Shown: one piece after another, positions 1 through 64,000 of the stretch
How positions within the stretch are numbered: the first letter of the stretch is position 1
Layout of the letters: every line of letters starts with the position of its first letter
NCBI GenBank assembly: GCA_046538735.1
Contig: JBKHII010000003.1
Coordinates: 18,458-82,457 of the forward strand
From: Spirochaetales bacterium
Lineage (GTDB): Bacteria; Spirochaetota; Spirochaetia; DSM-27196; SLST01
DNA: 64,000 nucleotides
Reading direction: 5' to 3'
Translations under genes and position numbers: made by a program
The notes under the pieces: model-generated
Database searches by the model: none
Told to the model about the DNA's origin: nothing
Seen by the model: only the letters and a program-made list of their open reading frames with translations

Positions 1-130
1 CGGAGCTTGGAACGAAGCTTCCTATCTGCGCGGCCGTTGCGTTCGCTGGTGTCTGCCATATCCAACCCTTCCATACTTCCCCACGATCGGCTCGGATCGC
101 ACGTTCACTGTTAGTATACTGTGAGCACGA

Positions 131-793
131 ATGGACCGACGACCAACAACGACGCTGAGCTACGCGCAGAGCCTCGACGGGAGAATCGCGACCGCGCTCG
201 GCGATTCGCAATGGATATCCGGTGAGGAGACGCTCCGTCTTGCGCACGAGTTGCGGGGCTCCCATGACGCGATCCTCGTGGGCGTTGGGACGATCCTCTC
301 CGACGATCCGCACCTTACGTGCAGACTGCCCGGCGGTCGCGATCCGCACCGCGTCGTGCTCGACTCGCGGCTCCGGACGCCCGTCGAATCGAAGGTGGCA
401 CGCCCGGCGCCCACGGTGCGAACAACGATCTTCTGCGCGAACCCAACTCCCGAGAAACGCCGCGCCGAGTTGGAGACTGCGGGGATCGCGGTCGTCCCCG
501 TCGCCTCCGATGCGACCGGACTCGACCTGCGCGCCGTTCTGGATGCGCTCGCGGACATGGGCGTAGCGAGCCTCCTTGTGGAAGGAGGATCGGGAGTCGT
601 CACTTCGTTCTTCCGGGCAGGCCTCGTGGACCGACTCGTGCTCGTATCCGCCCCACTCGTTATCGGCGCCGGCACCGATGCGGTCGGCGATCTTGGCGTG
701 CGGCGACTCGGCGAGGCACGGCGCGGGAGGACGACCGCGGTCCGACAGGCGGGGAACGACGTGGTCTGGGAGATGGAGTTCGAGCGTGGATGA
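131..793 (+). CDS. Stand-alone RibD C-terminal-domain-like reductase (DHFR-fold pyrimidine/pterin reductase)
   Basis: 220-aa ORF. 'LSYAQSLDGRIA..SGEETLRLAHELRGSHDAILVGVGTILSDDPHLTCRL' and 'LLVEGGSGVVTSF..LVDRLVLVSAPLVIG' match the conserved N- and C-terminal motifs of the RibD_C reductase fold. No deaminase domain. TATACT box ends 10 nt before the ATG. Confidence 0.75.
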   Translation: MDRRPTTTLSYAQSLDGRIATALGDSQWISGEETLRLAHELRGSHDAILVGVGTILSDDPHLTCRLPGGRDPHRVVLDSRLRTPVESKVARPAPTVRTTIFCANPTPEKRRAELETAGIAVVPVASDATGLDLRAVLDALADMGVASLLVEGGSGVVTSFFRAGLVDRLVLVSAPLVIGAGTDAVGDLGVRRLGEARRGRTTAVRQAGNDVVWEMEFERG

Positions 794-1772
794 TTCGACC
801 GGCGCTGCGCGCGCACTCTACTTCGAATCGCCCGGCACGGTCTCGATCCGCCGCGAAGAGGTACGTTGCGGCGAAGGCGAGGTCGTCGTGGAGTCGCTCG
901 CGATCGGCATCAGCCACGGCAGCGAGATGCTCTTCTATAACGGACCGTTTCCCCGCGGACAGCTTCTTGAGGCCCGGGAGACGATCGGCGAGAGCACCGG
1001 TTATCCCGTCAAGTACGGCTACATGAACGTGGGCCGCATCGCGGACGGCAGGCGCGTCTTCGCCTTCTTCCCGCACCAGGATCGCTTCGCATACCCTCGG
1101 GACGAGCTGCTCTTCGTGCCCGACTCGGTCTCCACGGAAGACGCGGTGCTCTACCCCACGATCGAGACTGCCGTCCAGATCGTCCACGACACGGCGCCCG
1201 TGCTCGGCGAGACCGTGCTCGTGTGCGGCGTCGGTGCGGTCGGACTCACCGTCGCGTATCTGCTCCGCAGGCTCTCGCTGCAGGTCGTTGTGACCGATCC
1301 CGTCCCCGAACGGCGCGCGCGCGCCGCGGAGGCCGGTTGCGTCGCGATCGACCCGGCGACCGAGGATGCTCGGTCGGTCGCACTCGATGCCGCCTCGAGC
1401 CTCGGATTCGACTGGGCGATCAACACAAGCGGCCGGGGCGAAGCGTTGCAGCTGGCGATCGATTCGCTCTCTCCCGAGGGGACCGTCGTTGAGGCGTCGT
1501 GGTACGGAGAACGCCGTGCCGAACTGAACCTCGGCGCCGGTTTCCATCGCAAACGCCTCACGATCCGAGGCAGCCAGGTTTCTCACCTGAATCCACGGAT
1601 GGAACCTCGCTGGTCGCGCGACCGCAGAAGCGAACTCGCCTGGCGACTCGCCGAAGAGATCGAGCCGCGGCGCTTCATCACGCATCGCTTCGCACTGGAC
1701 GACGCGGCGCAGGCGTATGAAGTTATACGGACCCGGCCTGAGGAGGCGTTCCAGGTCGTACTCATTCCGTGA
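786..1772 (+). CDS. Medium-chain Zn-dependent dehydrogenase/reductase family protein
   Basis: Frame of track ORF 576..1772. Start placed at in-frame GTG 786, which overlaps the upstream stop (GTGGATGA). 'GISHGSEMLFYNG' and the Rossmann 'VLVCGVGAVGLTVAYL' are typical of the alcohol/threonine dehydrogenase-like MDR family. The 576-785 extension is Arg/Ser-rich and overlaps the previous gene. Confidence 0.7.
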   Translation: MDDSTGAARALYFESPGTVSIRREEVRCGEGEVVVESLAIGISHGSEMLFYNGPFPRGQLLEARETIGESTGYPVKYGYMNVGRIADGRRVFAFFPHQDRFAYPRDELLFVPDSVSTEDAVLYPTIETAVQIVHDTAPVLGETVLVCGVGAVGLTVAYLLRRLSLQVVVTDPVPERRARAAEAGCVAIDPATEDARSVALDAASSLGFDWAINTSGRGEALQLAIDSLSPEGTVVEASWYGERRAELNLGAGFHRKRLTIRGSQVSHLNPRMEPRWSRDRRSELAWRLAEEIEPRRFITHRFALDDAAQAYEVIRTRPEEAFQVVLIP

Positions 1773-1782
1773 GGGAGGTCAC

Positions 1783-2166
1783 GTGTATTCTGCCGGAGTA
1801 TCGCGTCCGCTTCGTGCCCGTCACTATCTCAACGGGGATTTCGGCGACGAGTCGGTCCCGCACTCGCACCCGTATCGCGTTGAAATCGTCTCACGCTCTC
1901 GATTGCTCGACGAGAACGGCTTCTCCACCGACATCGCGGCTCTCGAACGCGTGCTCGAGGAGAGCCTCGGCGAGATCGACGACGTCCTCCTCAACGATCT
2001 CGCCTTCTTCCGCGACAAGCAACCCAGTCTGGAGAACCTGGCGCTCTACCTCGTGCGAAGGATCCGCACGGGACTCGAGGCGCTGAACGAGGCTCCGGCA
2101 GAACCGCTCGAGATTCGCATCTGGGAGAACGATTCGGCGTGGGCCGGATTCGCCGAGAGCGAATGA
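1783..2166 (+). CDS. 6-pyruvoyl-tetrahydropterin synthase/QueD-family (T-fold) protein, divergent active site
   Basis: Start at GTG 1783, 4 nt after GGGAGG. 'RARHYL...PHSHPYRVEI...DENGFSTDIAAL...LLND...PSLENLALYL...IRIWEN' follows the PTPS/QueD pattern with the His..HxH Zn ligands. There is no Cys anywhere in the protein, and 'DD' sits where PTPS has Asp-His. Confidence 0.7.
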   Translation: MYSAGVSRPLRARHYLNGDFGDESVPHSHPYRVEIVSRSRLLDENGFSTDIAALERVLEESLGEIDDVLLNDLAFFRDKQPSLENLALYLVRRIRTGLEALNEAPAEPLEIRIWENDSAWAGFAESE

Positions 2167-3194
2167 ATCGGCTCGCCGCGATTCTACCCGCGCCCCGCGG
2201 TCGGACGAGCGGGGGCTTCCTGGTCAACGATCAGTTCTTTTCGGACTCCGACATCGAGCGCGTGGAGGCGAACGACGCCGAGGATCTCGCGTCGGCCTGC
2301 GCCCGTCTCGGTGCAGAGACGGCGGTGATCGTGGACTCGCTCTTCCTCTTCAACCGTGCCGCGGCATCCATCCTCGCTCGAGAGACCGAGCAGCGCGCGA
2401 TCCTCCTCCTCGCGCACAGTCTGCCGAGCCTGCTCCCCGATACGAGCACGCGGGCGAGGCGCCTGCACCTCGGCGACGAGCGCGTGTTTCTCGAGCGTGC
2501 GGCGGGGGCGATCGCACCGAGCGAGTTCATGCTCGCGGCGCTCGCGCGCCGCGGACTCGATCGTCGGCTCGTCCGCATCGTGCCGCCGGCCCCGATTTGC
2601 GACGGAAGGTCCGAGCGGTCGCGACCGACCGAGCGCGAACCCGGCCCCCACCGCGTTCTGACGGTAGCGAACTGGAGACGAGCCAAAGGGCTCGCCGACG
2701 CAGCGTTCGCGCTCGCGGGCCTCTCGGACATCGACTGGTCGTGGACCGTCGTCGGCGGCCGAGATGGGTGTGCCGAGCTGGAGGCCGAGGTTCGGCATGC
2801 CCTCGCCCGGCACTCGGTCGAGCGACGGCTGCGGATCGTTCCCGCGCTCCGTACGCGAGATCTCGCCTTGCGCTACGCCGAGGCGGACCTGTTCCTCTTG
2901 CCGTCGTACATGGAGAGCTACGGCCTCGCCTTCGCCGAGGCTCGCACCTTCGGGTTGCCGGTCGTTGGCTACCGAGCGGCCGCCGTGCCGGAAGTCGTGC
3001 GGGGCACGCTCGTTCCCCCGGCCGACATCGCCGCGCTCGCACGCGCGCTCCGCGAGACGATCGCCGACCCGCAACCGATCGGCAGTCACAACGGACCGGC
3101 CGGCGACACCGCGCACCTCCCGGACCGATGGGAGGCCCGGTCACGCCTCCGCGCAGCGGTCCGTTCGCTGCTCGCAACCGGGAAGCACGCGTGA
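2163..3194 (+). CDS. Glycosyltransferase, GT-B fold (group 1 / GT4-like)
   Basis: C-terminal 'LFLLPSYMESYGLAFAEARTFGLPVVGYRAAAVPEVV' is the classic Glycos_transf_1 E-x7-E region. ATG 2163 forms an ATGA overlap with the upstream stop. ATG 2139 is an alternative start. Confidence 0.75.
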   Translation: MNRLAAILPAPRGRTSGGFLVNDQFFSDSDIERVEANDAEDLASACARLGAETAVIVDSLFLFNRAAASILARETEQRAILLLAHSLPSLLPDTSTRARRLHLGDERVFLERAAGAIAPSEFMLAALARRGLDRRLVRIVPPAPICDGRSERSRPTEREPGPHRVLTVANWRRAKGLADAAFALAGLSDIDWSWTVVGGRDGCAELEAEVRHALARHSVERRLRIVPALRTRDLALRYAEADLFLLPSYMESYGLAFAEARTFGLPVVGYRAAAVPEVVRGTLVPPADIAALARALRETIADPQPIGSHNGPAGDTAHLPDRWEARSRLRAAVRSLLATGKHA

Positions 3195-4675
3195 TCCGGC
3201 CCGCCGTGCACTCGCTCCTGGTTCTTGCGGGAACCGCGCTCTTTCTTGCCGCGACGGTCGGTGCCCGGTGGGCCGGAGATCCCGCGGTCTGGGCGGGAGC
3301 GCTCGTAGGCGAGGCGCTTGTCGCGTTCTCGTGGTTCATCGCGCAGGCGGGCCGAACTGCTCGGAGCCCGGCGAGCATCGTCACCGCGGCGCGGCTAGTG
3401 ATCGCGATCGCGCTCCTGGGCACGCTCGCCGTCTCCGAGCCCCCCGCATGGCTTGCGCTCCTCGTGTTCGCCGTCGCAATCGCGGGCGAGGCGACCGACT
3501 TCGCAGACGGCGCGATCGCTCGCAGAACCGGTCCGACCGCCTTCGGCGCCCGGTTCGACGCCGAAACGGACGCGCTCTTCGTTCTCGCGCTCTCGCTTCT
3601 CGCCGTCCACTGGTATCGTGCACCGTCGTGGGTCGTCGCCGCGGGGCTGCTCCGTTATGTCACGTCCATACCCTTTCTCCTTCTGCCGGAACCGGCCTTC
3701 TCCGCGCGATTCATGCGCTTCGCCAAGGCTGCGTGCGCGGCAGCCGCACTGCTTCTCGTCGCGATCGCGATGCCGATCGGATCGGGTTCCGCGATCGCCC
3801 GGTCGATCGCGGGAGGGGTCGCCGTGACCCTGCTCGCGATCTCGTTCGGGTGGGAGGCGACGACCCGCCTCCGCGCGCTCCGGGACCGGCGGCGCGCGGA
3901 CGGCGGCGGCGCAAAGGCGTGGCGCCGCGAGCGCGGGCTCTGGAGGTCGGTGTTGACCTACTACGGCGTTCCCTTCCGTCAGTTCCTGATGCGACGACTC
4001 TACCGGCGATTCGTGCGCCCGGGCGACCTCGCCTTCGACGTAGGGTCGCACGTGGGCAACCGGATCGTGGCACTGCGCGCGCTCGGCGCACGGGTTGTCG
4101 CGATCGAACCGCAGCCCCACTGCGTTCGATTCCTCGAGCGACACTTCGGAGCAGACACCGGAACGACGATCGTGGCGGCGGCCTGCTCGAATGCCGTGGC
4201 CGCCGCGACGCTCAAGATCTCGAGCAGGCATCCGACCGTCTCTACGATGTCCGACCAGTGGGCCGCCTCGATCCGGGAACACTTCCCGAAGTCCGGGGTC
4301 GACTGGGACGAGTCGGTAACGGTCTCCACGGTTACGCTCGATGCGCTCATCGCCGAGCACGGAGTCCCGAGCTTCGTGAAGATCGACGTTGAAGGCTACG
4401 AGCCGCGGGTTCTCTCCGGCCTCTCGCACGCGATCGACGCGATATCGTTCGAGTTCCTTCCTGCCTCGATCAGCGCGGCGATCGAGAGCCTGCGACGGGT
4501 AGACTCGCTCGGAACGTACCGGTTCAACTACTCGATGGTCGAGACGATGCGATTCGCCGCGCCGGAATGGCTCTCGGCGGACGAGATGGAGCGCATTCTC
4601 CGAAGAATGCCCGCGTCCGGACGGTCGGGAGACGTCTACGCCGTGCGCCCGTCGTCTGCAGAGAAGACGAGGTAG
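3191..4675 (+). CDS. Fusion: CDP-alcohol phosphatidyltransferase (membrane) + FkbM-family SAM methyltransferase
   Basis: Start at GTG 3191 (GTGA overlap with the glycosyltransferase stop). The N-terminal half has multiple TM helices and 'DFADGAIARRTGPTAFGARFDAETD' (D-x2-DG-x2-AR...G-x3-D-x3-D motif). The C-terminal half has 'FDVGSHVGN..ALGARVVAIEP' and 'FVKIDVEGYE', typical of FkbM/Methyltransf_21. Confidence 0.7.
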   Translation: MIRPAVHSLLVLAGTALFLAATVGARWAGDPAVWAGALVGEALVAFSWFIAQAGRTARSPASIVTAARLVIAIALLGTLAVSEPPAWLALLVFAVAIAGEATDFADGAIARRTGPTAFGARFDAETDALFVLALSLLAVHWYRAPSWVVAAGLLRYVTSIPFLLLPEPAFSARFMRFAKAACAAAALLLVAIAMPIGSGSAIARSIAGGVAVTLLAISFGWEATTRLRALRDRRRADGGGAKAWRRERGLWRSVLTYYGVPFRQFLMRRLYRRFVRPGDLAFDVGSHVGNRIVALRALGARVVAIEPQPHCVRFLERHFGADTGTTIVAAACSNAVAAATLKISSRHPTVSTMSDQWAASIREHFPKSGVDWDESVTVSTVTLDALIAEHGVPSFVKIDVEGYEPRVLSGLSHAIDAISFEFLPASISAAIESLRRVDSLGTYRFNYSMVETMRFAAPEWLSADEMERILRRMPASGRSGDVYAVRPSSAEKTR

Positions 4676-5622
4676 TAGTAGCCGAGCAATCCGCGTTTGA
4701 GCGCGCGTTGGAGCGCGTTGCCGCCGAGCAGGTTGTTGAACCACTCCGGACGAAGCGGCAACCACCGAAGCGCCGAGACGAGGATGCCGGCGGCGCGATC
4801 GCGCGGCCGATCGAGCTCGAGGTAGGGAGTCAGGTCGCGCGCCTCCAACAGCCGCAGTCCGGCCTCCCGCCCGGCAGCGACGAACTGCTCCACGCTCGCG
4901 AGCCCCCGCGCGTACCAACCCCGCTTGAACTCGTTCAACCACCTTCGCTCGCGCCGTGCCGGCCACCGTCTCGCGCCGGACCGCGAGATCATGTCGTCCA
5001 CGACGATCAGTCTGCCGCCGGGACGAAGCTGCCCGGCGAGCAACGGCAGCTCGGAGAGGACGCGATCCACGTGAATGAATGACTCGACCGCGTACGCGAG
5101 ATCGAAGGGTGCGGCGGCCTCTCGCTCCCAGTACGCCCGGTCGGTGAGATCGGCCTCGTGAATCTCGATGGACGAGACGCGGCGCTCCTCGATAAACCGT
5201 CGGCCCAACTCAGCCTGAACTCGACTGATCGTCACGCCGTGGTACGTTGCCGGGAACCGCGGAGCGAGATAGAGCATTCCGCCGCCGACACCGCACCCGA
5301 GGTCGAGAACGCGTGCCTCACGCCCGGACGGAATCGGAAGCGACCTCAACTCGCCGAGGACGAGCGAGTTCACGTAGTCGATCGCGTCGTCGCGGTCAGA
5401 GATTCCGGGGCCCCAGACCGCGCGGCGAATCGCGAGCCGGCGTCCGCCGTGCCCGGCAAGGAGAAAGCGCCGCGTGTTCCGGTCGTAGTATCTGCCGACC
5501 GTGCTCCGTGTCGTCGCGATGGTGCGCCCCTTTCGATCGGCTGTCCTACGCCTGCAGCTCGGCAACGAGCGCGTCGAAGATCGTGAGCATGTCCCCGGTC
5601 GTCTTCCGTAGTCTGCTCGCAA
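4636..5622 (-). CDS. Class I SAM-dependent methyltransferase
   Basis: 'VLDLGCGVGGGMLYLA' (motif I), then 'FDLAYAVESFIHV' and 'LRPGGRLIVVD'. The start is uncertain: ATG 5622 overlaps the upstream gene by 76 nt, and I saw no convincing start just after the upstream stop. The 3' end overlaps the convergent gene by 40 nt. Confidence 0.6.
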   Translation of the reverse strand: MRADYGRRPGTCSRSSTRSLPSCRRRTADRKGRTIATTRSTVGRYYDRNTRRFLLAGHGGRRLAIRRAVWGPGISDRDDAIDYVNSLVLGELRSLPIPSGREARVLDLGCGVGGGMLYLAPRFPATYHGVTISRVQAELGRRFIEERRVSSIEIHEADLTDRAYWEREAAAPFDLAYAVESFIHVDRVLSELPLLAGQLRPGGRLIVVDDMISRSGARRWPARRERRWLNEFKRGWYARGLASVEQFVAAGREAGLRLLEARDLTPYLELDRPRDRAAGILVSALRWLPLRPEWFNNLLGGNALQRALKRGLLGYYYLVFSADDGRTA

Positions 5623-6037
5623 GGATCTTCGCGATCTCTCTCGTGATGGGCAGCGCGATCTGCGGGTGCTGATCGCCGAGCCGGATGAAATCGTCCTTCC
5701 TCACCACGAGGAACTCAGAGTCAACGGTCGTGACGATCGTTGCGGAACGGAGATCGTCGTCTATGAGCGCCATCTCGCCGAAGAAGACATTGTCCTCTGC
5801 GCGCAGCTTCGTGACCGTGTAGTCGTCGCCGGCCCTCGTTCGGCGCCGGATCTCCACCCGGCCGGAGAGCATGATATACATCTCGGAACCGCGCTCTCCC
5901 TCCTGAATGACGGTCTTCCCGCCGGCAACCGACTTCGTCCAGCAGATTGCCTGCAGGCGCTCCATGTACTCGTCGCTGTGCACGATGTCCGCGAACAGCG
6001 GGATGCGTTTCAGCTTCTCTACGACCGATCGTTCCAT
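5546..6037 (-). CDS. Stand-alone cyclic-nucleotide-binding domain (CNBD) protein
   Basis: 'IPLFADI...VIQEGERGSEMYIMLSGRVEI...FFGEMALIDDDLRSATIVT' is the canonical cNMP-binding beta-roll with the FGE..A..R(S/T)A phosphate-binding cassette. No other domain is present. ATG 6037 (or GTG 6040) overlaps the channel gene stop (GTGATGG). Confidence 0.8.
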   Translation of the reverse strand: MERSVVEKLKRIPLFADIVHSDEYMERLQAICWTKSVAGGKTVIQEGERGSEMYIMLSGRVEIRRRTRAGDDYTVTKLRAEDNVFFGEMALIDDDLRSATIVTTVDSEFLVVRKDDFIRLGDQHPQIALPITREIAKILASRLRKTTGDMLTIFDALVAELQA

Positions 6038-7203
6038 CACTCGTCCCTCTCGAGCACGATGGCCATCGCGTGCTTCTGTATCTCAAAATCGTCCGGAGGC
6101 AGCAGGACCGGACGATTCACCTCGAGCCCCTTCACTTTCTGCATGTTCGCGATCAACTGAGAGACATCGCTCGTCTTCTGCGCCTCACGGAGGCTCTCCA
6201 TCTTCATGGCGTTCGGCGACCCGGTGTTCGTCAGCAGCCCGATCAGAAGCCGGCGACCGTCCTCGTCGCGCAGGCTGTGCCGGTACTCACCGTACGTCTT
6301 GCTGACGAAACTCGGCGCGATCGGCAACGTGAGAAGCCTGGAGCCGGAGTGGCCCTGTCCGAGTAGCTCATGGATGATGTGCGAGAGACCGTTCGTCGCC
6401 GAGCTGGAAGCGATCATCTGCCGCGCGAAGTCGCGGCTGAAGAGGATCTCATCGCACTGGACGTGCTTGAGGTAGCTTTCGTACTTACGATCGAGTACCT
6501 CTGCGGTCACGTAGACGTCACGAGCGAGGCTCTTGGCGGTCAAGACGGCCATGACCGTTTTGCTGTCGACTTCGCTGACGGAGGTGCTCTCGAGCGTGTC
6601 CGCGATGATGACGACTTTCCGCGCTCGCCGCACGCTCGCTCGCTGCAACGCGAGCTCCGAGTAGTAATCTCCGCGGACGAACTTCAGACCGCGGAGATCC
6701 TCCTCCTCCTGAAGCTCCTGCACCTTCTCCGGCTCAACGTTTGAGACGAGCACCACGTGATCAGGATCGATCTCGTCCGAGGTCCGAAGTATGTCGCGGA
6801 GGATATCCTTCATATCCTCCCGCCATCCGCAGATGAGCAGGTGGCCGGAAAGGTTCTTGAAGTCCATGAGTCCTCTCCTTGCTCGGGTGTTGCGTTCAAC
6901 GAAGATCGACGCCAACGCGCCGGACAGCAGGCTCATCGCGCCAACGCCCACGAAAATCGTGACGATCGCGAGGATCCTTCCGCCGATGGTCTCCGGCACC
7001 TTGTCGCCGTATCCGGTCGTGCTGAAGGTGATGATCGACCACCAGATGCCGTCCATGAGATTGCGGAATTGATCGTTCGACCGGGACTCCAGGTAGACGG
7101 CCAGCACTCCCGAGAAGGCAAAGAACAGGATGAAGAGCAGTATCGGCCGCGCGTATCGGGAGTTGCGGTATCGGTAGAAGAGATTGCCGAGCTTCCGCTT
7201 CAT
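6037..7203 (-). CDS. 2-TM K+ channel with cytoplasmic RCK/TrkA-N-like domain
   Basis: Start at ATG 7203 (M30 of the track ORF). Two TM helices flank the selectivity filter 'TFSTTGYGD'. Next comes 'GHLLICGWREDMKDIL', a Rossmann-like RCK start. TATACT box on the minus strand at 7213-7218, 9 nt from the ATG. Confidence 0.85.
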   Translation of the reverse strand: MKRKLGNLFYRYRNSRYARPILLFILFFAFSGVLAVYLESRSNDQFRNLMDGIWWSIITFSTTGYGDKVPETIGGRILAIVTIFVGVGAMSLLSGALASIFVERNTRARRGLMDFKNLSGHLLICGWREDMKDILRDILRTSDEIDPDHVVLVSNVEPEKVQELQEEEDLRGLKFVRGDYYSELALQRASVRRARKVVIIADTLESTSVSEVDSKTVMAVLTAKSLARDVYVTAEVLDRKYESYLKHVQCDEILFSRDFARQMIASSSATNGLSHIIHELLGQGHSGSRLLTLPIAPSFVSKTYGEYRHSLRDEDGRRLLIGLLTNTGSPNAMKMESLREAQKTSDVSQLIANMQKVKGLEVNRPVLLPPDDFEIQKHAMAIVLERDE

Positions 7204-7247
7204 GGTGCACCGAGTATACCCGAGATGCGTGCGTAGCCGAACACCGT

Positions 7248-9671
7248 TCAGGTCTCCTTCGTCATGCCCGTTGCGCCCATCGCCGCGCACTCGAAATCGC
7301 GAATCGCGAGCGATAGTGCGTCCAGGTAATCGCCACAGCGTTCGGAGTCGTTTTGCCTCGCCGATGCCTCGAGAAGCGCCGCCACGTCGCCGAGCGGGCG
7401 CGCCTCGAGGTTTCGCGCCCCACCCTTCAGACCGTGAGCTTCGCGCTCCACTACCTCGTAATCGCCCGAGTCGAGATGATCACGCAACTCGGATACGATC
7501 GTGCCGCATTTCGCCACGAACCGCCGCACCACGTCGCGAACGACCTCTTCGTTGCCTGCAAATCGCTCGACTGCCGCACCGAACGAGAATACCGGCGCGT
7601 CAACGCCGGTCAAGGTGACGCCGAGAAGAGCTGCGTCGGTCTCGAGCCCTCCCATTCGCTCGCCCGGAACCGGCACCCCGAGCCGATCAACGGAGACCGG
7701 AGGCTCCTCTCCGTGGAGCGTGCTTGAGTTGATCCATCTGTCCAGGAGCGGCACCAGGTCGTCGCGCCGAAACGGTTTTGTGAGGAAGTCGTCCATACCG
7801 GCGTCCATGCATTTGTCGCGTTCACCCTTGACCGCATTCGCGGTGACGGCGACGATCGGCTTCGCGTATCCGCCCTTCCGGAGCTCGCGGGCGGCCTCAT
7901 AGCCGTTCATCTCCGGCATCTGAACGTCCATGAATACCATGTCAGGGTGCTCGCGGCGCACGGCCTCTACGGCTTCGCGCCCGTCTGCAGCGAGAATCAC
8001 CTGGTGTCCCAGGCGCTCGAGGATCGCGCGGAAGAGCGTCTGATTGACCAGGTGGTCTTCGGCCACGACGAGCCGCGCGGAGAGCGGGGCAACCTCCTCG
8101 GCCGGCTCGGCGTCCTCGACCTCGTCGTCGCCAACGGACGGGAGCTCAAACTGCTCGGCGAGCACGTTCGCGATCTCCTTCTCGAGTTGCTGCCTCCGGA
8201 CCGGTTTCGCCGCGTAGCCGTTGAACCACATCAACCGCTTCATCTTCGCTTCTCCGGCCATGAGACCGGTGGGGCTCAAGAGGATCAAGGAGGTACCGTT
8301 GATCTCTCGATCGGCGTTGATCTGGCTCGCAAGCTGCCACCCATCCATTCCGGGCAGCTCCAGGTCGATGAGCGCGAGATTGAACGGACGACCGCCGGCG
8401 GCGGCCTCGTGCAGCTTCCGGAGGCACTCCTCCGGCGTCGCAGCGACCGCCGCGTCGGCTTTCCAGCGGTGAAGGTAATCGAGCAGCACGCGCTGGGAGC
8501 TCTCGTTGTCGTCCACGAGCAGCACTCGTTTGCCGGCGCAGACCGGTTCGTCCGGGCTCGCCGAGGCCACCACGGGGAACGGGATCTCGAACCAGAAGGT
8601 TGAGCCTTTGCCGTACTCGCTCTCCACACCGATCCTGCCGCCCATCATCTCCACGAGACTCTGCGAGATCGAGAGACCGAGCCCGGTGCCGCCGAACTTG
8701 CGACTCGTGGATGAGTCGACTTGCGTGAACGCCTTGAACAGCTTCTCCACATCCTCTTGCGGGATACCGATCCCGGTATCCGAGACCTCGAAACGGACGC
8801 GCTCTCGTAGGTCGTCGTCTGCGACCGCCCTGGCGGTGATCTTCACCTCTCCGCCCGTGGACGTGAATTTCACCGCGTTGCTGAAGAGGTTCACGATGAT
8901 CTGCCGCAGCCGGCCCGGATCGCCGTTTACGGACTGCGGCACGCCGGGCCCGATCCAGACGATCGATTCCAGCCCCTTCTTGTGAGCCTCCAGGCTGACC
9001 ATGTCGACCGCTTCCTCGGTGACCGACACCAGATCGAAATCGATCGCCTCCAGAGAAAGCTTGCCCGCTTCGATCTTGGAGAAGTCGAGGATGTCGTTGA
9101 TGAGATAGAGGAGCACCTCCGCGGCGAACCGCACCTGACTCGCGTACTCCCGCTGCTCTTCGTCAAGAGCGGTCTGCAGAAGCAGCTCCGTCATGCCGGT
9201 GATCGTATGGATGGGGGTGCGAATTTCGTGACTCATGTTCGCGAGGAAGGCCGACTTGGTCCGAGTCGCCCGCTCGGCGGCTTCCTTCGCCCGCTTGAGC
9301 CGTTGTTCCGTGTTCTTCTGCAGCGTGACGTCGCGCGCGTTGACCAGCAGAAGCGGCGAGCCGTCCAGACCGCTGACAACCGAGACATCCAGCTGCCACA
9401 AGACCGGGCGGGTCGGGCTCAACACCCGCACGAGCCAGCTGTACCGCTCTCCCGGGTGGCTGAGCGTCGCCACGCGATCCCTGGACGGCCGGCGATCGCT
9501 CGGCTCGAACAGATCCCAGAGCGAATCCGGCACACCGTCCGCACCGTCCTGACGTGCGAGCTCCTGGAAGGCCGGGTTGGACGCGAGCACCTCCCCGTTC
9601 GCACGGATCACGGCCATACCGATCGATGAGTTGCGAAACATCTCTCTGTAGAGGTCGCCCGAGCCGTCCAT
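7248..9671 (-). CDS. Hybrid sensor histidine kinase (PAS - HisKA - HATPase - REC - REC - HPt)
   Basis: PAS-like N-terminus. H-box '[18 protein letters not shown]'. ATPase G-boxes 'DTGIGI', 'GGTGLGLSI'. Two receiver domains ('LLVDDN...[11 protein letters not shown]...AAKP', 'VAEDH...[11 protein letters not shown]...LTKP'). C-terminal HPt '[12 protein letters not shown]'. Confidence 0.9.
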
Positions 9672-10927
9672 TAGAAGTTCGTCCTGAGCACCTCGCGCGC
9701 CTTGTTGAGGACCGACTCCGGTCTCAGGGGCTTCGTGATGTAGCTTCGTACCCCGAGCTTCATCGCGCTGACCACCGTATCGCGCTCGGAGAGCGCGGAG
9801 AGCACGATGATCGGGACTTCCGTTCCCTCTCTCTTGAGCTCGGACATCACGCGGAACCCGCCCATTTCCGGCATCATGATATCGAGAAAAACGAGGTCGA
9901 ACTCGCCGCGCTCGGGATCCGACATGAACTGCTTCCCGGTCTCGTACTCCCTGATGCGGAATCCTGTATCGCCCAGGACCGCCTTCACCATCTCACGAAT
10001 GACGAAATCGTCGTCAACGATCGCGACCGAAACGGCGTCTCCCACTTCCTTGAGATCGAACTTCGGACGTTCGCCTTCGAACTGTATATGGATCGACTCC
10101 TGGTGCTCTTTCTGCGGAGCGGACGCTCTCAGGAACTCCTCGTGAACAGTCTTGCTCTCGCGGTCGATGTAGCTGCCCGCCTTCCGCCCGAGCAGACCGT
10201 CCATCGCGTCCTCGAGCGCGTTCGTCACCTCTATGCCCGCGTAGTCCGACCTCTCGTCCACGAACTCGCGCACGTAGTCGGAATTCGTCAAGATCTTCAC
10301 CTGCCGCGGTTTGGCTCCGGTGTTCTGGAGAACCGTACTCAGCAACGCGGCGAGTTTGATGGAATCGTTGGGGCCCACCTCGATGCTCGACATGATGATC
10401 AGCACCCGTGGACTCGTGACTTCGTAGAGCTCCATGAGCTCAACGATCTTGTAGCGGAGAAGCTCGATCTTCTCGTTGTTCAGCCCTTGCGCTACCTCTA
10501 TGAAGAGAATGTCCTCGTTGAAGTGGGCCTCGATGATGCACGGCGTGGAATCGATCTCGAGCGTGACGCCGAGGAGCTCCGAGATCGTCTTGACGACCGC
10601 GTCGATCCGGATCGGCTTCGTGAAGAACTTCTTCACGTTGTACTTCGCGACCTCAATCAGCTTCTCTCGATCAACCTTGCCCGATGCCATGATGACGGGT
10701 ATTCCGGCGACGTTCGGATCCTCCTTCTTTTTCTGAAGGAGCTCCACCGCGCTCGTGCGCGAGAGATAGTAGTCCATGATCACAAGATCGGGGACCTCAC
10801 GGCGGAGCTTCGCGGCGCCGTCGAGACCGTTCACGGCACGGACCACCTCAAAGCCGAACTCCTCGAGCTTGCCGCAGAGAAAATCGCGGAAGAGCTTGGA
10901 TTCATCAACAACGAGTATCTTCTTCAC
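9671..10927 (-). CDS. Response regulator with REC - STAS-like - REC architecture, no DNA-binding domain
   Basis: The N-terminal REC ('[20 protein letters not shown]') and C-terminal REC ('[23 protein letters not shown]') flank a ~170-aa segment with an anti-sigma-antagonist-like pattern ('[22 protein letters not shown]...[22 protein letters not shown]'). Its stop overlaps the kinase start (TAATG). Confidence 0.8.
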
Positions 10928-11028
10928 GGTGCTTCCTTCGGAATGGTCTCACGAACAGTTGTAGTCAGCCACAATTGCTTGCGCAAGCAGGATTTTCCGG
11001 CGTGAACGGGCCGCGGGAACCGTTCCGG

Positions 11029-11057
11029 TTGACCCGCGCCGGGCGACCGACTACGAT
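11029..11057 (+). promoter_or_regulatory. Putative promoter TTGACC - 17 nt - TACGAT - 8 nt - ATG
   Basis: TTGACC at 11029-11034, TACGAT at 11052-11057, ATG at 11066. No SD. Register verified against the overlapping track ORF. Confidence 0.4.
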
Positions 11058-11065
11058 GCGAGTCC

Positions 11066-12166
11066 ATGAAGCACCGATTCGCGGCCGCGTTGCTCCTGGT
11101 CGTCGCGTCCTTCGCCGGCGCAGATGAGGAACACTGGGAACTCAGGCTCGGACCTCGCATCTGGGGGTTCAACCTTGGTGCAAGGTACATGATTGAACCG
11201 GCAACCGTCGAGACCGTAGAGACGTCGATCACCGGTCTCCTGTCAGCAGCGTACCAGGGCGTCAACTACTACCGTGCGCCGGACGGCGCGCTCGTCACAC
11301 CCGATTTCCCACCTGACGACACCGGCTACAGTCGCGCCGACCTCATCTACGAGCTCGGCCTCCAGCAAGGGATTCTTCCCAGGGCCGATTCCGAGGCCGA
11401 TCTCGCCGTGGGCTTCCTCCTCTACCGCGGCCAGTACGACTACCCCTTCGCGAACGACACACTCTTCTTCCAGAGCCCCCGACCCGAGACGGCCGGGAGC
11501 TGGCGCGGATCGTTCGTGGGCGGTGCAGCGTACTCGAGCGTCACGACCGATCCCGTGACCAGGGTGACGGCGGGGTCGCGCGCGGAGCTCGCAATCGAGT
11601 GGGGACCCGCGTTTCTCCACAACCAGATACTGGGCGAGGCCGACTACAACCGCACCACCCTTTCGGCCCGTGCGTACGCTCCGCTGCTGACTGTGGTCCC
11701 GACCGAGGGGCGCAACGTCTTCTCCTCGTTTCTGGCGCTCTACGGAGAGATCGACTGGATTACGGGTCCGGAGATACCGGATATCATCCGATCCACGACC
11801 GGTGGGCGGTCGATGCGTCCGGCGCCCGGCGGGTCGATTCGCGGCTACGGCAACGGCCGCTTCGATTCCACGTTCAAGATCGTGACGAACGCAGACCTTC
11901 GTCTCATGCTGCCCGCAATCGTTCTTCCTTCGATCGTGCCGGGAATCGTGCTGTACACGGACGCCGGCTACTTCTCCGACGCCGAGCGGCTCTCCCCGAA
12001 CGAGGCCGATCACTCCGGCTTCCTCCTCACGAGCGGAGCCGGACTGTCGATCGACATGTTCAACGCGGTGGCCCTGGTCTTCTACACGAACTACCTCTGG
12101 CTCGAGCCGAGTGTCTCGGGAGATCGCTGGGTCCCGTTCGGCTTGGGATTCGGATTCCACTTCTGA
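11066..12166 (+). CDS. Outer-membrane beta-barrel protein (Omp85/surface-antigen-like C-terminus)
   Basis: Signal peptide 'MKHRFAAALLLVVASFAGA'. Alternating amphipathic strands. C-terminal 'FGLGFGFHF' ends in Phe, as OM beta-barrels typically do. Confidence 0.55.
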   Translation: MKHRFAAALLLVVASFAGADEEHWELRLGPRIWGFNLGARYMIEPATVETVETSITGLLSAAYQGVNYYRAPDGALVTPDFPPDDTGYSRADLIYELGLQQGILPRADSEADLAVGFLLYRGQYDYPFANDTLFFQSPRPETAGSWRGSFVGGAAYSSVTTDPVTRVTAGSRAELAIEWGPAFLHNQILGEADYNRTTLSARAYAPLLTVVPTEGRNVFSSFLALYGEIDWITGPEIPDIIRSTTGGRSMRPAPGGSIRGYGNGRFDSTFKIVTNADLRLMLPAIVLPSIVPGIVLYTDAGYFSDAERLSPNEADHSGFLLTSGAGLSIDMFNAVALVFYTNYLWLEPSVSGDRWVPFGLGFGFHF

Positions 12167-14112
12167 TGCGCATCATCGACTCCGCGACGGGTCTCCCGGT
12201 CGCCGACCCGGACCTGCCGCTGATAGACGGTGCCGCCGCCGACCGTCCGACCGGTGAGTGGGTGCAACGCGTGCGCGAGGCGGTCGATCGAATGATTCTC
12301 TCGGCCTCGGGCTGGCGAGCGGTATTCGCCGCGGATCGCTCCGAGGAGAGCCGCACGACCGAGGTCGAGGCGGAGTTCCTGATTGTCGCGGCGATCGCGG
12401 CGAGGAGCTTCCTCGAGATGCTCCGAGAGCGCGTGCACCGCACACCGACGATCGCCCTGGGAATGGACACGCGACCGACCGGCCCGGCCGTCGCGCGAGC
12501 GGCGCTCGGCAGCTTCCTCGCGGCCGAGGCGGAAGTAGACTATCTGTTCGTCACCGCTTCTCCGGAGATCATGGCGTACGCCGCCCGCTCCAACGATGTG
12601 GACGGCTTCTTCTACGTGAGCGCAAGTCACAATCCGATCGGACACAACGGCCTGAAGATGGGCGGGGCCGACGGTGGCGTCCTCGGCGGCGACGCCGCCG
12701 CCACGCTCCTTCGCTCGTTCCTCGAGCGCACCGAACACGCGGCTTCGATCACCGAGGCTCTCGAACGCTTGACGCTCCCCGCGCAACCGGACGAGCGCGA
12801 CTGCTACGATCGAATCGCCGACTGCAAGGCGAAGGCGCTCGCCGAGTACGAAGCCTTCTGCCGCGACGTCATTCGCGGCCCCGGCGTACGGTCCGAGCAG
12901 GCGTACGACGAGTTCCTCCGCGCCGTCCGGCGGGCCCGTCCCGGAATCGTGGGCGATCTGAACGGCAGTGCGCGTGCGGCATCGATCGACCGCGCCTTCC
13001 TGGAGAAGACCGGGTGCTCGCTCTACCTTTTCAACGACACGCCCGGCGACGTGGCGCATCAGATCGTCCCGGAAGGGGCCGGGCTCGCCCCGTGCCGGGA
13101 GCGCCTGGACAGCCTCGTCCAAAGCGGAGCGTACGTTGACCTCGGCTACGTCCCGGATAACGACGGCGATCGCGGAAACCTCGTCGTCTACGATCCCGCG
13201 GTCGCCGGCGCGCGCCCGCTCTTCGCGCAGGAGGTGTTCGCACTCTCCGTGGTCGCCGAGCTCGGTTGGCTCGTCTACACGGGAGCCCTGAGCTACTCTC
13301 CCGAAGGGGTGCCGGAGACGCCGGTTGCGGTCGTCGTCAACGGCCCCACATCGCTGCGAATCGAGCGAATCGCCGCTGCCTTCGGTGCCGAGGTGCATCG
13401 GGCGGAAGTCGGCGAGGCGAACGTGGTGGGCCGCGCCCGCGAGCTGCGAAGCGAAGGGTACCTCGTCCGAATCCTCGGCGAGGGCTCGAACGGCGGCAAC
13501 ATCACGCATCCTTCGGCCGTCCGCGATCCGCTCCACACGCTGCACGCGGTCCTGAAACTCGTGTACGCGCCGGCGACCCGGAGAAACCCTTCACCGACGC
13601 AGATATGGCTCGCTCGCATCGCGACAACCGACGGGGAGCGCACGATCCCCGTCCACGACTCGCCTCGCCTGAGCGACATCCTCTCCTCGCTTCCGCGCTT
13701 CACGACGACGAACGCGTTCGAGCCGGAGGCGAAGATGCAGATCCGCAGCACCTCGCACGCAGCGCTCAAGGCCGAGCTCGAGACGCTGCTTCCCGAAGCC
13801 TTCGAGACGGTTGCATCTCGACTCCCTGCGGAGCTCGCAATCCGCTCCTACGAGATCGTCAACTACGAAGGGACACGGACCCTCGTGGGCATGGGGAACC
13901 GAACCGGAGAAGAACGCGGGGGACTGAAGGTTGTGCTCCTGGACGATCGGCACGCGGCGAGAGGATTCGTCTGGATGCGCGGAAGCGGCACCGAGCCGGT
14001 CTTTCGCGTCATGGCGGACGTTGAAGGTGACCGGCCCGAGACCGAGCGTACGCTCCTGGAATGGATCCGGGACCTCGTACGGCGGGCGGACGGAATCGCT
14101 AGCGCAGGCTGA
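12166..14112 (+). CDS. Alpha-D-phosphohexomutase family protein (phosphogluco/phosphomannomutase-like)
   Basis: Start at ATG 12166 (TGATG overlap with the barrel gene). Active-site loop 'FYVSASHNPIGHNGLK', Mg loop 'GYVPDNDGDRG', sugar/phosphate loops 'GEGSNGG' and 'RGSGTEPVFRV'. The track ORF's 11599-12165 extension lies inside the previous gene. Confidence 0.8.
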   Translation: MRIIDSATGLPVADPDLPLIDGAAADRPTGEWVQRVREAVDRMILSASGWRAVFAADRSEESRTTEVEAEFLIVAAIAARSFLEMLRERVHRTPTIALGMDTRPTGPAVARAALGSFLAAEAEVDYLFVTASPEIMAYAARSNDVDGFFYVSASHNPIGHNGLKMGGADGGVLGGDAAATLLRSFLERTEHAASITEALERLTLPAQPDERDCYDRIADCKAKALAEYEAFCRDVIRGPGVRSEQAYDEFLRAVRRARPGIVGDLNGSARAASIDRAFLEKTGCSLYLFNDTPGDVAHQIVPEGAGLAPCRERLDSLVQSGAYVDLGYVPDNDGDRGNLVVYDPAVAGARPLFAQEVFALSVVAELGWLVYTGALSYSPEGVPETPVAVVVNGPTSLRIERIAAAFGAEVHRAEVGEANVVGRARELRSEGYLVRILGEGSNGGNITHPSAVRDPLHTLHAVLKLVYAPATRRNPSPTQIWLARIATTDGERTIPVHDSPRLSDILSSLPRFTTTNAFEPEAKMQIRSTSHAALKAELETLLPEAFETVASRLPAELAIRSYEIVNYEGTRTLVGMGNRTGEERGGLKVVLLDDRHAARGFVWMRGSGTEPVFRVMADVEGDRPETERTLLEWIRDLVRRADGIASAG

Positions 14113-15679
14113 TCCGTCTTCCTTCGATCGCTATCATCCCGTCGCGTTCGAGACCCTCGAGCGCCGCAGCGAGGCGCGAGTCGGTCGGGCCCACGGCGAG
14201 CTCGAGCTCCTCGATCGAGACGCTCCGCCGTTGCGTCAGCGCCCGGACGATGCGTCCGCGGACCTCGCGGACGGACCCGGCGAACGGACTCTGCCTGGCG
14301 TAGTGAGAGCTGCGACGATTCGCGTTCGGTGCGAGCCTCCCGAGCCACGCACCATAGTCCATGAGCGCGTAGTACCAGTGGCGCACCGAACCGCCGAGCG
14401 TGCGCGAGCCGGCGATCAGCATGGATTCCACGAGCGGTTCGATCTCGCGGTCGTGGACGGATTCCGCGAGGGGGTGGAAGAAGTGGATAAACAGGCGACG
14501 AATGTTCGTCTCCACGACCACGACCGGCGACTCAAACGCGAACGCGGCGACCGCCGCGGCCGTATACGGGCCTACTCCAGGGAGAGACTTCAGCGCATCT
14601 ACGTCTCGAGGCACGCAGCCGGCGAATCGTTCCACGATAGCCCGCGCGGCCTCGCGCAGGTTCCTGCCGCGACGGTTGTAGCCCAGCCCCTGCCAGAACG
14701 AGAGCACGTCCTGAAGGGACGCACGGGCGAGCGAGTCGACCGTAGGAAACCGCTCGAGGAAGGCGCGGTACTTCGGCTCAACTCGCGCCACCTGCGTCTG
14801 CTGCAGCATGAACTCCGAGACGAGAATCCGATACGGGTCGCTCTCTTCGCGCCACGGCATGGGCCGGCGCGCTCCCTTGTAGAAATCGCGCACCACGGTG
14901 GAGAATCGCTTTGCGGTCTCGCCCGCCTGCGCGTTGCGCGGCGCGAGACCGAATCGAGCGACGATGCCGGTCGGATCGAGACGCGCGGGACCGCCCACGA
15001 TCACGACATCGGCCTTCCGAAACGCCTCGAGCGTCTCGGTCCCGGGGGCCGGCACGGCGACGACGCGCATACCCGCACGCGAGGCCGCCTCGACTCCGTA
15101 CTGAGAATCCTCGATCACCATGCAGCGATGGGGAGCGACATCGAGCCGGCGTGCGGCTTCCAGGAAGGTATCGGGCTCCGGCTTTGACCGGGCAACGTCG
15201 TCACGGGAGACGGTTGCCGAGAAGTACCCGGACAGGCCGGCCTCGGCGAGCGACGCATCGAGCACCTTGCGTTGGGACGAGGTACCAACAGCGAGGGAGT
15301 ACCCGTGGACGTAGAGGTAGCGAACGAGCTCGAGCATCGCGGGAAAGGCGTGTGTCCGTCCTGCCGCGTAGTCGAGGTAGAGCGCGTCCTTCTCCGCGAG
15401 CAAACCGTCGGCACTACCCTCGACTCCAAACCTGGAACGGAGGAGCTCCATGAACGGGCCGCCGCCCATTCCCACGATATCGTCCCAGTCGAGCTCGGAT
15501 ACGGGAACTCCTTTGGCGGCGACGAAGCGTTCGTCGGTTACGCGGTAATTCGGCTCGCTGTCCACCAGGGTGCCGTCCAGATCGAAAACGACGGCCTGGA
15601 TCGGCTGCGCCTCGCGACTCAGGCGCTCTTCTCCCGCTTCTTTCGGGCGTCTTCCGCCTTGCGGCTGATCTTGTTCCAC
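14099..15679 (-). CDS. Fusion: HAD-superfamily phosphatase (beta-PGM-like) + HhH-GPD MutY/Nth-like DNA glycosylase + C-terminal winged-helix-like tail
   Basis: HAD motifs '[12 protein letters not shown]', 'VGTSS', 'KPEPD', 'MVIEDSQYG'. Then '[13 protein letters not shown]', 'GLGYNRR' and the helix-hairpin-helix '[12 protein letters not shown]'. No Cys-x6-C-x2-C-x5-C cluster and no NUDIX-like domain. Start uncertain: ATG 15679 overlaps trpS by 60 nt, and a CTG overlapping the trpS stop is possible. Confidence 0.7.
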
Positions 15680-16680
15680 ACGCCGGTCAGGCCCATCGCC
15701 TTCTTGGCGGCGACGATCGTCGCGCGCGCTTCATCGCGCATCCGCATCGTTCCGTCGTAGAGCACCTCGTCCACGAAACCGGTGCGATTCTCGTACTCGC
15801 TACGCCGTTCGCGGATCGGATCGAGAAAGGCGTTGATCGCCGCGGCGAGCTTCGTCTTCACCTCAACGTCGCCCACGGTGCCGCTGCGGTAGCGCTGCTT
15901 GAGCTCGTCCACCTCGTCCTTCTCCGGATTGAACGCGTCGTGGTAGATGAACACGGGGTTCCCTTCCACCGTACCCGGGACGTCCGCGCTGACGCGGTTC
16001 GGATCCGTGTACATGCCGCGGACCTTCTTCTCCACGGTCTTCGCGTCGTCGCTCAGGTAGATTGTGTTGCCCAGGCTCTTGCTCATCTTCGCCCGTCCGT
16101 CCGTGCCAACGAGCGTGGCGACCTCGCCGAGGAGCACGTCCGGAACCGGAAATACGTCGCCGTAGTAGTTGTTGAACCTTCGGGCGATCTCGCGAGTGAG
16201 CTCAACGTGCGCGACGTTGTCCTTTCCGACCGGCACGAGGTGCGCCCTGGGCAACAGGATATCCGCGGACTGGAGCACCGGATAGCCGAGCAGACCGAAC
16301 GGCATCTCGTTCAACTCGGCGTCGCGCGCCATGTCCTTGAGACTCGGCATCCGCTGGAGACGCGGAACCGTGACGAGCATCTCGAAGAAGAGGTTGAGCT
16401 CGTGCGTCTCGGGCACGGCGCTCTGGAGGTAGACGGTGCTCCGCTCCGGATCGATCCCGCAGGCGAGATAGTCGAGCACCATCTGGCGCGCGTTGGTCGT
16501 GATCGCCTCAACGTGCTCCTTCTCCGGTTTCGTCGTGAGCATGTGGAGATCGGCCACGATGAAGAAGCATTCGTACTCGTCCTGCAGCCGAACACGGTTC
16601 TGGAGCGAGCCTACGTAGTGGCCAAGGTGGAGCCGTCCGGTCGGCCGGTCTCCGGTGAGAATCCGTTTTCGTTCCTGCAT
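15619..16680 (-). CDS. trpS: Tryptophan--tRNA ligase
   Basis: '[16 protein letters not shown]' (HIGH region) and 'KMSKSLGN' (KMSKS), with class Ic TrpS length and pattern. Confidence 0.95.
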
Positions 16681-16682
16681 TG

Positions 16683-17735
16683 CTACGTTTCCTCTTTCTC
16701 GGCGCGACCCATGAGGACGCCGAGGAACTCAAAGCCCGGGATGTTCTCGAAAACGATCTTGAGCGCCACGGTGAGAGGCACCGCGAGGAAAAGCCCCACG
16801 ATTCCCCAGAGCCATCCCCAGAACAGCAACGAAAAGAGGATGACGACCGGGCTGATCTTGAGTTGGTCGCCCTGCAGCTTTGGATCGATCACATTGCCGA
16901 GAACGAGCTGGATTGTCAACATCGATGCCGCGGCCGCGACGATCGGTCTCGGTTCGGGGTAGAACTGAGCGAACGCGAAGAGCGCGCTCGTCACGCCGAT
17001 CAGAATCGAGCCGATCGACGGGATGAAGTTGAAGAGGAAGCTGAGCGCGCCCCACAGCAGCGCGAACTCCACGCCGATGAATCTGAACGACACCCAAACG
17101 AGAAAGCCGGTAGCAAGGCTCACGACCAGCTTCACCGAAAGGTAGCGTCCGATCTGAGCGTTCGTGTGACCGACGATCCGCCAGATCGTCTCGGTTCGCG
17201 GCCCCTGGAGCGCCTCCATAACCTTGGGCCGCAGGTACGGTTTCTCGAGCAGCAGGAAGAGCAGGAAGACGAGCACCATCGTGAGGCTGCCGAGCACGGT
17301 CAGGAATCCCCCCGAGAACGACACGAGGTACTGCCTGAGCGTCGGCGTGTAGTCGAACTCCGCGAGCAGCTCAGGAGGCAGGTCGAGGGCTTCGAGCAGC
17401 TGTGCAACGAGATTCACCAACCGGTCCACGTAGCGCGGCAACTGCCGCACGACGCTCTGTACGCTCGAATAGAGAAAGAACACGACGAGCGACCCCACGC
17501 CGAGCAGAAGCACGATCACGAAGAGGATACCCGCGAGCCGCGGCACCCTGATGCGGTGCAGGCGCTCCACGATCGGGTTCAGAACGAAGCTCAACAGCAG
17601 CGCGATCACGAGCGGCTGCACGAAGCTCGCCGTGAGCTTCAGCACGGCGCCCACGGTAATGACCGTGAGCACGAGCAGAAGCGCGTTCGTGAGGCGCTGC
17701 TGGTCGAGATGGGGTCTGTCGAACTCGTCGCTCAT
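16683..17735 (-). CDS. AI-2E family transporter (PerM/UPF0118)
   Basis: 350-aa polytopic membrane protein. '[15 protein letters not shown]' and '[29 protein letters not shown]' are characteristic of the AI-2E family. Confidence 0.8.
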
Positions 17736-17750
17736 CGGTCCCGGCCTCGA

Positions 17751-19139
17751 CTATGCGTGGATCACCCATCCCTCCGCGGCACGAGCGGCCTCCATCACCG
17801 CTTCCGAGAGCGTGGGATGGGCGTGGATCATCGTCGCGATGTCCTCGGGCAACAGCTCGCTCTTCTTGCCGAGCAGGAGCTCGTGGATGAGCTCGGTTGC
17901 GGTGCTTCCGGCCACGTGCGCCGCGAGGAACTCGTGCGACTCCCGGTCGTAGAGGATCTTCACGAGACCGTCCGGCTGACCGATCGCGACCGACTTGCCG
18001 GCGCCCCGGTAGGGGAAGACAGCCTTCTCGAACTTCAGCCCGCGCTCGGCCGCCTGCTCCTCCGTGGGACCGAAGCTCGCGATCTGCGGCTCGGTGTAGA
18101 TTGCCGCCGGAATCAGGTCGGGATCCACACGCTTCTCGGGATCGTGACCGGCCATGTGCTCAACGGCGATCTCGCCTTCCTTGCTCGCCACGTGCGCGAG
18201 CTGCATCGTGGGGACGACGTCGCCGATCGCATAGATGTTTGCAACGTCCGTCTGATAGTAGTCGTGTATCTTGACGAAACCCTTCTCGGTCTTCACGCCG
18301 ACCTGCTCCAGGCCGATGTCCTCGGTATTTGGAGCACGGCCAACGCTAACGAGCAGCTTCTCGGCCTCGAGCGTCTTCGTGCCGTCTTTGCCCGACACCT
18401 CGAGCTTGATCCCGTTCTTGTTCTTCGTGAGGTTCTCCGCCTTCGTCGCGGTCATGATCTCCACGCCGCGCCGGCGAATGTCGCGCTCGAGCACCGCGAC
18501 CGCCTCCGAATCCGCATTCGGGATGATTCGGTCGAGCATCTCAACGACCGTCACCTCAACGCCGAATGAGCTCATCACGTGAGCGAACTCCATCCCGATG
18601 TAGCCGCCGCCGAGAATGATCATGCTCTTGGGAAGCTTCTCAAGATAGAGCGCGCCGGTGGACGAGAGCACCTGCTTCTCGTCGAACTCGAAGCCGGGAA
18701 TCGTGCGCGGCCGGCTTCCGGTCGCGACGATGATGTTCTTCGCAGTGACCTTGTTCTTGCCGTCTACGGTGACTTCGTGCCGGCCGGTGAGAACACCGGT
18801 ACCCTCGATATAGTCGACCTTGTTCTTCTTCAAGAGGGCCTGCACGCCTTTCACGATCCGCTCGGACACCCGTCGGCTTTTCTTGAATACCTTCGAGTAG
18901 TCGAGACCCGATTCGTCCACGGAGACGCCCATCTCCTCGAGCTCCTTGCGGTGCGAGAAGACCTCAGCCTGGTGGATCAACGCCTTGCTCGGGATGCACC
19001 CGATGTTGAGACACACACCGCCCGGCTTGTCCTTCTCGATCACGGCCGCCTTCATTCCGAGCTGGTTTGCGCGGATCGCGGCTACGTACCCGCCGGGACC
19101 GGAGCCGATTACTACTACGTCGTACTCATAATCTGCCAT
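17751..19139 (-). CDS. lpdA: Dihydrolipoyl dehydrogenase (E3)
   Basis: 'VVVIGSGPGGYVAAIRA' FAD site, redox disulfide 'GGVCLNIGCIPSKAL', C-terminal 'HAHPTLSE'. Confidence 0.95.
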   Translation of the reverse strand: MADYEYDVVVIGSGPGGYVAAIRANQLGMKAAVIEKDKPGGVCLNIGCIPSKALIHQAEVFSHRKELEEMGVSVDESGLDYSKVFKKSRRVSERIVKGVQALLKKNKVDYIEGTGVLTGRHEVTVDGKNKVTAKNIIVATGSRPRTIPGFEFDEKQVLSSTGALYLEKLPKSMIILGGGYIGMEFAHVMSSFGVEVTVVEMLDRIIPNADSEAVAVLERDIRRRGVEIMTATKAENLTKNKNGIKLEVSGKDGTKTLEAEKLLVSVGRAPNTEDIGLEQVGVKTEKGFVKIHDYYQTDVANIYAIGDVVPTMQLAHVASKEGEIAVEHMAGHDPEKRVDPDLIPAAIYTEPQIASFGPTEEQAAERGLKFEKAVFPYRGAGKSVAIGQPDGLVKILYDRESHEFLAAHVAGSTATELIHELLLGKKSELLPEDIATMIHAHPTLSEAVMEAARAAEGWVIHA

Positions 19140-19158
19140 TCGCCTCTCCTGAGTTACC

Positions 19159-20448
19159 CTAGAATAGCACGCGCACCGGGTTCTCTACGATCCGCTTCAG
19201 CTCGGACAGGAAGCGACCGCCGGCGGCACCGTCGATGACGCGGTGATCGCACGAGAGCGTCATCTTCATGATCTGCGCGACGTCGATCTCGTCGTCGTCG
19301 TTGACGACGACGGCTTTCGCAATCTCACCCACCGCGAGAATCGCCGATCCGGGTGGATTGATGATCGCCGTGAACTCCTCGATTCCGAATGAACCGAGGT
19401 TGCTGATCGTGAACGTCGCTCCGGTGTACTCCTCAGGCTGCAGCTTGCCCGCTCCGGCCTTGGAGATCAACTCCTTCAGCTCGCGGTCGATGGCAACAAT
19501 GCCCTTATTGCCGCAATTGCGGACGACCGGCGTGATCAGCCCGTTCCCGAGATCGACCGCGAGGCCGATGTCGATCGAGCCGAACTGCAGGATGTGGTCA
19601 CCCTGCCAACTCGCGTTCGCCTCCGGATGGCGCTTGAGCGCCTCCGCGGCAAACTTGATGAGGAAGGCGTTGAAGCCGACCTTCTCGGGAAGCTCGGCGT
19701 TGAGCTGCTTCCGTGCCGTGATCGCCGCGTCCATCTTCACGCTGTTCTTCAGGTAGTAGTGGGGTGCCGTGAACTTGCTCTCCGCAAGCCGACGGGCGAT
19801 CACCGCGCGCTTGCCGGTCACGGGAACCGTGACGTTGCTGCCCGGCTGCATCGCAGCGGCTGCGGCGAAGCCGCCCGTGGACGGCCCGCCTGCGGCCGCG
19901 CCGGGCGTGAAACTCTCTACGTCGCTCTTCACGACGCGCCCCCCGGGACCGCTTCCTGAGACCTGGCCGATGTCGATACGTCGCTCGGCGGCAATCTTCT
20001 TCGCAAGCGGCGAGGCCTTCACCGCTGCGCCCGAGGCGGGCGCCGTCGCGTCGGTCTGCGGAGGGGAAGCAGTCGCGCCCGTCTGCGGAGCCGCGCCCGC
20101 ACCCGGGGCCTGTGGTGCCCCGGCAGGGGCGCCGGTTTCTTCCTTCTCCACGGCCGGGGATTCGGCGGGAACGTGCTCGGCCTCGGCAACGAGCGCGGCG
20201 ATGTCCTCGCCCTCCTCGCCGAGGATGGCGATCGTGTCACCCACCTTGGAGGCGCTGCCCTCTCCCCGGATGATCTTCAGGAGCGTTCCCTCCTGGGTGG
20301 ACTCGTAGTCCATGGTCGCCTTGTCGGTCTCGACCTCGCAGAGGAGATCTCCCGAGGAGACGCTGTCGCCTTCCTTCTTATTCCAACTCACGATCGTGCC
20401 CTCTTCCATGGTTGGAGAGAGCGCAGTCATCAATACCTTCTCTGCCAT
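19159..20448 (-). CDS. pdhC: Dihydrolipoamide acyltransferase (E2) of the pyruvate dehydrogenase-type complex
   Basis: N-terminal lipoyl domain 'CEVETDKATMDYES', Ala/Pro-rich linker, E3-binding 'ASPLAKKIAAERRIDI', catalytic 'LSCDHRVIDGA'. Confidence 0.9.
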   Translation of the reverse strand: MAEKVLMTALSPTMEEGTIVSWNKKEGDSVSSGDLLCEVETDKATMDYESTQEGTLLKIIRGEGSASKVGDTIAILGEEGEDIAALVAEAEHVPAESPAVEKEETGAPAGAPQAPGAGAAPQTGATASPPQTDATAPASGAAVKASPLAKKIAAERRIDIGQVSGSGPGGRVVKSDVESFTPGAAAGGPSTGGFAAAAAMQPGSNVTVPVTGKRAVIARRLAESKFTAPHYYLKNSVKMDAAITARKQLNAELPEKVGFNAFLIKFAAEALKRHPEANASWQGDHILQFGSIDIGLAVDLGNGLITPVVRNCGNKGIVAIDRELKELISKAGAGKLQPEEYTGATFTISNLGSFGIEEFTAIINPPGSAILAVGEIAKAVVVNDDDEIDVAQIMKMTLSCDHRVIDGAAGGRFLSELKRIVENPVRVLF

Positions 20449-20457
20449 GTCCGACTC

Positions 20458-21441
20458 CTATTCCATGTAGAGGACGCGCTTCGCAGCCGCGACGATCTTC
20501 TCAACGCTCGGCTGAACCGCGAGCTCCAGATTGTGATTGTACGGCATGGGGACGTCCTCGCTCGCGACGAGCTCTACCTGAGCGTCCAGCATGTCGAAGC
20601 AGTTCTTGCTGATGAGCCACGCGACGTGGCTGCCGAAGCTCGCCACCGGCCACGCTTCGTCAACGACGACGGCGCGGTTGGTCTTCCGCACGGAGGCGTA
20701 GATCGCCTCTTCGTCGAGCGGGCGGAGCGAGCGAAGGTCGATCACTTCGGCGTCAACGCCGAGCTTCTCGAGCTCCGCCGCCGCCTCGAGAACCATTCTC
20801 ACCGGTTTCGAGTAGCTGATGAGCGTGACCTCGCTCCCCTCGCGCTTCACGTCGGCCTTGCCCAGGGGGATCGTGTACTCCTCCTCGGGAACCTCTCCGG
20901 TCCACGCGTACGCCATCTCGCTTTCAAGGAGCACGACCGGGTTGTCGTCGCGAATCGCGCTCTTGAGGATCCCCTTTGCGTCGTACGGCGTGGCGTACGA
21001 GGCGACTTTGAGCCCCGGGATATGGACGAAGAGGCTCTGGAGCGCCTGCGAGTGTTGGCTGGACAGGTACTCCGCGGGACCGTTCGGTCCGCGAAAGACG
21101 ATCGGCACGTTGAGCTGTCCGCCCGACATGTGCCGCATCTTCGCCGCATTGTTGATCACCTGATCGAGCGCGAGGAGCGAGAAGTTGAACGTCATCCACT
21201 CAACGACCGGTCGGAGCCCGACCGTCGCGGCCCCCACGGCGAGCCCGGTGAAGCCGAGCTCGGCGATCGGGGTGTCGAGCACGCGCGGCGCGCCGTACTT
21301 GTCCAGCAGCCCGCGCGTCACCTTGTAGGCGCCGTTGTACTCCCCGACCTCTTCACCGAGGATGAAGACTCGTTCGTCGCGAGCCATCTCTTCGTCCAGG
21401 GCCTGATTGAGGGCCTCTCGTATGCTGATTTCCGCCATCAT
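20458..21441 (-). CDS. pdhB: Pyruvate dehydrogenase E1 component beta subunit
   Basis: 'REALNQALDEEM..DERVFILGEEVGEYNGAYKVTRGL' and 'VLDTPIAELGFTG' are typical of heterotetrameric E1 beta. Confidence 0.95.
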   Translation of the reverse strand: MMAEISIREALNQALDEEMARDERVFILGEEVGEYNGAYKVTRGLLDKYGAPRVLDTPIAELGFTGLAVGAATVGLRPVVEWMTFNFSLLALDQVINNAAKMRHMSGGQLNVPIVFRGPNGPAEYLSSQHSQALQSLFVHIPGLKVASYATPYDAKGILKSAIRDDNPVVLLESEMAYAWTGEVPEEEYTIPLGKADVKREGSEVTLISYSKPVRMVLEAAAELEKLGVDAEVIDLRSLRPLDEEAIYASVRKTNRAVVVDEAWPVASFGSHVAWLISKNCFDMLDAQVELVASEDVPMPYNHNLELAVQPSVEKIVAAAKRVLYME

Positions 21442-21449
21442 CGGGCTCC

Positions 21450-22472
21450 TTACACGTAGATATCTTCGTAGATGGTTTCGAGAGCCGGCTCGTCGCTCGA
21501 CTCCGCAAAATCCACGGCATCCTGGACGATCGCCTTCACTTCATCGTCGACCTTCTTGTACTCGTCGTCCGTGAGCACCTTCGCGTCCTGCATTCCGGCC
21601 TTGAGGATCAGGATCGGATCCTGCTGCTGATACGCCTCGAGCTCGTCGCGAGTGCGATACTTAGCGGGATCGCTCATCGAGTGTCCCTTGTACCGGTAGG
21701 TCTTCGCGTCGATCAGGATCGGCGTCTGTTCCTTCTTGGCGCGCTCTGCCGCGGCCTTGATGCCGTCGTGCATCGCGATGACGTTCATGCCGTCCAGCGT
21801 GATCCCGGGCATTCGGAAGCCGGTAGCCTTCACGGCGAAGTCCTCGATCGCAGAGACACGCTTCACGGCGGTGCCCATGCCGAACTGGTTGTTCTCAACG
21901 ATGTAGATCGCAGGCAGATTCCAGACCGACGCGAGATTCAGCGACTCGTGGAACGCTCCCTGGTGAATCGCCCCGTCACCGAAGAAGCAGAGCGTCACAC
22001 CGGTCTCCTTCTGATTCATCACCTTGCTCCGGTACATCTGCGCGAAGGCGACGCCGGTTGCCATGGGGATCTGCGCGCCGACGATACCGTTCCCGCCAAG
22101 AAAGTGCTTCTCGGCGCTGAACATGTGCATGGAGCCGCCCTTTCCGCGCGAACAGCCGGTGATCCTGCCGTAGAGCTCCGCCATGATCGCACGCGGCTCC
22201 ATGCCGACAGCGAGCGCGTGCCCGTGGTCGCGATACGCCGTGAGCACGTAATCGTGCGCGAGGTCGAGCGCGCCAATCGCCCCCACGGCGACCGCCTCCT
22301 GACCGTTGTAGAGGTGGCAGAATCCGCCGATCTTTCGCAGGCCGTACATCTGCGCGGCCTTCTCCTCGAATCTCCTGATCAGCATCATCTGCCGAAGGAG
22401 CGGCATCAGGAACTCCTTCTTGTGGTTCCCAACGCCCTTCACCGTCTGTACTCGTGTTTCAACATCAGCCAT
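21450..22472 (-). CDS. pdhA: Pyruvate dehydrogenase E1 component alpha subunit
   Basis: 'GFCHLYNGQEAVAVG', 'GKGGSMH', TPP motif 'FFGDGAIHQGAFHESLNLASVWNLPAIYIVENNQFGMGT', phospholoop-like 'YRYKGHSMSDP'. Confidence 0.95.
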   Translation of the reverse strand: MADVETRVQTVKGVGNHKKEFLMPLLRQMMLIRRFEEKAAQMYGLRKIGGFCHLYNGQEAVAVGAIGALDLAHDYVLTAYRDHGHALAVGMEPRAIMAELYGRITGCSRGKGGSMHMFSAEKHFLGGNGIVGAQIPMATGVAFAQMYRSKVMNQKETGVTLCFFGDGAIHQGAFHESLNLASVWNLPAIYIVENNQFGMGTAVKRVSAIEDFAVKATGFRMPGITLDGMNVIAMHDGIKAAAERAKKEQTPILIDAKTYRYKGHSMSDPAKYRTRDELEAYQQQDPILILKAGMQDAKVLTDDEYKKVDDEVKAIVQDAVDFAESSDEPALETIYEDIYV

Positions 22473-22917
22473 TGCCGCCCCCCAGCTTGATCTCGTGACG
22501 CTCTCCGGTCATCGGCCTCATGTACCGCAGCTCCTCGATGCTCGTCTCGAGCACGACCATCTTCCCCTCGTCCGGGTTCAGGTGCCAGAACGTCGCGAGG
22601 TGACCGCCGATCGCCTCGAGCACCTCGGCTTTCACGGACGGATTGTCGATCGCCTGCATGGGCCCACGGGCGATGACGATCTCGTCCAGGCTCTTGCTCT
22701 GCAGCATCCACTCTACGTGAGCATTGCCGTCGATCTCTTTCGCCTTGGGGAACTCGGGCGACGTTACCGCGTAGAGAAAGCCGTCACGTCCGCGGACGAT
22801 GCCCGGCGTCATCCACCGCATGTGCGGCCTTCCGTCCACGTCTACGGTCGCAAGCACTGCGATCTTGGAGTCTTCGAGGACACGCTCCAAGGTGTCCAGC
22901 ATTGATCTTGAGTCCAT
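22465..22917 (-). CDS. Pyridoxamine 5'-phosphate oxidase-like / general stress protein 26 family protein
   Basis: Start at ATG 22917, directly after AAGGAGGAGGAG. 'KIAVLATVDVDGRPHMRWM' and a split-barrel-like pattern. Overlaps the pdhA start by 8 nt. The track ORF's upstream 104 codons lie in the promoter region. Confidence 0.65.
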   Translation of the reverse strand: MDSRSMLDTLERVLEDSKIAVLATVDVDGRPHMRWMTPGIVRGRDGFLYAVTSPEFPKAKEIDGNAHVEWMLQSKSLDEIVIARGPMQAIDNPSVKAEVLEAIGGHLATFWHLNPDEGKMVVLETSIEELRYMRPMTGERHEIKLGGGNG

Positions 22918-23067
22918 CTCCTCCTCCTTGGTTGCGCACGCGACGCAGAGAACCGTTCGATTGCATGGTCGTGCAGTCGCGATGCGTTCAATGTAATAAT
23001 CCCGTTTTCGATCGCCACCTTTTCCTTTGCCCGTGCCCTGGCGAGGGAGTATCATGGAATTGAGCCT

Positions 23068-23095
23068 TTGCACCTCGCATATTCTTGAGTATAAT
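23068..23095 (+). promoter_or_regulatory. Putative sigma70-type promoter of the nqr operon (TTGCAC - 16 nt - TATAAT)
   Basis: TTGCAC at 23068-23073 and TATAAT at 23090-23095. Register verified against the overlapping track ORF translation. Predicted TSS near 23102, at the left edge of the palindrome. Confidence 0.45.
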
Positions 23096-23098
23096 GCT

Positions 23099-23134
23099 AA
23101 TGGATACCGAAGTATCGATTCTTCGGTATCCATT
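23099..23134. repeat. 36-nt near-perfect palindrome (17 of 18 pairs) centred on ATCGAT
   Basis: AATGGATACCGAAGTATCGATTCTTCGGTATCCATT. The only mismatch is T/T at positions 15/22. It lies between the divergent pdh-type and nqr operons. Confidence 0.9.
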
Positions 23135-23139
23135 GTCAA
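23111..23139 (-). promoter_or_regulatory. Putative sigma70-type promoter for the PNPOx-like/pdh operon (TTGACA - 17 nt - GATACT)
   Basis: The minus strand reads cTTGACAatggataccgaagaatcGATACTtcgg. A perfect -35 lies at 23139-23134 and the -10 at 23116-23111. Predicted TSS near 23104. Confidence 0.4.
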
Positions 23140-23170
23140 GGAGCCGAGGTGAGGTCGACGATTCCATCCT

Positions 23171-24184
23171 ATGGGGGACGCTGTGATCGGTAACATCTTC
23201 CAGAAGCAGCAAGTCATGAGGCGCGTCATCGCGACGCTGCTCCTGCTGCTCGTCTTTGCGACCTACCTCTACGGTTGGCGCGTTCTCGCCATCAATGCCA
23301 TGGTAATCGCGCTCGCCGTGCTGACAGAGTGGCTCTTCGAACGGACGCGCGGAAAGAAAGTGAGCGAGGCGGTGCTCGTGACGGCACTCCTCTACGGACT
23401 CTCGCTCCCACCGCTCGTTCCGTTCTGGGTGGCGGCGATCGGGATCGTGTTCGCCGTGGCTATCGGCAAGGAAGTATTCGGCGGTTTCGGGCGCAACGTC
23501 TTCAATCCGGCGATCACCGGGCGCCTGTTCGTCTACATCAGCTTTCCGACCCTGCTGCAGCGCAGTTGGGCGGAGCCGAATGTTCCAGGCTTCGTCACGG
23601 ACCTGCTCGGCCTCAATGCAGACGCGATCTCGACGGCGACCCCGCTCGATGTGATGCGCTCCGGGGCCGCGGAGACGCTCGACTTCCGGCAGCTCTTCTT
23701 CGGCTTCCGGATGGGCAGTATGGGCGAGAGCGCGATCTGGCTCATCGTGATCGCGGCGATCTACCTCATCGTGACCAAGACCGCGCAATGGCGACTGATC
23801 TTCTCGACGTTTCTCACCGCAACGCTCCTCCACGTCGTGTTCTACTTCGCCGGTCTGACGCAGATCGTCCCGCACCTCGCGCTCATGAGCGGGAGCATTC
23901 TCTACGTCTCGGTCTTCATGACCACCGACCCAATCAGCGCGCCCAACAAACCGGGCAGCCAGTGGCTCTACGGCGTGATCATCGGAGGCACCACGGTCCT
24001 CATCCGCGTCTTCGCCGGTTTCCCCGAAGGGACCAGCTTCGGAATACTCCTCGGCAACACCTTCGCGAGTCTCCTGGACGAGATCATGCCGAAGCAGAAG
24101 CCGAAGAAGAAGCCGGCGAAGAAACCCGCGTCCGGATCGGGCTCCGCGAAACCGGCCACCGCAACCACGGGAGGGGACCAGTAG
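23171..24184 (+). CDS. nqrB: NqrB/RnfD-family membrane subunit of an Na+(or H+)-translocating redox pump
   Basis: 'GGFGRNVFNPAITGR' and the flavin-attachment-type motif 'DAISTATPLD'. At 337 aa it is RnfD-like in length. Lys/Pro-rich C-terminal tail 'KQKPKKKPAKKPASGSGSAKP'. Confidence 0.85.
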   Translation: MGDAVIGNIFQKQQVMRRVIATLLLLLVFATYLYGWRVLAINAMVIALAVLTEWLFERTRGKKVSEAVLVTALLYGLSLPPLVPFWVAAIGIVFAVAIGKEVFGGFGRNVFNPAITGRLFVYISFPTLLQRSWAEPNVPGFVTDLLGLNADAISTATPLDVMRSGAAETLDFRQLFFGFRMGSMGESAIWLIVIAAIYLIVTKTAQWRLIFSTFLTATLLHVVFYFAGLTQIVPHLALMSGSILYVSVFMTTDPISAPNKPGSQWLYGVIIGGTTVLIRVFAGFPEGTSFGILLGNTFASLLDEIMPKQKPKKKPAKKPASGSGSAKPATATTGGDQ

Positions 24185-24820
24185 ATGAACAAGGAAGGAA
24201 CGGGCTACACCATCGTTTTTATCTTCATCGTGAGCTTCGCGTTCGTCTTCCTGCTCTCCATGACGAACCAGGTGACGATCGAACGCGTGCGACTCAACCA
24301 GGAGATCTCGCGACAAGGCGCAATCCTCTCGGCGATGAGCATCGAAGCGACCGGCATCGAGGAGATCCAGTCGGAGTACGAGCGAGTGACCGGAGACAGG
24401 GACGACGGCCTCTACGTTGCCCGGGTGGACGGCGAGACGGTGTACGCGAAGGAGTTTGCCGGCGCGGGCTTGTGGGGCACGATCAGCGGTGTCATCGCGG
24501 TCACGGCGGACTTCGATCGAATCGTCGGTCTTGAAATCGTGGAAGACAATGAAACGCCGGGACTCGGCGGGCGTATCAACGAGCCGTGGTTCAAGAACCA
24601 GTTCGAGGGCGAACGGATCCCACAAGACGGCATCGATGTGGAGGCGGTCGAGGGCGAAGGCGACCCGAACCCGGACAATGGAGTCGTGGACGGCATCACC
24701 GGCGCAACGCGCACGAGCGACGCGATGGAAGCGATCGTGAACAACCAGCTCGAGGAGCTTCGTTCGCAGGATGTGCGAGACAGGCTCCAAGAGCTTGCAG
24801 CTTCAGGAGGAAACGCATGA
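24185..24820 (+). CDS. nqrC: NqrC/RnfG-family FMN-binding subunit
   Basis: N-terminal TM helix. FMN_bind domain with 'ETPGLGGRI' and the covalent-FMN motif 'GITGATRTSDAM'. 211 aa. Confidence 0.85.
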   Translation: MNKEGTGYTIVFIFIVSFAFVFLLSMTNQVTIERVRLNQEISRQGAILSAMSIEATGIEEIQSEYERVTGDRDDGLYVARVDGETVYAKEFAGAGLWGTISGVIAVTADFDRIVGLEIVEDNETPGLGGRINEPWFKNQFEGERIPQDGIDVEAVEGEGDPNPDNGVVDGITGATRTSDAMEAIVNNQLEELRSQDVRDRLQELAASGGNA

Positions 24821-25434
24821 GCGACGTTGACACCAGACCGGGAGCGATCCTCAAGAACAATCTCTGGGACAACAACCCGATCTTCATGCAGGTGCTCGGC
24901 ATCTGTTCGGCGTTGGCGGTGACGAATCTGCTGACGAACACGGCGATCATGACGATCGGTGTGACGTTCGTTACCGGAATGTCGAGCCTCACCGTCTCGC
25001 TCCTGAAAAGGTTCATGCCGCGCAAGGTCCGGATGATCGTCCAGACGCTGATCATCGCTTTCTACGTGATCATCGTGGACATCGTGCTCAAGGCGTACCT
25101 GCCGGAAATCAGCAGGAACCTCGGCCCCTACGTGGGCCTGATCATCACGAACTGCATCATCATGGGCCGTGCCGAGGCGTTCGCGCAGAGCAACCCTCCG
25201 ATTCCGAGCCTCTGGGACGGAATCACCAGTGGACTCGGCTACATGGGAGTCCTGATGGTGATCGCAGTCTTCCGCGAGCTCCTGGGATTCGGGACGCTCT
25301 TCGGGTTCCAGATCTTGCCCGATGCCTTCGTCCCCTGGACGATCATGGTGATGCCGCCGAGCGCGTTCTTCCTCCTCGGGATCATCATCTGGATCGGCAA
25401 GTCGGTCATGAACAGAGAAGGAGCCGCAGCATGA
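24817..25434 (+). CDS. nqrD: NqrD/RnfE-family membrane subunit
   Basis: Start at ATG 24817 (ATGA overlap). 'LWDNNPIFMQVLGICSALAVT' and 'GLIITNCIIMGRAEAFA' are hallmark NqrD/RnfE segments. Confidence 0.9.
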   Translation: MSDVDTRPGAILKNNLWDNNPIFMQVLGICSALAVTNLLTNTAIMTIGVTFVTGMSSLTVSLLKRFMPRKVRMIVQTLIIAFYVIIVDIVLKAYLPEISRNLGPYVGLIITNCIIMGRAEAFAQSNPPIPSLWDGITSGLGYMGVLMVIAVFRELLGFGTLFGFQILPDAFVPWTIMVMPPSAFFLLGIIIWIGKSVMNREGAAA

Positions 25435-26021
25435 CACCGGTACTCAACCCATTCTCGCTGTTTTTTGCCTCGATATTCACGAGCAACATCTTGCTCGCAA
25501 ACTTCCTGGGGATGTGCTCGTTCATATCGATTTCCAAAGACATGAAGAGCTCGAACGGTCTCGGGCTCGCCGTGACGGTGGTGCTCACCATCACGACCGC
25601 GGTCAACTGGCTCGTGCTTCAGATGCTCGAGACGCTCGGTCTCGTTTACCTGAGGTACATCGTGTTCATCATCGTGATCGCCGCGGTGGTGCAGATGCTC
25701 GAGATGATCCTGGACCGCGTCAGTCAGACGCTCTACATGAATCTCGGTATCTTCCTGCCGCTCATCACCGTGAACTGCGCGATCCTCGGAGTCTCGCTCT
25801 TCATGGAGATCCGCGACTACAGCTTCTGGCAGTCGGTCATCTTCGGCCTCGGAAGCGGTCTCGGGTGGTGGCTCGCGATCATGGCACTGAGCGCCATCCG
25901 GAAGAAGACCGAGCGGGCTCCCGTCCCGCCGGGCCTGAAGGGGGCCGGCATCACGATGATCACGATCGGCTTCATGGCGATGGCCTTCATCGGCTTCAGC
26001 GGCATGCTTCAGGTGCAGTAA
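25431..26021 (+). CDS. nqrE: NqrE/RnfA-family membrane subunit
   Basis: 'FTSNILLANFLGMCSF' and 'GIFLPLITVNCAILGVSLF' are typical of NqrE/RnfA. ATGA overlap with nqrD. Confidence 0.9.
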   Translation: MTPVLNPFSLFFASIFTSNILLANFLGMCSFISISKDMKSSNGLGLAVTVVLTITTAVNWLVLQMLETLGLVYLRYIVFIIVIAAVVQMLEMILDRVSQTLYMNLGIFLPLITVNCAILGVSLFMEIRDYSFWQSVIFGLGSGLGWWLAIMALSAIRKKTERAPVPPGLKGAGITMITIGFMAMAFIGFSGMLQVQ

Positions 26022-26030
26022 GGAGCGTAC

Positions 26031-27170
26031 ATGGAGAACACACCCGCCATCATTCAGGCACTCGTCGCGCCCCTCTCGATCGCCGGTATCAGCGCGGTTC
26101 TCGGAGCGCTTATCTCCATCACGGACAAGATCGTCAACAACTACGGCGAGCTCGTCATTGACATCAACAACGGGAAACGCGAGCTGAACATCCGGGGCGG
26201 AGCGCCGCTCCTTCAGACGCTCGCTGAGAGCGGCATCTTCGTCCCGAGCGCGTGTGGCGGGCGAGGGAGCTGCGGCGCGTGCAAGGTCAAGGTGCTGAGC
26301 GATGTCGGTCCACACCTGCCGACGGAGCTTCCGTATCTGGAAAAGGAAGAGATGGAGGAAAACGTCCGCCTCTCCTGTCAGATCAAGGTGAAGGAAAACC
26401 TGCAGGTCGAGATTCCGGAAGCCCTCTTCAACGTTCAGGAGTACGAAGGCGTCGTTGAGCGAATCCGGGACGTCACTCACGACATCAAAGAAGTCTACGT
26501 GAAACTGCCGGAGGGAAAGGAGGTGAGCTTCGCCTGCGGCCAATACGGCCAGCTCGAAGTCCCGCCCTACGGCAAGGTCAAGAGCGCAACGCAGCGTGCC
26601 TACTCAATGAGCTCCGCTCCGAGCGACAAGAACCATCTCGAGTTCCTCGTCCGGCTGGTCCCCGGCGGTATCGTCACGAGCTACGTTCACGAGCACCTGC
26701 AGGAGGGCCGGAAGGTCAAGGTGATCGCCCCGTTCGGAGATTTCAACGTGAAGGACACGGGCGCCACGATGATCTGCGTCGCCGGCGGCTCCGGAATGGC
26801 GCCGTTCAAGAGCATCTTCCAGAACATGATCGAAAGCGGCGAGATCGAGCGTCGAGAGGTCTGGTATTTCTTCGGGGCGAGGACGAAGAAGGATCTGTTC
26901 TACACGGACTGGCTCGAAGAGCTCGACCGGAAGTACGAGAAGTTCCACTTCATCGCCGCATTGAGCGAGCCGCAGGAGGAGGACAACTGGACCGGAGCGA
27001 CCGGCCTCATTACCGAGGTCCTCGCCGGCTACCTCACGGACCACATCAACCGGGAGCAGCCGCTCGAGGGCTACCTCTGTGGAAGCCCCGGAATGCTTGA
27101 CGCCTGTATGGCGGTCATGAGAGAATTTCAGATGTCGGAAGACAAGATCTACTTCGACAAGTTCGCATAG
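26031..27170 (+). CDS. nqrF: NqrF-type NADH-oxidising subunit (TM anchor + 2Fe-2S ferredoxin + FAD/NAD(P)H reductase)
   Basis: N-terminal TM helix. Plant-type cluster 'CGGRGSCGACKV...LSCQ'. FNR-like 'RAYSMSS', 'GGSGMAPF', 'CGSPGM'. Confidence 0.9.
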   Translation: MENTPAIIQALVAPLSIAGISAVLGALISITDKIVNNYGELVIDINNGKRELNIRGGAPLLQTLAESGIFVPSACGGRGSCGACKVKVLSDVGPHLPTELPYLEKEEMEENVRLSCQIKVKENLQVEIPEALFNVQEYEGVVERIRDVTHDIKEVYVKLPEGKEVSFACGQYGQLEVPPYGKVKSATQRAYSMSSAPSDKNHLEFLVRLVPGGIVTSYVHEHLQEGRKVKVIAPFGDFNVKDTGATMICVAGGSGMAPFKSIFQNMIESGEIERREVWYFFGARTKKDLFYTDWLEELDRKYEKFHFIAALSEPQEEDNWTGATGLITEVLAGYLTDHINREQPLEGYLCGSPGMLDACMAVMREFQMSEDKIYFDKFA

Positions 27171-27180
27171 GAGGTGCCTT

Positions 27181-27651
27181 GTGAAGATGTCACCCGAGTA
27201 CGCGAAGGCACAGGCGAACATGCAGCCCGGAGTCATCACTTCAGACGGCTTTCTCGGTCACGACACGCGACCGATCATGGACATCATCTCCGAAGACGAA
27301 GCGAAGATGGGGCAGCTTGGGCTCGAATTCGACGAGGTTGTCGAGACGATGCGTCACCTGATGGAAGAGGGGCGCAAGGGCCTCGGTGAGCCCGTGACGG
27401 TTGACGGCACCTGGATCGTGCAGGTCGACGAGGCTCGCGGATTCCTCGCGTCGCCATTCGAGGACGGTATCTACCGCAAGGTCAATGCGCAGGTTGCGGT
27501 CGCAGAGAACGGCCACCCCTCGGAGAGGCAGTTGCTCTTCTCGGAGCTGAGCCTTCACCTGATCGAGAAGTACCACTTTCTGCAGGGCTACGGATCGCCC
27601 TTCCGACTCGACCCGCACCGGATCAAGGACGTGCTGTTTCCCGAGCGCTGA
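27181..27651 (+). CDS. Hypothetical soluble protein, last gene of the nqr operon
   Basis: 156-aa ORF starting (GTG 27181 or ATG 27187) just after AGGAGG, 10 nt from the nqrF stop. I recognise no family motif. Confidence 0.5.
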   Translation: MKMSPEYAKAQANMQPGVITSDGFLGHDTRPIMDIISEDEAKMGQLGLEFDEVVETMRHLMEEGRKGLGEPVTVDGTWIVQVDEARGFLASPFEDGIYRKVNAQVAVAENGHPSERQLLFSELSLHLIEKYHFLQGYGSPFRLDPHRIKDVLFPER

Positions 27652-27739
27652 GCCGCTCGGGGATTCGACCGCTCTGCGACCGAAACGACGGGTCGGGCGG
27701 GTTGTGACAAAATCCCCCAATTCTCCATTACTCAAGATA

Positions 27740-27768
27740 TTGCACTTCTCAGGGAACACCCCTATACT
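27740..27768 (+). promoter_or_regulatory. Putative promoter TTGCAC - 17 nt - TATACT, 11 nt before the ATG of the GGDEF/EAL gene
   Basis: TTGCAC at 27740-27745, TATACT at 27763-27768, ATG at 27780. No Shine-Dalgarno in between. Confidence 0.45.
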
Positions 27769-27779
27769 GAGCACTGACC

Positions 27780-29858
27780 ATGGAACAAGATCGAATCCTC
27801 ATCGTTGAGGATGAGCGAATCATAGCCCTCGATCTCAAGCGCAGACTCGAGCGGTTCGGCTATCACGTGGTAGGCACGGCGTCCGAGGCCGACGAGGCGA
27901 TCGAGCTCGCGCGTCGCGAGCTCCCGGATCTCGTCCTCATGGACATCATGCTGTCCGGCGGATCGGACGGAATCGCGGCGGCTACCGAGATCCGGAAGCA
28001 ACTCCGCATCCCGGTGGTGTTTCTGACGGCGTACGCCGATGACACGACGATTCAGCGAGCGAAGATCGCCGAACCGGTCGGCTACGTGCTGAAGCCGTTC
28101 AAGGAGCGCGAGCTCCACACCACGATCGACATCGGCCTGTACAAGAGCCGCGTGGACCGGGAGCTGCTGCGTCAGGAGCGGCTCTTCTCTTCGATCCTCC
28201 GGAGCGCCGGCGACGCAATCGTCGCGACGAACGCGCAGGGAATCATCCAGTTCATGAACCCGGTCGCGGAGACGCTGACGGGATGGCGCGAGGACGAGGC
28301 GAGAGGCACGGAGATCAACGCGGTCGTGTCGCTGGTCGCGGACACGACCGACGAGACCGTGACGATACCGGTCGCCCCGGATCTCCAGGGACGCGGAGCC
28401 CGCGTATTCGAGTCGGTCTATCTCCAGAACAAGTTCGGTGCCCGCATTCACATCGAGGGCAGCGTCGCGGAGATCCGAGGCGACCGCGGCGAGTTCGAGG
28501 GGCTTACCCTCGCCTTCCACGACATCACGGATATCAAGCGCCTCAACGAAACGGTGAGTTACCAAGCGAGCCATGACGCGCTGACCGGCCTGATCAACCG
28601 CGACGAGTTCGCCACGCGGCTCGAGCGTGTGGCGCAGGCGACCGAACAATCGAACGGCAAGCACACGTTCCTCTACCTTGACATCGATCAGTTCAAGGTC
28701 ATCAACGACGTCTGTGGTCATCTCGCCGGAGACGAGCTGCTGTGCCAGACGTCGAACGCGATCCAGGAGTTCATGGACGATGAGACGGTAGTCGGCCGGA
28801 TCGGCGGCGACCAGTTCGGTATCATCGTGATGGACAAAGACGCCGAGACAAGCGCACGGATAGCTCGGGGTCTCGTAGCGCACCTCAACACCAAGTTCGT
28901 CTGGAAAGAGAACAGCTATAACGTCACGGTGAGCGTCGGTGCCGCTCCGATCTCCCGGGGAAACAGTGCGGTCAACGATATCCTCGCCGCGGGAGACGAC
29001 GCGTGTACCCTCGTCAAGGAACACGGCGGCAACGGGGTTGAGGTTTACAAAACCTCCGACTTCGTCTTCCTCCGGCGCAAGGGCGAGATGCAGTGGATCG
29101 CGCGGCTCACGGAGGCGATCGAGAACGATCAGTTCGCGCTCTTCCACCAGGTCATCGAGCCGCTGGGACGCGCCGAGGAAGCCGGTGAGACGAAGTACGA
29201 GATCCTCCTCAGGCTTCGCGACGCGGACGGCGGGCTCGTCTCTCCGGGCCAGTTCATAACCGCGGCCGAGCGCTACAAGCTCATGCCTTCGATCGACCGG
29301 TGGGTGGTCGCCGCCGCCTGCCGCTACGTGTCGCTCGCAAAGGATCGCGGTATCGATACGCCGGTGATCTGCGTGAACCTGAGCGGGGCCTCGCTCGCTG
29401 ACGACGCGTTCCTCGATCACATCCTGCTGATGTTCGACCGCTACCAGGTCGAGGCATCCGCCTTCTGCCTCGAGATCACGGAGACGAGCGCCATCCAGAA
29501 CTTCAGTCGTGCGATCAGCTTCGTCACCCGGCTCCGCGACGCCGGCGCGACCTTCGCGCTCGACGACTTCGGGAACGGCTTCTCCTCCTTCTCGTACCTG
29601 AAGAGACTGCCCGTCGACTATCTGAAGATCGACGGTTCATTCGTCAAGGATATCGAGCACGATCCGATCGACCTCGCGATGGTGAAGGCGGTCAACAGCA
29701 TCGGACACACCATGGGCATGAAGACGATCGCGGAGTACGTCCACAATCACGCGATCCGGGAGATGCTCCGCGACATAGGAGTCGACTACGCGCAGGGCTT
29801 CGATGTCTCGCGACCGACTCCGCTCCCCCACGCAGAAGAGCTGCTCGCCGGCGACTGA
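27780..29858 (+). CDS. Response regulator with PAS, GGDEF and EAL domains (c-di-GMP turnover)
   Basis: REC 'ILIVEDE..LVLMDIMLSG..VLKP'. PAS 'FSSILRSAGDAIVATNAQGIIQFMNPVAETLTGW'. Cyclase domain with 'RIGGDQFGI' (GGDQF variant). EAL domain 'LEITETS', 'ALDDFGNGFSSFSYL', 'LKIDGSFV', 'QGF'. Confidence 0.9.
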   Translation: MEQDRILIVEDERIIALDLKRRLERFGYHVVGTASEADEAIELARRELPDLVLMDIMLSGGSDGIAAATEIRKQLRIPVVFLTAYADDTTIQRAKIAEPVGYVLKPFKERELHTTIDIGLYKSRVDRELLRQERLFSSILRSAGDAIVATNAQGIIQFMNPVAETLTGWREDEARGTEINAVVSLVADTTDETVTIPVAPDLQGRGARVFESVYLQNKFGARIHIEGSVAEIRGDRGEFEGLTLAFHDITDIKRLNETVSYQASHDALTGLINRDEFATRLERVAQATEQSNGKHTFLYLDIDQFKVINDVCGHLAGDELLCQTSNAIQEFMDDETVVGRIGGDQFGIIVMDKDAETSARIARGLVAHLNTKFVWKENSYNVTVSVGAAPISRGNSAVNDILAAGDDACTLVKEHGGNGVEVYKTSDFVFLRRKGEMQWIARLTEAIENDQFALFHQVIEPLGRAEEAGETKYEILLRLRDADGGLVSPGQFITAAERYKLMPSIDRWVVAAACRYVSLAKDRGIDTPVICVNLSGASLADDAFLDHILLMFDRYQVEASAFCLEITETSAIQNFSRAISFVTRLRDAGATFALDDFGNGFSSFSYLKRLPVDYLKIDGSFVKDIEHDPIDLAMVKAVNSIGHTMGMKTIAEYVHNHAIREMLRDIGVDYAQGFDVSRPTPLPHAEELLAGD

Positions 29859-29902
29859 GAGCCACTACGTGCCACTCCGGCCGATATCGCGTAAAGTGAG
29901 GC

Positions 29903-32782
29903 ATGCGCAAGACAGCAACCCTCATCCTACTCCTCTGTGCCGGCTTCCTGGCGTATGCCGACGATCTCTCGTGGCGATCGGTGGAGACCGAGCACTTCTC
30001 GTTCATCTACCGCCCCCGGGACCAGTGGGCGGTCGACGAGTTGGTCACCTTCGCCGAAGACGTCTACGACGACGTCACCGGCTTCTTCGATAGCGCGCCG
30101 CCACGCATCCCCGTGCTCCTCTTCGGCGAGACCGACCTCGCGAACGGCTACTACTCCCCCGCGCCGCCGCAGCATGTGGGGCTCTATCTCGTCCAGCCGT
30201 CGCTTCCGTGGATGGGCGCCCGCACCGAGAGCTGGCTGCGACTCCTGCTCACACACGAGCTCACGCACTTCGTTCACGCGAACTTCGATCGCGGGGTATT
30301 CCACGCGGTCGGTTCGCTCTTCGGACGGAGCCTTACCGGCCTCTCACTCGGTCTCCAGCCGATGTGGACGACCGAAGGGCTCGCCGTCAACACCGAGACG
30401 ATCTTCACGGACGGAGGCCGCGGAACGGACCCGTTCTTCGAGATGGAGTACAAGGCGCCGGTGATCGAAGGGCGGCTCTTCTCGCTCGCGCAAGCCGGTT
30501 ACAACAGCCATCTCGCGCCGACCGGGCGCTACTACGTGGCGGGTTACTTCATCTGGGAATACCTGCTGCGCGAGTACGGACGCGACTACGCGTCCGAGCT
30601 GCTCGCCGACGTATCCGGCTTCCCGTTCTTCGGCGTCTGGGGACCGATTCGGAGGACCGCAGGCACCCCGATGGGAGAGATCTACGACGAGATCGAGGCC
30701 GACCTTGCGCGCAGGTACGCGCGCGCGGCCGAGCGCGAACCGGCCGAGCGAGTATCGCCGGCCGTACGCTCCAACTACTATCTGCCGACGCAGACCGAGC
30801 AGGGTCTCTACCTCTACCGGACGCGTACCGACCGCAGACCGGCTATCGTCCGGTTCGATCCGGAGAGCGGCGAGGAAGCAGTTCTCGTGGAGATGCCGCT
30901 CACCGACCACGCGTCGTGGAGCGCAACCGCGGACGGTGAGACGCTCGCCTTCGCGACGATCTCGGCCAATCGCGCGTTCCCGGAGGAGCAGGCGGCCTAC
31001 TCCGACCTCTACCTCTCGGACGTGAGGAGCGACCGCATCACGCAGATCACGACCGGAGGCGGATACTACCATCCCGCCCTTTCGCCGGACGGCTCGTACG
31101 TCGTTGCGGTGGAGCGTATTCACGGGCACCACCGCCTCGTCCGATTCGATCTCGGCGCTCGACCGATCCGCGACGGCGCCGTCGGCGACCGCAACGTCCT
31201 CTGGGAACCCGATCGGGCGCGCCTCCACAGCCCGGCCGTCTCGCCCGACGGCTCGACCGTCGTCGTGGTCGTGAACCAGGGAGGCTTCCAGCAACTCGCG
31301 CTGCTGGAGATCGGCGGCGGGCAGCCGCGACTGCTTCCTCGACCGGAGTCCGGCGTGCCGTACTTCCCGGTCTTTGAGGACGATACCACGCTCCTGTACG
31401 GAAACGATCGTGGAGGAGAGCTCGCGCTCTACCGGCACGACCTCGAAACCGACAACGTCACCCGCATCGCCACCGACCCGGTGGGGGTGTATGCCGGCCG
31501 ACCGGCCGACGGCGAGATCGTCCTCGGGTCGTACACGTCCGACGGCTATACGCTGCGGCGAACACCGGCCGACGGCGGCGCCCACGACCCGGCCGAGGTC
31601 CCCACGACGGGACCGAGCGCGCTCGAGCGCCACGACTCTCCCCCTGCCGCCGAGTGGCTGCCGTACACACCGCTCCCGGGACCGGCCCTCTGGTTGCCGG
31701 CGTTCGACCTCGCGGGACCGTGGCTCGATTTGATGGGATTCGGCGCGGGCGCGTTCGTCTACGGTGCCGACTACCTCGGACGGAACACCTGGCAACTGTC
31801 GTCAGTCTATCTACCGGGCTACGGCCAACTCTCGTACGACGCGCTGTGGTCGACCCGGTACGGCCCCTTCGCCTTCCAGACCGGGGCCCACTCGCGCTAC
31901 GCCGTGACGGAGACGCTGGAGCAATCGGTCTTGACGACGCTCCACCAGAAACTCTTCCAGCACCACGCCTACGTCGCCTACGACCTGCTCTCGCGCTCCC
32001 GGCTCGGGTCGTCAAACACCATCTCGGTCGGCGCCGGGGCGAATCACCAGCTACTCTACGTCTCCGGGTCGAGCTTCGGCCTCGGCGGCATCGCGTCCGC
32101 GGGCGTATCGCTCGATCTCCACCGTGTCGTCGCGGGCGTGGACCTCACATTTGTGCATACCCCGCTCTCCTCGCAGCAGGCGTATCACGCACCCGGCGCG
32201 ACGAGAGCTACGCTCTCGTTCCTGACTCCGCTCGACCTTCCCGGTTTCTCGCCGCTCGCCCACCGGACGCAGCTTCGGGGGAGCGGCAACCTCGGGCTCT
32301 TCGCAAGCGATCACGTCCTGTCGTTCGACCCGACGGTGAGCTATGCCACGGCGCTCGACTTCGCCGCTCCGGTCGACCTCAGGGGGTTCGAAGGCCGAAC
32401 CGCTCACGACGCTTCGCACACGCTCAGGGGACGGTTCCATCTGGCGCTCGACTACAAGACACCGCACCTGCTCGTGGACATTCCGTTGGCGGCGAGCGTG
32501 GGGATCACGGAGTTCGGTCTGGGCCTCTTCGCGGAAGCGACCGGAGGGTATGAGGTCGCGACTCCCGAGTTTGCGCTCGATCGCCACGTTTCGTTCGGGG
32601 GCGAGCTCACTACGATCCTGACCTACCTGACGGACATCCCGATCACCGTGGGGCTGGCCGTTCGGATCGATGCGGCCGATCCGGGGTCGTTCGGCGGATG
32701 GCGCGACGTTGGATTTTACATCCAATCGGATCTTGTGGAGTCGATTCCGATCGTCCCGCGTTATCTTTCGAACCAGCAATGA
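29903..32782 (+). CDS. Large secreted/outer-membrane protein: HExxH metallopeptidase-like N-domain + TolB-like beta-propeller repeats + C-terminal beta-barrel-like region
   Basis: Signal peptide 'MRKTATLILLLCAGFLAYA'. 'LLTHELTHFVH' (HExxH). Repeated 'PA(L/V)SPDGS..V' PD40-like blades. The last ~330 aa are alternating-strand, Gly/aromatic-rich, like Omp85-type barrels. Confidence 0.55.
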   Translation: MRKTATLILLLCAGFLAYADDLSWRSVETEHFSFIYRPRDQWAVDELVTFAEDVYDDVTGFFDSAPPRIPVLLFGETDLANGYYSPAPPQHVGLYLVQPSLPWMGARTESWLRLLLTHELTHFVHANFDRGVFHAVGSLFGRSLTGLSLGLQPMWTTEGLAVNTETIFTDGGRGTDPFFEMEYKAPVIEGRLFSLAQAGYNSHLAPTGRYYVAGYFIWEYLLREYGRDYASELLADVSGFPFFGVWGPIRRTAGTPMGEIYDEIEADLARRYARAAEREPAERVSPAVRSNYYLPTQTEQGLYLYRTRTDRRPAIVRFDPESGEEAVLVEMPLTDHASWSATADGETLAFATISANRAFPEEQAAYSDLYLSDVRSDRITQITTGGGYYHPALSPDGSYVVAVERIHGHHRLVRFDLGARPIRDGAVGDRNVLWEPDRARLHSPAVSPDGSTVVVVVNQGGFQQLALLEIGGGQPRLLPRPESGVPYFPVFEDDTTLLYGNDRGGELALYRHDLETDNVTRIATDPVGVYAGRPADGEIVLGSYTSDGYTLRRTPADGGAHDPAEVPTTGPSALERHDSPPAAEWLPYTPLPGPALWLPAFDLAGPWLDLMGFGAGAFVYGADYLGRNTWQLSSVYLPGYGQLSYDALWSTRYGPFAFQTGAHSRYAVTETLEQSVLTTLHQKLFQHHAYVAYDLLSRSRLGSSNTISVGAGANHQLLYVSGSSFGLGGIASAGVSLDLHRVVAGVDLTFVHTPLSSQQAYHAPGATRATLSFLTPLDLPGFSPLAHRTQLRGSGNLGLFASDHVLSFDPTVSYATALDFAAPVDLRGFEGRTAHDASHTLRGRFHLALDYKTPHLLVDIPLAASVGITEFGLGLFAEATGGYEVATPEFALDRHVSFGGELTTILTYLTDIPITVGLAVRIDAADPGSFGGWRDVGFYIQSDLVESIPIVPRYLSNQQ

Positions 32783-33522
32783 GAAACCGAGTACGTATGA
32801 TCTGCCTGTCGCTCGCGTACTTCGCCCTCGCGACCGCAACCGTAAGCGCGGACGCGCTCTGGGACCGGGCCGTGGAGCTCTTCCGGCAGTTCGACGACCT
32901 GACGGCGGGCCGGATCGATTCGTTCTCCGAGCAGTACAACGGGCGCGGCGATCTCGTCTCGACCGAGGAGGGCGAGTACGCTGTGTGGGAAGACGAAGAC
33001 GGAAAGCTCGAGACCCGCATCGTACGCGTGATCGAGAACGGGACGGACATCACCGAGCAACGCCGGAACAACCCCGACTCAAGCGGCATGCAGTTCGGAG
33101 GGAACGGTGGCGACGATGAAGACGGCGAAGACAACGCGTTTGCCGGCCTCCAGCGAAGCCCGTTCGATCCGGAGGAACAAGGCAACGTCTCGATCACCGA
33201 GACGCGCGACGTTCGCCTCGAAACCGGCGAGCCGGCTCGCCGGTACGATTTCGTGCATACGACCGGCCGCGACACACGGAACGTCGGGGTCGCCTGGCTC
33301 CACGTGGAGACCGGAGAACCGGTGCGTCTCGAGCTCACCGTGGAGCCCCTTCCCCCGTTCGTGAGCGAGTTCTCGATGCTCCAGCGCTTCGGACGCGACG
33401 CGCAGGAGCGCTGGGTACTCCGGGAGATGGAGTTCGTGGGTGCCGGGAGCTTCCTTTTCATCTCGAGACGCGTGGAAAGCAGATTGGTTTTCTCAGAGTA
33501 TTTCCGCTCCGAGACGGGCTGA
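32779..33522 (+). CDS. Secreted hypothetical protein (LolA-like guess), translationally coupled to the upstream gene
   Basis: ATG 32779 forms an ATGA overlap. Signal peptide 'MRNRVRMICLSLAYFALATATVSA'. Acidic Gly/Asp insert. No motif I can name with confidence. Confidence 0.45.
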   Translation: MRNRVRMICLSLAYFALATATVSADALWDRAVELFRQFDDLTAGRIDSFSEQYNGRGDLVSTEEGEYAVWEDEDGKLETRIVRVIENGTDITEQRRNNPDSSGMQFGGNGGDDEDGEDNAFAGLQRSPFDPEEQGNVSITETRDVRLETGEPARRYDFVHTTGRDTRNVGVAWLHVETGEPVRLELTVEPLPPFVSEFSMLQRFGRDAQERWVLREMEFVGAGSFLFISRRVESRLVFSEYFRSETG

Positions 33523-33537
33523 GTATACTGTCGCCCG

Positions 33538-34095
33538 GTGGATGTGAAACGAATTTACCTCATGGGCATGAAGCACACCGGAAAGAGCGTACACGGTAAG
33601 GCGATCGCCGCCGCGCTGGGAAGGAAGTTCTGCGATACCGACGCGCTGATCCAGGAGCTCGACTCCACGGAGACGGGCATGCGCCGGACGGTCCGCGACA
33701 TCTACATCGAGGACGGAGCCGAACGGTTCCACCGGCTCGAGATCGCGGCGTGTCGCCTGGTAACCGAGCGCGAAAGCCGCCTGGTCGTTGCAACCGGCGG
33801 AGGACTCTGCGACAATCCGGAGGCGCTCTCCACGACCGAGGGCTCGCTCCGCGTGCATCTGGTGGACTCGTTGCAGTCGATCGCGTCGCGGATCTTCCGC
33901 CGCGGCATTCCGGCCTTCCTCCACACCTCGGACGAGGCGGTGGCGCGCAGGCGCTTCCGTGCGCTCTACGACCGGAGAACCGTCGCCTACGACGAGACCG
34001 CGGACATACGCGTCGATCTGACCGACCTCTCGATCCAGGAGGCCCAGTCCAGGATCATCAACGCCATCGAGGAGTACCAACGTGCCGGGAAGTAG
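33538..34095 (+). CDS. aroK: Shikimate kinase
   Basis: 'IYLMGMKHTGKSVHGKAIA..LGRKFCDTDALI' (P-loop plus the shikimate-binding D-x-D region) and 'VVATGGG'. Overlaps aroC. GTG start 8 nt after a TATACT box (33524-33529). Confidence 0.75.
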   Translation: MDVKRIYLMGMKHTGKSVHGKAIAAALGRKFCDTDALIQELDSTETGMRRTVRDIYIEDGAERFHRLEIAACRLVTERESRLVVATGGGLCDNPEALSTTEGSLRVHLVDSLQSIASRIFRRGIPAFLHTSDEAVARRRFRALYDRRTVAYDETADIRVDLTDLSIQEAQSRIINAIEEYQRAGK

Positions 34096-35137
34096 CTTTG
34101 GTCACGCGTTTCGGGTGACGACCTTCGGGGAATCACACGGCGGAGCCGTCGGTGTGGTCGTAGACGGGGTTACTCCTCAGCTGGAGCTCTCGGCCGAAGA
34201 CGTCCAGGAGCAGCTCGATCGCCGCAAACCGGGGCAGAGTTTTATCACGACCCCGCGAAACGAGCCTGACACGGTCAACATCCTCTCGGGCGTCTTCGAG
34301 GGACGGACGACGGGAACCCCGCTCCTGATGATTCTCTACAACTCGGATGCACAGCCCTCCGCGTACGACGAGATCAAGTCGATGTTCCGGCCGGGCCACG
34401 CCGACTTCACCTACCTCAAGAAGTACGGCATCCGGGACTATCGCGGAAGCGGACGCGCGAGCGGACGAGAAACCGCCGGACGAGTCGCCGCAGGCGCGGT
34501 CGCGCGTAAGCTGCTGCGACGGAGGGGCGTCTCGGTCGTCGCGTATACGCTTCGTGCGGCAGGAATCCAGTGTGAGCGCTACGACCCGGATCAGATCGAG
34601 AACAACATGCTTCGCGCGTGCGACCCGGACGCCGCCGAACGGATGTTGGAGCGGATCGCCGAGATCAAGGAGCGCGAGGACAGCGTGGGCGGAGTCGTGG
34701 AGTGCCGTGTCTCCGGCGTTGAGCCGGGAATCGGCGAGCCGGTCTTTGATAAGCTGGACGCGGAGCTGGCCCACGCGATGCTCAGCGTGGGCGCGGTCAA
34801 GGGGATCGAGTTCGGCGCCGGCTTCGCGGCGGCGGACATGACCGGCAGCGAGCACAACGACGAGATGGGAGCCGGAGGCTTCCTCACGAACAACGCCGGA
34901 GGAATCGTGGGAGGCATATCCTCGGGAGCGGAGATCGTCTTCCGGGTGGCGGTGAAGCCGGTCAGCTCGATCTCAAGAGAGCAGCGGACCGTTGACGTGG
35001 ACGGAAAGGAACGGACGATTCGCACCGAGGGCAGACACGACGCATGCATCTGTCCGCGAATCGTCCCGGTGGTTGAAGCTATGGCCTGCCTCGTGATCGA
35101 AGACCACTACAAGCGGCAGGCAGCGCTGTTCGCGTAG
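34082..35137 (+). CDS. aroC: Chorismate synthase
   Basis: 'FGHAFRVTTFGESHGGAVG', 'RPGHADFTY..KYGIRDYRGSGRASGRETA', 'GGISSG', 'GRHDACI'. Confidence 0.95.
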   Translation: MPGSSFGHAFRVTTFGESHGGAVGVVVDGVTPQLELSAEDVQEQLDRRKPGQSFITTPRNEPDTVNILSGVFEGRTTGTPLLMILYNSDAQPSAYDEIKSMFRPGHADFTYLKKYGIRDYRGSGRASGRETAGRVAAGAVARKLLRRRGVSVVAYTLRAAGIQCERYDPDQIENNMLRACDPDAAERMLERIAEIKEREDSVGGVVECRVSGVEPGIGEPVFDKLDAELAHAMLSVGAVKGIEFGAGFAAADMTGSEHNDEMGAGGFLTNNAGGIVGGISSGAEIVFRVAVKPVSSISREQRTVDVDGKERTIRTEGRHDACICPRIVPVVEAMACLVIEDHYKRQAALFA

Positions 35138-35138
35138 C

Positions 35139-35167
35139 GCGACGGTGCTCTCACGAGCTCCCGTCGC
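35139..35167. terminator. Possible bidirectional hairpin between convergent aroC and rubredoxin genes
   Basis: GCGACGG-t-GCTC-tcac-GAGC-tc-CCGTCGC gives 11 bp in two stacked stems. No flanking U/A tract, so intrinsic-terminator status is doubtful. Confidence 0.3.
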
Positions 35168-35173
35168 CCGGAT

Positions 35174-35335
35174 CTACTCTTCCGGCGAGAAGTCTTCCTT
35201 CAGGGCGCCGCACATCGGACAAACCCAATCCTCGGGAAGATCGGCGAACGCCGTTCCGGGCTCGATACCGCCGTCCGGATCGCCTTCGGCCGGATCGTAG
35301 ATATAGCCACACACGTTGCATACATACTTCTGCAT
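35174..35335 (-). CDS. Rubredoxin
   Basis: Start at ATG 35335 (M33 of the track ORF), after AGGAAGGAG. '[12 protein letters not shown]...DWVCPMCGA' carries the two CxxC pairs. 53 aa. Confidence 0.9.
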
Positions 35336-35394
35336 CTTCGGAACTCCTTCCTGATCTCTTCGCGGATACAGTTTCCCACCCAATGTAGTGAAAT

Positions 35395-36225
35395 TCACGC
35401 CGATCGTGGACCTAAGGCCGAGTCGAGCCACGCGGTTTCATCCAGCATCGGGTGAATCCCCGGCCTCGTGAGCGCGAAGTCGTAACGCACGGGGTCTCCC
35501 GGAGCGATCGCGCGCATCGCGTCGGTGATCCCCCGGGTCACCGCGAGCGTCGCCTGCTTTCGGGTGGTCAGCCCGAGCCGCCGCGCGACTGTGAGCACGT
35601 GCGCGTCCACCGGGACGAGGAGCGCCTCGGGACCGATACACGACCAGCCACCGGGGTCGATCTCGTCGCGGCGCACCATCCAGCGAGCGTAGAGCAGCAG
35701 ACGTTTGCAGGCGCTCCGACGATCGATGCGCGGCAACAGGATGGAACGGTCGAGTCTCCCGTTGGATCCCTCAACGACCGCTCGTACAAGCGCCTCCAGC
35801 CCCGCAAGCAGCCCGTCGCGGCCGCCCGCAGCCGTCAGACCGGTGGCGAAGCACCGTTCGACCGAGCCGTACGAGCGCAGCACCTCCCTGATGCCAAGGA
35901 GCAACCCTGCCAACTGGTCGGCATCGAAGAAACGGTAGCGGAAGCCGTCCGACACACGGAGCACCTCGGACTCGGTCCGCTTCTCGAGCGCCGCCGCCGG
36001 CGACGCACCGCCCGGGGCGAGACGGACGAGGACCCGGCGTACCGCGGCGAGGATTGCGTTGACGCGACCAAGCGCGAGGCTCGAGGCGATCAGCCCCACT
36101 ACTTCACGATCCGCCGGCGAGTCGTACTCGCGCACGATCTCGAGCGGATCCGGTGAGATGTACCGCGGGCGGTGAAATGCGGCGTAGGCGCGTTCGCAGA
36201 TGCGCCGGAGCTCGACGGGAGACAA
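35395..36225 (-). CDS. DUF2400/TIGR02757-like protein (HhH-GPD-like '[16 protein letters not shown]' motif)
   Basis: Start proposed at TTG 36225, 11 nt after AGGAGG and just past the upstream stop. Family assignment is from memory of the 'P(L/V)DtHv..a..LGL' pattern and overall size. Confidence 0.5.
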
Positions 36226-36227
36226 GC

Positions 36228-36755
36228 CTATCCGGACCTCCTGCCCAGATGCGCGAAGATGAGCACGAGACCTACGATCACGAGCAGGACGGGCCACCAC
36301 ACGGCGACGAACGACGAGAAGTCTACGCGCACGAGCTCGAGCGAGAACGGCAGGAATATCAGAGAGAGGATCGTCATCGCGCCGCCGGGCACGGTGAACG
36401 TCACGCGCGACGCGCCCTGCTTGCGAAACCCGTACGCGAGAAAGGCGACGCCGATTACGGTCATGAAGAGCGGCCAGATCCTGCCCAGTTCGACCTGCAG
36501 CGCGGTCGCGGCGAGCAACAGAATCAGACCGGCGAGCAGCAGGCTGGTCCCTATGAAGACGTAGTAGTCCGGCCCGGATTGAAAGACCCGGAAGTAGAGA
36601 AGCACCAGGCCGACGATGATCGGCACCAGCGGCCAGAGGCTGATGAAACGGTGCAGGTAGCCCGCCGTCCAGAGCAGCAGAACGCCTCCGAAGAGGACGA
36701 AGAAGACGCCGATGATGGCCAGCTTGTTCGGAAACCGCGGCGACCTTTCTTGCAT
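36228..36755 (-). CDS. Small polytopic membrane protein, unknown function
   Basis: 175 aa, 5-6 hydrophobic helices. The ATG lies 6 nt after a TACTAT box, so no room for an SD. Confidence 0.55.
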   Translation of the reverse strand: MQERSPRFPNKLAIIGVFFVLFGGVLLLWTAGYLHRFISLWPLVPIIVGLVLLYFRVFQSGPDYYVFIGTSLLLAGLILLLAATALQVELGRIWPLFMTVIGVAFLAYGFRKQGASRVTFTVPGGAMTILSLIFLPFSLELVRVDFSSFVAVWWPVLLVIVGLVLIFAHLGRRSG

Positions 36756-36761
36756 GGAATC

Positions 36762-36790
36762 ATAGTATCGATTCCATCGCCCATTGCCAA
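36762..36790 (-). promoter_or_regulatory. Putative promoter TTGGCA - 17 nt - TACTAT - 6 nt - ATG (leaderless configuration)
   Basis: The minus strand reads TTGGCAatgggcgatggaatcgaTACTATgattccATG. The -35 overlaps the -35 of the divergent plus-strand promoter. Confidence 0.45.
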
Positions 36791-36812
36791 TGAGCGGTCC
36801 TCACCGTATACT
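36784..36812 (+). promoter_or_regulatory. Putative promoter TTGCCA - 17 nt - TATACT - 10 nt - ATG
   Basis: TTGCCA at 36784-36789, TATACT at 36807-36812, ATG at 36823. No SD. Confidence 0.45.
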
Positions 36813-36822
36813 CGGCGTGACG

Positions 36823-37866
36823 ATGAGGTCACCGCTTCGCCTGCTTCTCCTGCCGATCGCCTTTGCGGCGCTCGCCGGCTGCACCAATACCGAAGACTAC
36901 TATCTCGCGAACTCGACCGATCCCGAGGTCCGGGAGCTTTTCGAGATGATCGCAACCGAGGACGACCCGCAGGTCCGCGCGGTGGCGATCCAACGCCTTG
37001 CAGGCTTCCTGTTCATCGACGCGGGTCCCGGGCCGCTGATCGCGTACTTGACGACCTTCGTGGAGCGCCATCCGGACGACCAGTACTGCGGGCTCTATCT
37101 CTACATCGTCGCACAGAGCTACCTCGAGGTTGACGCGCCGACGCTTGCCAGGCACTACTTCGAGCGGCTCGTGACCGGCTACGCGGACGTGGTGGTCGGC
37201 GACATGTCGCTGCGCAAGCGCGCGCTCGAGCGCCTCGTTGACCTGAGCCCTGACGCCGACGCTCGGGTTGCCTACTATCGCACGTTGCTCGCCGAGTATC
37301 AGGATCAGGTGGACGAGGGACTGCTCTACTACCGGCTTGCCGAGAACCTTGCCCTTCTTGGCGAGTGGGACGAAGTCTACGACGCCCACCGCAGCTTCCT
37401 TCGTCATCCGGAGACCGAGGTTCCCGGAGAACCGAATGCCCACCGACTCATCGGGGACCGTGTGAAGTTCCACGACAGCTCGAAGGACTGGACCGTGCCC
37501 ACGGTCGAGGACCTTAGACGGATTATCACCTGGGCGCTCGCCAACAAGGACACCGCAACGCTCGCACGCTACCAGGCGAAGGTAAACTTCTTCACCCGCA
37601 GCTGGGAGCAGGACTTCGACGACCCCAATACCACACCGCTCTGGGACATCGGAGAGATCCTCCGCCTCACCCGGCGCAGGCTCAACATCGAGAGCGAAGT
37701 CGACATCGACGCCGACGGCGATGAGGCGTACCTGTGGACGTACGGATGGGGCGGACTGCGGATCCGGACGTGGTACCTCTATTTCCGCAAGGTCTACTAC
37801 CCGCCCGACCCGGAGATACACGGTACGTGGGAGTGGGCCGGAGTCTACCTCGGCGAACGCCTGTAG
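36823..37866 (+). CDS. Lipoprotein, helical/TPR-like, unknown function
   Basis: Start at ATG 36823. Lipobox 'LLLLPIAFAALAGC'. The rest is predicted helical. Confidence 0.55.
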   Translation: MRSPLRLLLLPIAFAALAGCTNTEDYYLANSTDPEVRELFEMIATEDDPQVRAVAIQRLAGFLFIDAGPGPLIAYLTTFVERHPDDQYCGLYLYIVAQSYLEVDAPTLARHYFERLVTGYADVVVGDMSLRKRALERLVDLSPDADARVAYYRTLLAEYQDQVDEGLLYYRLAENLALLGEWDEVYDAHRSFLRHPETEVPGEPNAHRLIGDRVKFHDSSKDWTVPTVEDLRRIITWALANKDTATLARYQAKVNFFTRSWEQDFDDPNTTPLWDIGEILRLTRRRLNIESEVDIDADGDEAYLWTYGWGGLRIRTWYLYFRKVYYPPDPEIHGTWEWAGVYLGERL

Positions 37867-37914
37867 GCCGTGCCCCGCCTAACCCCCGGACGTTCTCCGG
37901 CCGATACTGAAAGC

Positions 37915-38775
37915 GTGAGACACTGCCTTCTCGTGGCGTTCCTCGTACTCATCTCGTCCGTCACGGCCTGGGGGCAGAGCCCGACTCCCGATCGGACTAC
38001 GACCGACCTCGACTGGACCACCGGCACGCTTCGCGTAACGGTGGAGCGCAACGTCTCCGCTGTCGGCCCCACCGCGATATCCCAGACTCAGCGATCGATT
38101 CGCCGAGATGCAGCGGCGATTCTCGTTCGGATTCTCTCCGATCTCCCGTACGACTCGGAGCGCACGCTCGGTGGCCTCGTGGAAGAGGAAGAGGCGCTCA
38201 TCTCCGCGATCGAACGCGCGGCCGGTCGCGCCGAGGCCGTTCAGACGAGCGCAAGCTCCGACCTCGACTCGGCGCTCGTGACGTTCGAGATTGATCTCTA
38301 CCGCGACCTTGGAACCGAGCTGGTCGACCACGCCCGACCGGCACCGATCGAACAACGGCTCGGCTGGATTCCCAACGCTTCGTACACCGGCATCCTGATC
38401 TATGCCGCGGACAGATTGCCGCTATTCGGGACGCAGACGCGCACGGAACCCGAGCCGACCCTGTTCCCCGGGATCTACTACCTGTCGGGCCCGCAGAGAC
38501 TGATCTACCGGCTCGCCGAGATCGAGCACTTCGAGCCGGAGCGCCTGCCCCTGAGTGGGCCGGTCGCGTATACGGGCGATGTCCAGGCGACGGGACTCGC
38601 CGATCGCATCGGACCCAGACCGTTGCGGATCCTTGCGGTCGCGGCGTTCGGCACGTACCCCACGGATATCGTCATCTCGGAAGAAGACGCGAGGCGGATC
38701 ATGGCATCCGAGCACAATCGTTCGCTGCTTCGCGACGGACGCATCGCCGTGGTTCTCTCCCCCGAGCGCCTCTGA
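37915..38775 (+). CDS. Secreted hypothetical protein
   Basis: GTG 37915 gives the signal peptide 'VRHCLLVAFLVLISSVTAWGQ'. GTG 37870 is an alternative start. No recognisable motif. Confidence 0.45.
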   Translation: MRHCLLVAFLVLISSVTAWGQSPTPDRTTTDLDWTTGTLRVTVERNVSAVGPTAISQTQRSIRRDAAAILVRILSDLPYDSERTLGGLVEEEEALISAIERAAGRAEAVQTSASSDLDSALVTFEIDLYRDLGTELVDHARPAPIEQRLGWIPNASYTGILIYAADRLPLFGTQTRTEPEPTLFPGIYYLSGPQRLIYRLAEIEHFEPERLPLSGPVAYTGDVQATGLADRIGPRPLRILAVAAFGTYPTDIVISEEDARRIMASEHNRSLLRDGRIAVVLSPERL

Positions 38776-38825
38776 GGTTGACTTTGGTATACCGTTGTGG
38801 TGTATTCAACCGCACGGAGCTGTCC

Positions 38826-40154
38826 ATGACAGGGTACAAGAACGCCTCACGCAAAGACGCACTGCTCGGATGCGGCCTCATCGTGTTGGCCGCCGTCCTG
38901 CTTACGGGATGCGGCGACAACGGAATCGGCGCCGGCGTCGTACTCTGGTCGCCCGACGAGTCGGTTGTCCGCTCAGGAAGCGTAGTGACCGTCCTTGCCG
39001 AATCGAGTATCTCGGACACGTACCGGATCGCGGCTGAGGAGATCGAGGAGCCGTTCGAGCTGGAACGGTGGCGAGTCGAGTTCTTCGATGCGGAGCCGGA
39101 AGCCGAGGCTCGTGCGGCAGACTACGCGGCGGCCTTCGACGGCAATACCACGCTCTACGCACGAGCAACCCGCAACGCGCTCCCGATCCGCGAGGACGCG
39201 AACGCGGTCGGCGACAATACCGTCTATCGACTGCGCGAGGGCGAAGAGATCAAGCTCATCGATCGGCAGCCTGAAGAGACCGAGCTCGGCGGCCTCGTCT
39301 CGTACTGGTACGAGACGCTCACCGAAACCGGTCAGCGTGGTTGGGTGTTCGGCTACACACTCGAAGTCTTCGATCCCACGGACGACACCGTCGCCGTGGA
39401 GCGCGGCACGAGCAGCGATCCACTCGTCGATCTGCTCCTCCAGAATGTCTGGCGTCCTATCTACTACGCAGACATGATCTCCAACGCAGCGATCGATCTC
39501 GAGCTCTTCCGCCCTGAATACGGGCTCTTCCCCGACCCTGAGAACCGGCAGCTCGAGCTCGTGCTGCGCCGGCACGCGACGATCTTCGAGTACGAGCAGA
39601 TAGTACGGGTCGGTTCACGAAGATACCTCGCCGAGGGCACCTCGCTGCAGCTCACCTTCCACCGCAACGACGAGCTCAGCCTCCAATACCTCCTCGACGG
39701 CCGGCAGCAGACGCTCGCGATGCAGCGAGTGCCCGGAGAGATCGAGGAGTATGTTCACGCGGAGCTCGAGCGCCGAGGGGCGCTGTACGAGGAGGTGTTC
39801 AGCCGAGGGCCTCGCTTCCGCAGCGACAACTACGGCGAGCTCGAGTTCCTCGTGGACCAGCGGTTCGATTGGACCGGATACGAACGCCTCGTTCCGATCG
39901 CGATTCCGCAAGGAGCGCGAACAACAGGAAGCGTGGACCTTGGGCTCTTCTTGTCCGCATCGCTCATGCAGGAGTACGACGGCGCCCTTTCCTTCCAGTT
40001 CGACGGCGCGCGGGATCCGGTCAGCTTCGCCTACACGTTTCGCCGGGACGGCATCCGCCTCGTCTGGATCCCGCAGGCGAACATCGAGGATCGGCTCGTA
40101 CGACGCGTTGATTCGTCTCCGCTCACGGTCTTCATGTCGTCCACCGGAGAGTAG
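38826..40154 (+). CDS. Lipoprotein with SH3-like segment, unknown function
   Basis: Start at ATG 38826. Lipobox 'LAAVLLTGC'. 'VYRLREGEEIKLIDR...GWVFGYTLEVF' resembles bacterial SH3 domains. Confidence 0.5.
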   Translation: MTGYKNASRKDALLGCGLIVLAAVLLTGCGDNGIGAGVVLWSPDESVVRSGSVVTVLAESSISDTYRIAAEEIEEPFELERWRVEFFDAEPEAEARAADYAAAFDGNTTLYARATRNALPIREDANAVGDNTVYRLREGEEIKLIDRQPEETELGGLVSYWYETLTETGQRGWVFGYTLEVFDPTDDTVAVERGTSSDPLVDLLLQNVWRPIYYADMISNAAIDLELFRPEYGLFPDPENRQLELVLRRHATIFEYEQIVRVGSRRYLAEGTSLQLTFHRNDELSLQYLLDGRQQTLAMQRVPGEIEEYVHAELERRGALYEEVFSRGPRFRSDNYGELEFLVDQRFDWTGYERLVPIAIPQGARTTGSVDLGLFLSASLMQEYDGALSFQFDGARDPVSFAYTFRRDGIRLVWIPQANIEDRLVRRVDSSPLTVFMSSTGE

Positions 40155-42221
40155 ATGGCGCACGTTCAAGCATCCGATATCTCGCTCGCGTTCGGCGATC
40201 GAGATATCCTCTCCCATGTCTCGTTGACGCTCTCCTCCGGAGACCGGTGCGCGCTCGCGGGCGCGAACGGCAGCGGCAAGTCCACGCTCATGAAGATACT
40301 CGCGGGCATCGGCGCTCCGGATTCCGGCTCGGTCGTCACATCCGCGGCAGCACGCGTGATCTACCTCCCGCAGTCGGGCATCACACACGCCGGCCGATCG
40401 CTCATCGAGGAGATCGAGCTCGCCTACGGCGATGTCGTGGCGATCGTTGAGGAACGTGACCGGCTCGGCCGGGAGATGCAGGGGCGCGGTGCGGACGACC
40501 CTGCGCTGCCTCGACTGATCGAGGATCATCACGAGCTCTACGAGCGCATAGAGCGAAGCGGGTACTTCGAGCGGGAAGCCGAGGTCGACCGGGTGCTCAC
40601 CGGTCTCGGCTTCAGAAGGTCGGACTTCGAGCGGAAAACCGACGAGTTCTCCGGGGGCTGGCAGATGCGGATCGCGCTCGCGAAGGTCCTCCTGCAGCGC
40701 CCGGACTTCCTCCTCCTCGACGAGCCCACCAACTACCTGGACGTTGAGGCTCGCGTCTGGCTCGGGGGCTTTCTCGCCTCCTACCAGGGCGGCGTACTGA
40801 TGGTGAGTCACGACCGCCGTTTTCTCGATCAGTCGGTGAACACCGTCTGGGAGCTCTTCCTGGCACAGGTGAAGCGGTACCGCGGTACCTACACCGAGTA
40901 CGAGCGCAGGCGCGAAGAGGAGATCGCCCGGATCAAGGCCGAGTGGGAACAGCAGCAGGATGAGATTCGGCACATCGAGGACTTCATCAGACGTTTTCGC
41001 GCAACCGCTTCCAAGGCTCGTCAGGTGCAGAGCCGGGTCAAGCAGCTCGAGAAGATGGAACGGATCGAGATCCCCGAGCATCTGAAACGCCTCCACATCA
41101 CCTTTCCTCCGGCGCCTCGCTCGGGACGCGAAGTCGTCACGTTGCATCGGGTCTCGCGCGCGTACGGCGCCAACCAGGTGTTGAGCAACCTCGAGCTGAT
41201 CGTGGAGCGGGGTGAGCGCGTGGTGCTCGTGGGGCCGAACGGCGCCGGCAAGTCCACGCTCATGCGGATCGTGGCGGGCCGCGACCCCGACCACGGCGGC
41301 ACCGTACGCTACGGCTCCGGTGTGAGCGGGGGATTCTACGCGGACGACGACAGCCGGCTCTCCAGGCTCTCGCGCGCTCGCGACGCGGCCGAACAGACGT
41401 CGGCCGGCCCTTCGGTCCTGGACGCGACGCTCGCGGCGGCGCACGGACAGACCGAACAGCAGATCCGTGACATGCTCGGATCATTCCTGTTCCGCGGCGA
41501 CGACGTGTACAAGTCGGTGCACGTGCTCTCCGGCGGGGAGCGCAGCCGCCTCTCGATGCTCCAGCTGCTGCTCCAGCCGAACAACCTCCTGGTGCTCGAC
41601 GAACCCACGAACCATCTGGACATGGCGAGCAAGGACGTCCTCCTGGACGCGCTGCGCCAGTTCGGGGGGACGATCGTGTTCGTGAGCCACGACCGCGACT
41701 TCATCGAGCAACTCGCAACGCGCGTGGTGGAGTTGCGCCCGGACCCGGCGGACGCGAGCGCACCTTCGCAGGTCTCGGATTTCGCCGGCGACTACCACTA
41801 CTACGCATGGCGCCTCGAACACGCGGGGGAGACCGTGGAGACCGGACCAACCAGAACGCCGCAGGGCGCCGGGGACTCCCGTTCCGAGAGCTGCTCGGCG
41901 GACAGCGGCGCAGCCGCCCCCGAGGGTGCCGGGGCCGCGACCCAACCTCGTTCGCACGAGGAACAGAAAGCGCTCCGGAGCCGCCGGCAGAAGCTGGAGC
42001 GTACGGTTGAGGGACTGCTCCACGAGATCGAGGATGCGGAGCGGCGTCATGAGGCGCTGCAGCAGGGAATCTCGAAACCGGAGGTGTACGAGGACGGCAA
42101 CGAGGTCAAACGCCTGACAGCGGAGCTCAACGAGGTTGAGCGGCGCATTGCGTCGTTGACCGAATCGTGGGAGTCCGCTGCCGCCGAGCTCGACGCGCTC
42201 GGCACCGCCGCACCGCGATAA
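40155..42221 (+). CDS. ABC-F family ATPase (two ABC cassettes, no TM domain, C-terminal coiled coil)
   Basis: Walker A 'GANGSGKST' and 'GPNGAGKST'. Signatures 'FSGGWQMRIALA' and 'LSGGERSRLSML'. Walker B 'LLLDEPTN' and 'LVLDEPTN'. Confidence 0.9.
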   Translation: MAHVQASDISLAFGDRDILSHVSLTLSSGDRCALAGANGSGKSTLMKILAGIGAPDSGSVVTSAAARVIYLPQSGITHAGRSLIEEIELAYGDVVAIVEERDRLGREMQGRGADDPALPRLIEDHHELYERIERSGYFEREAEVDRVLTGLGFRRSDFERKTDEFSGGWQMRIALAKVLLQRPDFLLLDEPTNYLDVEARVWLGGFLASYQGGVLMVSHDRRFLDQSVNTVWELFLAQVKRYRGTYTEYERRREEEIARIKAEWEQQQDEIRHIEDFIRRFRATASKARQVQSRVKQLEKMERIEIPEHLKRLHITFPPAPRSGREVVTLHRVSRAYGANQVLSNLELIVERGERVVLVGPNGAGKSTLMRIVAGRDPDHGGTVRYGSGVSGGFYADDDSRLSRLSRARDAAEQTSAGPSVLDATLAAAHGQTEQQIRDMLGSFLFRGDDVYKSVHVLSGGERSRLSMLQLLLQPNNLLVLDEPTNHLDMASKDVLLDALRQFGGTIVFVSHDRDFIEQLATRVVELRPDPADASAPSQVSDFAGDYHYYAWRLEHAGETVETGPTRTPQGAGDSRSESCSADSGAAAPEGAGAATQPRSHEEQKALRSRRQKLERTVEGLLHEIEDAERRHEALQQGISKPEVYEDGNEVKRLTAELNEVERRIASLTESWESAAAELDALGTAAPR

Positions 42222-42273
42222 CGGCGTCGAACGGCCTACCCTGCCCTCGCCGATTGCAGTATCCTTGGGAGCC

Positions 42274-43044
42274 ATGAAACGCATTCTCTCCTGGAACGTG
42301 AACGGCATCCGTGCGGTGATGAAGAAGCGTTTTCTCGAGTGGTTCAGAACCGAGTCGCCGGACATCCTCTGCCTGCAGGAAACGAAGGCGAGCCCGGAAC
42401 AGCTGACGCAAGACCTCCTCGAACCCGAGGGCTACCACGCGTACTGGGCGTCCGCGCAGAAGAGAGGATACAGCGGCGTGGCGGTCTACACCCGAGAGAA
42501 GCCGCTCGATGTCGCGACGATGGGACTCGAACGGTTCGACGCGGAGGGCCGGGTGCTCCAGCTCGAGTATCCCGATTTCGTCCTCATCACCGCGTACTTC
42601 CCGAACAGCCAGGACGGCGGGAGACGGCTCGACTATAAGCTCGACTTCTGCGACTCCATTCTCGGCATCTGTAACGAGCTGGGCAGACAGGACAAGCGCG
42701 TCGTGCTCTGCGGCGACTACAACGTCGCTCACAAGCCGATCGACCTCGCACGGCCGAAAGAGAACGAGAAGAGCCCGGGTTACCTGCCCGAAGAGCGAGC
42801 GTGGATGGACCGGTTCGTGGGAAGCGGCTACGTGGATACGTTTCGGATGTTCAACGCGGAGGGCGACAACTACACGTGGTGGAGCTACCTCACGAAAGGC
42901 CGCGAACGAAACGTCGGCTGGCGGATCGACTACCACTGCGTGAACCGAACGGCGATGCCGCTCGTGAAGGAAGCGAAGATACTATCGGACGTCATGGGAT
43001 CGGACCACTGCCCGGTCGAGGTAACGATGGAGGCGGAAGCGTAA
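42274..43044 (+). CDS. xth: Exodeoxyribonuclease III (AP endonuclease)
   Basis: 'ILSWNVNGIRA', 'DILCLQETK', 'GDYNVAHKPIDL', 'WRIDY', 'SDHCPV'. Confidence 0.9.
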   Translation: MKRILSWNVNGIRAVMKKRFLEWFRTESPDILCLQETKASPEQLTQDLLEPEGYHAYWASAQKRGYSGVAVYTREKPLDVATMGLERFDAEGRVLQLEYPDFVLITAYFPNSQDGGRRLDYKLDFCDSILGICNELGRQDKRVVLCGDYNVAHKPIDLARPKENEKSPGYLPEERAWMDRFVGSGYVDTFRMFNAEGDNYTWWSYLTKGRERNVGWRIDYHCVNRTAMPLVKEAKILSDVMGSDHCPVEVTMEAEA

Positions 43045-43602
43045 ATGCGGATCACGTACAACGCGCCCGTGACGCTCACCTTCGCGATCCTGAGCAGCGT
43101 TATCCTCCTCGCGGACCAGCTCTCCGGCATCGGACTGACCGAGCGGTACTTCGCAGTGGGCGGGGAGATGAACCCCGCGAACCTCCTTGACTACGTACGG
43201 CTCGTGACCCACGTCGTGGGGCACGCAAACTGGGGCCACCTCGTGAGCAACTTCGCGTTCATCTTGCTGCTCGGGCCGATCCTCGAGGAGAAGTACGGCT
43301 CCACGACGCTGCTCCTGATGATGCTCGTCACCGCGCTCGTCACGGGTCTCCTGAACGTGCTGCTCTTCTCCACGGGGCTGCTCGGAGCGAGCGGCATCGT
43401 CTTCATGATGATTCTGCTCGGTTCCTTCACGAACTTTCGCAAGGGCGAGATACCGCTGACCTTCATCCTCGTGGTCCTGCTCTACCTCGCGAGGGAACTG
43501 GTGACGGCGTTTCAGGCGGACACGATTTCCCAGTTCGCGCACATCGCGGGAGGCTTCTGCGGGAGCATGTTCGGCTTCCTGAAGCCTCGGGAGAGCGCGT
43601 AA
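43045..43602 (+). CDS. Rhomboid-family intramembrane serine protease
   Basis: Six TM helices. 'HANWGHLVSN', catalytic 'GASGIVF' and 'AHIAGG'. Confidence 0.8.
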   Translation: MRITYNAPVTLTFAILSSVILLADQLSGIGLTERYFAVGGEMNPANLLDYVRLVTHVVGHANWGHLVSNFAFILLLGPILEEKYGSTTLLLMMLVTALVTGLLNVLLFSTGLLGASGIVFMMILLGSFTNFRKGEIPLTFILVVLLYLARELVTAFQADTISQFAHIAGGFCGSMFGFLKPRESA

Positions 43603-43629
43603 GCCGCACGCCGCGAAAAAGGACGGACA

Positions 43630-44697
43630 ATGATCGACAAGCTGGAACAACTGAGAGAGCGCTTCGGCGAGCTCAACAAGCTCATCATGGATCCCGATCT
43701 CCCGAAGGACCAGAAGCGCTACCGAGATGTCATGCAGGAACACTCATCGCTCGCCGAGACGATGGAGGTTTACGACGAGTACCGCCGTACGGCGGACGAT
43801 ATCTCGGAGACGAAGCAGCTGCTCGAAGAAGATGCCGACGCGTCCATGAGAGATATGGCCCGCGACGAGCTTCACTCGCTCGAGGAGAAACGGGGCGCGC
43901 TCGAGAAACAGCTCCGGCACCTCCTCGTCCCGAAGGACCCGCTGGACGAGAAGAACGCGATCATGGAGATCCGCGCCGGAACGGGTGGAGAGGAAGCGGC
44001 TCTGTTCGCGGCCGACCTCTACCGCATGTATCAGCGGTTGAGCGAGACGCGCGGATGGAAGATCGAGGTTATGAACAGCAACCCGACCGAGATAGGCGGC
44101 TTCAAGGAGATCGTCTACTCGGTGAGCGGAAAGCACGTCTACGGCGAGCTCAAGTACGAAAGCGGCGTTCACCGCGTGCAACGCGTCCCGGAGACCGAAT
44201 CGGGCGGTCGCATCCACACGTCCGCGGTCACCGTTGCCGTTCTGCCGGAAGCCGAGGAGTCGGACGTCCAGGTCAATCAGGAGGACCTGCGTATCGACGT
44301 CTACCGTTCCTCCGGCCCCGGCGGCCAGAGCGTCAACACGACCGACTCGGCGGTGCGGATTACGCACATCCCGACCGGGCTCGTCGTGACGTGCCAGGAT
44401 GAAAAGTCGCAACACAAGAACAAGGCAAAGGCCCTCCGGGTGCTCAAGGCGCGCCTCTACGAGATGGAGGAGCGACGAAGACAGCAGGAGGAAGCCGCGG
44501 CGCGCAAGAGCCAGATTGGGACCGGCGACCGCAGCGAGCGCATTCGGACGTACAACTTCCCGCAGAACCGGTTCACCGACCACCGCATCAACCTGACGCT
44601 CTACAAGCTCGACTCGATCCTCCAGGGTGAGCTCGACGAGGCCATCGAGACGCTGAAGATCACCGACCGGGAGGCGTACCTCCGGGAACATGTCTAG
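43630..44697 (+). CDS. prfA: Peptide chain release factor 1
   Basis: 'PET' tripeptide context, '[25 protein letters not shown]'. Confidence 0.95.
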
Positions 44698-45637
44698 CAC
44701 CCCCCGCTTCGCGCTTCCAGCCCGCTCGCGGCGCATCCGCGACCTCCTGACGTGGGCGACCGGACGCCTGAAAGCCTGCCTGGCAGGCGCACCCGCCGGC
44801 TCGGCGGAGACGCCCTATCTTGACGCGTTGCTCCTCCTCGGCCTCGCTACCGGACAGCCTACCGAGCGACTCATGGCGTCGCTTCCCGACGAAGCAGGCG
44901 AAGCGGAGGTTGAGCGGTTCACCGAGTACGTGAACCGACGGTGCGAAGGCATCCCGGTGAGCTACATTCGAGGGAAGAAGGAGTTCTTCGGACGCGAATT
45001 CGTCGTCTCGCCGGCGGTCCTCGTGCCCCGGCCGGATACGGAGACGCTCGTTGAGATCACGCTCGGAACGGTGGACAAGCCGGCGACCGAGGGCGTGGAG
45101 ACGCTGCACGTCCACGACGTGTGCACCGGAAGCGGTTGCATCCCGATCACGCTCGCAGCCGAGCGACCGCGGCTCATCGTGAGCGGGTCGGATATCGACG
45201 AGAGTGCGCTCGATGTGGCCCGGACGAACCGCGAACGAATCGTCGGTCCGGACCGGGTTCACTTCTGGCGCAGCGATCTCGCAGGGTCGTTGCAGGTCGA
45301 GTGCGACCGTCGGTCTCTCCCGTTGCCGACGATTCTTACGGCAAACCCGCCCTATCTGACCGATACTGAGTACGAGGGGATGCGGGATGCCGGGTGGCCG
45401 GAGCCACCGCATGCTCTCAAGGGCGGTCCCGACGGGTTGGACGTGGTACGACGCCTTGCACGGGAAGCAGTGACGGTACTCCCCTTCGGCGGGTATCTTG
45501 TTCTAGAAGTTGGTCCTGACCAGGGCGCATCGGGAATCGAGATCCTCACGAAATGGGGTTTTTCTCGCGCATCGGTTCACCACGACCTCGCCGGTCGGGA
45601 CCGGGTCATCGTGGGCGTGAAGGAGGACGCCCGGTAG
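44690..45637 (+). CDS. prmC: Release factor glutamine N5-methyltransferase
   Basis: '[27 protein letters not shown]', 'DVCTGSGCI', 'LTANPPYL'. 8-nt overlap with prfA. Confidence 0.9.
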
Positions 45638-45650
45638 TCGAAGCCGAGAT

Positions 45651-47699
45651 ATGGTCAACACGATCGACGAGTTCAGACAAATCCTCGATCCCTACTCGCC
45701 GGAATCGCGTGAGCAGATCCTGCGTGCGGCCGAGATGAGCCGACGGTTGCACGAGGGCCAGCTGCGTGAGAGTGGCGAGCCGTACATCGTGCATCCGCTG
45801 CAGGTGGCGGAGATCCTCATCGGCTTCCGTCTGGACGCGTCGGCGATCGTGAGCGCGCTTCTCCACGACGTCCTCGAAGACACGAAGATGACCCGCGCCG
45901 ATCTCAGGCGCGAGTTCGGCAAAGAGGTCGAGCAGCTCGTCAACGGCGTCACGAAGATCGCGACCGTCAAGGCGAAGAACAAGAGCGTCCAGACGACTGA
46001 AACGATCCGCAAGATGCTCTTCGCGATGGTGAAGGACATCCGCGTCATCCTCATCAAGCTCGCGGACAAGCTCCACAACATGCGAACGCTCGAGTACAAG
46101 AAAGAACACCGCAGACGCGCGATCGCACAGGAGACGCTCGACATCTACGCTCCGCTTGCCGGCCGCCTCGGTATCGCCTGGCTCAAGGACGAGCTCGAGG
46201 ACCTCGCGCTCAAGCACGTGAACAAGGCCGCGTACGACCAGATCAAGGCGTTCGTTGCGCAGAAGCGGACCGAGCGCGCCGACTACCTGACGCGAGTGGA
46301 GGAATCGATCAAGCAGGCGGCGGAGGAAGCCGGGATCGGGATCGAGGTGGAGACCCGGGCGAAGCACTTCTACTCGATCTACGAGAAGATGCGCCGCCGG
46401 GGAAAGGATCTGGACGAGATCTTCGACCTGCTCGGAACCCGGATCGTCTGCGACACCCCCAACCACTGCTACACGCTCCTGGGTATCGTCCATCGCATCT
46501 GGCCGCCGATCGAGGGCCGCTTCAAGGACTACATCGCCATGCCCAAGGCGAACAAGTACCAGAGCCTACACACCACGGTGATGGGCTACGACGGCAAGCT
46601 CCTCGAGATCCAGATCCGCACGCGGGAGATGCACCAGACCGCCGAGTACGGAATAGCCGCGCACTGGGTCTACAAGCAAGGGCTTACGCGAGAAGAGGCA
46701 CGCAAGACCGATCTCGCGATTCTCAACCGTGTCCGCGATCTCGGAGCGATTCGCCTCACGTCCAACGAGTTCCTCGACGAGATCAAACGTGAGATCCTGA
46801 AGGACTCGATCTACGTCTTCACGCCGAAAGGAGACGCGATCCAGCTTCCCCGCGGCGCCACGGCGATCGACTTCGCGTACCACATCCACACGGAAGTGGG
46901 ACACCACACGATGGCTGCGAAGGCCGACGGGTCGATCATCCCGCTTCGCGCCGAGCTGAAGAACACGCAGGTGATCGAGATCATCATCTCGCAGCACGCG
47001 CATCCCCATCTCAACTGGTTGCGCTATGCCAGGACGACGCGAACGCGTCAGAAGATACGCCAGTGGCTCAACAAGCACGACGAGAGCCTCATCCTGGGCA
47101 AGAGCATCGTGGCGCGCAAGAAGACCGCCGAATCGGAACGGCGATCGGCCGCCGCGGAGCCGCAGGTCGAGCAGCCCCAGACCGCGAAGCACGAGCCCAC
47201 CCACGTCATCGACTCGCCGAAGGTGGGCGTCCGAGTCGGAGACGAGCGCAACATGATGATTCGGTTCGCGCAGTGTTGCCATCCCACGACCGGCGACGAG
47301 ATCGTGGGGTACGTATCGCGAGGGCGGGGAATCATCGTGCACAAGCAAGGCTGCAAGAACCTGGCGAACATACCCGACTTCGATGCGCGGGCGATCGAGG
47401 TCGAGTGGGAGACCGTCTCGCCGCGCGAGACTCGCCGTTTCCGCGTCGTCGCTCGCCAGACCTTCGATCTCTTCAGCGAGATCGAGAGCGCAATCCGGAA
47501 GTTCCACGGCAACCTGATCGAGGGTCGTGTGGAGGAGACGGACGACGGACGCCTCGACGCCCAGTTCACCGTTGAGCTGGACCGACGCGACGACTTCAAG
47601 AAGGTCATGAAGAGCGTCCGGTCGATTCCGCAGGTACTCAACATCACCGCGGTTCAAGGGATGGGCTATCACCACCGCGTGGACTCGATCGCACGGTAA
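45651..47699 (+). CDS. rel: Bifunctional (p)ppGpp synthetase/hydrolase, RelA/SpoT homologue
   Basis: HD hydrolase 'GEPYIVHPLQVA..LLHDVLEDT'. Synthetase 'RAKHFYSIYEKM', 'DLLGTRIV', 'YQSLHTTV'. TGS 'VFTPKGD..LP.GATAIDFAY'. C-terminal ACT-like region. Confidence 0.95.
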   Translation: MVNTIDEFRQILDPYSPESREQILRAAEMSRRLHEGQLRESGEPYIVHPLQVAEILIGFRLDASAIVSALLHDVLEDTKMTRADLRREFGKEVEQLVNGVTKIATVKAKNKSVQTTETIRKMLFAMVKDIRVILIKLADKLHNMRTLEYKKEHRRRAIAQETLDIYAPLAGRLGIAWLKDELEDLALKHVNKAAYDQIKAFVAQKRTERADYLTRVEESIKQAAEEAGIGIEVETRAKHFYSIYEKMRRRGKDLDEIFDLLGTRIVCDTPNHCYTLLGIVHRIWPPIEGRFKDYIAMPKANKYQSLHTTVMGYDGKLLEIQIRTREMHQTAEYGIAAHWVYKQGLTREEARKTDLAILNRVRDLGAIRLTSNEFLDEIKREILKDSIYVFTPKGDAIQLPRGATAIDFAYHIHTEVGHHTMAAKADGSIIPLRAELKNTQVIEIIISQHAHPHLNWLRYARTTRTRQKIRQWLNKHDESLILGKSIVARKKTAESERRSAAAEPQVEQPQTAKHEPTHVIDSPKVGVRVGDERNMMIRFAQCCHPTTGDEIVGYVSRGRGIIVHKQGCKNLANIPDFDARAIEVEWETVSPRETRRFRVVARQTFDLFSEIESAIRKFHGNLIEGRVEETDDGRLDAQFTVELDRRDDFKKVMKSVRSIPQVLNITAVQGMGYHHRVDSIAR

Positions 47700-47713
47700 C
47701 GAAGAGGGGCGTC

Positions 47714-47914
47714 ATGAGCGACAATGCGGAGATTCGGGAGTTGGTCCACGATCTGAACAACGTCATGACGCGCATCCTCACGGCGGCTGAGCTTCTCGAG
47801 GGAACGCTTCCCGCGGACACGGAGGCGGCCACGGACGCCCGGAACATCCGGTCCGCGGCGCTGAGCGGGCGCGATCTCATCACGTCGATCTCGAAGCAGA
47901 TAGGTTCCCGATAA
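47714..47914 (+). CDS. 66-aa free-standing histidine-kinase DHp (HisKA)-like helical-hairpin protein
   Basis: GAGGGG lies 5 nt before the ATG. 'IRELVHDLNNVMTRILTAAELL' matches the H-box helix of HDxNN-type HisKA domains, followed by a loop and a second helix. No ATPase domain follows, because trmL starts 2 nt after the stop. Confidence 0.5.
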   Translation: MSDNAEIRELVHDLNNVMTRILTAAELLEGTLPADTEAATDARNIRSAALSGRDLITSISKQIGSR

Positions 47915-47915
47915 G

Positions 47916-48383
47916 GTGCACATCGTCCTCGTTGAACCTGAGATCCCTCAGAACACCGGGAACGTCGCCCGCACGTGCGCGGCGCTCGGCGCCGAGCTCC
48001 ACCTGGTCCACCCGCTCGGATTCTCGGTGGACGAGCGCTCGGTCCGCCGAGCCGGGCTCGACTACTGGCACCTCGTCACGCTGCACGAGCATCGCTCGTT
48101 CGCGGAGTTCCTCGCCGAGCGCGGCGACGTCAAGCTCGTTCTCTTCTCGAGCAAGGGCTCAACTCCGTACACCGAGATCGCCTACGACGAATCGTCGCAC
48201 CTCGTCTTCGGCAGCGAAACCTCCGGCCTCTCCGAGTCCGTTCTCGCCGCCCATTCGGGACCGATCGTTCGGATTCCCACGATCGGGCAGGCGCGTTGCC
48301 TCAACCTGAGCAACGCCGTGGCGGTGGCCGCGTACGAGGCGGCGCGCCGGCAGGGGTTCCCCGGCCTCGAGCTCAGCAGATAG
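47916..48383 (+). CDS. trmL: tRNA (cytidine/uridine-2'-O-)-methyltransferase TrmL (SpoU/TrmH family)
   Basis: 'IVLVEPEIPQNTGNVARTC', 'GLDYWH', 'LVFGSETSGL', 'RIP....RCLNLSNAVAV'. Confidence 0.85.
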   Translation: MHIVLVEPEIPQNTGNVARTCAALGAELHLVHPLGFSVDERSVRRAGLDYWHLVTLHEHRSFAEFLAERGDVKLVLFSSKGSTPYTEIAYDESSHLVFGSETSGLSESVLAAHSGPIVRIPTIGQARCLNLSNAVAVAAYEAARRQGFPGLELSR

Positions 48384-48436
48384 CGGCGAACGGCTCCTCC
48401 CGACCATCAACAATTTCGGCACCAGCTCGTACGGGA

Positions 48437-48465
48437 TTGAACGCCACCGGCACCGCATCTATGAT
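48437..48465 (+). promoter_or_regulatory. Putative promoter TTGAAC - 17 nt - TATGAT - 6 nt - ATG (leaderless configuration)
   Basis: TTGAAC at 48437-48442, TATGAT at 48460-48465, ATG at 48472. Register checked against the overlapping track ORFs. Confidence 0.45.
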
Positions 48466-48471
48466 GTGGGC

Positions 48472-49569
48472 ATGGCGGACACGTACATCGTAGCCGAGAT
48501 CGGGACCGGACACGGAGGCGACCTCGCCCACGCGGAGGAGATGATTCACGCCGCGCGGGAGGCGGGAGCCGACTGCACGAAGTTCCAGTACATCATTGCG
48601 CGAGAGATCGTCCACCCGAACACCGGCTCGATCGATCTTCCGGGAGGAGCAACGCCGATCTACGAGCGTTTCGCCGAGCTCGAACGCCCGCTCGAGTTCT
48701 ACGTGAAGCTCGCGTCGTTGTGCGCGAAGCACGGCGTGGACTTCCTCTGCACCCCCTTCGGCGTGGAGAGCGCGCGACACCTGCAGACCCTTCTCCCAAC
48801 CGCGATGAAGATCGCCTCCCCCGAGATCAACCACACCGAGCTCCTGAAGGAGCTCGCCACCTACGAGATCCCGCTCATTATGAGCACGGGCGTATCGCTC
48901 CTCGGCGACATCGAGTACGCGCTCACGATCACCGGCCGGCGGAACGTCACGCTCCTCCATTGCGTAACTGCCTACCCCGCTCCGGAAGAGGAATACAACC
49001 TCCTCGTGATTCCCTCCCTGCGTAACGTCCTCGGCGTTCCGGTTGGGGTTTCGGACCATAGCGAAGACCCCGCGCTCGTTCCCGGCCTCGCGGTTGCGCT
49101 CGGCGCGACCGTCGTTGAGAAGCACTTCACGCTCTCTCGCGACGGCGTCGGGCTGGACGACCGGATCGCCATGGATCCCACGATGTTCACGCACATGGCC
49201 GCCACGATTCGCCGGATCGACGCGATCTGCTCGCTCGACGGCGAGCACGGCGGGGCAAAGGTGATCAACGAGTTCGAAAAGGAGTACGGAGCAGAGCGCA
49301 TCCAGGCCGTCCTGGGGGACGGGATCAAGCGACTCTCGCCGCGCGAGTCGATCTCGTACCGAACCACGCGCCGATCGCTCCTCGCAACGGGCGACATGCC
49401 CGAAGGTCACGTCATCCGAGCGGAAGACATTGCGCCGCTGCGAGCGGAAACACTCGCTCCGGGAATCGAGCCGAGATTCGCGAGCGAGATAATCGGGGCG
49501 CGTCTCGCGAACGCGGTCCCGGGCGGCGGCGCGATCACGTGGGACGCGCTGCTTACGAAGCCTCGCTGA
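48472..49569 (+). CDS. NeuB/PseI/SpsE-family nonulosonic (sialic-like) acid synthase with C-terminal SAF domain
   Basis: '[30 protein letters not shown]', '[13 protein letters not shown]', 'PLIMSTG', '[11 protein letters not shown]', 'GVSDHS'. GTG 48466 is an alternative start. Confidence 0.8.
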
Positions 49570-52255
49570 CGAACCGGCGCAGCACGGTGTGGAGAATGCC
49601 CCCGTTCCGGTAGTAGTCGATCTCGACCGGGCTGTCGAGACGGCACACGGCCGTAAACTCGAAGGTTGAGCCGTCCTCGCGACGAACCGTGACCGGGATC
49701 TCCTGACGCGGCCGGACCCGCTCGTCGATCTGAATCGTGAACGACTCCGCGCCGGTCAGACCAAGGTGCTCGGCGTTCTCGCCCTCCCGATACTGCAGCG
49801 GCAGGATACCCATGCCAACGAGATTGCTCCGGTGGATCCGCTCGAAGCTCTCGGCGACGACGGCGCGAACCCCCAGCAGATAGGTACCCTTCGCCGCCCA
49901 GTCGCGACTCGAGCCCATACCATAGTCCTTGCCGCCGAGCACGATCGTGGGAACTCCCTCCTGCTTGTAGCGAAGGCTCGCGCTGTAGATGTCCGTCCGG
50001 TCGCCGCTGGGAAAGTGCGTGGTGGCGCTGCCCTCGGTACCCGGCGCGAGCTGGTTGCGAAACCGGATATTGGCAAAGGTGCCCCGCGTCATCACGCGGT
50101 CGTTCCCTCGCCTGCTTCCGTAGCTGTTGAAGTCCTTGATCTCCACGCCCTTCTCAACGAGGTACTTCCCCGCGGGGCTCGCCGGGTCGATCGCCCCGGC
50201 GGGACTGATGTGATCCGTCGTCGTGCTGTCTCCCGCCGCTACGAGGACACGCGCGCTCTCAATGGGCGCGATCGGCTCGAGATCGAGCCCCATGCTGGTG
50301 AAGAACGGCGGCTCCTGAATGTAGCCACTCTGCTCGCTCCACGGGTAGAGCTCGTCCGACGAGACGGGGATTGCGTTCCACTGCGGGTTGGAATCCTCGA
50401 GACCGCTGTAGCTCTCGATGAACGCGTTGCGGTCGAGCGCCTTCTGCACGAAGACGGAGAGCTCGTCGTCCGTCGGCCAGATGTCGCGAAGGTAGACCGG
50501 CCTGCCGTTCTCGAGGGTCGCGATCGGCTCCTCGTCCAGGTTGATGTTCACGGTTCCTGCGAGCGCGTACGCGACGACGAGCGGCGGCGAGGCGAGGAAG
50601 TTCGCCTTCGTGTGCGGATTGATCCGTCCCTCGAAGTTGCGATTGCCCGAGAGCACGCCCGCCACGACGAGATCGCCCGATTCGATGCCGGACGAAATGT
50701 TCTCGGGGATAGGGCCGCTGTTCCCGATGCACGTCGTGCATCCGTAGCCCACGAGGTAGAAGCCGAGTTTCTCCAGGAACGGCATCAACCCGGCGCGGAT
50801 GAGGTACTCGGTGACGACCATGCTGCCCGGGGCGAAGCTCGTCTTGACCCACGGCTTCGTCACGAGTCCCGCCTCCACTGCCTTCTTCGCGAGCAGACCC
50901 GCGCCCATGAGCACGGACGGGTTGGACGTGTTGGTACAGCTCGTAATCGCGGCGATCACGACGTCACCGTTGCGAAGCGGGCCGCGCGTTCCGTCGTAGT
51001 ACTCGACCTCCACGGTCTTGGATGCATCATCCTCGTTGAGCGCGAAACCACGGCTTTTGACCGGAGCGCGCAGCGTGTCGTTCCAGCTCGTCTTGAGATC
51101 GCGTACTCTGATACGATCTTGCGGGCGTTTCGGACCGGCGAGGCTCGGTTCCACGGTGGAGAGATCGAGCTCAAGCACCTCCTGATACGTCGGATCGGGC
51201 GTGTCGTCGGTGCGGAACACGCCCTGCGCCTTCGCGTATCGCTCCACGAGATCGATCAGCTCCTCGGGTCGACCCGTTGCATACATGTAGTCGAGCGTCT
51301 GCCTGTCCACCGGGAAGTATCCGACGGTCGCCCCGTACTCCGGGGACATGTTCGAGATCGTCGCGCGGTCGGGCACGGTCATCTTGGAGAGCCCCGAGCC
51401 GAAGAACTCCACGAATCGCCCCACCACGCCGTGCTCGCGGAGCATCTGCGTGACCACGAGCACGAGATCGGTCGCCGTGATCCCCGGCCGGAGCTCGCCC
51501 GAGAGCCTTACTCCAACGACACCGGGCGCGAGCATGTAGATCGGCTGTCCGAGCATCGCGGCCTCCGCCTCGATGCCGCCGACCCCCCACCCCACGACGC
51601 CGAGGCCGTTGATCATCGGCGTGTGGCTGTCGGTTCCCACGAGCGAATCGAAGAACGCGGTCCCGTCTTGCTGCTGCACGACCTTCCCGAGGTACTCGAG
51701 GTTCACCTGGTGGCAGATTCCGCTCGCCGGCGGCACGACGTCGAAATTCTCGAAGGCGCCCTGGCCCCAGCGAAGGAACTCGTAGCGTTCGGCGTTCCGT
51801 GAGAACTCGAACTCGGCGTTGCGCTTCAGCGCTTCAGGAGTGTTGAAGACGTCCACCTGGACCGAGTGGTCGATAACGAGGTTGACGGGAAGCTGCGGGT
51901 TGATTCGCGCCGGATCGCCGCCCAGGCGAGCCATCGCGCTCCGCATCGCGGCAAGATCGACGACGCACGGCACGCCGGTGAAGTCCTGGAGCAGTACGCG
52001 GGCCGGAGTGAACGGAATCTCTATCTCGCCGGGACGCCCAGGATCATAACGGGCGAACTTCTCTACGTGCTCGTCGGTCACTTCCTTCCCGTTGACGTTT
52101 CGCACGACCGACTCGGCGAGAATCCGAATCGAGACCGGAAGACGCGTGAGTCCACTGAATCCTGCTTTCTCGAGTTTCTCCAAACTGTGAAACTTGACGG
52201 GACCTTGCGCCGTCTCGAACGAATCGATAACGTCAAACTTGATAGTGTTGCTCAT
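49553..52255 (-). CDS. acnA: Aconitate hydratase A
   Basis: 900 aa. '[15 protein letters not shown]', 'VDLAAMR', 'GTDSHT', '[10 protein letters not shown]', '[10 protein letters not shown]', 'SGNRNFEGR'. Confidence 0.95.
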
Positions 52256-52271
52256 TGACAGCCTCGCGCTG

Positions 52272-52301
52272 AATATAGCCGGTTCCCAAAGATGACTTCA
52301 A
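52272..52301 (-). promoter_or_regulatory. Possible acnA promoter TTGAAG - 18 nt - TATATT
   Basis: The minus strand reads TTGAAGtcatctttgggaaccggcTATATTcagcgcGAGGctgtcaATG. This gives a short leader with an SD. Confidence 0.3.
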
Positions 52302-52321
52302 GTGAAGCGGCGTGCTATAGT
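52292..52321 (+). promoter_or_regulatory. Possible extended -10 promoter (TGcTATAGT) for the E1-lipoyl-KASIII fusion gene
   Basis: TGCTATAGT at about 52313-52321. The same TGnTATAGT form occurs upstream of the mannosidase gene. The -35 is weak (ATGACT). Confidence 0.3.
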
Positions 52322-52374
52322 TCGCGCAACGACACCCCCCATCACGAACTGATGGGGCCGTGAAGGAGATTCCA

Positions 52375-55300
52375 ATGGCACAGACGGTTACACGAACGCC
52401 TACGAAGACGCTTCTGCAACTGTACCGATACATGGTCACGGCTCGCGAAATGGACAGGATCGAGGATGAGTACACGGGACGCGGCGAGGCCTTCTTCCAC
52501 GTCTCGGGCGCGGGCCATGAGGCGAGCGTGATGCTCCAGCCTCACCTCACCGCCTCCGACTGGCTTCACTGCCACTACCGTGACAAGGCGCTCATGCTCG
52601 CGCGCGGCATCTCCCCGGAGATGTTTTTCATGAGCCTCTTCAACAAGGACGGATCGCACTCCCGCGGTCGGCAGATGAACGCGCACATGAGCGCGCCCGA
52701 ACACCGGATCCTCAGCCTCGTGGGACCGGTCGGAAACTCCGCCCTTCAGGCGTCGGGCATCGCGACCGCTGTCAAGGATGAAGAGGGCGCCCCGATCGTG
52801 CTCTGCTCGCTCGGCGACGGCATGACGCAGCAGGGCGAGGTGCTCGAGGCGATCGCGCACGCGGTTCGCGACGAGCTGCCCGTGCTCTTCCTGATTCAGG
52901 ACAATGCGTTCGCGATTTCCACCAAGACGCTCCAGCGAACGTTCTACTCGACCCCCCAAGGCGAGAGCGACGAGTTCTACACGATTCCGATTCGAAGGAT
53001 CGACGGTCGTGATCCGATCTCCTCCTACGACGCCTTCGGAGACGTCGTGAGCAGCATGCGCTCCTCCAGGAAGCCTTCGATCGTGGTCTTCAACGTGGAT
53101 CGCCTGAGCAATCACACGAACGCGGACGACCAACGTATGTACCGGACTCCGGAAGAGATCGAGCACATCCGGGCGACCGGCGACCCGATCAACGTCCTCG
53201 GACGCTACCTCGTGGATGCGGGCGTGGATCCGTCCGAACTCGAGGACGCGCGCGCCGAGATCGAGACCGAGCTTCGCGAGACCGCCAGACGCGTGCAGCG
53301 TTCGCCCGAGCCCGAGCCGACGCGCACGGCGGTGAAGCCGCTCCCGGCACGACTCACGAGCCGCGAGAACGAGTACGCAGGCAAAGAGCCGTCCGCGGAC
53401 GCCCCGGACGAAACACGGTACACGATGATCGAGGCGATCCGCGAAGTGCTTCGCGAACGCCTCGGCAACGACGAGCGCGTGCAGCTCTTCGGCGAGGACC
53501 TCGAAGATCCGAAGGGAGACGTGTTCGGCATCACCCGCGGACTCACGAAGCAGTTCCCCGGTCGGGTCGTCAACTCACCGCTCGCCGAGGCGACGATCCT
53601 CGGCGTCACGATCGGTCAGGCGCTCGCCGGAAAGCGGCCGGTCGCCTTCCTGCAGTTCGCCGACTTCCTCCCGATCGCCTACAACCAGATCTTCGCCGAG
53701 TTGGGCAGCATGTACTGGCGCACGGACGGCGGCTGGCAGGTACCGGTCATCGTGATGGTTACGTGCGGTGGCTACCGGCCCGGGCTCGGCCCGTTCCACG
53801 CGTCCAGCATGGAGGGGATCGCGGCTCACACTCCGGGTGTGGACGTCTTCATGCCGTCCACCGCGGGCGAGGCGGCGGGTCTGCTCAACGCCGCGTTCGA
53901 GAGCGAGCGGCCCACGATCTTCTTCTACCCGAAGAACTGCCTGAACGACAGATCCGCGACAACCACCACGGACGTCTCACGCCAACTCGTTCCGATCGGA
54001 ACGGCTCGAAAGGTCCGAAGCGGCGAGCACCTCACGCTCGTCGGGTGGGGCAACACGGTCCGCCTCTGCTGGCAGGCCGCAACGGCGCTCGAGCAGGGGG
54101 GCGTCTCGGCCGAGATCATCGACCTGAGGAGCATCGTTCCGTGGGACATCGACATGGTCGCCGAGTCGGTCGCGAAGACCGGCAGGCTGATCGTCGTGCA
54201 CGAGGACAATCACACGGCGGGCATGGGCGCCGAGGTCATCGCGACGGTCACCGAACGGATCTCGACTCCGATCGCGGCGCGGCGCGTGACTCGCGGAGAC
54301 ACGTACGTCCCGTGCAACTTCGCCAACCAGCTCGAGGTGCTTCCGTCCTACAAGCGGATCCTCGAGACCGCCGTCGACCTGCTCGGAGGAACGGTTCTCT
54401 GGAAGCTACCCGAGGACTCGGCGACCGGTATCCGCACGGTTGAGGCGATCGGAGCGAGTCCGTCGGACGAGTCGGTGACCGTCATCACGTGGCACATCGA
54501 ACCCGGTGCCGAGATCGCCGAGGGCCAACTCGTGGCCGAGCTCGAGGCCGACAAGGCTGCCTTCGATTACAAGAGCCCGACCGGCGGGACGGTGGATGCG
54601 CTCCTCTGCGAGGAGGGCGATACGGTCAAGGTCGGCGCCCCCTTGTTCAACGTGAAAGTTGTGGAGGGGGAGGTTTCGCTCAAGCCCGTGACCCGAGAGG
54701 AGCCGGGCGATCCGGTCATCACCGGGATCGAGGCGAGCACGCTCTCACACGGGACCGATCGCGCGACGACGACTCGCCCGGGCGCCGCGGCAGCAGCGCA
54801 CGCTGAGCCGGAACTCGGGATCGTTGCCGGACTCGTCGGCGTCGCCACGCGTGTGGGTTCTCGGACGGTGAACAACGACGAGATCTCGAAGATGTGTCCG
54901 GCGTGGAGCCCGGCGGACATCGTGAAGCGCACCGGCATCGAGTCAAGACAGTGGGTCGAAGGCGAGGAGAGCGCGCTCACGCTCGCGGTGGACGCATCGC
55001 GCGACATTCTCGCTCGAAACGGCATGACGGTGGACGACATCGATCTGATCGTCTGCTCGACCGGCACGCCGCTCTACACCACCCCCTCGATGGCTGCGCT
55101 CATCCAGTACGAGCTCGCCGGGGATCGCGACACGGAAACCGGAGCCTACGACCTCAGCGCCGCGTGCTCGGGCTACCTCTACGGGCTCCAGACGTCGTAC
55201 GACTATCTGCAGAGCAAGCCCAATCACAAGATCCTGCTCGTCACGACCGAGGCGCTCTCGCCCAAGCTGGACACGCGCGATCCGGACACCGCGCCGATTT

Positions 55301-55779
55301 TCGGGGACGCAGCGACCGCGAGCATCATCGTAGGCGCGGGAAACGCCGAGATGGCGAGTGCGACGATCTACCGCCCCGCCATCGGGGCTCAGGGCGAATC
55401 GGGCGAGGCGCTCAAGGTTCCGGCGGACGACACCGACCGCATTGCGATGGACGGTCCGAAAGTGTACCAGATCGCGGTGAGGAGCATGATCGACATGCTG
55501 CGACGAGCGTGCGACGAGGCGAGAGTCGGCATCGAACGGCTCAAGCTGATTGTGCCGCACCAGGCGAATCAGCGGATCATCAACGCGGTTCGCCAGCGAA
55601 TGAAGGTACCTGCCGAGATGGTCTACAGCAATATCAGGAAGCTCGGGAACACGTCGAGCTCAACGATCCCGCTCTGCCTCGCCGAGATCCTCGGAACTCG
55701 GGACGCCGGGGAGCTCATCGGAATGACGGCCTTCGGCGGCGGCTTTACGTATGCCGGCGGAGTAATCCAGGTACGGTAG
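52375..55779 (+). CDS. Multidomain fusion: 2-oxoacid dehydrogenase E1 alpha + E1 beta + lipoyl domain + FabH-like 3-oxoacyl-ACP synthase III
   Basis: ATG 52375 lies 6 nt after AAGGAG (the track starts at GTG 52360).
- E1alpha, ~52400-53300: TPP motif 'LGDGMTQQGE...FLIQDNAFAIS'.
- E1beta, ~53415-54400: 'VQLFGEDLEDPKGDVFGITRGL', 'VVNSPLAEA', 'IDLRSIVPWD'.
- Lipoyl domain, ~54435-54665: 'VAELEADKAAFDYKSP', Lys codon at 54553.
- Pro/Ala/Thr linker.
- KAS III, ~54820-55776: Cys 'SAACSGYLYG' (55165), His 'VPHQANQRI' (55558), Asn 'GNTSSSTIP' (55648).
No stop codon or frame change anywhere. Confidence 0.85.
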   Translation: MAQTVTRTPTKTLLQLYRYMVTAREMDRIEDEYTGRGEAFFHVSGAGHEASVMLQPHLTASDWLHCHYRDKALMLARGISPEMFFMSLFNKDGSHSRGRQMNAHMSAPEHRILSLVGPVGNSALQASGIATAVKDEEGAPIVLCSLGDGMTQQGEVLEAIAHAVRDELPVLFLIQDNAFAISTKTLQRTFYSTPQGESDEFYTIPIRRIDGRDPISSYDAFGDVVSSMRSSRKPSIVVFNVDRLSNHTNADDQRMYRTPEEIEHIRATGDPINVLGRYLVDAGVDPSELEDARAEIETELRETARRVQRSPEPEPTRTAVKPLPARLTSRENEYAGKEPSADAPDETRYTMIEAIREVLRERLGNDERVQLFGEDLEDPKGDVFGITRGLTKQFPGRVVNSPLAEATILGVTIGQALAGKRPVAFLQFADFLPIAYNQIFAELGSMYWRTDGGWQVPVIVMVTCGGYRPGLGPFHASSMEGIAAHTPGVDVFMPSTAGEAAGLLNAAFESERPTIFFYPKNCLNDRSATTTTDVSRQLVPIGTARKVRSGEHLTLVGWGNTVRLCWQAATALEQGGVSAEIIDLRSIVPWDIDMVAESVAKTGRLIVVHEDNHTAGMGAEVIATVTERISTPIAARRVTRGDTYVPCNFANQLEVLPSYKRILETAVDLLGGTVLWKLPEDSATGIRTVEAIGASPSDESVTVITWHIEPGAEIAEGQLVAELEADKAAFDYKSPTGGTVDALLCEEGDTVKVGAPLFNVKVVEGEVSLKPVTREEPGDPVITGIEASTLSHGTDRATTTRPGAAAAAHAEPELGIVAGLVGVATRVGSRTVNNDEISKMCPAWSPADIVKRTGIESRQWVEGEESALTLAVDASRDILARNGMTVDDIDLIVCSTGTPLYTTPSMAALIQYELAGDRDTETGAYDLSAACSGYLYGLQTSYDYLQSKPNHKILLVTTEALSPKLDTRDPDTAPIFGDAATASIIVGAGNAEMASATIYRPAIGAQGESGEALKVPADDTDRIAMDGPKVYQIAVRSMIDMLRRACDEARVGIERLKLIVPHQANQRIINAVRQRMKVPAEMVYSNIRKLGNTSSSTIPLCLAEILGTRDAGELIGMTAFGGGFTYAGGVIQVR

Positions 55780-55791
55780 GAAGCGACCACA

Positions 55792-55840
55792 GGGTTCGGC
55801 GGTTGCAGGTTGTGGATCCACTCAGCAACCGCGCGAACCC
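55792..55840. repeat. 49-nt imperfect hairpin with nested GTGGATCCAC palindrome in the 208-bp spacer after the fusion gene
   Basis: GGGTTCGGCGGTTGC ...18 nt... GCAACCGCGCGAACCC gives 15 bp with one bulged G. The loop contains the perfect 10-nt palindrome GTGGATCCAC. No U-tract follows. Confidence 0.6.
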
Positions 55841-55987
55841 GCGGTCATGCCGTTCGGGTGAAAAGAGTCCCGGAGCAAAGGAGGTCGAAATCTCCGGAAG
55901 CGCCGACCCTCAGGCACAAAAACCAAGGAGGACTGTCCATCCTTCTCACTCCTACAACAACGCCGAGGCGGAAAGGTAACATCGATA

Positions 55988-56818
55988 GTGAGGTTTGAGC
56001 CGAAATTCGCGGTCATCACCGGCGCCTCGAGCGGAATCGGCGCGGCGTTCGCGCGCGCGTGTGCGAAGGTTGGTGCGCAGATCGTGATTACCGGCCGACG
56101 CGACACCGTCCTGCGCGGTCAACGCGACGCGCTGCTCGAGCTCGGTGCACGACGCGTTGACGTGATCACGGGCGATCTCGCGGACGAGAACGTGGTATCA
56201 CGACTCGTTTCGGTGATCGCCGAGCGTCCGGTGGACCTGCTTGTGAACAACGCCGGCTTCGGTCACTACGCTCCGCTCGCGGACGCGCGCCTGGAGCCGC
56301 TCGTGGACATGCTTCGCGTTCATGCGGAGGTCCCTCTGCGGCTCGCGCACGCCGCGATCGGCCGGATGGTCGCGCGCGGATCGGGAGTTCTCGTCAACGT
56401 TGGATCGCTCGCCGGACGCGCGGCAGTGCCTGGTTCGGCGGTCTACGTCGCGTCCAAGATCTACCTGGAGCGACTGAGCGAGAGCCTGGCTATCGAAACC
56501 GCACCGCACGGTGTCGTCGTGCAGGCGCTCACGCCGGGGTACGTTCGCACCGATTTCCATCGCGATGTGGACGACATCGAGAAGCTGCAGCGAAACAGAG
56601 GAATCGTACGCTGGATGGATGCCGACGAGGTTGTCGCCGCGAGCGTGCGCGCGATCGAGCGCGCCCGCCTTCGCTACGAACGCCGACCGGGCGTGCTGCC
56701 GAGACGACGCGACGTGGTCGTCGTCCCCGGGTGGACCAACCGACTCCTCGGGGCGCTCGCGCCCTTCGTACCGCGAACGCTCGTCTACCGGGCCGCCGCT
56801 ACTCGCGCTCCACGTTGA
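55988..56818 (+). CDS. Short-chain dehydrogenase/reductase (classical SDR)
   Basis: 'VITGASSGIGAA', 'NNAG', catalytic 'S...YVASK', 'PGYVRTDF'. GTG start. Confidence 0.85.
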   Translation: MRFEPKFAVITGASSGIGAAFARACAKVGAQIVITGRRDTVLRGQRDALLELGARRVDVITGDLADENVVSRLVSVIAERPVDLLVNNAGFGHYAPLADARLEPLVDMLRVHAEVPLRLAHAAIGRMVARGSGVLVNVGSLAGRAAVPGSAVYVASKIYLERLSESLAIETAPHGVVVQALTPGYVRTDFHRDVDDIEKLQRNRGIVRWMDADEVVAASVRAIERARLRYERRPGVLPRRRDVVVVPGWTNRLLGALAPFVPRTLVYRAAATRAPR

Positions 56819-57512
56819 TCGGACGCCCGTCGTCGGTGTCCGATTCGCCCTCCTCGGGCGCGAACTCCGCGTCTTCCACGTCTTCTTCCCGGTCGGCTCT
56901 CGCGGCGGCCTCTTCGGCGCCCCGAGTCGGCCGGTCGGTATCGCCGGGCGCCTGCCCCGCTCCTCCGGACGGCCCCGCAGCCTGCTCGTCGTTGAGCACG
57001 CGGAAGAACTCGCCCAGCTGGTCGAGACCCTGCCGGATGCCCTTCTCGGCGGCGGTGAAGAACTCGTTTACCCTGGCCCCGGACTCGCCGGACCGCATAC
57101 GCTCGGTCGCGTCCTCGAAGTTACGGCGGGCGTCGTCCGCCGCGTCGTTGAATCCTTCGCCAACGCTCTTTCGTCCGGATGCGACGTCCCCAAAGTTCCT
57201 GAGGCCACGGGTCAGATCGGAGAGCATGTCTCCGCCTCCGGTGGCGCTTCGCAGCTGCTCCCGGTAGAGGCTGCCGAGGCCGGGAACCTCGCGCAGGACC
57301 CAGGCGAGCACGCTGCGAAGGTAGACGAGCCGCTCGCGGTCGTCACGCCTCGTCCGGCTCAGCTCGTCCACAAGCGCAGTGGCGAGCGCGCCGAGAAGCT
57401 CGTCCCGCTCGTCCTTCTCGAGCTCGGCTTCCTTCAGGTAGAGCTGTGCACCCAGGTAGTTGCGGTCGGCAATCAACCGATTGAGGTGCGCGCGGGGGTT
57501 TGCTTCTCTCAT
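56799..57512 (-). CDS. Hypothetical protein with helical N-terminus and acidic disordered C-terminus
   Basis: 237-aa ORF with GGAGA 4 nt upstream of the ATG, 29 nt downstream of the preceding gene. No recognisable motif. Confidence 0.4.
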   Translation of the reverse strand: MREANPRAHLNRLIADRNYLGAQLYLKEAELEKDERDELLGALATALVDELSRTRRDDRERLVYLRSVLAWVLREVPGLGSLYREQLRSATGGGDMLSDLTRGLRNFGDVASGRKSVGEGFNDAADDARRNFEDATERMRSGESGARVNEFFTAAEKGIRQGLDQLGEFFRVLNDEQAAGPSGGAGQAPGDTDRPTRGAEEAAARADREEDVEDAEFAPEEGESDTDDGRPINVERE

Positions 57513-57541
57513 CTATTCTCCCTTTGGGTGAGCGGCATCGG

Positions 57542-58300
57542 CTATCGTTCGCGAACCCTACCGAGGCCGTCGATCCGAATCGACTCTACGCCGACCTCGC
57601 CTGAATACGTGACGTTGCCCACGCCGCTGAGCGACCCGGTGAGCTCGCCGCCCGCCATGCGGACATTGAAGTTGCCGGCTCCGCTCATATCAACGTTCGC
57701 GTTCACGACGCTGCTCTCCGAGAAATCTATGCTCGCGGCACCGTCTACATCAAGTACAAGGTTCTCGAACGCGCCGCCGGTCGCATTCACGGAGGCCGCG
57801 CCGTTGACCTCGATCGCCAGCCGCTCGCTCCCCACGTTCGAAAGCCGCACGTCCGCACCCCCGTCGAGCTCGAGCCGCTCGAGCGCGGGAAGCGTGATCC
57901 TCGCGGTGAGGTTGGTCGCGATCGAATCCCACCCCGGTCGGACCTCGAGCCGAAGTGTCTCTCCGGTGGTGAAGACCTCGACCCGATCTACCGCCCGCTC
58001 GTTCGCGGTCACGTCCACGCTGTAGTCGCCCTGCTCGATTTCGATGCTCCAACCACCTTGAGCGGCGATGGTCGCGAACTCACCGAGCTCCTCCGCGATC
58101 GGTACCGCGGTCCGCGCTCCGTTTCCGGCCTCGGTTCGAGCCTTCTCCCCAATCGAGTGCTGCCGATCGCCCCGGTCGAACCACTCGCCGATGCGAGTCG
58201 CGGCACCACCGATCATTCGGTATCCAAAGAAGACCACGGCTCCCACGATGAGCAGAATTGCGATCGTGGACAAAAGCCGAGTTCGCGTATTCGGGTTCAT
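57542..58300 (-). CDS. Membrane-anchored DUF2807/GIN-domain-like beta-helix protein
   Basis: Start at ATG 58300, after GGGAGG. One TM helix 'LLSTIAILLIVGAVVFFGY'. Repeated 'L.LDG.A.V....' and 'V.GAASV.' strands, as in the putative adhesin head (GIN) domain. Confidence 0.55.
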   Translation of the reverse strand: MNPNTRTRLLSTIAILLIVGAVVFFGYRMIGGAATRIGEWFDRGDRQHSIGEKARTEAGNGARTAVPIAEELGEFATIAAQGGWSIEIEQGDYSVDVTANERAVDRVEVFTTGETLRLEVRPGWDSIATNLTARITLPALERLELDGGADVRLSNVGSERLAIEVNGAASVNATGGAFENLVLDVDGAASIDFSESSVVNANVDMSGAGNFNVRMAGGELTGSLSGVGNVTYSGEVGVESIRIDGLGRVRER

Positions 58301-58350
58301 ATCGCCTCCCTCAGGTCGAACACCGCCGGAGCTGGATTCCGTCACGGCAT

Positions 58351-59604
58351 ATGCCGTACCATGCTCCCATGGATCGTACCCAGCGGCCCCGCGCTCTATT
58401 CATCTTCGCGACGACACTCGCGCTCTGCCACGCGAGTCTGTACGCTCAGACGCCGTCAGACCCGCTCGCGCTCTCGTTTCCGGACCGTATCCGCGTCTCG
58501 GAGCGAACGAACCTCTCAACGCAAGAGAACGGAACGTACGCGGGACTCCTCAACCGACAGGTTACCGGATATCTCACCCGAACGGAAGGATCCCATTACG
58601 AGGGACGCTTCTTCCTCTACGAACAGGTCCGACGCGACCTTCGCGACGTCGCCCGCCCGGTGGATCGTTCGTTCGAGACCCGCATGGAGATCGCTCCCGA
58701 CTCGCTGTTCGTCTCGGCGGACGACTACCCCTCGCTGCAGTCGATCCCGTCGCTCCCGACTCGTTCGCTTTCGCAAGGCGACTCGTGGAGCTCGACCGCA
58801 TGGGTAACGATCGAGCCGCGCAGGGGCGACGCCGTGCTGCGGCTCCCGGTGACCGTCGCGTATCGCTACGGCGGCCTCCAGACCTGGAACAACGCGCCGG
58901 CGCACCGAATCGACGCGGAGTTCGCGACCCGGTACCCGCTTCCGCCTTCCGACGACGAAGACGCTCCGATCGTGCGGTACACCGGTCCGATCACTCAGGT
59001 GACCGGCCGCCACGAGCTCACGATCCTGCTGCCGGTGTTCGAGCGCCCGCTGCAGGGCGGCTCGCAGGTCGCGTTCATCCGTGACGAGGTACGCGAGCAC
59101 TACCGATTCTCGGACCGAGACGACCTCCTTGTCCAGGGTCACGTTCTCCTCTTCCTCTCCGGGCTCGCGGTCGAGACGCAGCAGCAGATCGCGTCTTCGG
59201 TGGAGGAAGAAATGAGGTCCGCGGGGGTGGAGGACGTCGCCGTCGATCGCACTCCCACGGGTGTGCGCCTGACGGTGCAGGCGCTCCGTTTTCTGCCCGA
59301 TCAGGCAGTCCTTCTGCCTGAGGAACGACAACGGCTCGACTCGGTTGCCGGCGCACTGCTGCGACTCGAAGGGCAACGGTTCCTCGTGGTCGGTCATACG
59401 GCCGACGTAGGAACGGAGGAGAGCCAGATCGAGCTGTCTCGGGAGCGGGCGCGGGTCATTGCTGCGGAACTCGCCGCGCGAGACGTCTCGCCCGACCGGC
59501 TGGACATCGAGGGACGCGGCGGGTCGGAGCCCGTCGCGACGAACGCCACGGAGCCCGGCCGTGCCAAGAACAGACGTGTGGAGATCTACATCGTGGAGGA
59601 GTAG
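58351..59604 (+). CDS. OmpA-family protein (unknown N-terminal domain + C-terminal OmpA/MotB peptidoglycan-binding domain)
   Basis: Signal peptide 'ALFIFATTLALCHASLYA'. C-terminal 'FLVVGHTADVGTEESQIELSRERARVIAAELA..GRGGSEPVA.N.T..GRAKNRRVEI'. ATG 58369 is an alternative start. Confidence 0.8.
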   Translation: MPYHAPMDRTQRPRALFIFATTLALCHASLYAQTPSDPLALSFPDRIRVSERTNLSTQENGTYAGLLNRQVTGYLTRTEGSHYEGRFFLYEQVRRDLRDVARPVDRSFETRMEIAPDSLFVSADDYPSLQSIPSLPTRSLSQGDSWSSTAWVTIEPRRGDAVLRLPVTVAYRYGGLQTWNNAPAHRIDAEFATRYPLPPSDDEDAPIVRYTGPITQVTGRHELTILLPVFERPLQGGSQVAFIRDEVREHYRFSDRDDLLVQGHVLLFLSGLAVETQQQIASSVEEEMRSAGVEDVAVDRTPTGVRLTVQALRFLPDQAVLLPEERQRLDSVAGALLRLEGQRFLVVGHTADVGTEESQIELSRERARVIAAELAARDVSPDRLDIEGRGGSEPVATNATEPGRAKNRRVEIYIVEE

Positions 59605-60692
59605 GCCCCTCTCCCCCTCGGAGGCGTAGTGTTTCCGGCGAGCAGGTTGATTCGTGCGAACACGTAGTCGAGCGATTCGCTCTTGATTTCAACGCGATGA
59701 TAGTCGGTGCCGGGAAGCTGCTCCGTATCGTAGTTGGAGTACCGGAGGTACTTCCGGCTGCGCCGATCGTCGAACCAGTGCACGAGCGCGATGCTGTCGT
59801 CTCGTATCTCGAGACACGTTATGCCACGCTTCCCCACGACGGTTCCGGAGTTGAACATGCACGGCACCACGAGGTTCGCGTTGTAGAGACTGGCGATCGA
59901 CGCGGTCGGGTCCTCGACCAGGTCGATCGCTTCGAGCTCGCTACGATACGCTTCGATCGAGCGCTCGATCCTGCGCTGCTTCTTCTCCGAGGCGCCTGGG
60001 TACTTGCGGCAGAGCCGCTCGATCTCGAACTTGATCGAGTCGACCTTGCTCATCGACTCGAAGAGCGGTCGGTGCGTGTGCCCGATGATCGAGAGCACCT
60101 TCTTCGTGGAGGCGAACTCGTACACTCGCTCCTCGGTCTTGAACCGCTTCACGCTGTCGTGCGCGACCGAGTAGTTCTTGATCTTGAGTGGATTCGCGAA
60201 GAATCGCAGCCCGAAACCGACCAGCTTGTTGAACTTCTCGAAGCGCTTCGACGTCTGATGCCCGTGGAAGATGAAGATCGGATTACCCCGATAGGTGAAG
60301 CGCAACGCCTCCCGGATCGCGAACGGGTGGTCGGCCCGGTTCATCAAGTCCATGTCGTGATTGCCCACAAGACGATAGAGTCGATCGTCTTCCTCGAACG
60401 CGCCGAAGATCTCGTAGATCTGTCTCCATCGCTGCAAGATATCCGCGAGGCGGAATCGCTGCAGCTCCTCGATGTCACCGTTGAGAATCAGCATGTAATC
60501 GCGCTCGTAGTAGTACTCGTTGAGCACGTGCAGGAACAGCGAGGAGTTGGCGAGGAAATCGTCGGTCCTCTTCCCGTTCCCCAGATGGAGGTCGCTGAAG
60601 ATCACGATCGGTCGGTCCTGCGGAAGTCTGCTCACCGGCGTGGACTCGAAGAGGTCCGTGAGATTCCTGAAGCTGAACTCGTTGCGACGCAT
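59586..60692 (-). CDS. Calcineurin-like metallophosphoesterase
   Basis: 'IVIFSDLHLGNG', 'LNGDIEE', 'VGNHD', 'IFHGHQ', 'IIGHTHRP'. Confidence 0.8.
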   Translation of the reverse strand: MRRNEFSFRNLTDLFESTPVSRLPQDRPIVIFSDLHLGNGKRTDDFLANSSLFLHVLNEYYYERDYMLILNGDIEELQRFRLADILQRWRQIYEIFGAFEEDDRLYRLVGNHDMDLMNRADHPFAIREALRFTYRGNPIFIFHGHQTSKRFEKFNKLVGFGLRFFANPLKIKNYSVAHDSVKRFKTEERVYEFASTKKVLSIIGHTHRPLFESMSKVDSIKFEIERLCRKYPGASEKKQRRIERSIEAYRSELEAIDLVEDPTASIASLYNANLVVPCMFNSGTVVGKRGITCLEIRDDSIALVHWFDDRRSRKYLRYSNYDTEQLPGTDYHRVEIKSESLDYVFARINLLAGNTTPPRGRGAYSSTM

Positions 60693-60783
60693 GCTACCTC
60701 TCCCGTTTCAGTATACGAAGAATCGTATGAGCTCGTTAGCGTTCGATGAGCGAGGCACGATCCTTTCCCCGACACGGAAACGT

Positions 60784-60792
60784 TGGTATAGT
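60784..60792 (+). promoter_or_regulatory. Possible extended -10 element TGGTATAGT upstream of the mannosidase gene
   Basis: TGGTATAGT at 60784-60792, followed by AAGGAG (60800-60805) and ATG 60812. Confidence 0.3.
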
Positions 60793-60811
60793 CGACTACA
60801 AGGAGCTTCAT

Positions 60812-63382
60812 ATGTATCGACTCGATCTTTCCGGAAGCTGGCTCCTGACGGCGCTCGCCGGCACCCGCCCAGATCTCCTGGACGGCATTCCCGCGAATCT
60901 GCCCGGAGACAATCTGTCCGCGCTTTCCCGGGCGGGCCTGGTGGAGCACCCGTACTACGGGACCAACGAGCTCGGCGTGCAGTGGGTTGGGAGAACCGAC
61001 TGGCAGCTCGAACGAACGTTCGAGATCGAGACCGACGAGCTCCTCACGCAACCGGTGCGATTCCGCGCATCGTGCGTGGATACGGTCGCCGAGATCGCGA
61101 TCAACGGCACGTCGATCGGGACGACAGACAACATGTTCGTGCCGGTGGACCTCCCGGTGGAGACGGCCCTCCTGAAGAAGGGAACGAATACGGTATCGAT
61201 CGTCTTCTCGTCCCCCGAACGAGTCGCGCGCGATCGGGCACAGGAGCTGCCCTACCCAGTTCCCCACGCGCAGAGTCCGGTCCAGTCGCCCCACCGAAAC
61301 CTCCTCCGAAAGGTCCAGTGCCATAGCGGTTGGGACTGGGGCCCGTGTCTGATGGTGTGCGGTGTCTACGGCGACATCGAACTGATCGCTTCAAGCTCCC
61401 CGACCCTGCTGCACGCCCCGGCGATGACGGTCAATCGCGACGGAGCCTGGTCTCTCGTGGTGGAACCGTGGTTCGTTCGCCCCGACTCATCGACACCGAT
61501 GCGCGGTACCGCTGAGCACGCGAGTGTATTCACGGACGCACTCCGCGTATCGGTCCTCGACCCCGATGGTCGGGAAGTCGCCGCTCACACGGGTGAGATC
61601 GCCGTGTCGGGCGGAGCCGCGGACCCGGTCGAGCTCCGCGTGGACGCTCCTCGGCTCTGGTGGCCGAACGGCTTCGGCGAGCAGCCACTCTACACAGTCG
61701 TCGTGGAAACGTTCGGAGCGGCCGTGACTCGTCGAGTCGGATTCCGCACGATCGAGGTCGTGCGGGAACCCGATACGTACGGCGAGAGCTTCACGTTTGT
61801 CGTCAACGGAGTCCCGATCTTTGCGAAGGGCGCGAACTGGATCCCGCAGGACGCATTGCCGGGGCTCGCGAGCGAGGCGCAGCTCCGATGGCTGCTCGAA
61901 TCGTCGCGGGAAGCGAACATGAACATGATCCGTGTCTGGGGCGGAGGAACCTACGAATCGGATCGATTCTACGAGCTCTGCGACGAGTTGGGTCTGCTCG
62001 TATGGCAGGATTTCATGTTCGCATGCGGCATGTACCCCGCCGGCTCTCCGTTTCTGGCGAGCGTACGCGATGAGGTCACTCACCAGGTTCTTCGGCTCAA
62101 GGATCATCCGTCGATCGCACTCTGGTGCGGGAACAACGAGAACCTGGGCGCACTGTCGTGGTTCGCGGAGACGAAGACGAATCGAGACCGGTACGTCGTG
62201 GACTACGACCGACTCAACGAGGGTGTCGTGGGCGACACGTGCCGGAAGCTGGATCCGAGTCGGCTCTTCTGGCCGAGCTCACCCACCGACGGACCGGGCG
62301 AGTTCACCGATAGCGACGACGGGAGAGGCGACATCCACTACTGGAGCGTCTGGCACGGTGGAGAGCCGTTCAGCGCGTATCGCTCCGTTGCGCCGCGTTT
62401 CTGCAGCGAGTTCGGCTTTCAGTCGTTCCCGTCGCTTTCCGGCGTCCACACGTACGCCCACGCCGGACACCACAACGTGACCGCCCCGGAGATGGAGCAC
62501 CACCAGCGTCACCCGAAGGGAAACGCCATCATCATGCATACGATGGCGAGGTACTACCGTTTCCCGGAGAGCTTCGCGGAACAACTCTACCTCAGCCAGG
62601 TGCAGCAGGCGCACGCCATCCGGACCGCCGTGGAGTACTGGCGAACCCGGCGACCGCGCTCGATGGGCGCGCTCGTGTGGCAGCTCAACGATGTGTGGCC
62701 CGTCTCATCGTGGTCGTCCATCGAGTACGGCGGCAAGTGGAAACTGCTTCACTATGCGGAGAAGCGATTCTTCGCGCCTGTCCTCGTCGCGGCTGTTCCC
62801 GTAAACGACGTGGGCGAACCCCTTACGGACGAGGATGCGCCTCCCTCGGGCTGGGACATCTACGTGGTGAACGACTCACCGTCCGGCGTCTCCGGCAGTC
62901 TTCTTGTCCGCGTCATCGCCTTCGACGGGACGCAGCTTCACCGCGAGGAGCACGCCTCGCTGAGCGTCCCCCCGCTGAGCAGCGAGAAGCTCCACCATCT
63001 CTCGGCCGCTCGGCTCCCGGCCGACCCGAACGCGTGTTTCGCGCTCGCCGAGTGGGGAGACCGCGCGACGCATGCGAGCAGCTGCTTCTTCTTGGACGCC
63101 CCGAAACGATGCGGGCTCTCGCAGCCGGCGATCGCCACGTCTCTGAGCGAGGTGGATGGAACGATTGCGATCACGCTCGAGACGGACGTCCCGGCGTTTG
63201 ACGTAGCCCTTGATCTGGGCGACCTTCCGGGACGTTTCTCGGACAACATGGTCTCGCTGATCCCGGGTGAACCGACGACACTGCACTGGATACCGGTCGG
63301 CGATGTGCGCGCCGAAGAAGTGCGCGGGAACCTGACGATCCGGACGCTCAACGACATCGGGCGCGAAGGAGAGAAGGCATGA
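60812..63382 (+). CDS. Beta-mannosidase (glycoside hydrolase family 2)
   Basis: Start at ATG 60812, 6 nt after AAGGAG. 'RKVQCHSGWDWGP', 'WWPNGFGEQPLY', 'IRVWGGGTYE', 'LVWQDFMFAC', 'WCGNNEN', 'DIHYWSVWHG', 'CSEFGFQSFPS'. Confidence 0.9.
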   Translation: MYRLDLSGSWLLTALAGTRPDLLDGIPANLPGDNLSALSRAGLVEHPYYGTNELGVQWVGRTDWQLERTFEIETDELLTQPVRFRASCVDTVAEIAINGTSIGTTDNMFVPVDLPVETALLKKGTNTVSIVFSSPERVARDRAQELPYPVPHAQSPVQSPHRNLLRKVQCHSGWDWGPCLMVCGVYGDIELIASSSPTLLHAPAMTVNRDGAWSLVVEPWFVRPDSSTPMRGTAEHASVFTDALRVSVLDPDGREVAAHTGEIAVSGGAADPVELRVDAPRLWWPNGFGEQPLYTVVVETFGAAVTRRVGFRTIEVVREPDTYGESFTFVVNGVPIFAKGANWIPQDALPGLASEAQLRWLLESSREANMNMIRVWGGGTYESDRFYELCDELGLLVWQDFMFACGMYPAGSPFLASVRDEVTHQVLRLKDHPSIALWCGNNENLGALSWFAETKTNRDRYVVDYDRLNEGVVGDTCRKLDPSRLFWPSSPTDGPGEFTDSDDGRGDIHYWSVWHGGEPFSAYRSVAPRFCSEFGFQSFPSLSGVHTYAHAGHHNVTAPEMEHHQRHPKGNAIIMHTMARYYRFPESFAEQLYLSQVQQAHAIRTAVEYWRTRRPRSMGALVWQLNDVWPVSSWSSIEYGGKWKLLHYAEKRFFAPVLVAAVPVNDVGEPLTDEDAPPSGWDIYVVNDSPSGVSGSLLVRVIAFDGTQLHREEHASLSVPPLSSEKLHHLSAARLPADPNACFALAEWGDRATHASSCFFLDAPKRCGLSQPAIATSLSEVDGTIAITLETDVPAFDVALDLGDLPGRFSDNMVSLIPGEPTTLHWIPVGDVRAEEVRGNLTIRTLNDIGREGEKA

Positions 63383-64000
63383 GGATCGATCAGGTAGCGG
63401 CGCAGCTCTACACGCTGCGCGATCATCTCAAAACGAGCGCGCAGGTGGCCGAGTCACTGCGACGAGTTCGCAAGATCGGATATCGGGCTGTGCAGGTCTC
63501 CGGAACCGGGGCGATCGACGCGCAGGAGCTGGCGCGCATCATCGAAGGCGAGGGGCTGATCTGCTGCGCGACGCACGAAAACGCGCAGACGATACTCGAG
63601 ACCCCGGAGGCGGTCGCGGAGAAGCTCCAGATCCTCGGATGCACGCACACCGCCTATCCCTTCCCGGCCGGTGTGGATCTCTCCTCGATGAGGGCGGTGA
63701 AGGAGCTTGCAAAGCAGTTGGATCGTGCGGGAGATGTCCTGCGTCAGGCCGGGAAGACGCTCAGCTATCACAACCACGACGTGGAGTTCAGACGCGTGAA
63801 GAACCGCGTCATCCTCGACTACATCTATGAGTCTACCGATCCAGAAAACCTGAAGGCCGAACTCGACACGCACTGGGTCCAGGCCGGAGGCGGAAGCATC
63901 GCCTCGTGGTGCCGGAAGATGGCCGGCCGAATGCCGCTGATTCACCTCAAGGACTACGCGGTCAACGCCGACCGGCAGCGCCGTTTCGCCGAAATCGGCT
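63379..64000 (+). CDS. Sugar phosphate isomerase/epimerase (xylose-isomerase-like TIM barrel), 3'-truncated by the window edge
   Basis: ATG 63379 forms an ATGA overlap with the mannosidase stop. My own translation reads 'MRIDQVAAQLYTLRDHL...GYRAVQVSG...LSYHNHDVEF...ELDTHWV...IHLKD', which fits the AP_endonuc_2 fold. The ORF is absent from the track because it runs off the end. Confidence 0.65.
   Translation, partial: MRIDQVAAQLYTLRDHLKTSAQVAESLRRVRKIGYRAVQVSGTGAIDAQELARIIEGEGLICCATHENAQTILETPEAVAEKLQILGCTHTAYPFPAGVDLSSMRAVKELAKQLDRAGDVLRQAGKTLSYHNHDVEFRRVKNRVILDYIYESTDPENLKAELDTHWVQAGGGSIASWCRKMAGRMPLIHLKDYAVNADRQRRFAEIG

Follow-up and report, generated by a model that had tools for sequence, protein, structure and literature searches.

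The closest described systems are the canonical Na+-NQR (NqrABCDEF, e.g., of Vibrio cholerae) and Rnf, the RnfCDGEAB ferredoxin:NAD+ oxidoreductase. In addition, an A-less NqrBCDEF has been published for Thermotoga (Pseudothermotoga) thermarum and lettingae, Clostridium ultunense, and Ca. Izimaplasma ZiA1 (PMC4148951, PMC5924567, PMC6256511), and the parts of these papers that deal with the enzyme call its reaction partner other than NADH unknown. The operon analyzed in this study lies in a 64,000-nucleotide window (the whole stretch of DNA that was analyzed) from a Spirochaetales genome and belongs to a lineage of the Rnf/Nqr superfamily that is both distinct and widespread, called NqrBCDEF-T. 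Its sixth gene, T, appears to be what is new here, the A-less arrangement itself having been published previously. The combination of A-less Nqr and T was found in anaerobes of many bacterial phyla.

Organization of the operon and its core subunits

The six genes, in the order nqrB-C-D-E-F and then T, occupy positions 23171 to 27651 (Table 1). The start of the operon with B, behind a divergent promoter region of ∼250 nucleotides (nt), was borne out, as was the position of the 156-residue open reading frame (ORF), 10 nt behind nqrF with AGGAGG (27169 to 27174) 6 nt ahead of its GTG. The ATGA overlaps that the initial annotation had seen in the B-C-D-E-F series were found by coordinates at C/D and D/E (4 nt each), whereas B and C abut with 0 overlap and E and F are separated by 9 nt. 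Positions 22400 to 27900 were covered by contigs from 4 independent runs of 2 studies, which bridged both the upstream/B and the F/T junctions.

Table 1. Features of the operon and its upstream region (positions within the window).
Feature	Position	Strand	Basis and remarks
PNPOx-like gene, divergent from operon	22465-22917	-	neighbor upstream
Promoter-like site TTTGCA-17-TATAAT	23067..23095	+	consensus scan, 10/12 matches; consensus match only
Perfect 14-bp inverted repeat AATGGATACCGAAG..CTTCGGTATCCATT around GTATCGAT	23099..23134	.	between -10 box and B start
B subunit (NqrB/RnfD family)	23171-24184	+	ORF, 337 aa; PF03116, 271 bits
C subunit (NqrC/RnfG family)	24185-24820	+	ORF, 211 aa; PF04205, FMN_bind domain, TGAT flavinylation motif
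D subunit (NqrD)	24817-25434	+	ORF, 205 aa from ATG at 24817
E subunit (NqrE/RnfA type)	25431-26021	+	ORF, 196 aa
F subunit, short NqrF	26031-27170	+	ORF, 379 aa
T, soluble protein of unnamed family, partner gene of short NqrF	27181-27651	+	ORF, 156 aa, GTG start

Upstream of B, a -10-like box was present at the equivalent place in relatives. GTATC-type half-sites were retained 5' of B in relatives L008 to L016, and the GTATCGAT/GTATCYAT core in L017 to L021; the inverted repeat probably acts as an operator or forms a hairpin in the 5' UTR.

Against NCBIfam, B scored 208.5 bits with rnfD (cut-off 207.05) and 197 to 210 bits with the nqrB models (cut-offs 350 to 414), whose first ∼110 to 120 positions had no counterpart in it. 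In B, the ∼110 residues with which canonical NqrB begins are missing, and the C-terminal tail is variable and K/P rich. Compared directly, it matched V. cholerae NqrB with 137 bits over residues 129 to 410 and RnfD with 118 bits. It carries the flavinylation-type (STATPLD) motif AISTATPLD and, by alignment, retains the Asp equivalent to V. cholerae NqrB D397. For C, the top matches were NqrC models at 96 to 110 bits, with RnfG at 67 to 71 bits and all under cut-off; the score was 70.8 bits against the solved NqrC 3lwx and 48.9 bits against RnfG. D exceeded the cut-off of both nqrD equivalogs (249.9 bits, cut-off 235, and 248.5 bits), and E scored 223.4 bits with nqrE (cut-off 247.55) and 201.7 bits with rnfA; two Cys were read from the sequence of each, those of D lying in inner helices. 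F reached 290.8 bits with nqrF against a cut-off of 295, in two matched stretches with model positions ∼175 to 200 missing, and consists of a transmembrane anchor, a 2Fe-2S ferredoxin domain, and FAD and NAD(H) domains (Pfam Fer2, FAD_binding_6, NAD_binding_1). The motifs quoted in the initial annotation, namely ISTATPLD in B, GITGATRTS in C, and CGGRGSCGAC in F, were all present in the translations, together with the K/P-rich tail.

Absence of NqrA and phylogenetic placement

That the operon lacks an A subunit was confirmed by profile searches of the whole genome (91.4% complete, 130 contigs). No match to TIGR01936 was obtained, and the only matches to a mixed NqrA/NqrA-like/RnfC profile were two RnfC genes, so that the proposal of an nqrA encoded elsewhere found no candidate genome-wide. 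Two separate Rnf operons, each with RnfC, are located on another contig. None of RnfC, RnfB, apbE, and nqrM was found within the operon; one ApbE gene lies away from it, and an NqrM search of the genome, the control of which was uninformative, gave no match. The genome also holds a MenA-like prenyltransferase (165 bits, under cut-offs), while cytochrome bd was not found in it.

The absence extends well beyond this genome. Among 401 sampled Spirochaetota genomes, nqrA exceeded the cut-off in 27; 25 of these belonged to the group of 27 that carry canonical F, and none to the 53 with short F. It was likewise missing from 10 of 10 operon-bearing genomes of other phyla and from seven single-contig genomes at 98 to 100% completeness (G210, G332, G380, G030, G094, G317, and G323). 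No RnfC- or NqrA-like ORF was detected across 80 loci, 57 of which had at least 1,500 nt of sequence 5' of B.

A careful IQ-TREE analysis was conducted on concatenated B, D, and E (46 rows by 721 columns), with canonical Nqr represented, in this as in the other trees, by 4 operons, from Spirochaetota only, and Rnf by 9. Rnf was split from all others with support of 100/100. The A-less, T-bearing operons, this one included, formed a clade (100/100) that was sister (98/95) to canonical Nqr plus a type bearing an NqrA-like protein (100/95). Concordant results came from a D/E tree rooted by paralogs and from separate trees of B and of C, with C falling outside RnfG. Because the clade is nested among lineages with RnfC, an NqrA-like protein, or NqrA, its A-lessness is most simply a derived loss, and the idea of an evolutionary intermediate from Rnf to Nqr fails. 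The description of B and C as Rnf-like holds for their length and for the marginal rnfD score of B but not for their branching, on the Nqr side of the strongly supported split, or for their scores, in which solved NqrB and NqrC surpassed RnfD and RnfG.

The partner gene T and its linkage to short nqrF

T is encoded once in the genome and matched no Pfam or NCBIfam family, yet 777 cluster representatives were related to it at an E value of ≤0.001. Structure prediction, as proposed in the initial annotation, yielded a model with a pLDDT of 97.6 that had no neighbor among solved structures (best Z, 2.5). As a homologue of NqrA or RnfC, T was rejected (hhalign probability, 0.1%). Its mean column identity over 15 orthologues was 74%, about equal to that of the catalytic subunits. 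No cofactor motif was recognizable, and the Cys that most family members have in RG..PCPF/W is replaced by Ser in the clade of this organism, making a redox role of T itself less likely. Fusions of T were found with rubredoxin (P0056, P0080, and L137, the last located 20 nt behind F), rubrerythrin (P0046), and nitroreductase (P0067). They are rare, accounting for 4 to 5 of 150 listed representatives; some fusions, such as P0084, P0113, and P0148, resemble gene-calling chimeras.

Synteny bore out the recurrence of the A-less operon with T. Of 80 loci representing about a dozen phyla, 65 had T behind the gene for short NqrF, 64 within 150 nt and 1 with T cut by a run of N. In the reciprocal test, starting from distant T relatives, F was immediately 5' in 59 of 64 loci; 2 had no room and 3 had no F (59/62 with room). 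Within Spirochaetales, T was behind F in 15 of 18 loci, the other 3 having T at a contig edge with no room, and the same held for all 12 loci sampled from 11 Spirochaetota families. T was present in 52 of the 401 Spirochaetota genomes, in single copy each, and in 45 of these it shared a contig with F and lay ≤∼1.1 kb 3' of it; none of the 27 canonical-type genomes had T. F-T pairs also occurred without BCDE (L137, L147, L161, L180, L194, L202, and L205), and in one genome with such a lone pair, BCDE was on another contig. Where operons are split, T therefore remains with F and not with B, a pattern that may just stem from the operon having broken between E and F, without implying contact of T with F rather than B.

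T was missing from 8 loci with room, and in 4 of 5 genomes checked for a distant copy it was nowhere to be found; hence, the core can exist without T. An A-less lineage of Tenericutes has neither A nor T. Of the earlier suggestion that T is an accessory or replacement subunit, the first part stands, T being a conserved accessory gene, while a replacement of NqrA is not supported by the hhalign result or by the behavior of T on operon splits.

Proposed function and comparison with known systems

With moderate confidence, we favor a model in which NqrBCDEF-T is an ion-translocating, NADH-driven membrane redox loop with an output independent of NqrA and with T bound to F as an adaptor for rubredoxin-type partners. 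Short NqrF (FAD, 2Fe-2S) would oxidize NADH. The membrane core is complete and conserved, D and E offering four Cys for an intramembrane Fe-S cluster and C and B their flavinylation motifs; the single ApbE of the genome and the D397-equivalent Asp of B also speak for the model. The cytoplasmic A/RnfC subunit would have been lost and a ∼150-residue T, encoded right behind nqrF, gained. Electrons would most likely pass from NADH through F, D/E, and C to B, coupled to translocation of an ion, probably Na+, and leave from B. As no RnfC is present, the acceptor would not be NAD+, nor would it depend on NqrA. For T, the most likely identity is a peripheral subunit dedicated to and associated with NqrF, and its preferred role would be that of a docking or adaptor module through which a soluble redox partner of higher potential, such as a rubredoxin-type protein, is coupled to the complex.

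Possible, although clearly less probable, is that T is a structural stand-in only, giving NqrF, or else the cytoplasmic side of the complex, the stability that NqrA supposedly provides, and that NADH:quinone (menaquinone) oxidoreductase activity persists, with the quinone site in B. T occurs where A is missing but not alongside A or an NqrA-like protein, the genome has the MenA-like gene, and several carrier phyla, among them Planctomycetota and Desulfobacterota, commonly produce menaquinone. However, the N-terminal region of NqrB is missing from B, and Ala-Val occupies the positions aligned with V. cholerae NqrB G140/G141, which, given the presumed role of those residues, speaks against this reading. 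Carriers also include Thermotogota, Clostridia, and Treponema-like spirochaetes, which are generally considered quinone-free. Furthermore, T is not homologous to NqrA, its fusions to redox proteins are left unexplained, and the Thermotoga paper, where it treats the enzyme, terms the acceptor unknown.

It is unlikely that T serves instead as an assembly or maturation factor for short NqrF or the cofactors of the complex, outside the mature enzyme. In canonical nqr operons, the maturation genes apbE and nqrM are described downstream of nqrF, whereas here they are not adjacent (with the reservation on the NqrM control), and T is dispensable in some lineages. Conservation at the level of the catalytic subunits and translational coupling suggested by position (10-nt gap, strong ribosome-binding site) speak against it, and the rubredoxin, rubrerythrin, and nitroreductase fusions are more in keeping with a functioning redox partner than with a chaperone. 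More doubtful still is a one-way electron exporter in which NADH-derived electrons exit through the periplasmic flavins of either C or B, are taken up by flavinylated reductases outside the cytoplasm, and require no cytoplasmic output subunit, the role of T, together with F, being a separate one. One-directional flow through partial NQR/RNF-like systems has been proposed (PMC8238504), and an A/RnfC-type output module is missing here; as far as that paper's account of them goes, those systems are NqrB-NAD-binding fusions, which this operon is not. Moreover, B is kept entire and conserved, with flavin motif and Asp, and no periplasmic reductase gene was conserved beside the operon in the loci examined. 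An Rnf/Nqr intermediate that never had A, or an nqrA lost to incomplete assembly, for which the RnfD-like length and marginal rnfD score of B and the fragmented, incomplete genome might speak, is largely refuted by the tree topology, by clade-wide A-lessness that includes the seven single-contig genomes, and by the independent contigs bridging the operon boundaries.

Rnf has a homologous membrane core, and B and C are of RnfD/RnfG-like length, with B marginally over the rnfD subfamily cut-off; RnfC and RnfB are missing here, with NqrF in their place, all four core subunits fall outside the Rnf clade (100/100), and the genome holds its two Rnf operons separately. The published A-less NqrBCDEF have the same gene order and no NqrA, and the operon descriptions in those papers give five genes with no mention of a sixth. 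The loci found included one of Marinitoga (L090) and one of a Clostridium sp. (L101); the latter, Clostridium-type locus and those of Tenericutes have no T, and in B, D, and E the Tenericutes operons branch as a lineage of their own. The "type 3" operons (A'-B-C-D-E-short F; L038, L039, L040, and L136), from some Spirochaetota and one Planctomycetota genome, have a short F of 364 residues with the same deletion and core subunits 37 to 55% identical to those of this operon. They differ in having an NqrA-like protein with a C-terminal 2x[4Fe-4S] domain and no T, and are sister to canonical Nqr in the tree. With canonical Na+-NQR (structures 7xk3 and 8a1u), the operon shares the NqrF-type NADH input, the D/E, C, and B core with its flavinylation motifs and four Cys, a D subunit over the nqrD equivalog cut-off, and, in the trees, a position on the same side as Nqr in its split from Rnf. 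It differs in lacking NqrA, the ∼110-residue N-terminal part of B, ∼45 residues of C, model positions ∼175 to 200 of F, and apbE/nqrM in the operon; in its extra gene, T; and in branching outside canonical Nqr, as a clade of its own whose sister group comprises canonical Nqr and the NqrA-like type.

Operon organization and subunit families

The six ORFs (B, C, D, E, F and T) were found on one strand, filling window positions 23171 to 27651. B and C abut, the C/D and D/E pairs overlap by 4 nt according to their coordinates and must read ATGA, and gaps of 9 and 10 nt precede F and T, respectively, with AGGAGG located 6 nt 5' of the GTG of T. All of the motifs quoted in the initial annotation were recovered from the sequence. 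Logan contigs from four runs of two studies span positions 22400 to 27900 and bridge both operon ends; therefore, the gene order is not an assembly artefact. Among the runs listed for the E-F-T stretch, none was an RNA run.

The upstream region of about 250 nt is common to the operon and a divergent PNPOx-like gene, for which a longer ORF call of 254 aa, overlapping the start of B, is probably an over-extension. The region contains the promoter-like sequence TTTGCA-17-TATAAT, a match to the consensus, followed by an inverted repeat with the composition ATGGATAC-N5-GTATCGAT-N5-GTATCCAT. This element was also observed upstream of B in the related loci L008 to L021. The GTATC-type half-sites are kept upstream of B in relatives, and the inner arm bases vary, in part compensatorily, so that an operator for a regulator or a 5'-UTR hairpin is the probable function. 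Downstream, the window contains a rubredoxin gene unlinked to the operon, between genes for chorismate synthase and a DUF2400 protein; it is one of two rubredoxin genes in the genome, the second being on contig C83.

Features of the operon, its surroundings and related loci
Feature	Record	Position	Strand	Description
B	window	23171 (start)	+	337 aa
K/P-rich tail of B	window	24089-24184		residues ~307-337; low-complexity, variable
C	window		+	211 aa; ORF reading
D	window	24817 (ATG)	+	205 aa
E	window		+	196 aa; ORF reading
F	window		+	379 aa; ORF reading
T	window	27651 (end)	+	156 aa; GTG start
PNPOx-like gene	window	22465-22917	-	FMN-binding split-barrel, 150 aa; divergent neighbour
Inverted repeat	window	23099-23134		perfect 14-bp; directly 3' of -10 box
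Chorismate synthase gene	window	34082-35137
Rubredoxin gene	window	35189-35329	-	stand-alone; 87.7 bits; ~7.5 kb 3' of T
DUF2400 gene	window	35395-36300
Rnf operon	own genome (G000), contig C74	~150299-154419	+	RnfC, 501 bits
Rnf operon	own genome (G000), contig C74	~69420-65795	-	RnfC, 456 bits
Type 3 operon	L038	1385-6974		A'-B-C-D-E-F
Type 3 operon	L039	1216-6727		A'-B-C-D-E-F
Type 3 operon	L040	1449-6958		A'-B-C-D-E-F
Type 3 operon	L136	2767-8280	-	A'-B-C-D-E-F
Type 4 operon	L041	1415-6170		RnfC with B-C-D-E; F'
Type 4 operon	L040	15156-18997		ends within or just after D
Split operon, F-T part	L137	5343-7102		short F, then T-rubredoxin fusion
Interrupted T behind F	L097	8096-9340		WOR-3 chromosome record
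T-like ORF without NqrF	L207	5640-6977		Polyangium

D scored above the nqrD equivalog cut-offs (249.9 against 235 bits and 248.5 against 244.85 bits), and E scored under that of nqrE (223.4 against 247.55 bits). F reached 290.8 bits with TIGR01941 (nqrF; cut-off, 295). It contains the domains Fer2, FAD_binding_6 and NAD_binding_1, and its sequence shows the RAYS and GGSGMAP motifs as well as the four Cys that make up the 2Fe-2S motif, making it a membrane-anchored 2Fe-2S ferredoxin with an FAD/NADH reductase, as in NqrF. C matched the NqrC models best (96 to 110 bits, against 67 to 71 bits for RnfG, all under cut-off), and its nearest solved structure was also NqrC (70.8 bits, against 48.9 for RnfG). 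Neither the rnfC nor the rnfB model matched any of the six operon products, and T gave no Pfam or NCBIfam match.

B scored 208.5 bits with rnfD, a marginal pass of the cut-off of 207.05, and a similar 197 to 210 bits with nqrB models, whose cut-offs are 350 to 414. Its nqrB matches begin at model positions 112 to 121, the first 110 to 120 or so being unmatched, and its alignment with solved Vibrio cholerae NqrB starts at residue 129; B was thus found to be without the NqrB N-terminal extension. The solved V. cholerae NqrB was matched with 137 bits (its residues 129 to 410) and RnfD with 118 bits. The Asp aligned with D397 of V. cholerae NqrB is kept, and the residues aligned with G140/G141 are Ala-Val; we take these to be positions with a functional role. 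Some close relatives align only to B residue 306 to 310 or so, at the start of the K/P-rich tail, and others align through 337.

Absence of NqrA and phylogenetic position

The genome (3.14 Mb in 130 contigs, 91.4% complete) gave no match to TIGR01936 (nqrA), and a mixed profile of canonical NqrA, NqrA-like and RnfC sequences recovered two RnfC genes alone, which bears out the initial reading of the operon as lacking A. Both RnfC genes belong to Rnf operons on contig C74. Because these are separate and each has its own RnfC, the organism appears to carry three Rnf/Nqr-type complexes, the two Rnf complexes being known from their RnfC-bearing operons and the third from the present operon. One ApbE gene was found on another contig. 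The NqrM search gave no match in this genome, and its control likewise matched nowhere.

The absence of NqrA extends to relatives. Among 401 sampled Spirochaetota genomes, 80 had an nqrF match at E<=1e-40. F was of canonical type in 27 (about 410 to 430 aa and 494 to 696 bits, plus one fragment) and of short type in 53 (366 to 388 aa, with a match that breaks in two around model positions 175 to 200). An nqrA match over cut-off was found in 27 of the 401 genomes, 25 of them with canonical F, and in none of the 53 short-F genomes, several of which are single-contig assemblies with 98 to 100% completeness. None of 10 operon-bearing genomes of other phyla had nqrA over cut-off either. An RnfC or NqrA-like ORF was likewise found in none of the 80 best related loci by blastp or profile search; B was seen in 71 of these, 57 with at least 1,500 nt upstream of B. 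A-lessness is thus a property of the whole group.

Searching species representatives with an alignment of short F proteins returned at least 594 NqrF-like stretches, not necessarily all of the short type, since canonical NqrF may be picked up by the search patterns too. The best 80 of these loci represent about a dozen phyla: Spirochaetota, Bacillota/Clostridia, Thermotogota (Marinitoga), Fusobacteriaceae, Verrucomicrobiota and Pontiellaceae, Cloacimonadota, WOR-3 and TA06, Planctomycetota, Desulfobacterota-type lineages, Fibrobacterota, and Tenericutes. As judged from these comparisons, the A-less operons form one coherent lineage, ancient and found very widely, that is separate from Rnf and canonical Nqr.

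Trees were built from A-less operons, four canonical Spirochaetota NqrABCDEF operons, nine Rnf operons (among them Escherichia coli Rsx and both of those in the genome itself), and two further arrangements. Type 3 (four operons) consists of an NqrA-like protein, BCDE and a short F, and type 4 (one or two operons) consists of true RnfC, BCDE and a 149-aa F' comprising only the NqrF membrane anchor and 2Fe-2S domain. In the main tree (IQ-TREE, concatenated B+D+E, 46 rows by 721 columns, rooted with Rnf), Rnf was separated from the rest at 100/100. The A-less clade that includes the window operon was supported at 100/100, type 3 with canonical Nqr at 100/95, and the joining of these two groups at 98/95; type 4 grouped with Tenericutes A-less operons at 100/99. 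The window operon did not fall inside the canonical Nqr clade, represented here by four operons, all spirochaetal.

In a quick paralog-rooted D/E tree, Rnf and all of the F-bearing lineages were separated in each half with a support of 100. In quick single-subunit trees, Rnf stood apart at 98 for B, with the A-less clade at 99, and RnfG stood apart at 100, on a long branch, for C. The core subunits therefore did not group with Rnf in any of the B+D+E, B, C or D/E trees, and the initial impression that B and C are Rnf-like was not upheld. An unrooted F tree gave three groups, corresponding to canonical, type 3 and A-less F.

Since the neighbouring lineages all have RnfC, an NqrA-like protein or NqrA, A would have been lost in the clade of the window operon. 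The simplest reading of the trees is such a loss, with a separate one in Tenericutes, and not a primitive condition, which counts against the earlier proposal of an evolutionary intermediate. The four Tenericutes A-less loci (L118, L120, L123 and L124) are without T; their B, D and E group with type 4 and their F with other A-less operons, a pattern that suggests either that A-lessness arose separately or that F was exchanged.

The type 3 operons have no T, their short F is 364 aa long, and the tree shows them as the sister group of canonical Nqr. Most of their A' protein resembles NqrA (NF003761, 180 to 200 bits, under cut-off), but it still carries a C-terminal 2x[4Fe-4S] domain corresponding to rnfC model positions 360 to 432 or so; in appearance, A' is intermediate between RnfC and NqrA. 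The RnfC of type 4 scored 253 bits, above cut-off. F' was seen in L041, where it covers nqrF model positions 5 to 122; the L040 stretch ends within or just after D, short of where E and F' would be expected. The L041 operon seems to encode an Rnf-like complex in which the ferredoxin half of NqrF stands in for RnfB.

The sixth protein and its linkage to F

T orthologues are well conserved, with 74% mean column identity over 15 sequences. Each test of gene context tied T to F. The order B-C-D-E-F-T was found in all 12 sampled loci, from 11 Spirochaetota families. Of the 18 Spirochaetales loci retrieved with T, 15 have F immediately 5' of it, and the other three are at contig starts. T occurs once each in 52 of the 401 Spirochaetota genomes. 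It lies at most about 1.1 kb downstream of an F match on the same contig in 45 of these; in four, which are fragmented assemblies, T and F are on different contigs, and in three there was no F match at threshold. None of the 27 canonical-type genomes has T, and none adjoins the type 3 operons. Across the 80 multi-phylum loci, T follows F within 150 nt in 64, bearing out and extending the initial description of an A-less form with an accessory tail protein. It was not assessable in seven (contig ends or cut F) and was absent despite sufficient room in eight, four of them Tenericutes. Among five genomes without an adjacent T, four had none anywhere.

One further locus, in a WOR-3 chromosome record (L097 and L145), has T behind F broken by an N run and then unrelated sequence, with the remainder of T 1.37 Mb off behind another N run. 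An artefact of masking or scaffolding is the most likely cause of this interruption.

Reciprocally, an alignment of three distant T relatives retrieved 64 loci, with F directly upstream in 59, no room in two, and no F in three, all Polyangium. In these three (L207, L208 and L210), the T-like sequence makes up the last third of a 445-aa open frame in high-GC DNA, and Pfam gave no match for six Polyangium ORFs (the T-like ORF and five neighbours). F-T pairs without BCDE were found at L137, L147, L161, L180, L194, L202 and L205. As these pairs persist apart from BCDE, T travels with F. At L137, the operon is split within one MAG: a membrane-anchored short NqrF is followed after 20 nt by a T-rubredoxin fusion of 213 aa, and B-C-D-E are on another contig (L144) with no F behind E.

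The T profile matched 777 cluster representatives among 1.84 billion at E<=0.001, and 219 at E<=1e-10. Members are mostly stand-alone proteins of 145 to 165 aa. A Pfam search of 81 members gave no recurring family and DUF7919 in none, the sole match at E<=0.01 being Ac81 at a chance-level E of 0.0058. The T relative P0133 scored 23.6 bits with DUF7919 (cut-off, 27), for which no paper was found in the literature searched. The ESM Atlas gave "hypothetical protein" clusters only. Nearly invariant positions of the family include one Asp, Arg and Lys each, a pair of His residues, and the motif RG..P(C)PF/W, the Cys of which is replaced by Ser in the clade of the window organism. Homology of T to NqrA, NqrA-like proteins or RnfC was rejected (hhalign probability, 0.1%).

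Two models of T were obtained, the first with pLDDT 82.7 and the second, from AlphaFold2 with the 81-sequence alignment, with pLDDT 97.6 and pTM 0.91. The second model shows three helices at the N terminus, an antiparallel sheet of four strands, and a further two helices at the C terminus. No clear neighbour was found for either model by Foldseek against PDB (best E, 0.26 and 0.19, respectively) or VIA-align against 48,161 chains (best Z, 3.0 and 2.5), a missing match not being proof of a new fold. In a predicted complex of B (residues 1 to 312), F (34 to 379) and T, T scored 0.00, which weighs neither way on binding.

Fusions of T to redox domains were identified with rubredoxin (P0056, P0080 and L137), rubrerythrin (P0046) and nitroreductase (P0067); some other apparent fusions look like gene-calling chimeras. 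In the metagenomic protein P0005 (885 aa), a hydrophobic, signal-like stretch at the N terminus precedes three T-like repeats in tandem, a setting quite unlike that of the F-linked T.

Electron acceptor and relation to known systems

At the level of motifs and profiles, the F subunit is intact for NADH oxidation, the core bears every cofactor-carrying motif, and the genome encodes an ApbE; the complex has an F-linked sixth protein and no A/RnfC output module. NADH would be oxidised, and electrons would take the route shared by Nqr and Rnf, by way of D/E, C and B, with coupling to ion translocation. NAD+ reached via RnfC would be ruled out as the acceptor, and NqrA would not be needed. Our favoured, if tentative, reading is that T is an F-bound peripheral subunit docking a soluble redox partner, because T occurs fused to redox domains and F-T pairs persist.

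A quinone may instead be the acceptor in the window organism. The genome contains a MenA-like gene, which scored under cut-off and is not in a men operon, and cytochrome bd was not found in it. Some carrier organisms are generally regarded as quinone-free, and a quinone acceptor is hard to reconcile with this. Returning to T as a docking subunit, a bolder and rather unlikely extension is that NqrBCDEF-T, the A-less lineage with T, constitutes a third functional class of Rnf/Nqr pumps. T would then be the cytoplasmic output adaptor and founder of a new fold, and the complex an ion-pumping oxidoreductase of the NADH:rubredoxin type, or with another soluble high-potential acceptor. If so, quinone-free anaerobes would conserve energy while feeding electrons to O2/peroxide detoxification enzymes, with rubrerythrin, flavodiiron proteins or nitroreductase-like enzymes as recipients.

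The operon represents a third, coherent branch among the pumps that contain NqrF, and the partner protein specific to this branch is unstudied. As far as the excerpted texts go, genome papers since 2014 have noted NqrBCDEF without NqrA in some anaerobes, with the partner of NADH unknown: Thermotoga thermarum and T. lettingae (PMC4148951, 2014), where the other reactant is stated as unknown, C. ultunense (PMC5924567, 2018) and Ca. Izimaplasma ZiA1 (PMC6256511). The lineage nearly always has a sixth gene that the papers found do not mention. Owing to its tight coupling to F, occasional rubredoxin-type fusion and confident unmatched fold, T offers a handle on the acceptor question and a specific protein to pursue by pull-downs, cryo-EM and screens for acceptors. 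The type 3 and type 4 variants provide concrete material for the Rnf-to-Nqr transition.

In the literature searched, which omits most subscription journals and supplements, no description was found of the sixth gene, the breadth of the clade or its phylogenetic position. Excerpts of Reyes-Prieto et al. (2014; PMC4014512) treat Nqr as a six-subunit complex and report no nqr operon in Thermotogae. Those of a 2025 review (PMC12174285) describe the common Nqr/Rnf electron pathway and contain no mention of the A-less form. The excerpted Treponema pallidum flavinylation paper (PMC4436053) mentions a putative Nqr-type pump in Treponema denticola, the NqrC orthologue of which was a flavinylation test substrate.

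Canonical Na+-NQR has NqrA encoded with the complex and an NqrB with the N-terminal extension, whereas the window operon has neither. Rnf operons contain RnfB and RnfC (FMN, 2x[4Fe-4S] and an NAD+ site), both of which are likewise missing here. The partial NQR/RNF-like systems are described, in the excerpted text of Meheust et al. (2021; PMC8238504), as one protein with N-terminal PF03116 and C-terminal PF00175; in contrast, PF03116 is the only domain in B, and PF00175 sits in the separate F protein. With the A-less NqrBCDEF systems of Thermotoga and C. ultunense, as far as these are described in the excerpts, the window operon shares both the gene order and the absence of NqrA from the genome.

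Follow-up and report, generated by a model that had tools for sequence, protein, structure and literature searches.

A single gene in the DNA of a Spirochaetales bacterium joins E1alpha, E1beta, lipoyl and FabH-like KAS III modules in one polypeptide, and we think it rather likely that this protein is a self-contained priming module whose E1 acylates its own lipoyl arm, whose arm delivers the acyl group straight to the cysteine of KAS III and whose KAS III condenses it with malonyl-ACP, CoA not serving as the acyl carrier. The alpha-beta-fused E1, which probably forms a homodimer mimicking an alpha2beta2 assembly, would decarboxylate a 2-oxoacid on TPP and reductively acylate the lipoyl group on Lys727 of its own lipoyl domain. 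The S-acyl-dihydrolipoyl arm would use the tunnel that in KAS III ordinarily accommodates the phosphopantetheine arm of acyl-CoA, the acyl group would move to Cys931, and His1062 and Asn1092 would decarboxylate malonyl-ACP docked at Arg1067 to give 3-ketoacyl-ACP, with a free dihydrolipoyl dehydrogenase, for example the Lpd encoded in the same window, re-oxidising the dihydrolipoyl arm. With KAS III in place of the E2 acyltransferase core, the route would bypass acyl-CoA as an intermediate; the lipoyl-to-Cys hand-off, the malonyl-ACP partner, the need for an E3 and the substrate are the parts of this scheme that we infer. Literature searches found no description of an E1-lipoyl-KAS III fusion, and the architecture suggests an undescribed route by which fatty-acid synthesis could start straight from a 2-oxoacid.

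Features of the window (the whole stretch of DNA analysed, 64,000 nucleotides); residues of the fusion protein are counted from ATG 52375
Feature	Position	Strand	Evidence and residues
Canonical PDH operon	17751..22472	-	Pfam
Lpd	17751-19139	-	Pfam and NCBIfam equivalog
PDH E2	19159-20448	-	Pfam and NCBIfam equivalog
PDH E1beta	20458-21441	-	Pfam and NCBIfam equivalog
PDH E1alpha	21450-22472	-	Pfam and NCBIfam equivalog
Sigma-70-like promoter match	52292..52321	+	ATGACT-18-TATAGT, 9/12; consensus match alone, function not implied
Fusion gene E1alpha-E1beta-lipoyl-KAS III	52375..55779	+	1134 aa and stop codon
E1 alpha module	52423..53319	+	Pfam E1_dh, residues 17-315, 3e-44; TPP-binding G147-D148-G149...N177; catalytic His247
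E1 beta module	53422..54336	+	Residues 350-654; Pfam Transket_pyr 350-523, 6e-25, and Transketolase_C 542-654, 4e-29; Glu405, His475
Lipoyl domain	54472..54651	+	Pfam Biotin_lipoyl, residues 700-759, 1e-13; Lys727 codon 54553-54555 in ELEADKAAFD
Post-lipoyl motif LKPxTREEPGxPxIxGI	54676..54729	+	Residues 768-785, conserved
Flexible Thr/Pro/Ala-rich tether, lipoyl region to KAS III	54748..54816	+	Residues 792-814
KAS III (FabH-like) domain	54826..55773	+	Residues 818-1133; Pfam ACP_syn_III 925-989, 2e-16, and ACP_syn_III_C 1046-1132, 3e-24; Cys931, His1062, Asn1092, Arg1067
Classical SDR	55988..56818	+	276 aa; adh_short 5e-39; TGxxxGxG, NNAG and YxxxK motifs

The four-module fusion is real and not an assembly artefact, a concern that an earlier sequence-only reading had raised, because the whole gene is one open frame in 75 of the 80 related genomic loci. 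In the window the frame is uninterrupted from the ATG as well as from an alternative GTG at 52360 (1139 aa), and the N-termini of homologues (MAQTVTRT...) support the ATG as the start. The GC3 of the gene (0.85) is similar to that of adjacent genes, and an aconitase gene lies divergently upstream across a 120-nt gap that contains the promoter match. The sequence-only reading had described one frame of about 1134 aa with four modules in this order, which frame and Pfam both confirm: all six domains that it expected were matched, neither 2-oxoacid_dh (E2 catalytic), as it predicted, nor E3_binding (PSBD) had a Pfam match in the protein, and the codons it gave for Lys727 (54553), Cys931 (55165), His1062 (55558) and Asn1092 (55648) are exact. 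A structure model of the protein (mean pLDDT 89.4) confidently places the lipoyl domain at residues ~673-762 and has the 23-residue tether, which is poorly conserved and varies in length among relatives, as its sole internal stretch with pLDDT below 50. The post-lipoyl motif is strongly conserved in spirochaete members, with Pro780 kept in 34/37 of the diverse members and a short strand predicted at 779-783 (pLDDT ~73).

Conservation was read from 118 close and 37 diverse members of the family, and in these alignments all catalytic residues are conserved and under purifying selection. By this measure the fusion E1 is intact: the TPP motif is conserved, N177 and His247 are invariant in the diverse set, as are Glu405 and His475 (37/37 each), and the lipoyl Lys727 is kept in 118/118 close and 36/37 diverse members. 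His247 aligns with the histidine of T. thermophilus 'GPHSSADD' and human BCKDH 'GHHSTSDD', and the beta module was aligned with the solved E1s 1um9_B, 1ik6 and 1w85_B; we take Glu405 to be the activator of TPP N1' and alpha His247, beta Glu405 and beta His475 to be the residues required for reductive acylation. The fusion E1 stays far under the equivalog cut-offs of the NCBIfam PDH E1 models, and its similarity does not discriminate between BCKDH and PDH.

Judged by its residues, the KAS III domain is a condensing enzyme. It is ~30% identical to FabH over its whole length, passes the NCBIfam KAS III subfamily model PRK09352 (score 260, cut-off 249) and falls under the cut-off of the fabH model TIGR00747 (231 against 292). 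Cys931, His1062 and Asn1092 are each present in 118/118 close members and, in the same order, in 37/37, 36/37 and 37/37 diverse ones. Conservation extends to the counterpart of the GGG oxyanion loop, to the pantetheine tunnel residues (M207, G209, F213, A246, N247 and I250 of E. coli FabH, EcFabH) and to the ACP-docking Arg1067 (EcFabH Arg249), which is Arg or Lys in 36/37 diverse members. What the family has lost is the pair Trp32 and Arg151 of EcFabH, which from the FabH structural literature we take to clamp the CoA adenine and which map to Asp848 and Pro970. At the Trp32 position 118/118 close members have Asp, Glu or Gly, and only 3/37 diverse ones an aromatic residue; at the Arg151 position at least 105/118 close members have Pro, Ala, Phe or Gly, Arg not being among the four commonest residues listed, and 1/37 diverse members has Arg. 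Four wild-type solved FabHs, used as stand-alone controls, all have Trp and Arg there. With a FabH in cis that lacks both equivalents, the acyl-CoA intermediate is apparently skipped. At the EcFabH Phe87 position the domain has Thr. The FabH chain of M. tuberculosis, an enzyme that uses long-chain primers, has Thr there too, while Phe is kept in the chain of S. aureus FabH, which uses branched-chain ones.

All four genes of the canonical operon pass the NCBIfam equivalog cut-offs for PDH or Lpd, and the fusion E1 is only 25-30% identical to the canonical PDH E1, so that the fusion is an additional, specialised system beside a true PDH operon, as had been proposed from the sequence. The Lpd is a plausible candidate for re-oxidising the fusion's dihydrolipoyl arm; since the fusion has no E3-binding domain, this would hinge on free encounter. 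The sole E2 catalytic domain found in the window is that of PDH E2, ~32 kb from the fusion, and such a domain lies within 10 kb of the gene in only 2/80 loci, in agreement with the earlier statement that neither the frame nor its neighbours contain an E2 core. The SDR gene reported downstream is real and starts 209 nt past the fusion stop codon; its best NCBIfam match, mycolate_SDR, scores 154, far below the cut-off of 380. Its suggested partnership with the fusion did not fare as well, being a neighbour in only 3/80 loci, and a role as beta-keto reductase is possible but weakly linked.

Relatives of the fusion protein number at least 576 in at least 7 phyla, among them Spirochaetota, Planctomycetota, Verrucomicrobiota/Kiritimatiellales, Sumerlaeota, Cyanobacteria and Proteobacteria. 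Sister proteins carry the same E1alphabeta-lipoyl cassette with other C-terminal acyl acceptors, namely KAS III-KR-ACP (P0123), E2cat-ACP (P0202), the PKS/NRPS loading module E2cat-ACP-KS-MT-ACP-C-A (P0187) and a thioesterase (P0149), and the E2cat of P0180, P0195 and P0202 occupies the place of the fusion's KAS III. This swapping among sisters points to the C-terminal position as the one that receives acyl-lipoyl. In several phyla the gene is solitary among housekeeping genes (aconitase, topoisomerase I, rho, MsrB), a setting one would expect of primary metabolism. It never lies in a fab cluster, and no plsX, fabD or fabF was found within 10 kb of related loci, a weak acpP-like match in one locus (L027) being the only exception to the absence of fab genes.

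The same chemistry could have another fate and initiate not bulk membrane fatty acids but some specialised lipid or metabolite, be it a signal molecule, something polyketide-like or an acid with a beta-keto or beta-hydroxy group, and the SDR here would reduce the beta-keto product. That the SDR adjoins the gene here, as it does in 2 to 3 close relatives, would fit, as would the KR and ACP that P0123 has behind its KAS III, the position of the gene outside fab clusters and the company of the closest E1-lipoyl cassettes, which are found in the loading module of P0187 and, in P0163, next to WelO5, alpha/beta-hydrolase and ATP-grasp genes. We nevertheless consider such a product unlikely, since the SDR is absent from 77/80 loci, conserved genes for tailoring, export or an ACP did not turn up around these 80 loci, the surroundings are of the housekeeping kind, the distribution is very wide and the sequence strongly conserved, and the lack of a dedicated ACP in cis points to the housekeeping AcpP.

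KAS III might also replace E2 as a non-condensing acyltransferase that moves the acyl group from the lipoyl arm to holo-ACP or CoA, given that acyltransferase-only KAS III-like enzymes exist (DpsC and CerJ-type), that FabH has a side activity as acyl-CoA:ACP transacylase and that KAS III sits exactly where P0180, P0195 and P0202 have E2cat. We give this little credence, because the family conserves His1062, Asn1092 and the oxyanion loop, presumably needed only for malonyl decarboxylation and condensation, and the lost Trp32/Arg151 equivalents speak against CoA as acceptor. The same loss, family-wide as against the solved FabHs, makes it very improbable that the domain is an ordinary acyl-CoA-primed FabH merely tethered for co-localisation, with an E2 in trans (such as that of the PDH operon) turning acyl-lipoyl into acyl-CoA for KAS. 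A canonical E2 and Lpd are indeed encoded in the same genome and the KAS domain exceeds the subfamily cut-off, but the fusion has neither a PSBD nor another E2-docking element, E2 is rarely close by (2/80 loci), and a lipoyl domain on E1 would serve no purpose if the acyl group were not used in cis.

For the self-contained module that we prefer, we see priming of type II fatty-acid synthesis as the likeliest role, and branched-chain 2-oxoacids, which would yield iso/anteiso primers, are the favoured substrate. The position outside fab clusters, Thr at the Phe87 position, the missing E3-binding domain and an E1 similarity that does not tell BCKDH from PDH count against the preferred reading. 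In described species of Pontiella, the major lipids include iso-even fatty acids (PMC7356697; PMC10880615). The gene is carried by Pontiella MAGs and one Pontiellaceae isolate. Iso-even fatty acids come from an isobutyryl primer, which itself derives from 2-oxoisovalerate. Many carriers are Pirellulaceae, to our knowledge not noted for branched-chain fatty acids; the substrate may therefore vary by clade or be pyruvate.

Bacillus subtilis, Staphylococcus aureus and Listeria prime iso/anteiso fatty acids with a branched-chain 2-oxoacid dehydrogenase complex (E1alpha2beta2/E2/E3) and FabH. The fusion's proposed route shares this chemistry, from 2-oxoacid over acyl-lipoyl and acyl-FabH to 3-ketoacyl-ACP, as well as the E1 fold and catalytic residues, the FabH triad and the ACP-docking Arg; unlike that system, it has alpha and beta joined, the lipoyl domain on E1 instead of E2, neither E2 core nor PSBD, and FabH in cis. 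Compared with FabH/KAS III enzymes (E. coli FabH; PRK09352; PDB 2ebd, 1zow, 1hn9), it has the Cys-His-Asn triad, oxyanion loop, tunnel residues and Arg249 in common but sits behind E1-lipoyl, and it differs from E. coli FabH in Asp/Glu at the Trp32, Pro/Phe/Ala at the Arg151 and Thr at the Phe87 position. The AcoC-type E2 of acetoin dehydrogenase, in which an alpha/beta-hydrolase domain behind a lipoyl domain replaces the canonical E2 core, resembles the fusion in using another acyl-lipoyl acceptor than the E2 catalytic domain; its acceptor fold is different, its product is acetyl-CoA, and it has no condensation or link to fatty-acid synthesis (NCBIfam PRK14875 matched only the lipoyl part of the fusion).

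In Qnc-type systems, to which NapB/NapD are presumably homologous, loading of the lipoyl arm precedes transfer of the acyl group, which goes to a carrier protein and not to CoA. QncN/QncL/QncM of quinocarcin, comprising a ThDP enzyme, a lipoyl domain and an acyltransferase domain, make an ACP-bound glycolicacyl unit, and SclQ1-4 belong to the same class with a ThDP enzyme, lipoyl domain, E2-like acyltransferase and ACP (PMC6335953). By analogy, we regard the Qnc system as a precedent for the proposed lipoyl-arm route: both combine a TPP-dependent E1/transketolase-like enzyme with a lipoyl arm and a product on a carrier protein, and sisters P0202 and P0187 hold Qnc-type logic within one polypeptide. 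Whereas Qnc has an E2-type acyltransferase domain, a dedicated ACP and a glycolicacyl unit from ketose phosphate, the fusion has a putatively condensing KAS III instead of E2cat, an ACP that is not in cis and a housekeeping context.

The fusion of E1alpha, E1beta, a lipoyl domain and KAS III is encoded by one frame that is open throughout, and its ATG is favoured as the start because close homologues begin with the same MAQTVTRT peptide. Over 110 full-length clusters with 58-83% identity and the same six Pfam domains, mostly from Spirochaetota MAGs, emerged when 5.8 billion proteins were searched, as did one partial protein that is 100% identical. When representatives at 50% identity were searched exhaustively, around 40 further full-length clusters were added, with identities down to 38%, and scanning a single genome for each species gave at least 576 relatives. 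Of these, the best 80, mostly from MAGs and a few from isolates, served as our locus set; their carriers are Spirochaetota, Planctomycetota (Pirellulaceae, Blastopirellula, Rhodopirellula), Verrucomicrobiota and Kiritimatiellales (Pontiella and the Pontiellaceae isolate B12227), Sumerlaeota, Armatimonadota, Beta- and Gammaproteobacteria (Neisseriales MAGs, Cysteiniphilum sp. 19S12-1, Thiotrichales 19S9-11, Francisellaceae), and one cyanobacterium (Xenococcus). An assembly-made fusion, which the sequence-only reading had raised as a concern, is ruled out by a single frame that stays open across the full match (over 3.1 kb) in 75 of the 80 independent loci (contig ends cut four, and the frame is broken in one), so that the fusion is genuine. 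P0162, a related protein that appeared to be a "split" form, proved to be a copy with a frameshift from a MAG. Pair by pair, the E1 and KAS modules diverge in a correlated way (r = 0.58, 666 pairs), as expected if they had travelled together. One full-length member with 58% identity (P0090) is labelled Marinobacter halodurans and lies on an 11.8-kb contig, which could reflect horizontal transfer or contamination.

All six expected Pfam domains were found in the order that had been read from the sequence, and the E2 catalytic domain was absent: neither the peripheral subunit-binding domain of E2 (PSBD; E3_binding) nor 2-oxoacid_dh with its DHRxxDG motif gave a match in the fusion at E values up to 0.01, and the same search found both in the E2 of the window's PDH operon. 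This separate canonical operon, also proposed earlier, was corroborated by NCBIfam equivalog cut-offs. Its E1 clears PDH equivalog cut-offs that the fusion E1 misses, with scores against cut-offs of 177/411 and 155/394 for TIGR03181 and TIGR03182 and of 202/454 for PRK11892. Since the two E1s share only 25-30% identity, the fusion E1 represents an old, separate lineage, and a recent duplication of the window's PDH E1 is ruled out. In the fusion, the alpha and beta parts form one chain, unlike the separate chains that dock on an E2 core. Among solved structures, a sequence search matched only separate E1 and FabH chains and none with the fusion.

Coordinates of the features (window positions unless residues or a locus are named)
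Feature	Position	Strand	Details
Canonical PDH operon	17751-22472	-	E1alpha, E1beta, E2 (lipoyl, PSBD, core), dihydrolipoyl dehydrogenase (Lpd); NCBIfam equivalog cut-offs passed
ORF of 959 aa	29903-32782	+	sole match one weak PD40 repeat
Three consecutive ORFs	36784-40154	+	360, 301 and 458 aa; coding-like GC3; no Pfam match at E up to 1e-5
ABC-F type ATPase	40155-42221		directly downstream of the three ORFs
Aconitase	49553-52255	-	divergent from the fusion
Promoter-like consensus match	52292-52321		in the aconitase-fusion gap
Fusion	52375-55779	+	1134 aa; ATG 52375, alternative GTG 52360
E1_dh	residues 17-315		Pfam
Transket_pyr	residues 350-523		Pfam
Transketolase_C	residues 542-654		Pfam
Biotin_lipoyl	residues 700-759		Pfam, 1e-13; modifiable Lys in EADKA
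LKPxTREEPGxPxIxGI motif	residues 768-785 (54676-54729)		between lipoyl domain and disordered tether
Disordered tether (predicted)	residues 792-814		Thr/Pro/Ala-rich, before KAS III
ACP_syn_III	residues 925-989		Pfam
ACP_syn_III_C	residues 1046-1132		Pfam
Classical SDR	55988-56818	+	adh_short 5e-39; VITGASSGIG, NNAG and YVASK motifs
Lpd with N-terminal lipoyl domain, locus L046	6328-8118	+	betaproteobacterial MAG
Fusion, locus L046	9995-13321	+	
P0163 and following genes, locus L089	6001-11549		SET-domain, WelO5-like, alpha/beta-hydrolase and ATP-grasp genes after P0163, same strand

Every module of the fusion looks catalytically competent when its residues are followed through an alignment of 118 close full-length members and a diverse set of 37 representatives with 36-62% identity to the query. 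Asn177 of the TPP motif, His247 of the alpha part, Glu405 and His475 of the beta part, Cys931 and Asn1092 are invariant in the diverse set (37/37). The TPP motif comprises G147, D148, G149 and N177, with Asp at position 148 in 31 of the 37 and Glu in six. In alpha2beta2 E1 enzymes, histidines of both chains are needed for reductive acylation of lipoyl-lysine, and a glutamate of the beta chain activates TPP at N1'. His247 aligns with the His of GPHSSADD in T. thermophilus and GHHSTSDD in human BCKDH alpha, His475 with the histidine in the active site of beta chains from G. stearothermophilus and T. thermophilus, and Glu405 with the conserved PLxE glutamate of solved E1s. The lipoyl Lys727 is kept in 36 of the 37 diverse members. 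The lipoyl lysine, the KAS Cys, His and Asn, and their flanking motifs are all invariant across the 118 close members.

We mapped the family onto E. coli FabH (EcFabH), taken from the annotated K-12 record. Cys931, His1062 and Asn1092 align with C112, H244 and N274 of EcFabH, each in 118/118 close members, and the diverse set keeps Cys and Asn in 37/37 and His in 36/37. Both the triad and the TPP site, on whose conservation the sequence-only reading depended, are thus kept, and the codon positions it gave for Lys727, Cys931, His1062 and Asn1092 proved exact. The oxyanion-loop glycines and the tunnel equivalents of EcFabH M207, G209, F213, A246, N247 and I250 are conserved as well. R1067, at the position of EcFabH Arg249, the ACP-docking arginine, is present in all 118 close members, with Arg or Lys in 36/37 diverse ones. 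In FabH-CoA structures, two other EcFabH residues, Trp32 and Arg151, sandwich the CoA adenine. The Trp32 position holds Asp, Glu or Gly in 118/118 close members and is aromatic in three of the 37 diverse ones (two Trp, one Phe). At the Arg151 position, at least 105 of the 118 have Pro, Ala, Phe or Gly, Arg is not among the four commonest residues listed, and a single diverse member carries Arg (1/37). As a control, Trp and Arg are both found in each of the four most similar wild-type FabHs with solved structures (Aquifex, 8vd9, S. aureus and T. thermophilus); the M. tuberculosis FabH entry 2aj9 has Ala at both positions and is, we assume, an engineered mutant.

An AlphaFold2 model built from a 37-sequence alignment predicted all four modules confidently (mean pLDDT 89.4, pTM 0.68). 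The connection between E1beta and the lipoyl domain is short in the model, and the tether before KAS III is its sole long disordered internal segment. The LKPxTREEPGxPxIxGI motif is predicted to form a short strand, its Pro780 is kept in 34/37 diverse members, and it could serve in docking, for instance of Lpd, the KAS domain or E1.

We consider a five-step mechanism probable. E1 would decarboxylate a 2-oxoacid and then acylate the protein's own lipoyl arm, from which the acyl group would move to Cys931; the KAS domain would condense it with malonyl-ACP, and free Lpd would finally re-oxidise the arm. Judged by its residues and by the role of Trp32 and Arg151 in FabH, the KAS III domain looks like a FabH that has ceased to read CoA: a kept arm tunnel with a lost nucleotide handle is what would be expected if a lipoyl-lysine arm replaced phosphopantetheine-CoA. 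It is therefore very unlikely that the protein is an ordinary CoA-primed FabH tethered to E1 and served by an E2 in trans; an E2 core lies within 10 kb of the gene in only two of 80 loci. Lpd does so in five. The curated families give a divided picture: the C-terminal third passes the KAS III subfamily model PRK09352 (260.1 against 249), and TIGR00747 fabH scores 231.1, below its cut-off of 292.1. The KAS III domain might also act as a non-condensing surrogate of the E2 core that the chain lacks. This appears improbable, as the retained His and Asn argue that the domain still condenses decarboxylatively and is no mere acyltransferase. By its sequence, the fusion is neither a strict FabH, its site for acyl-CoA apparently being lost, nor a 2-oxoacid dehydrogenase complex, as it has no E2 core. 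We tentatively extend the lipoyl-primed mechanism to a possible widespread, CoA-bypassing initiation of type II fatty-acid synthesis in at least seven phyla, in which the lipoyl arm would prime a FabH-type ketosynthase and one polypeptide would turn branched-chain or other 2-oxoacids directly into 3-ketoacyl-ACP.

The same chemistry could instead feed a specialised product, which we regard as unlikely. The SDR gene that had been noted behind the fusion is real, 209 nt downstream with no terminator-like site found between them, and reached no NCBIfam equivalog cut-off; as a conserved partner it did not hold up, being kept in 3/80 loci, which rules it out as a core component. All-against-all clustering of flanking ORFs in the 80 loci gave no conserved operon partner beyond single lineages; aconitase, PtsP, NeuB, MsrB or spurious antisense ORFs made up its best clusters. 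Likewise, the gene has no plsX, fabD, fabG, fabF or additional fabH next to it in the 80 loci save for a few SDRs, with one weak acpP-like match (locus L027) as an exception to the missing fab neighbours. The gene thus behaves as a self-contained housekeeping gene and not as part of a biosynthetic cluster. Its neighbours are a LysR regulator, topoisomerase I, thioredoxin and rho in Cysteiniphilum, and aconitase and MsrB on marine spirochaete contigs. The divergent aconitase recurs at about 90-140 nt in around 14-16 spirochaete loci (L084-L086 and others); this synteny and the shared promoter region are conserved, with no functional link evident.

At the single locus L046, Lpd and the fusion share a strand, with Lpd 1.9 kb upstream and NADH-pyrophosphatase-type NUDIX and GST genes between them, a proximity that may be coincidence. 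At L088, also a single case and in a MAG, a frameshifted fusion copy lies in a membrane-lipid context, near a fatty-acid desaturase, LptF/G fragments and a lipid A acyltransferase (9738-10874, minus strand; 1-821, plus strand).

As for the substrate, BCKDH and PDH references score alike against the fusion E1 and do not separate the two. Iso-even fatty acids derive from an isobutyryl primer and thus from 2-oxoisovalerate. The gene is present in Pontiella MAGs and in a Pontiellaceae isolate, and the major fatty acids of the described Pontiella species, which are strict anaerobes, are i-C12:0, i-C14:0, i-C16:0 and i-C18:0 (PMC7356697; PMC10880615). This one correlation favours branched-chain 2-oxoacids. 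A universal branched-chain role is disfavoured by the many carriers among Pirellulaceae, a family that is not known for branched-chain fatty acids. It is also disfavoured by the KAS pocket position of EcFabH Phe87, which holds Thr as in the M. tuberculosis chain, whose enzyme takes long-chain primers, unlike the S. aureus chain, whose enzyme takes branched ones.

In the textbook scheme, bacterial fatty-acid synthesis is initiated from an acyl-CoA primer by a separate FabH, and branched primers come from a large E1/E2/E3 complex. If our reading is true, the fusion would add a new hand-off, from acyl-lipoyl to a ketosynthase cysteine, with the ketosynthase in place of the E2 core, and would suggest that the pantetheine tunnel of FabH can take a protein-bound lipoyl arm. 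All parts belong to known families; what is new is this implied hand-off and the condensing enzyme that replaces the E2 core. In full-text literature, mostly that outside subscription journals, we found no description of the E1-lipoyl-KAS III architecture and hence none giving it another role, an eventuality that the sequence-only reading had named. The fusion could account for primer supply across several phyla, also in strict anaerobes that contain iso-fatty acids, and might provide most or all branched primers in some lineages such as the anaerobic, iso-even-rich Kiritimatiellales. Engineers would also gain a compact part, encoded by one gene, with which to make branched or unusual fatty acids and polyketide starters out of 2-oxoacids. 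Pathway reconstruction could be misled because automatic NCBI/JGI names for the family vary between "beta-ketoacyl-ACP synthase 3", "transketolase", "thiamine pyrophosphate-dependent enzyme" and "2-oxoisovalerate dehydrogenase E1 component".

The nearest relatives of the E1alphabeta-lipoyl cassette without KAS, together with the related protein P0123, carry different acceptors at the same C-terminal position. The cassette is followed by an E2 catalytic domain in P0180, P0195 and P0150, by E2cat-ACP in P0202, by a PKS/NRPS loading module (E2cat-ACP-KS-MT-ACP-C-A) in the N-truncated P0187 of 2895 aa, and by a thioesterase in P0149. P0123 (locus L087; 1942 aa) continues with KAS III-KR-ACP and about 250 C-terminal residues without domain assignment; its KAS III product is predicted to be formed on the ACP and then reduced. 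P0163 consists of the cassette alone (781 aa; L089, GCA_001720395.1), and its locus is possibly a small biosynthetic cluster, with a hydrolase-fold protein as acceptor of the acyl-lipoyl. Such swapping suggests that the C-terminal position receives acyl-lipoyl, and the cassette looks like a general acyl-loading device with exchangeable acceptors that bypasses CoA. If true, it would feed E2-ACP-KS assembly lines and thioesterases as well.

Qnc and SclQ systems reportedly pass a lipoyl-bound unit to ACP and not to CoA. Published precedent exists in QncN/QncL/QncM and their SclQ homologues, which combine an acyltransferase domain and an ACP with a ThDP enzyme and a lipoyl domain (PMC6335953). Compared with systems of the QncN/L/M type, P0202 and P0187 both have the E2-like domain and the ACP, whereas the fusion shares the TPP enzyme and the lipoyl domain but has neither.
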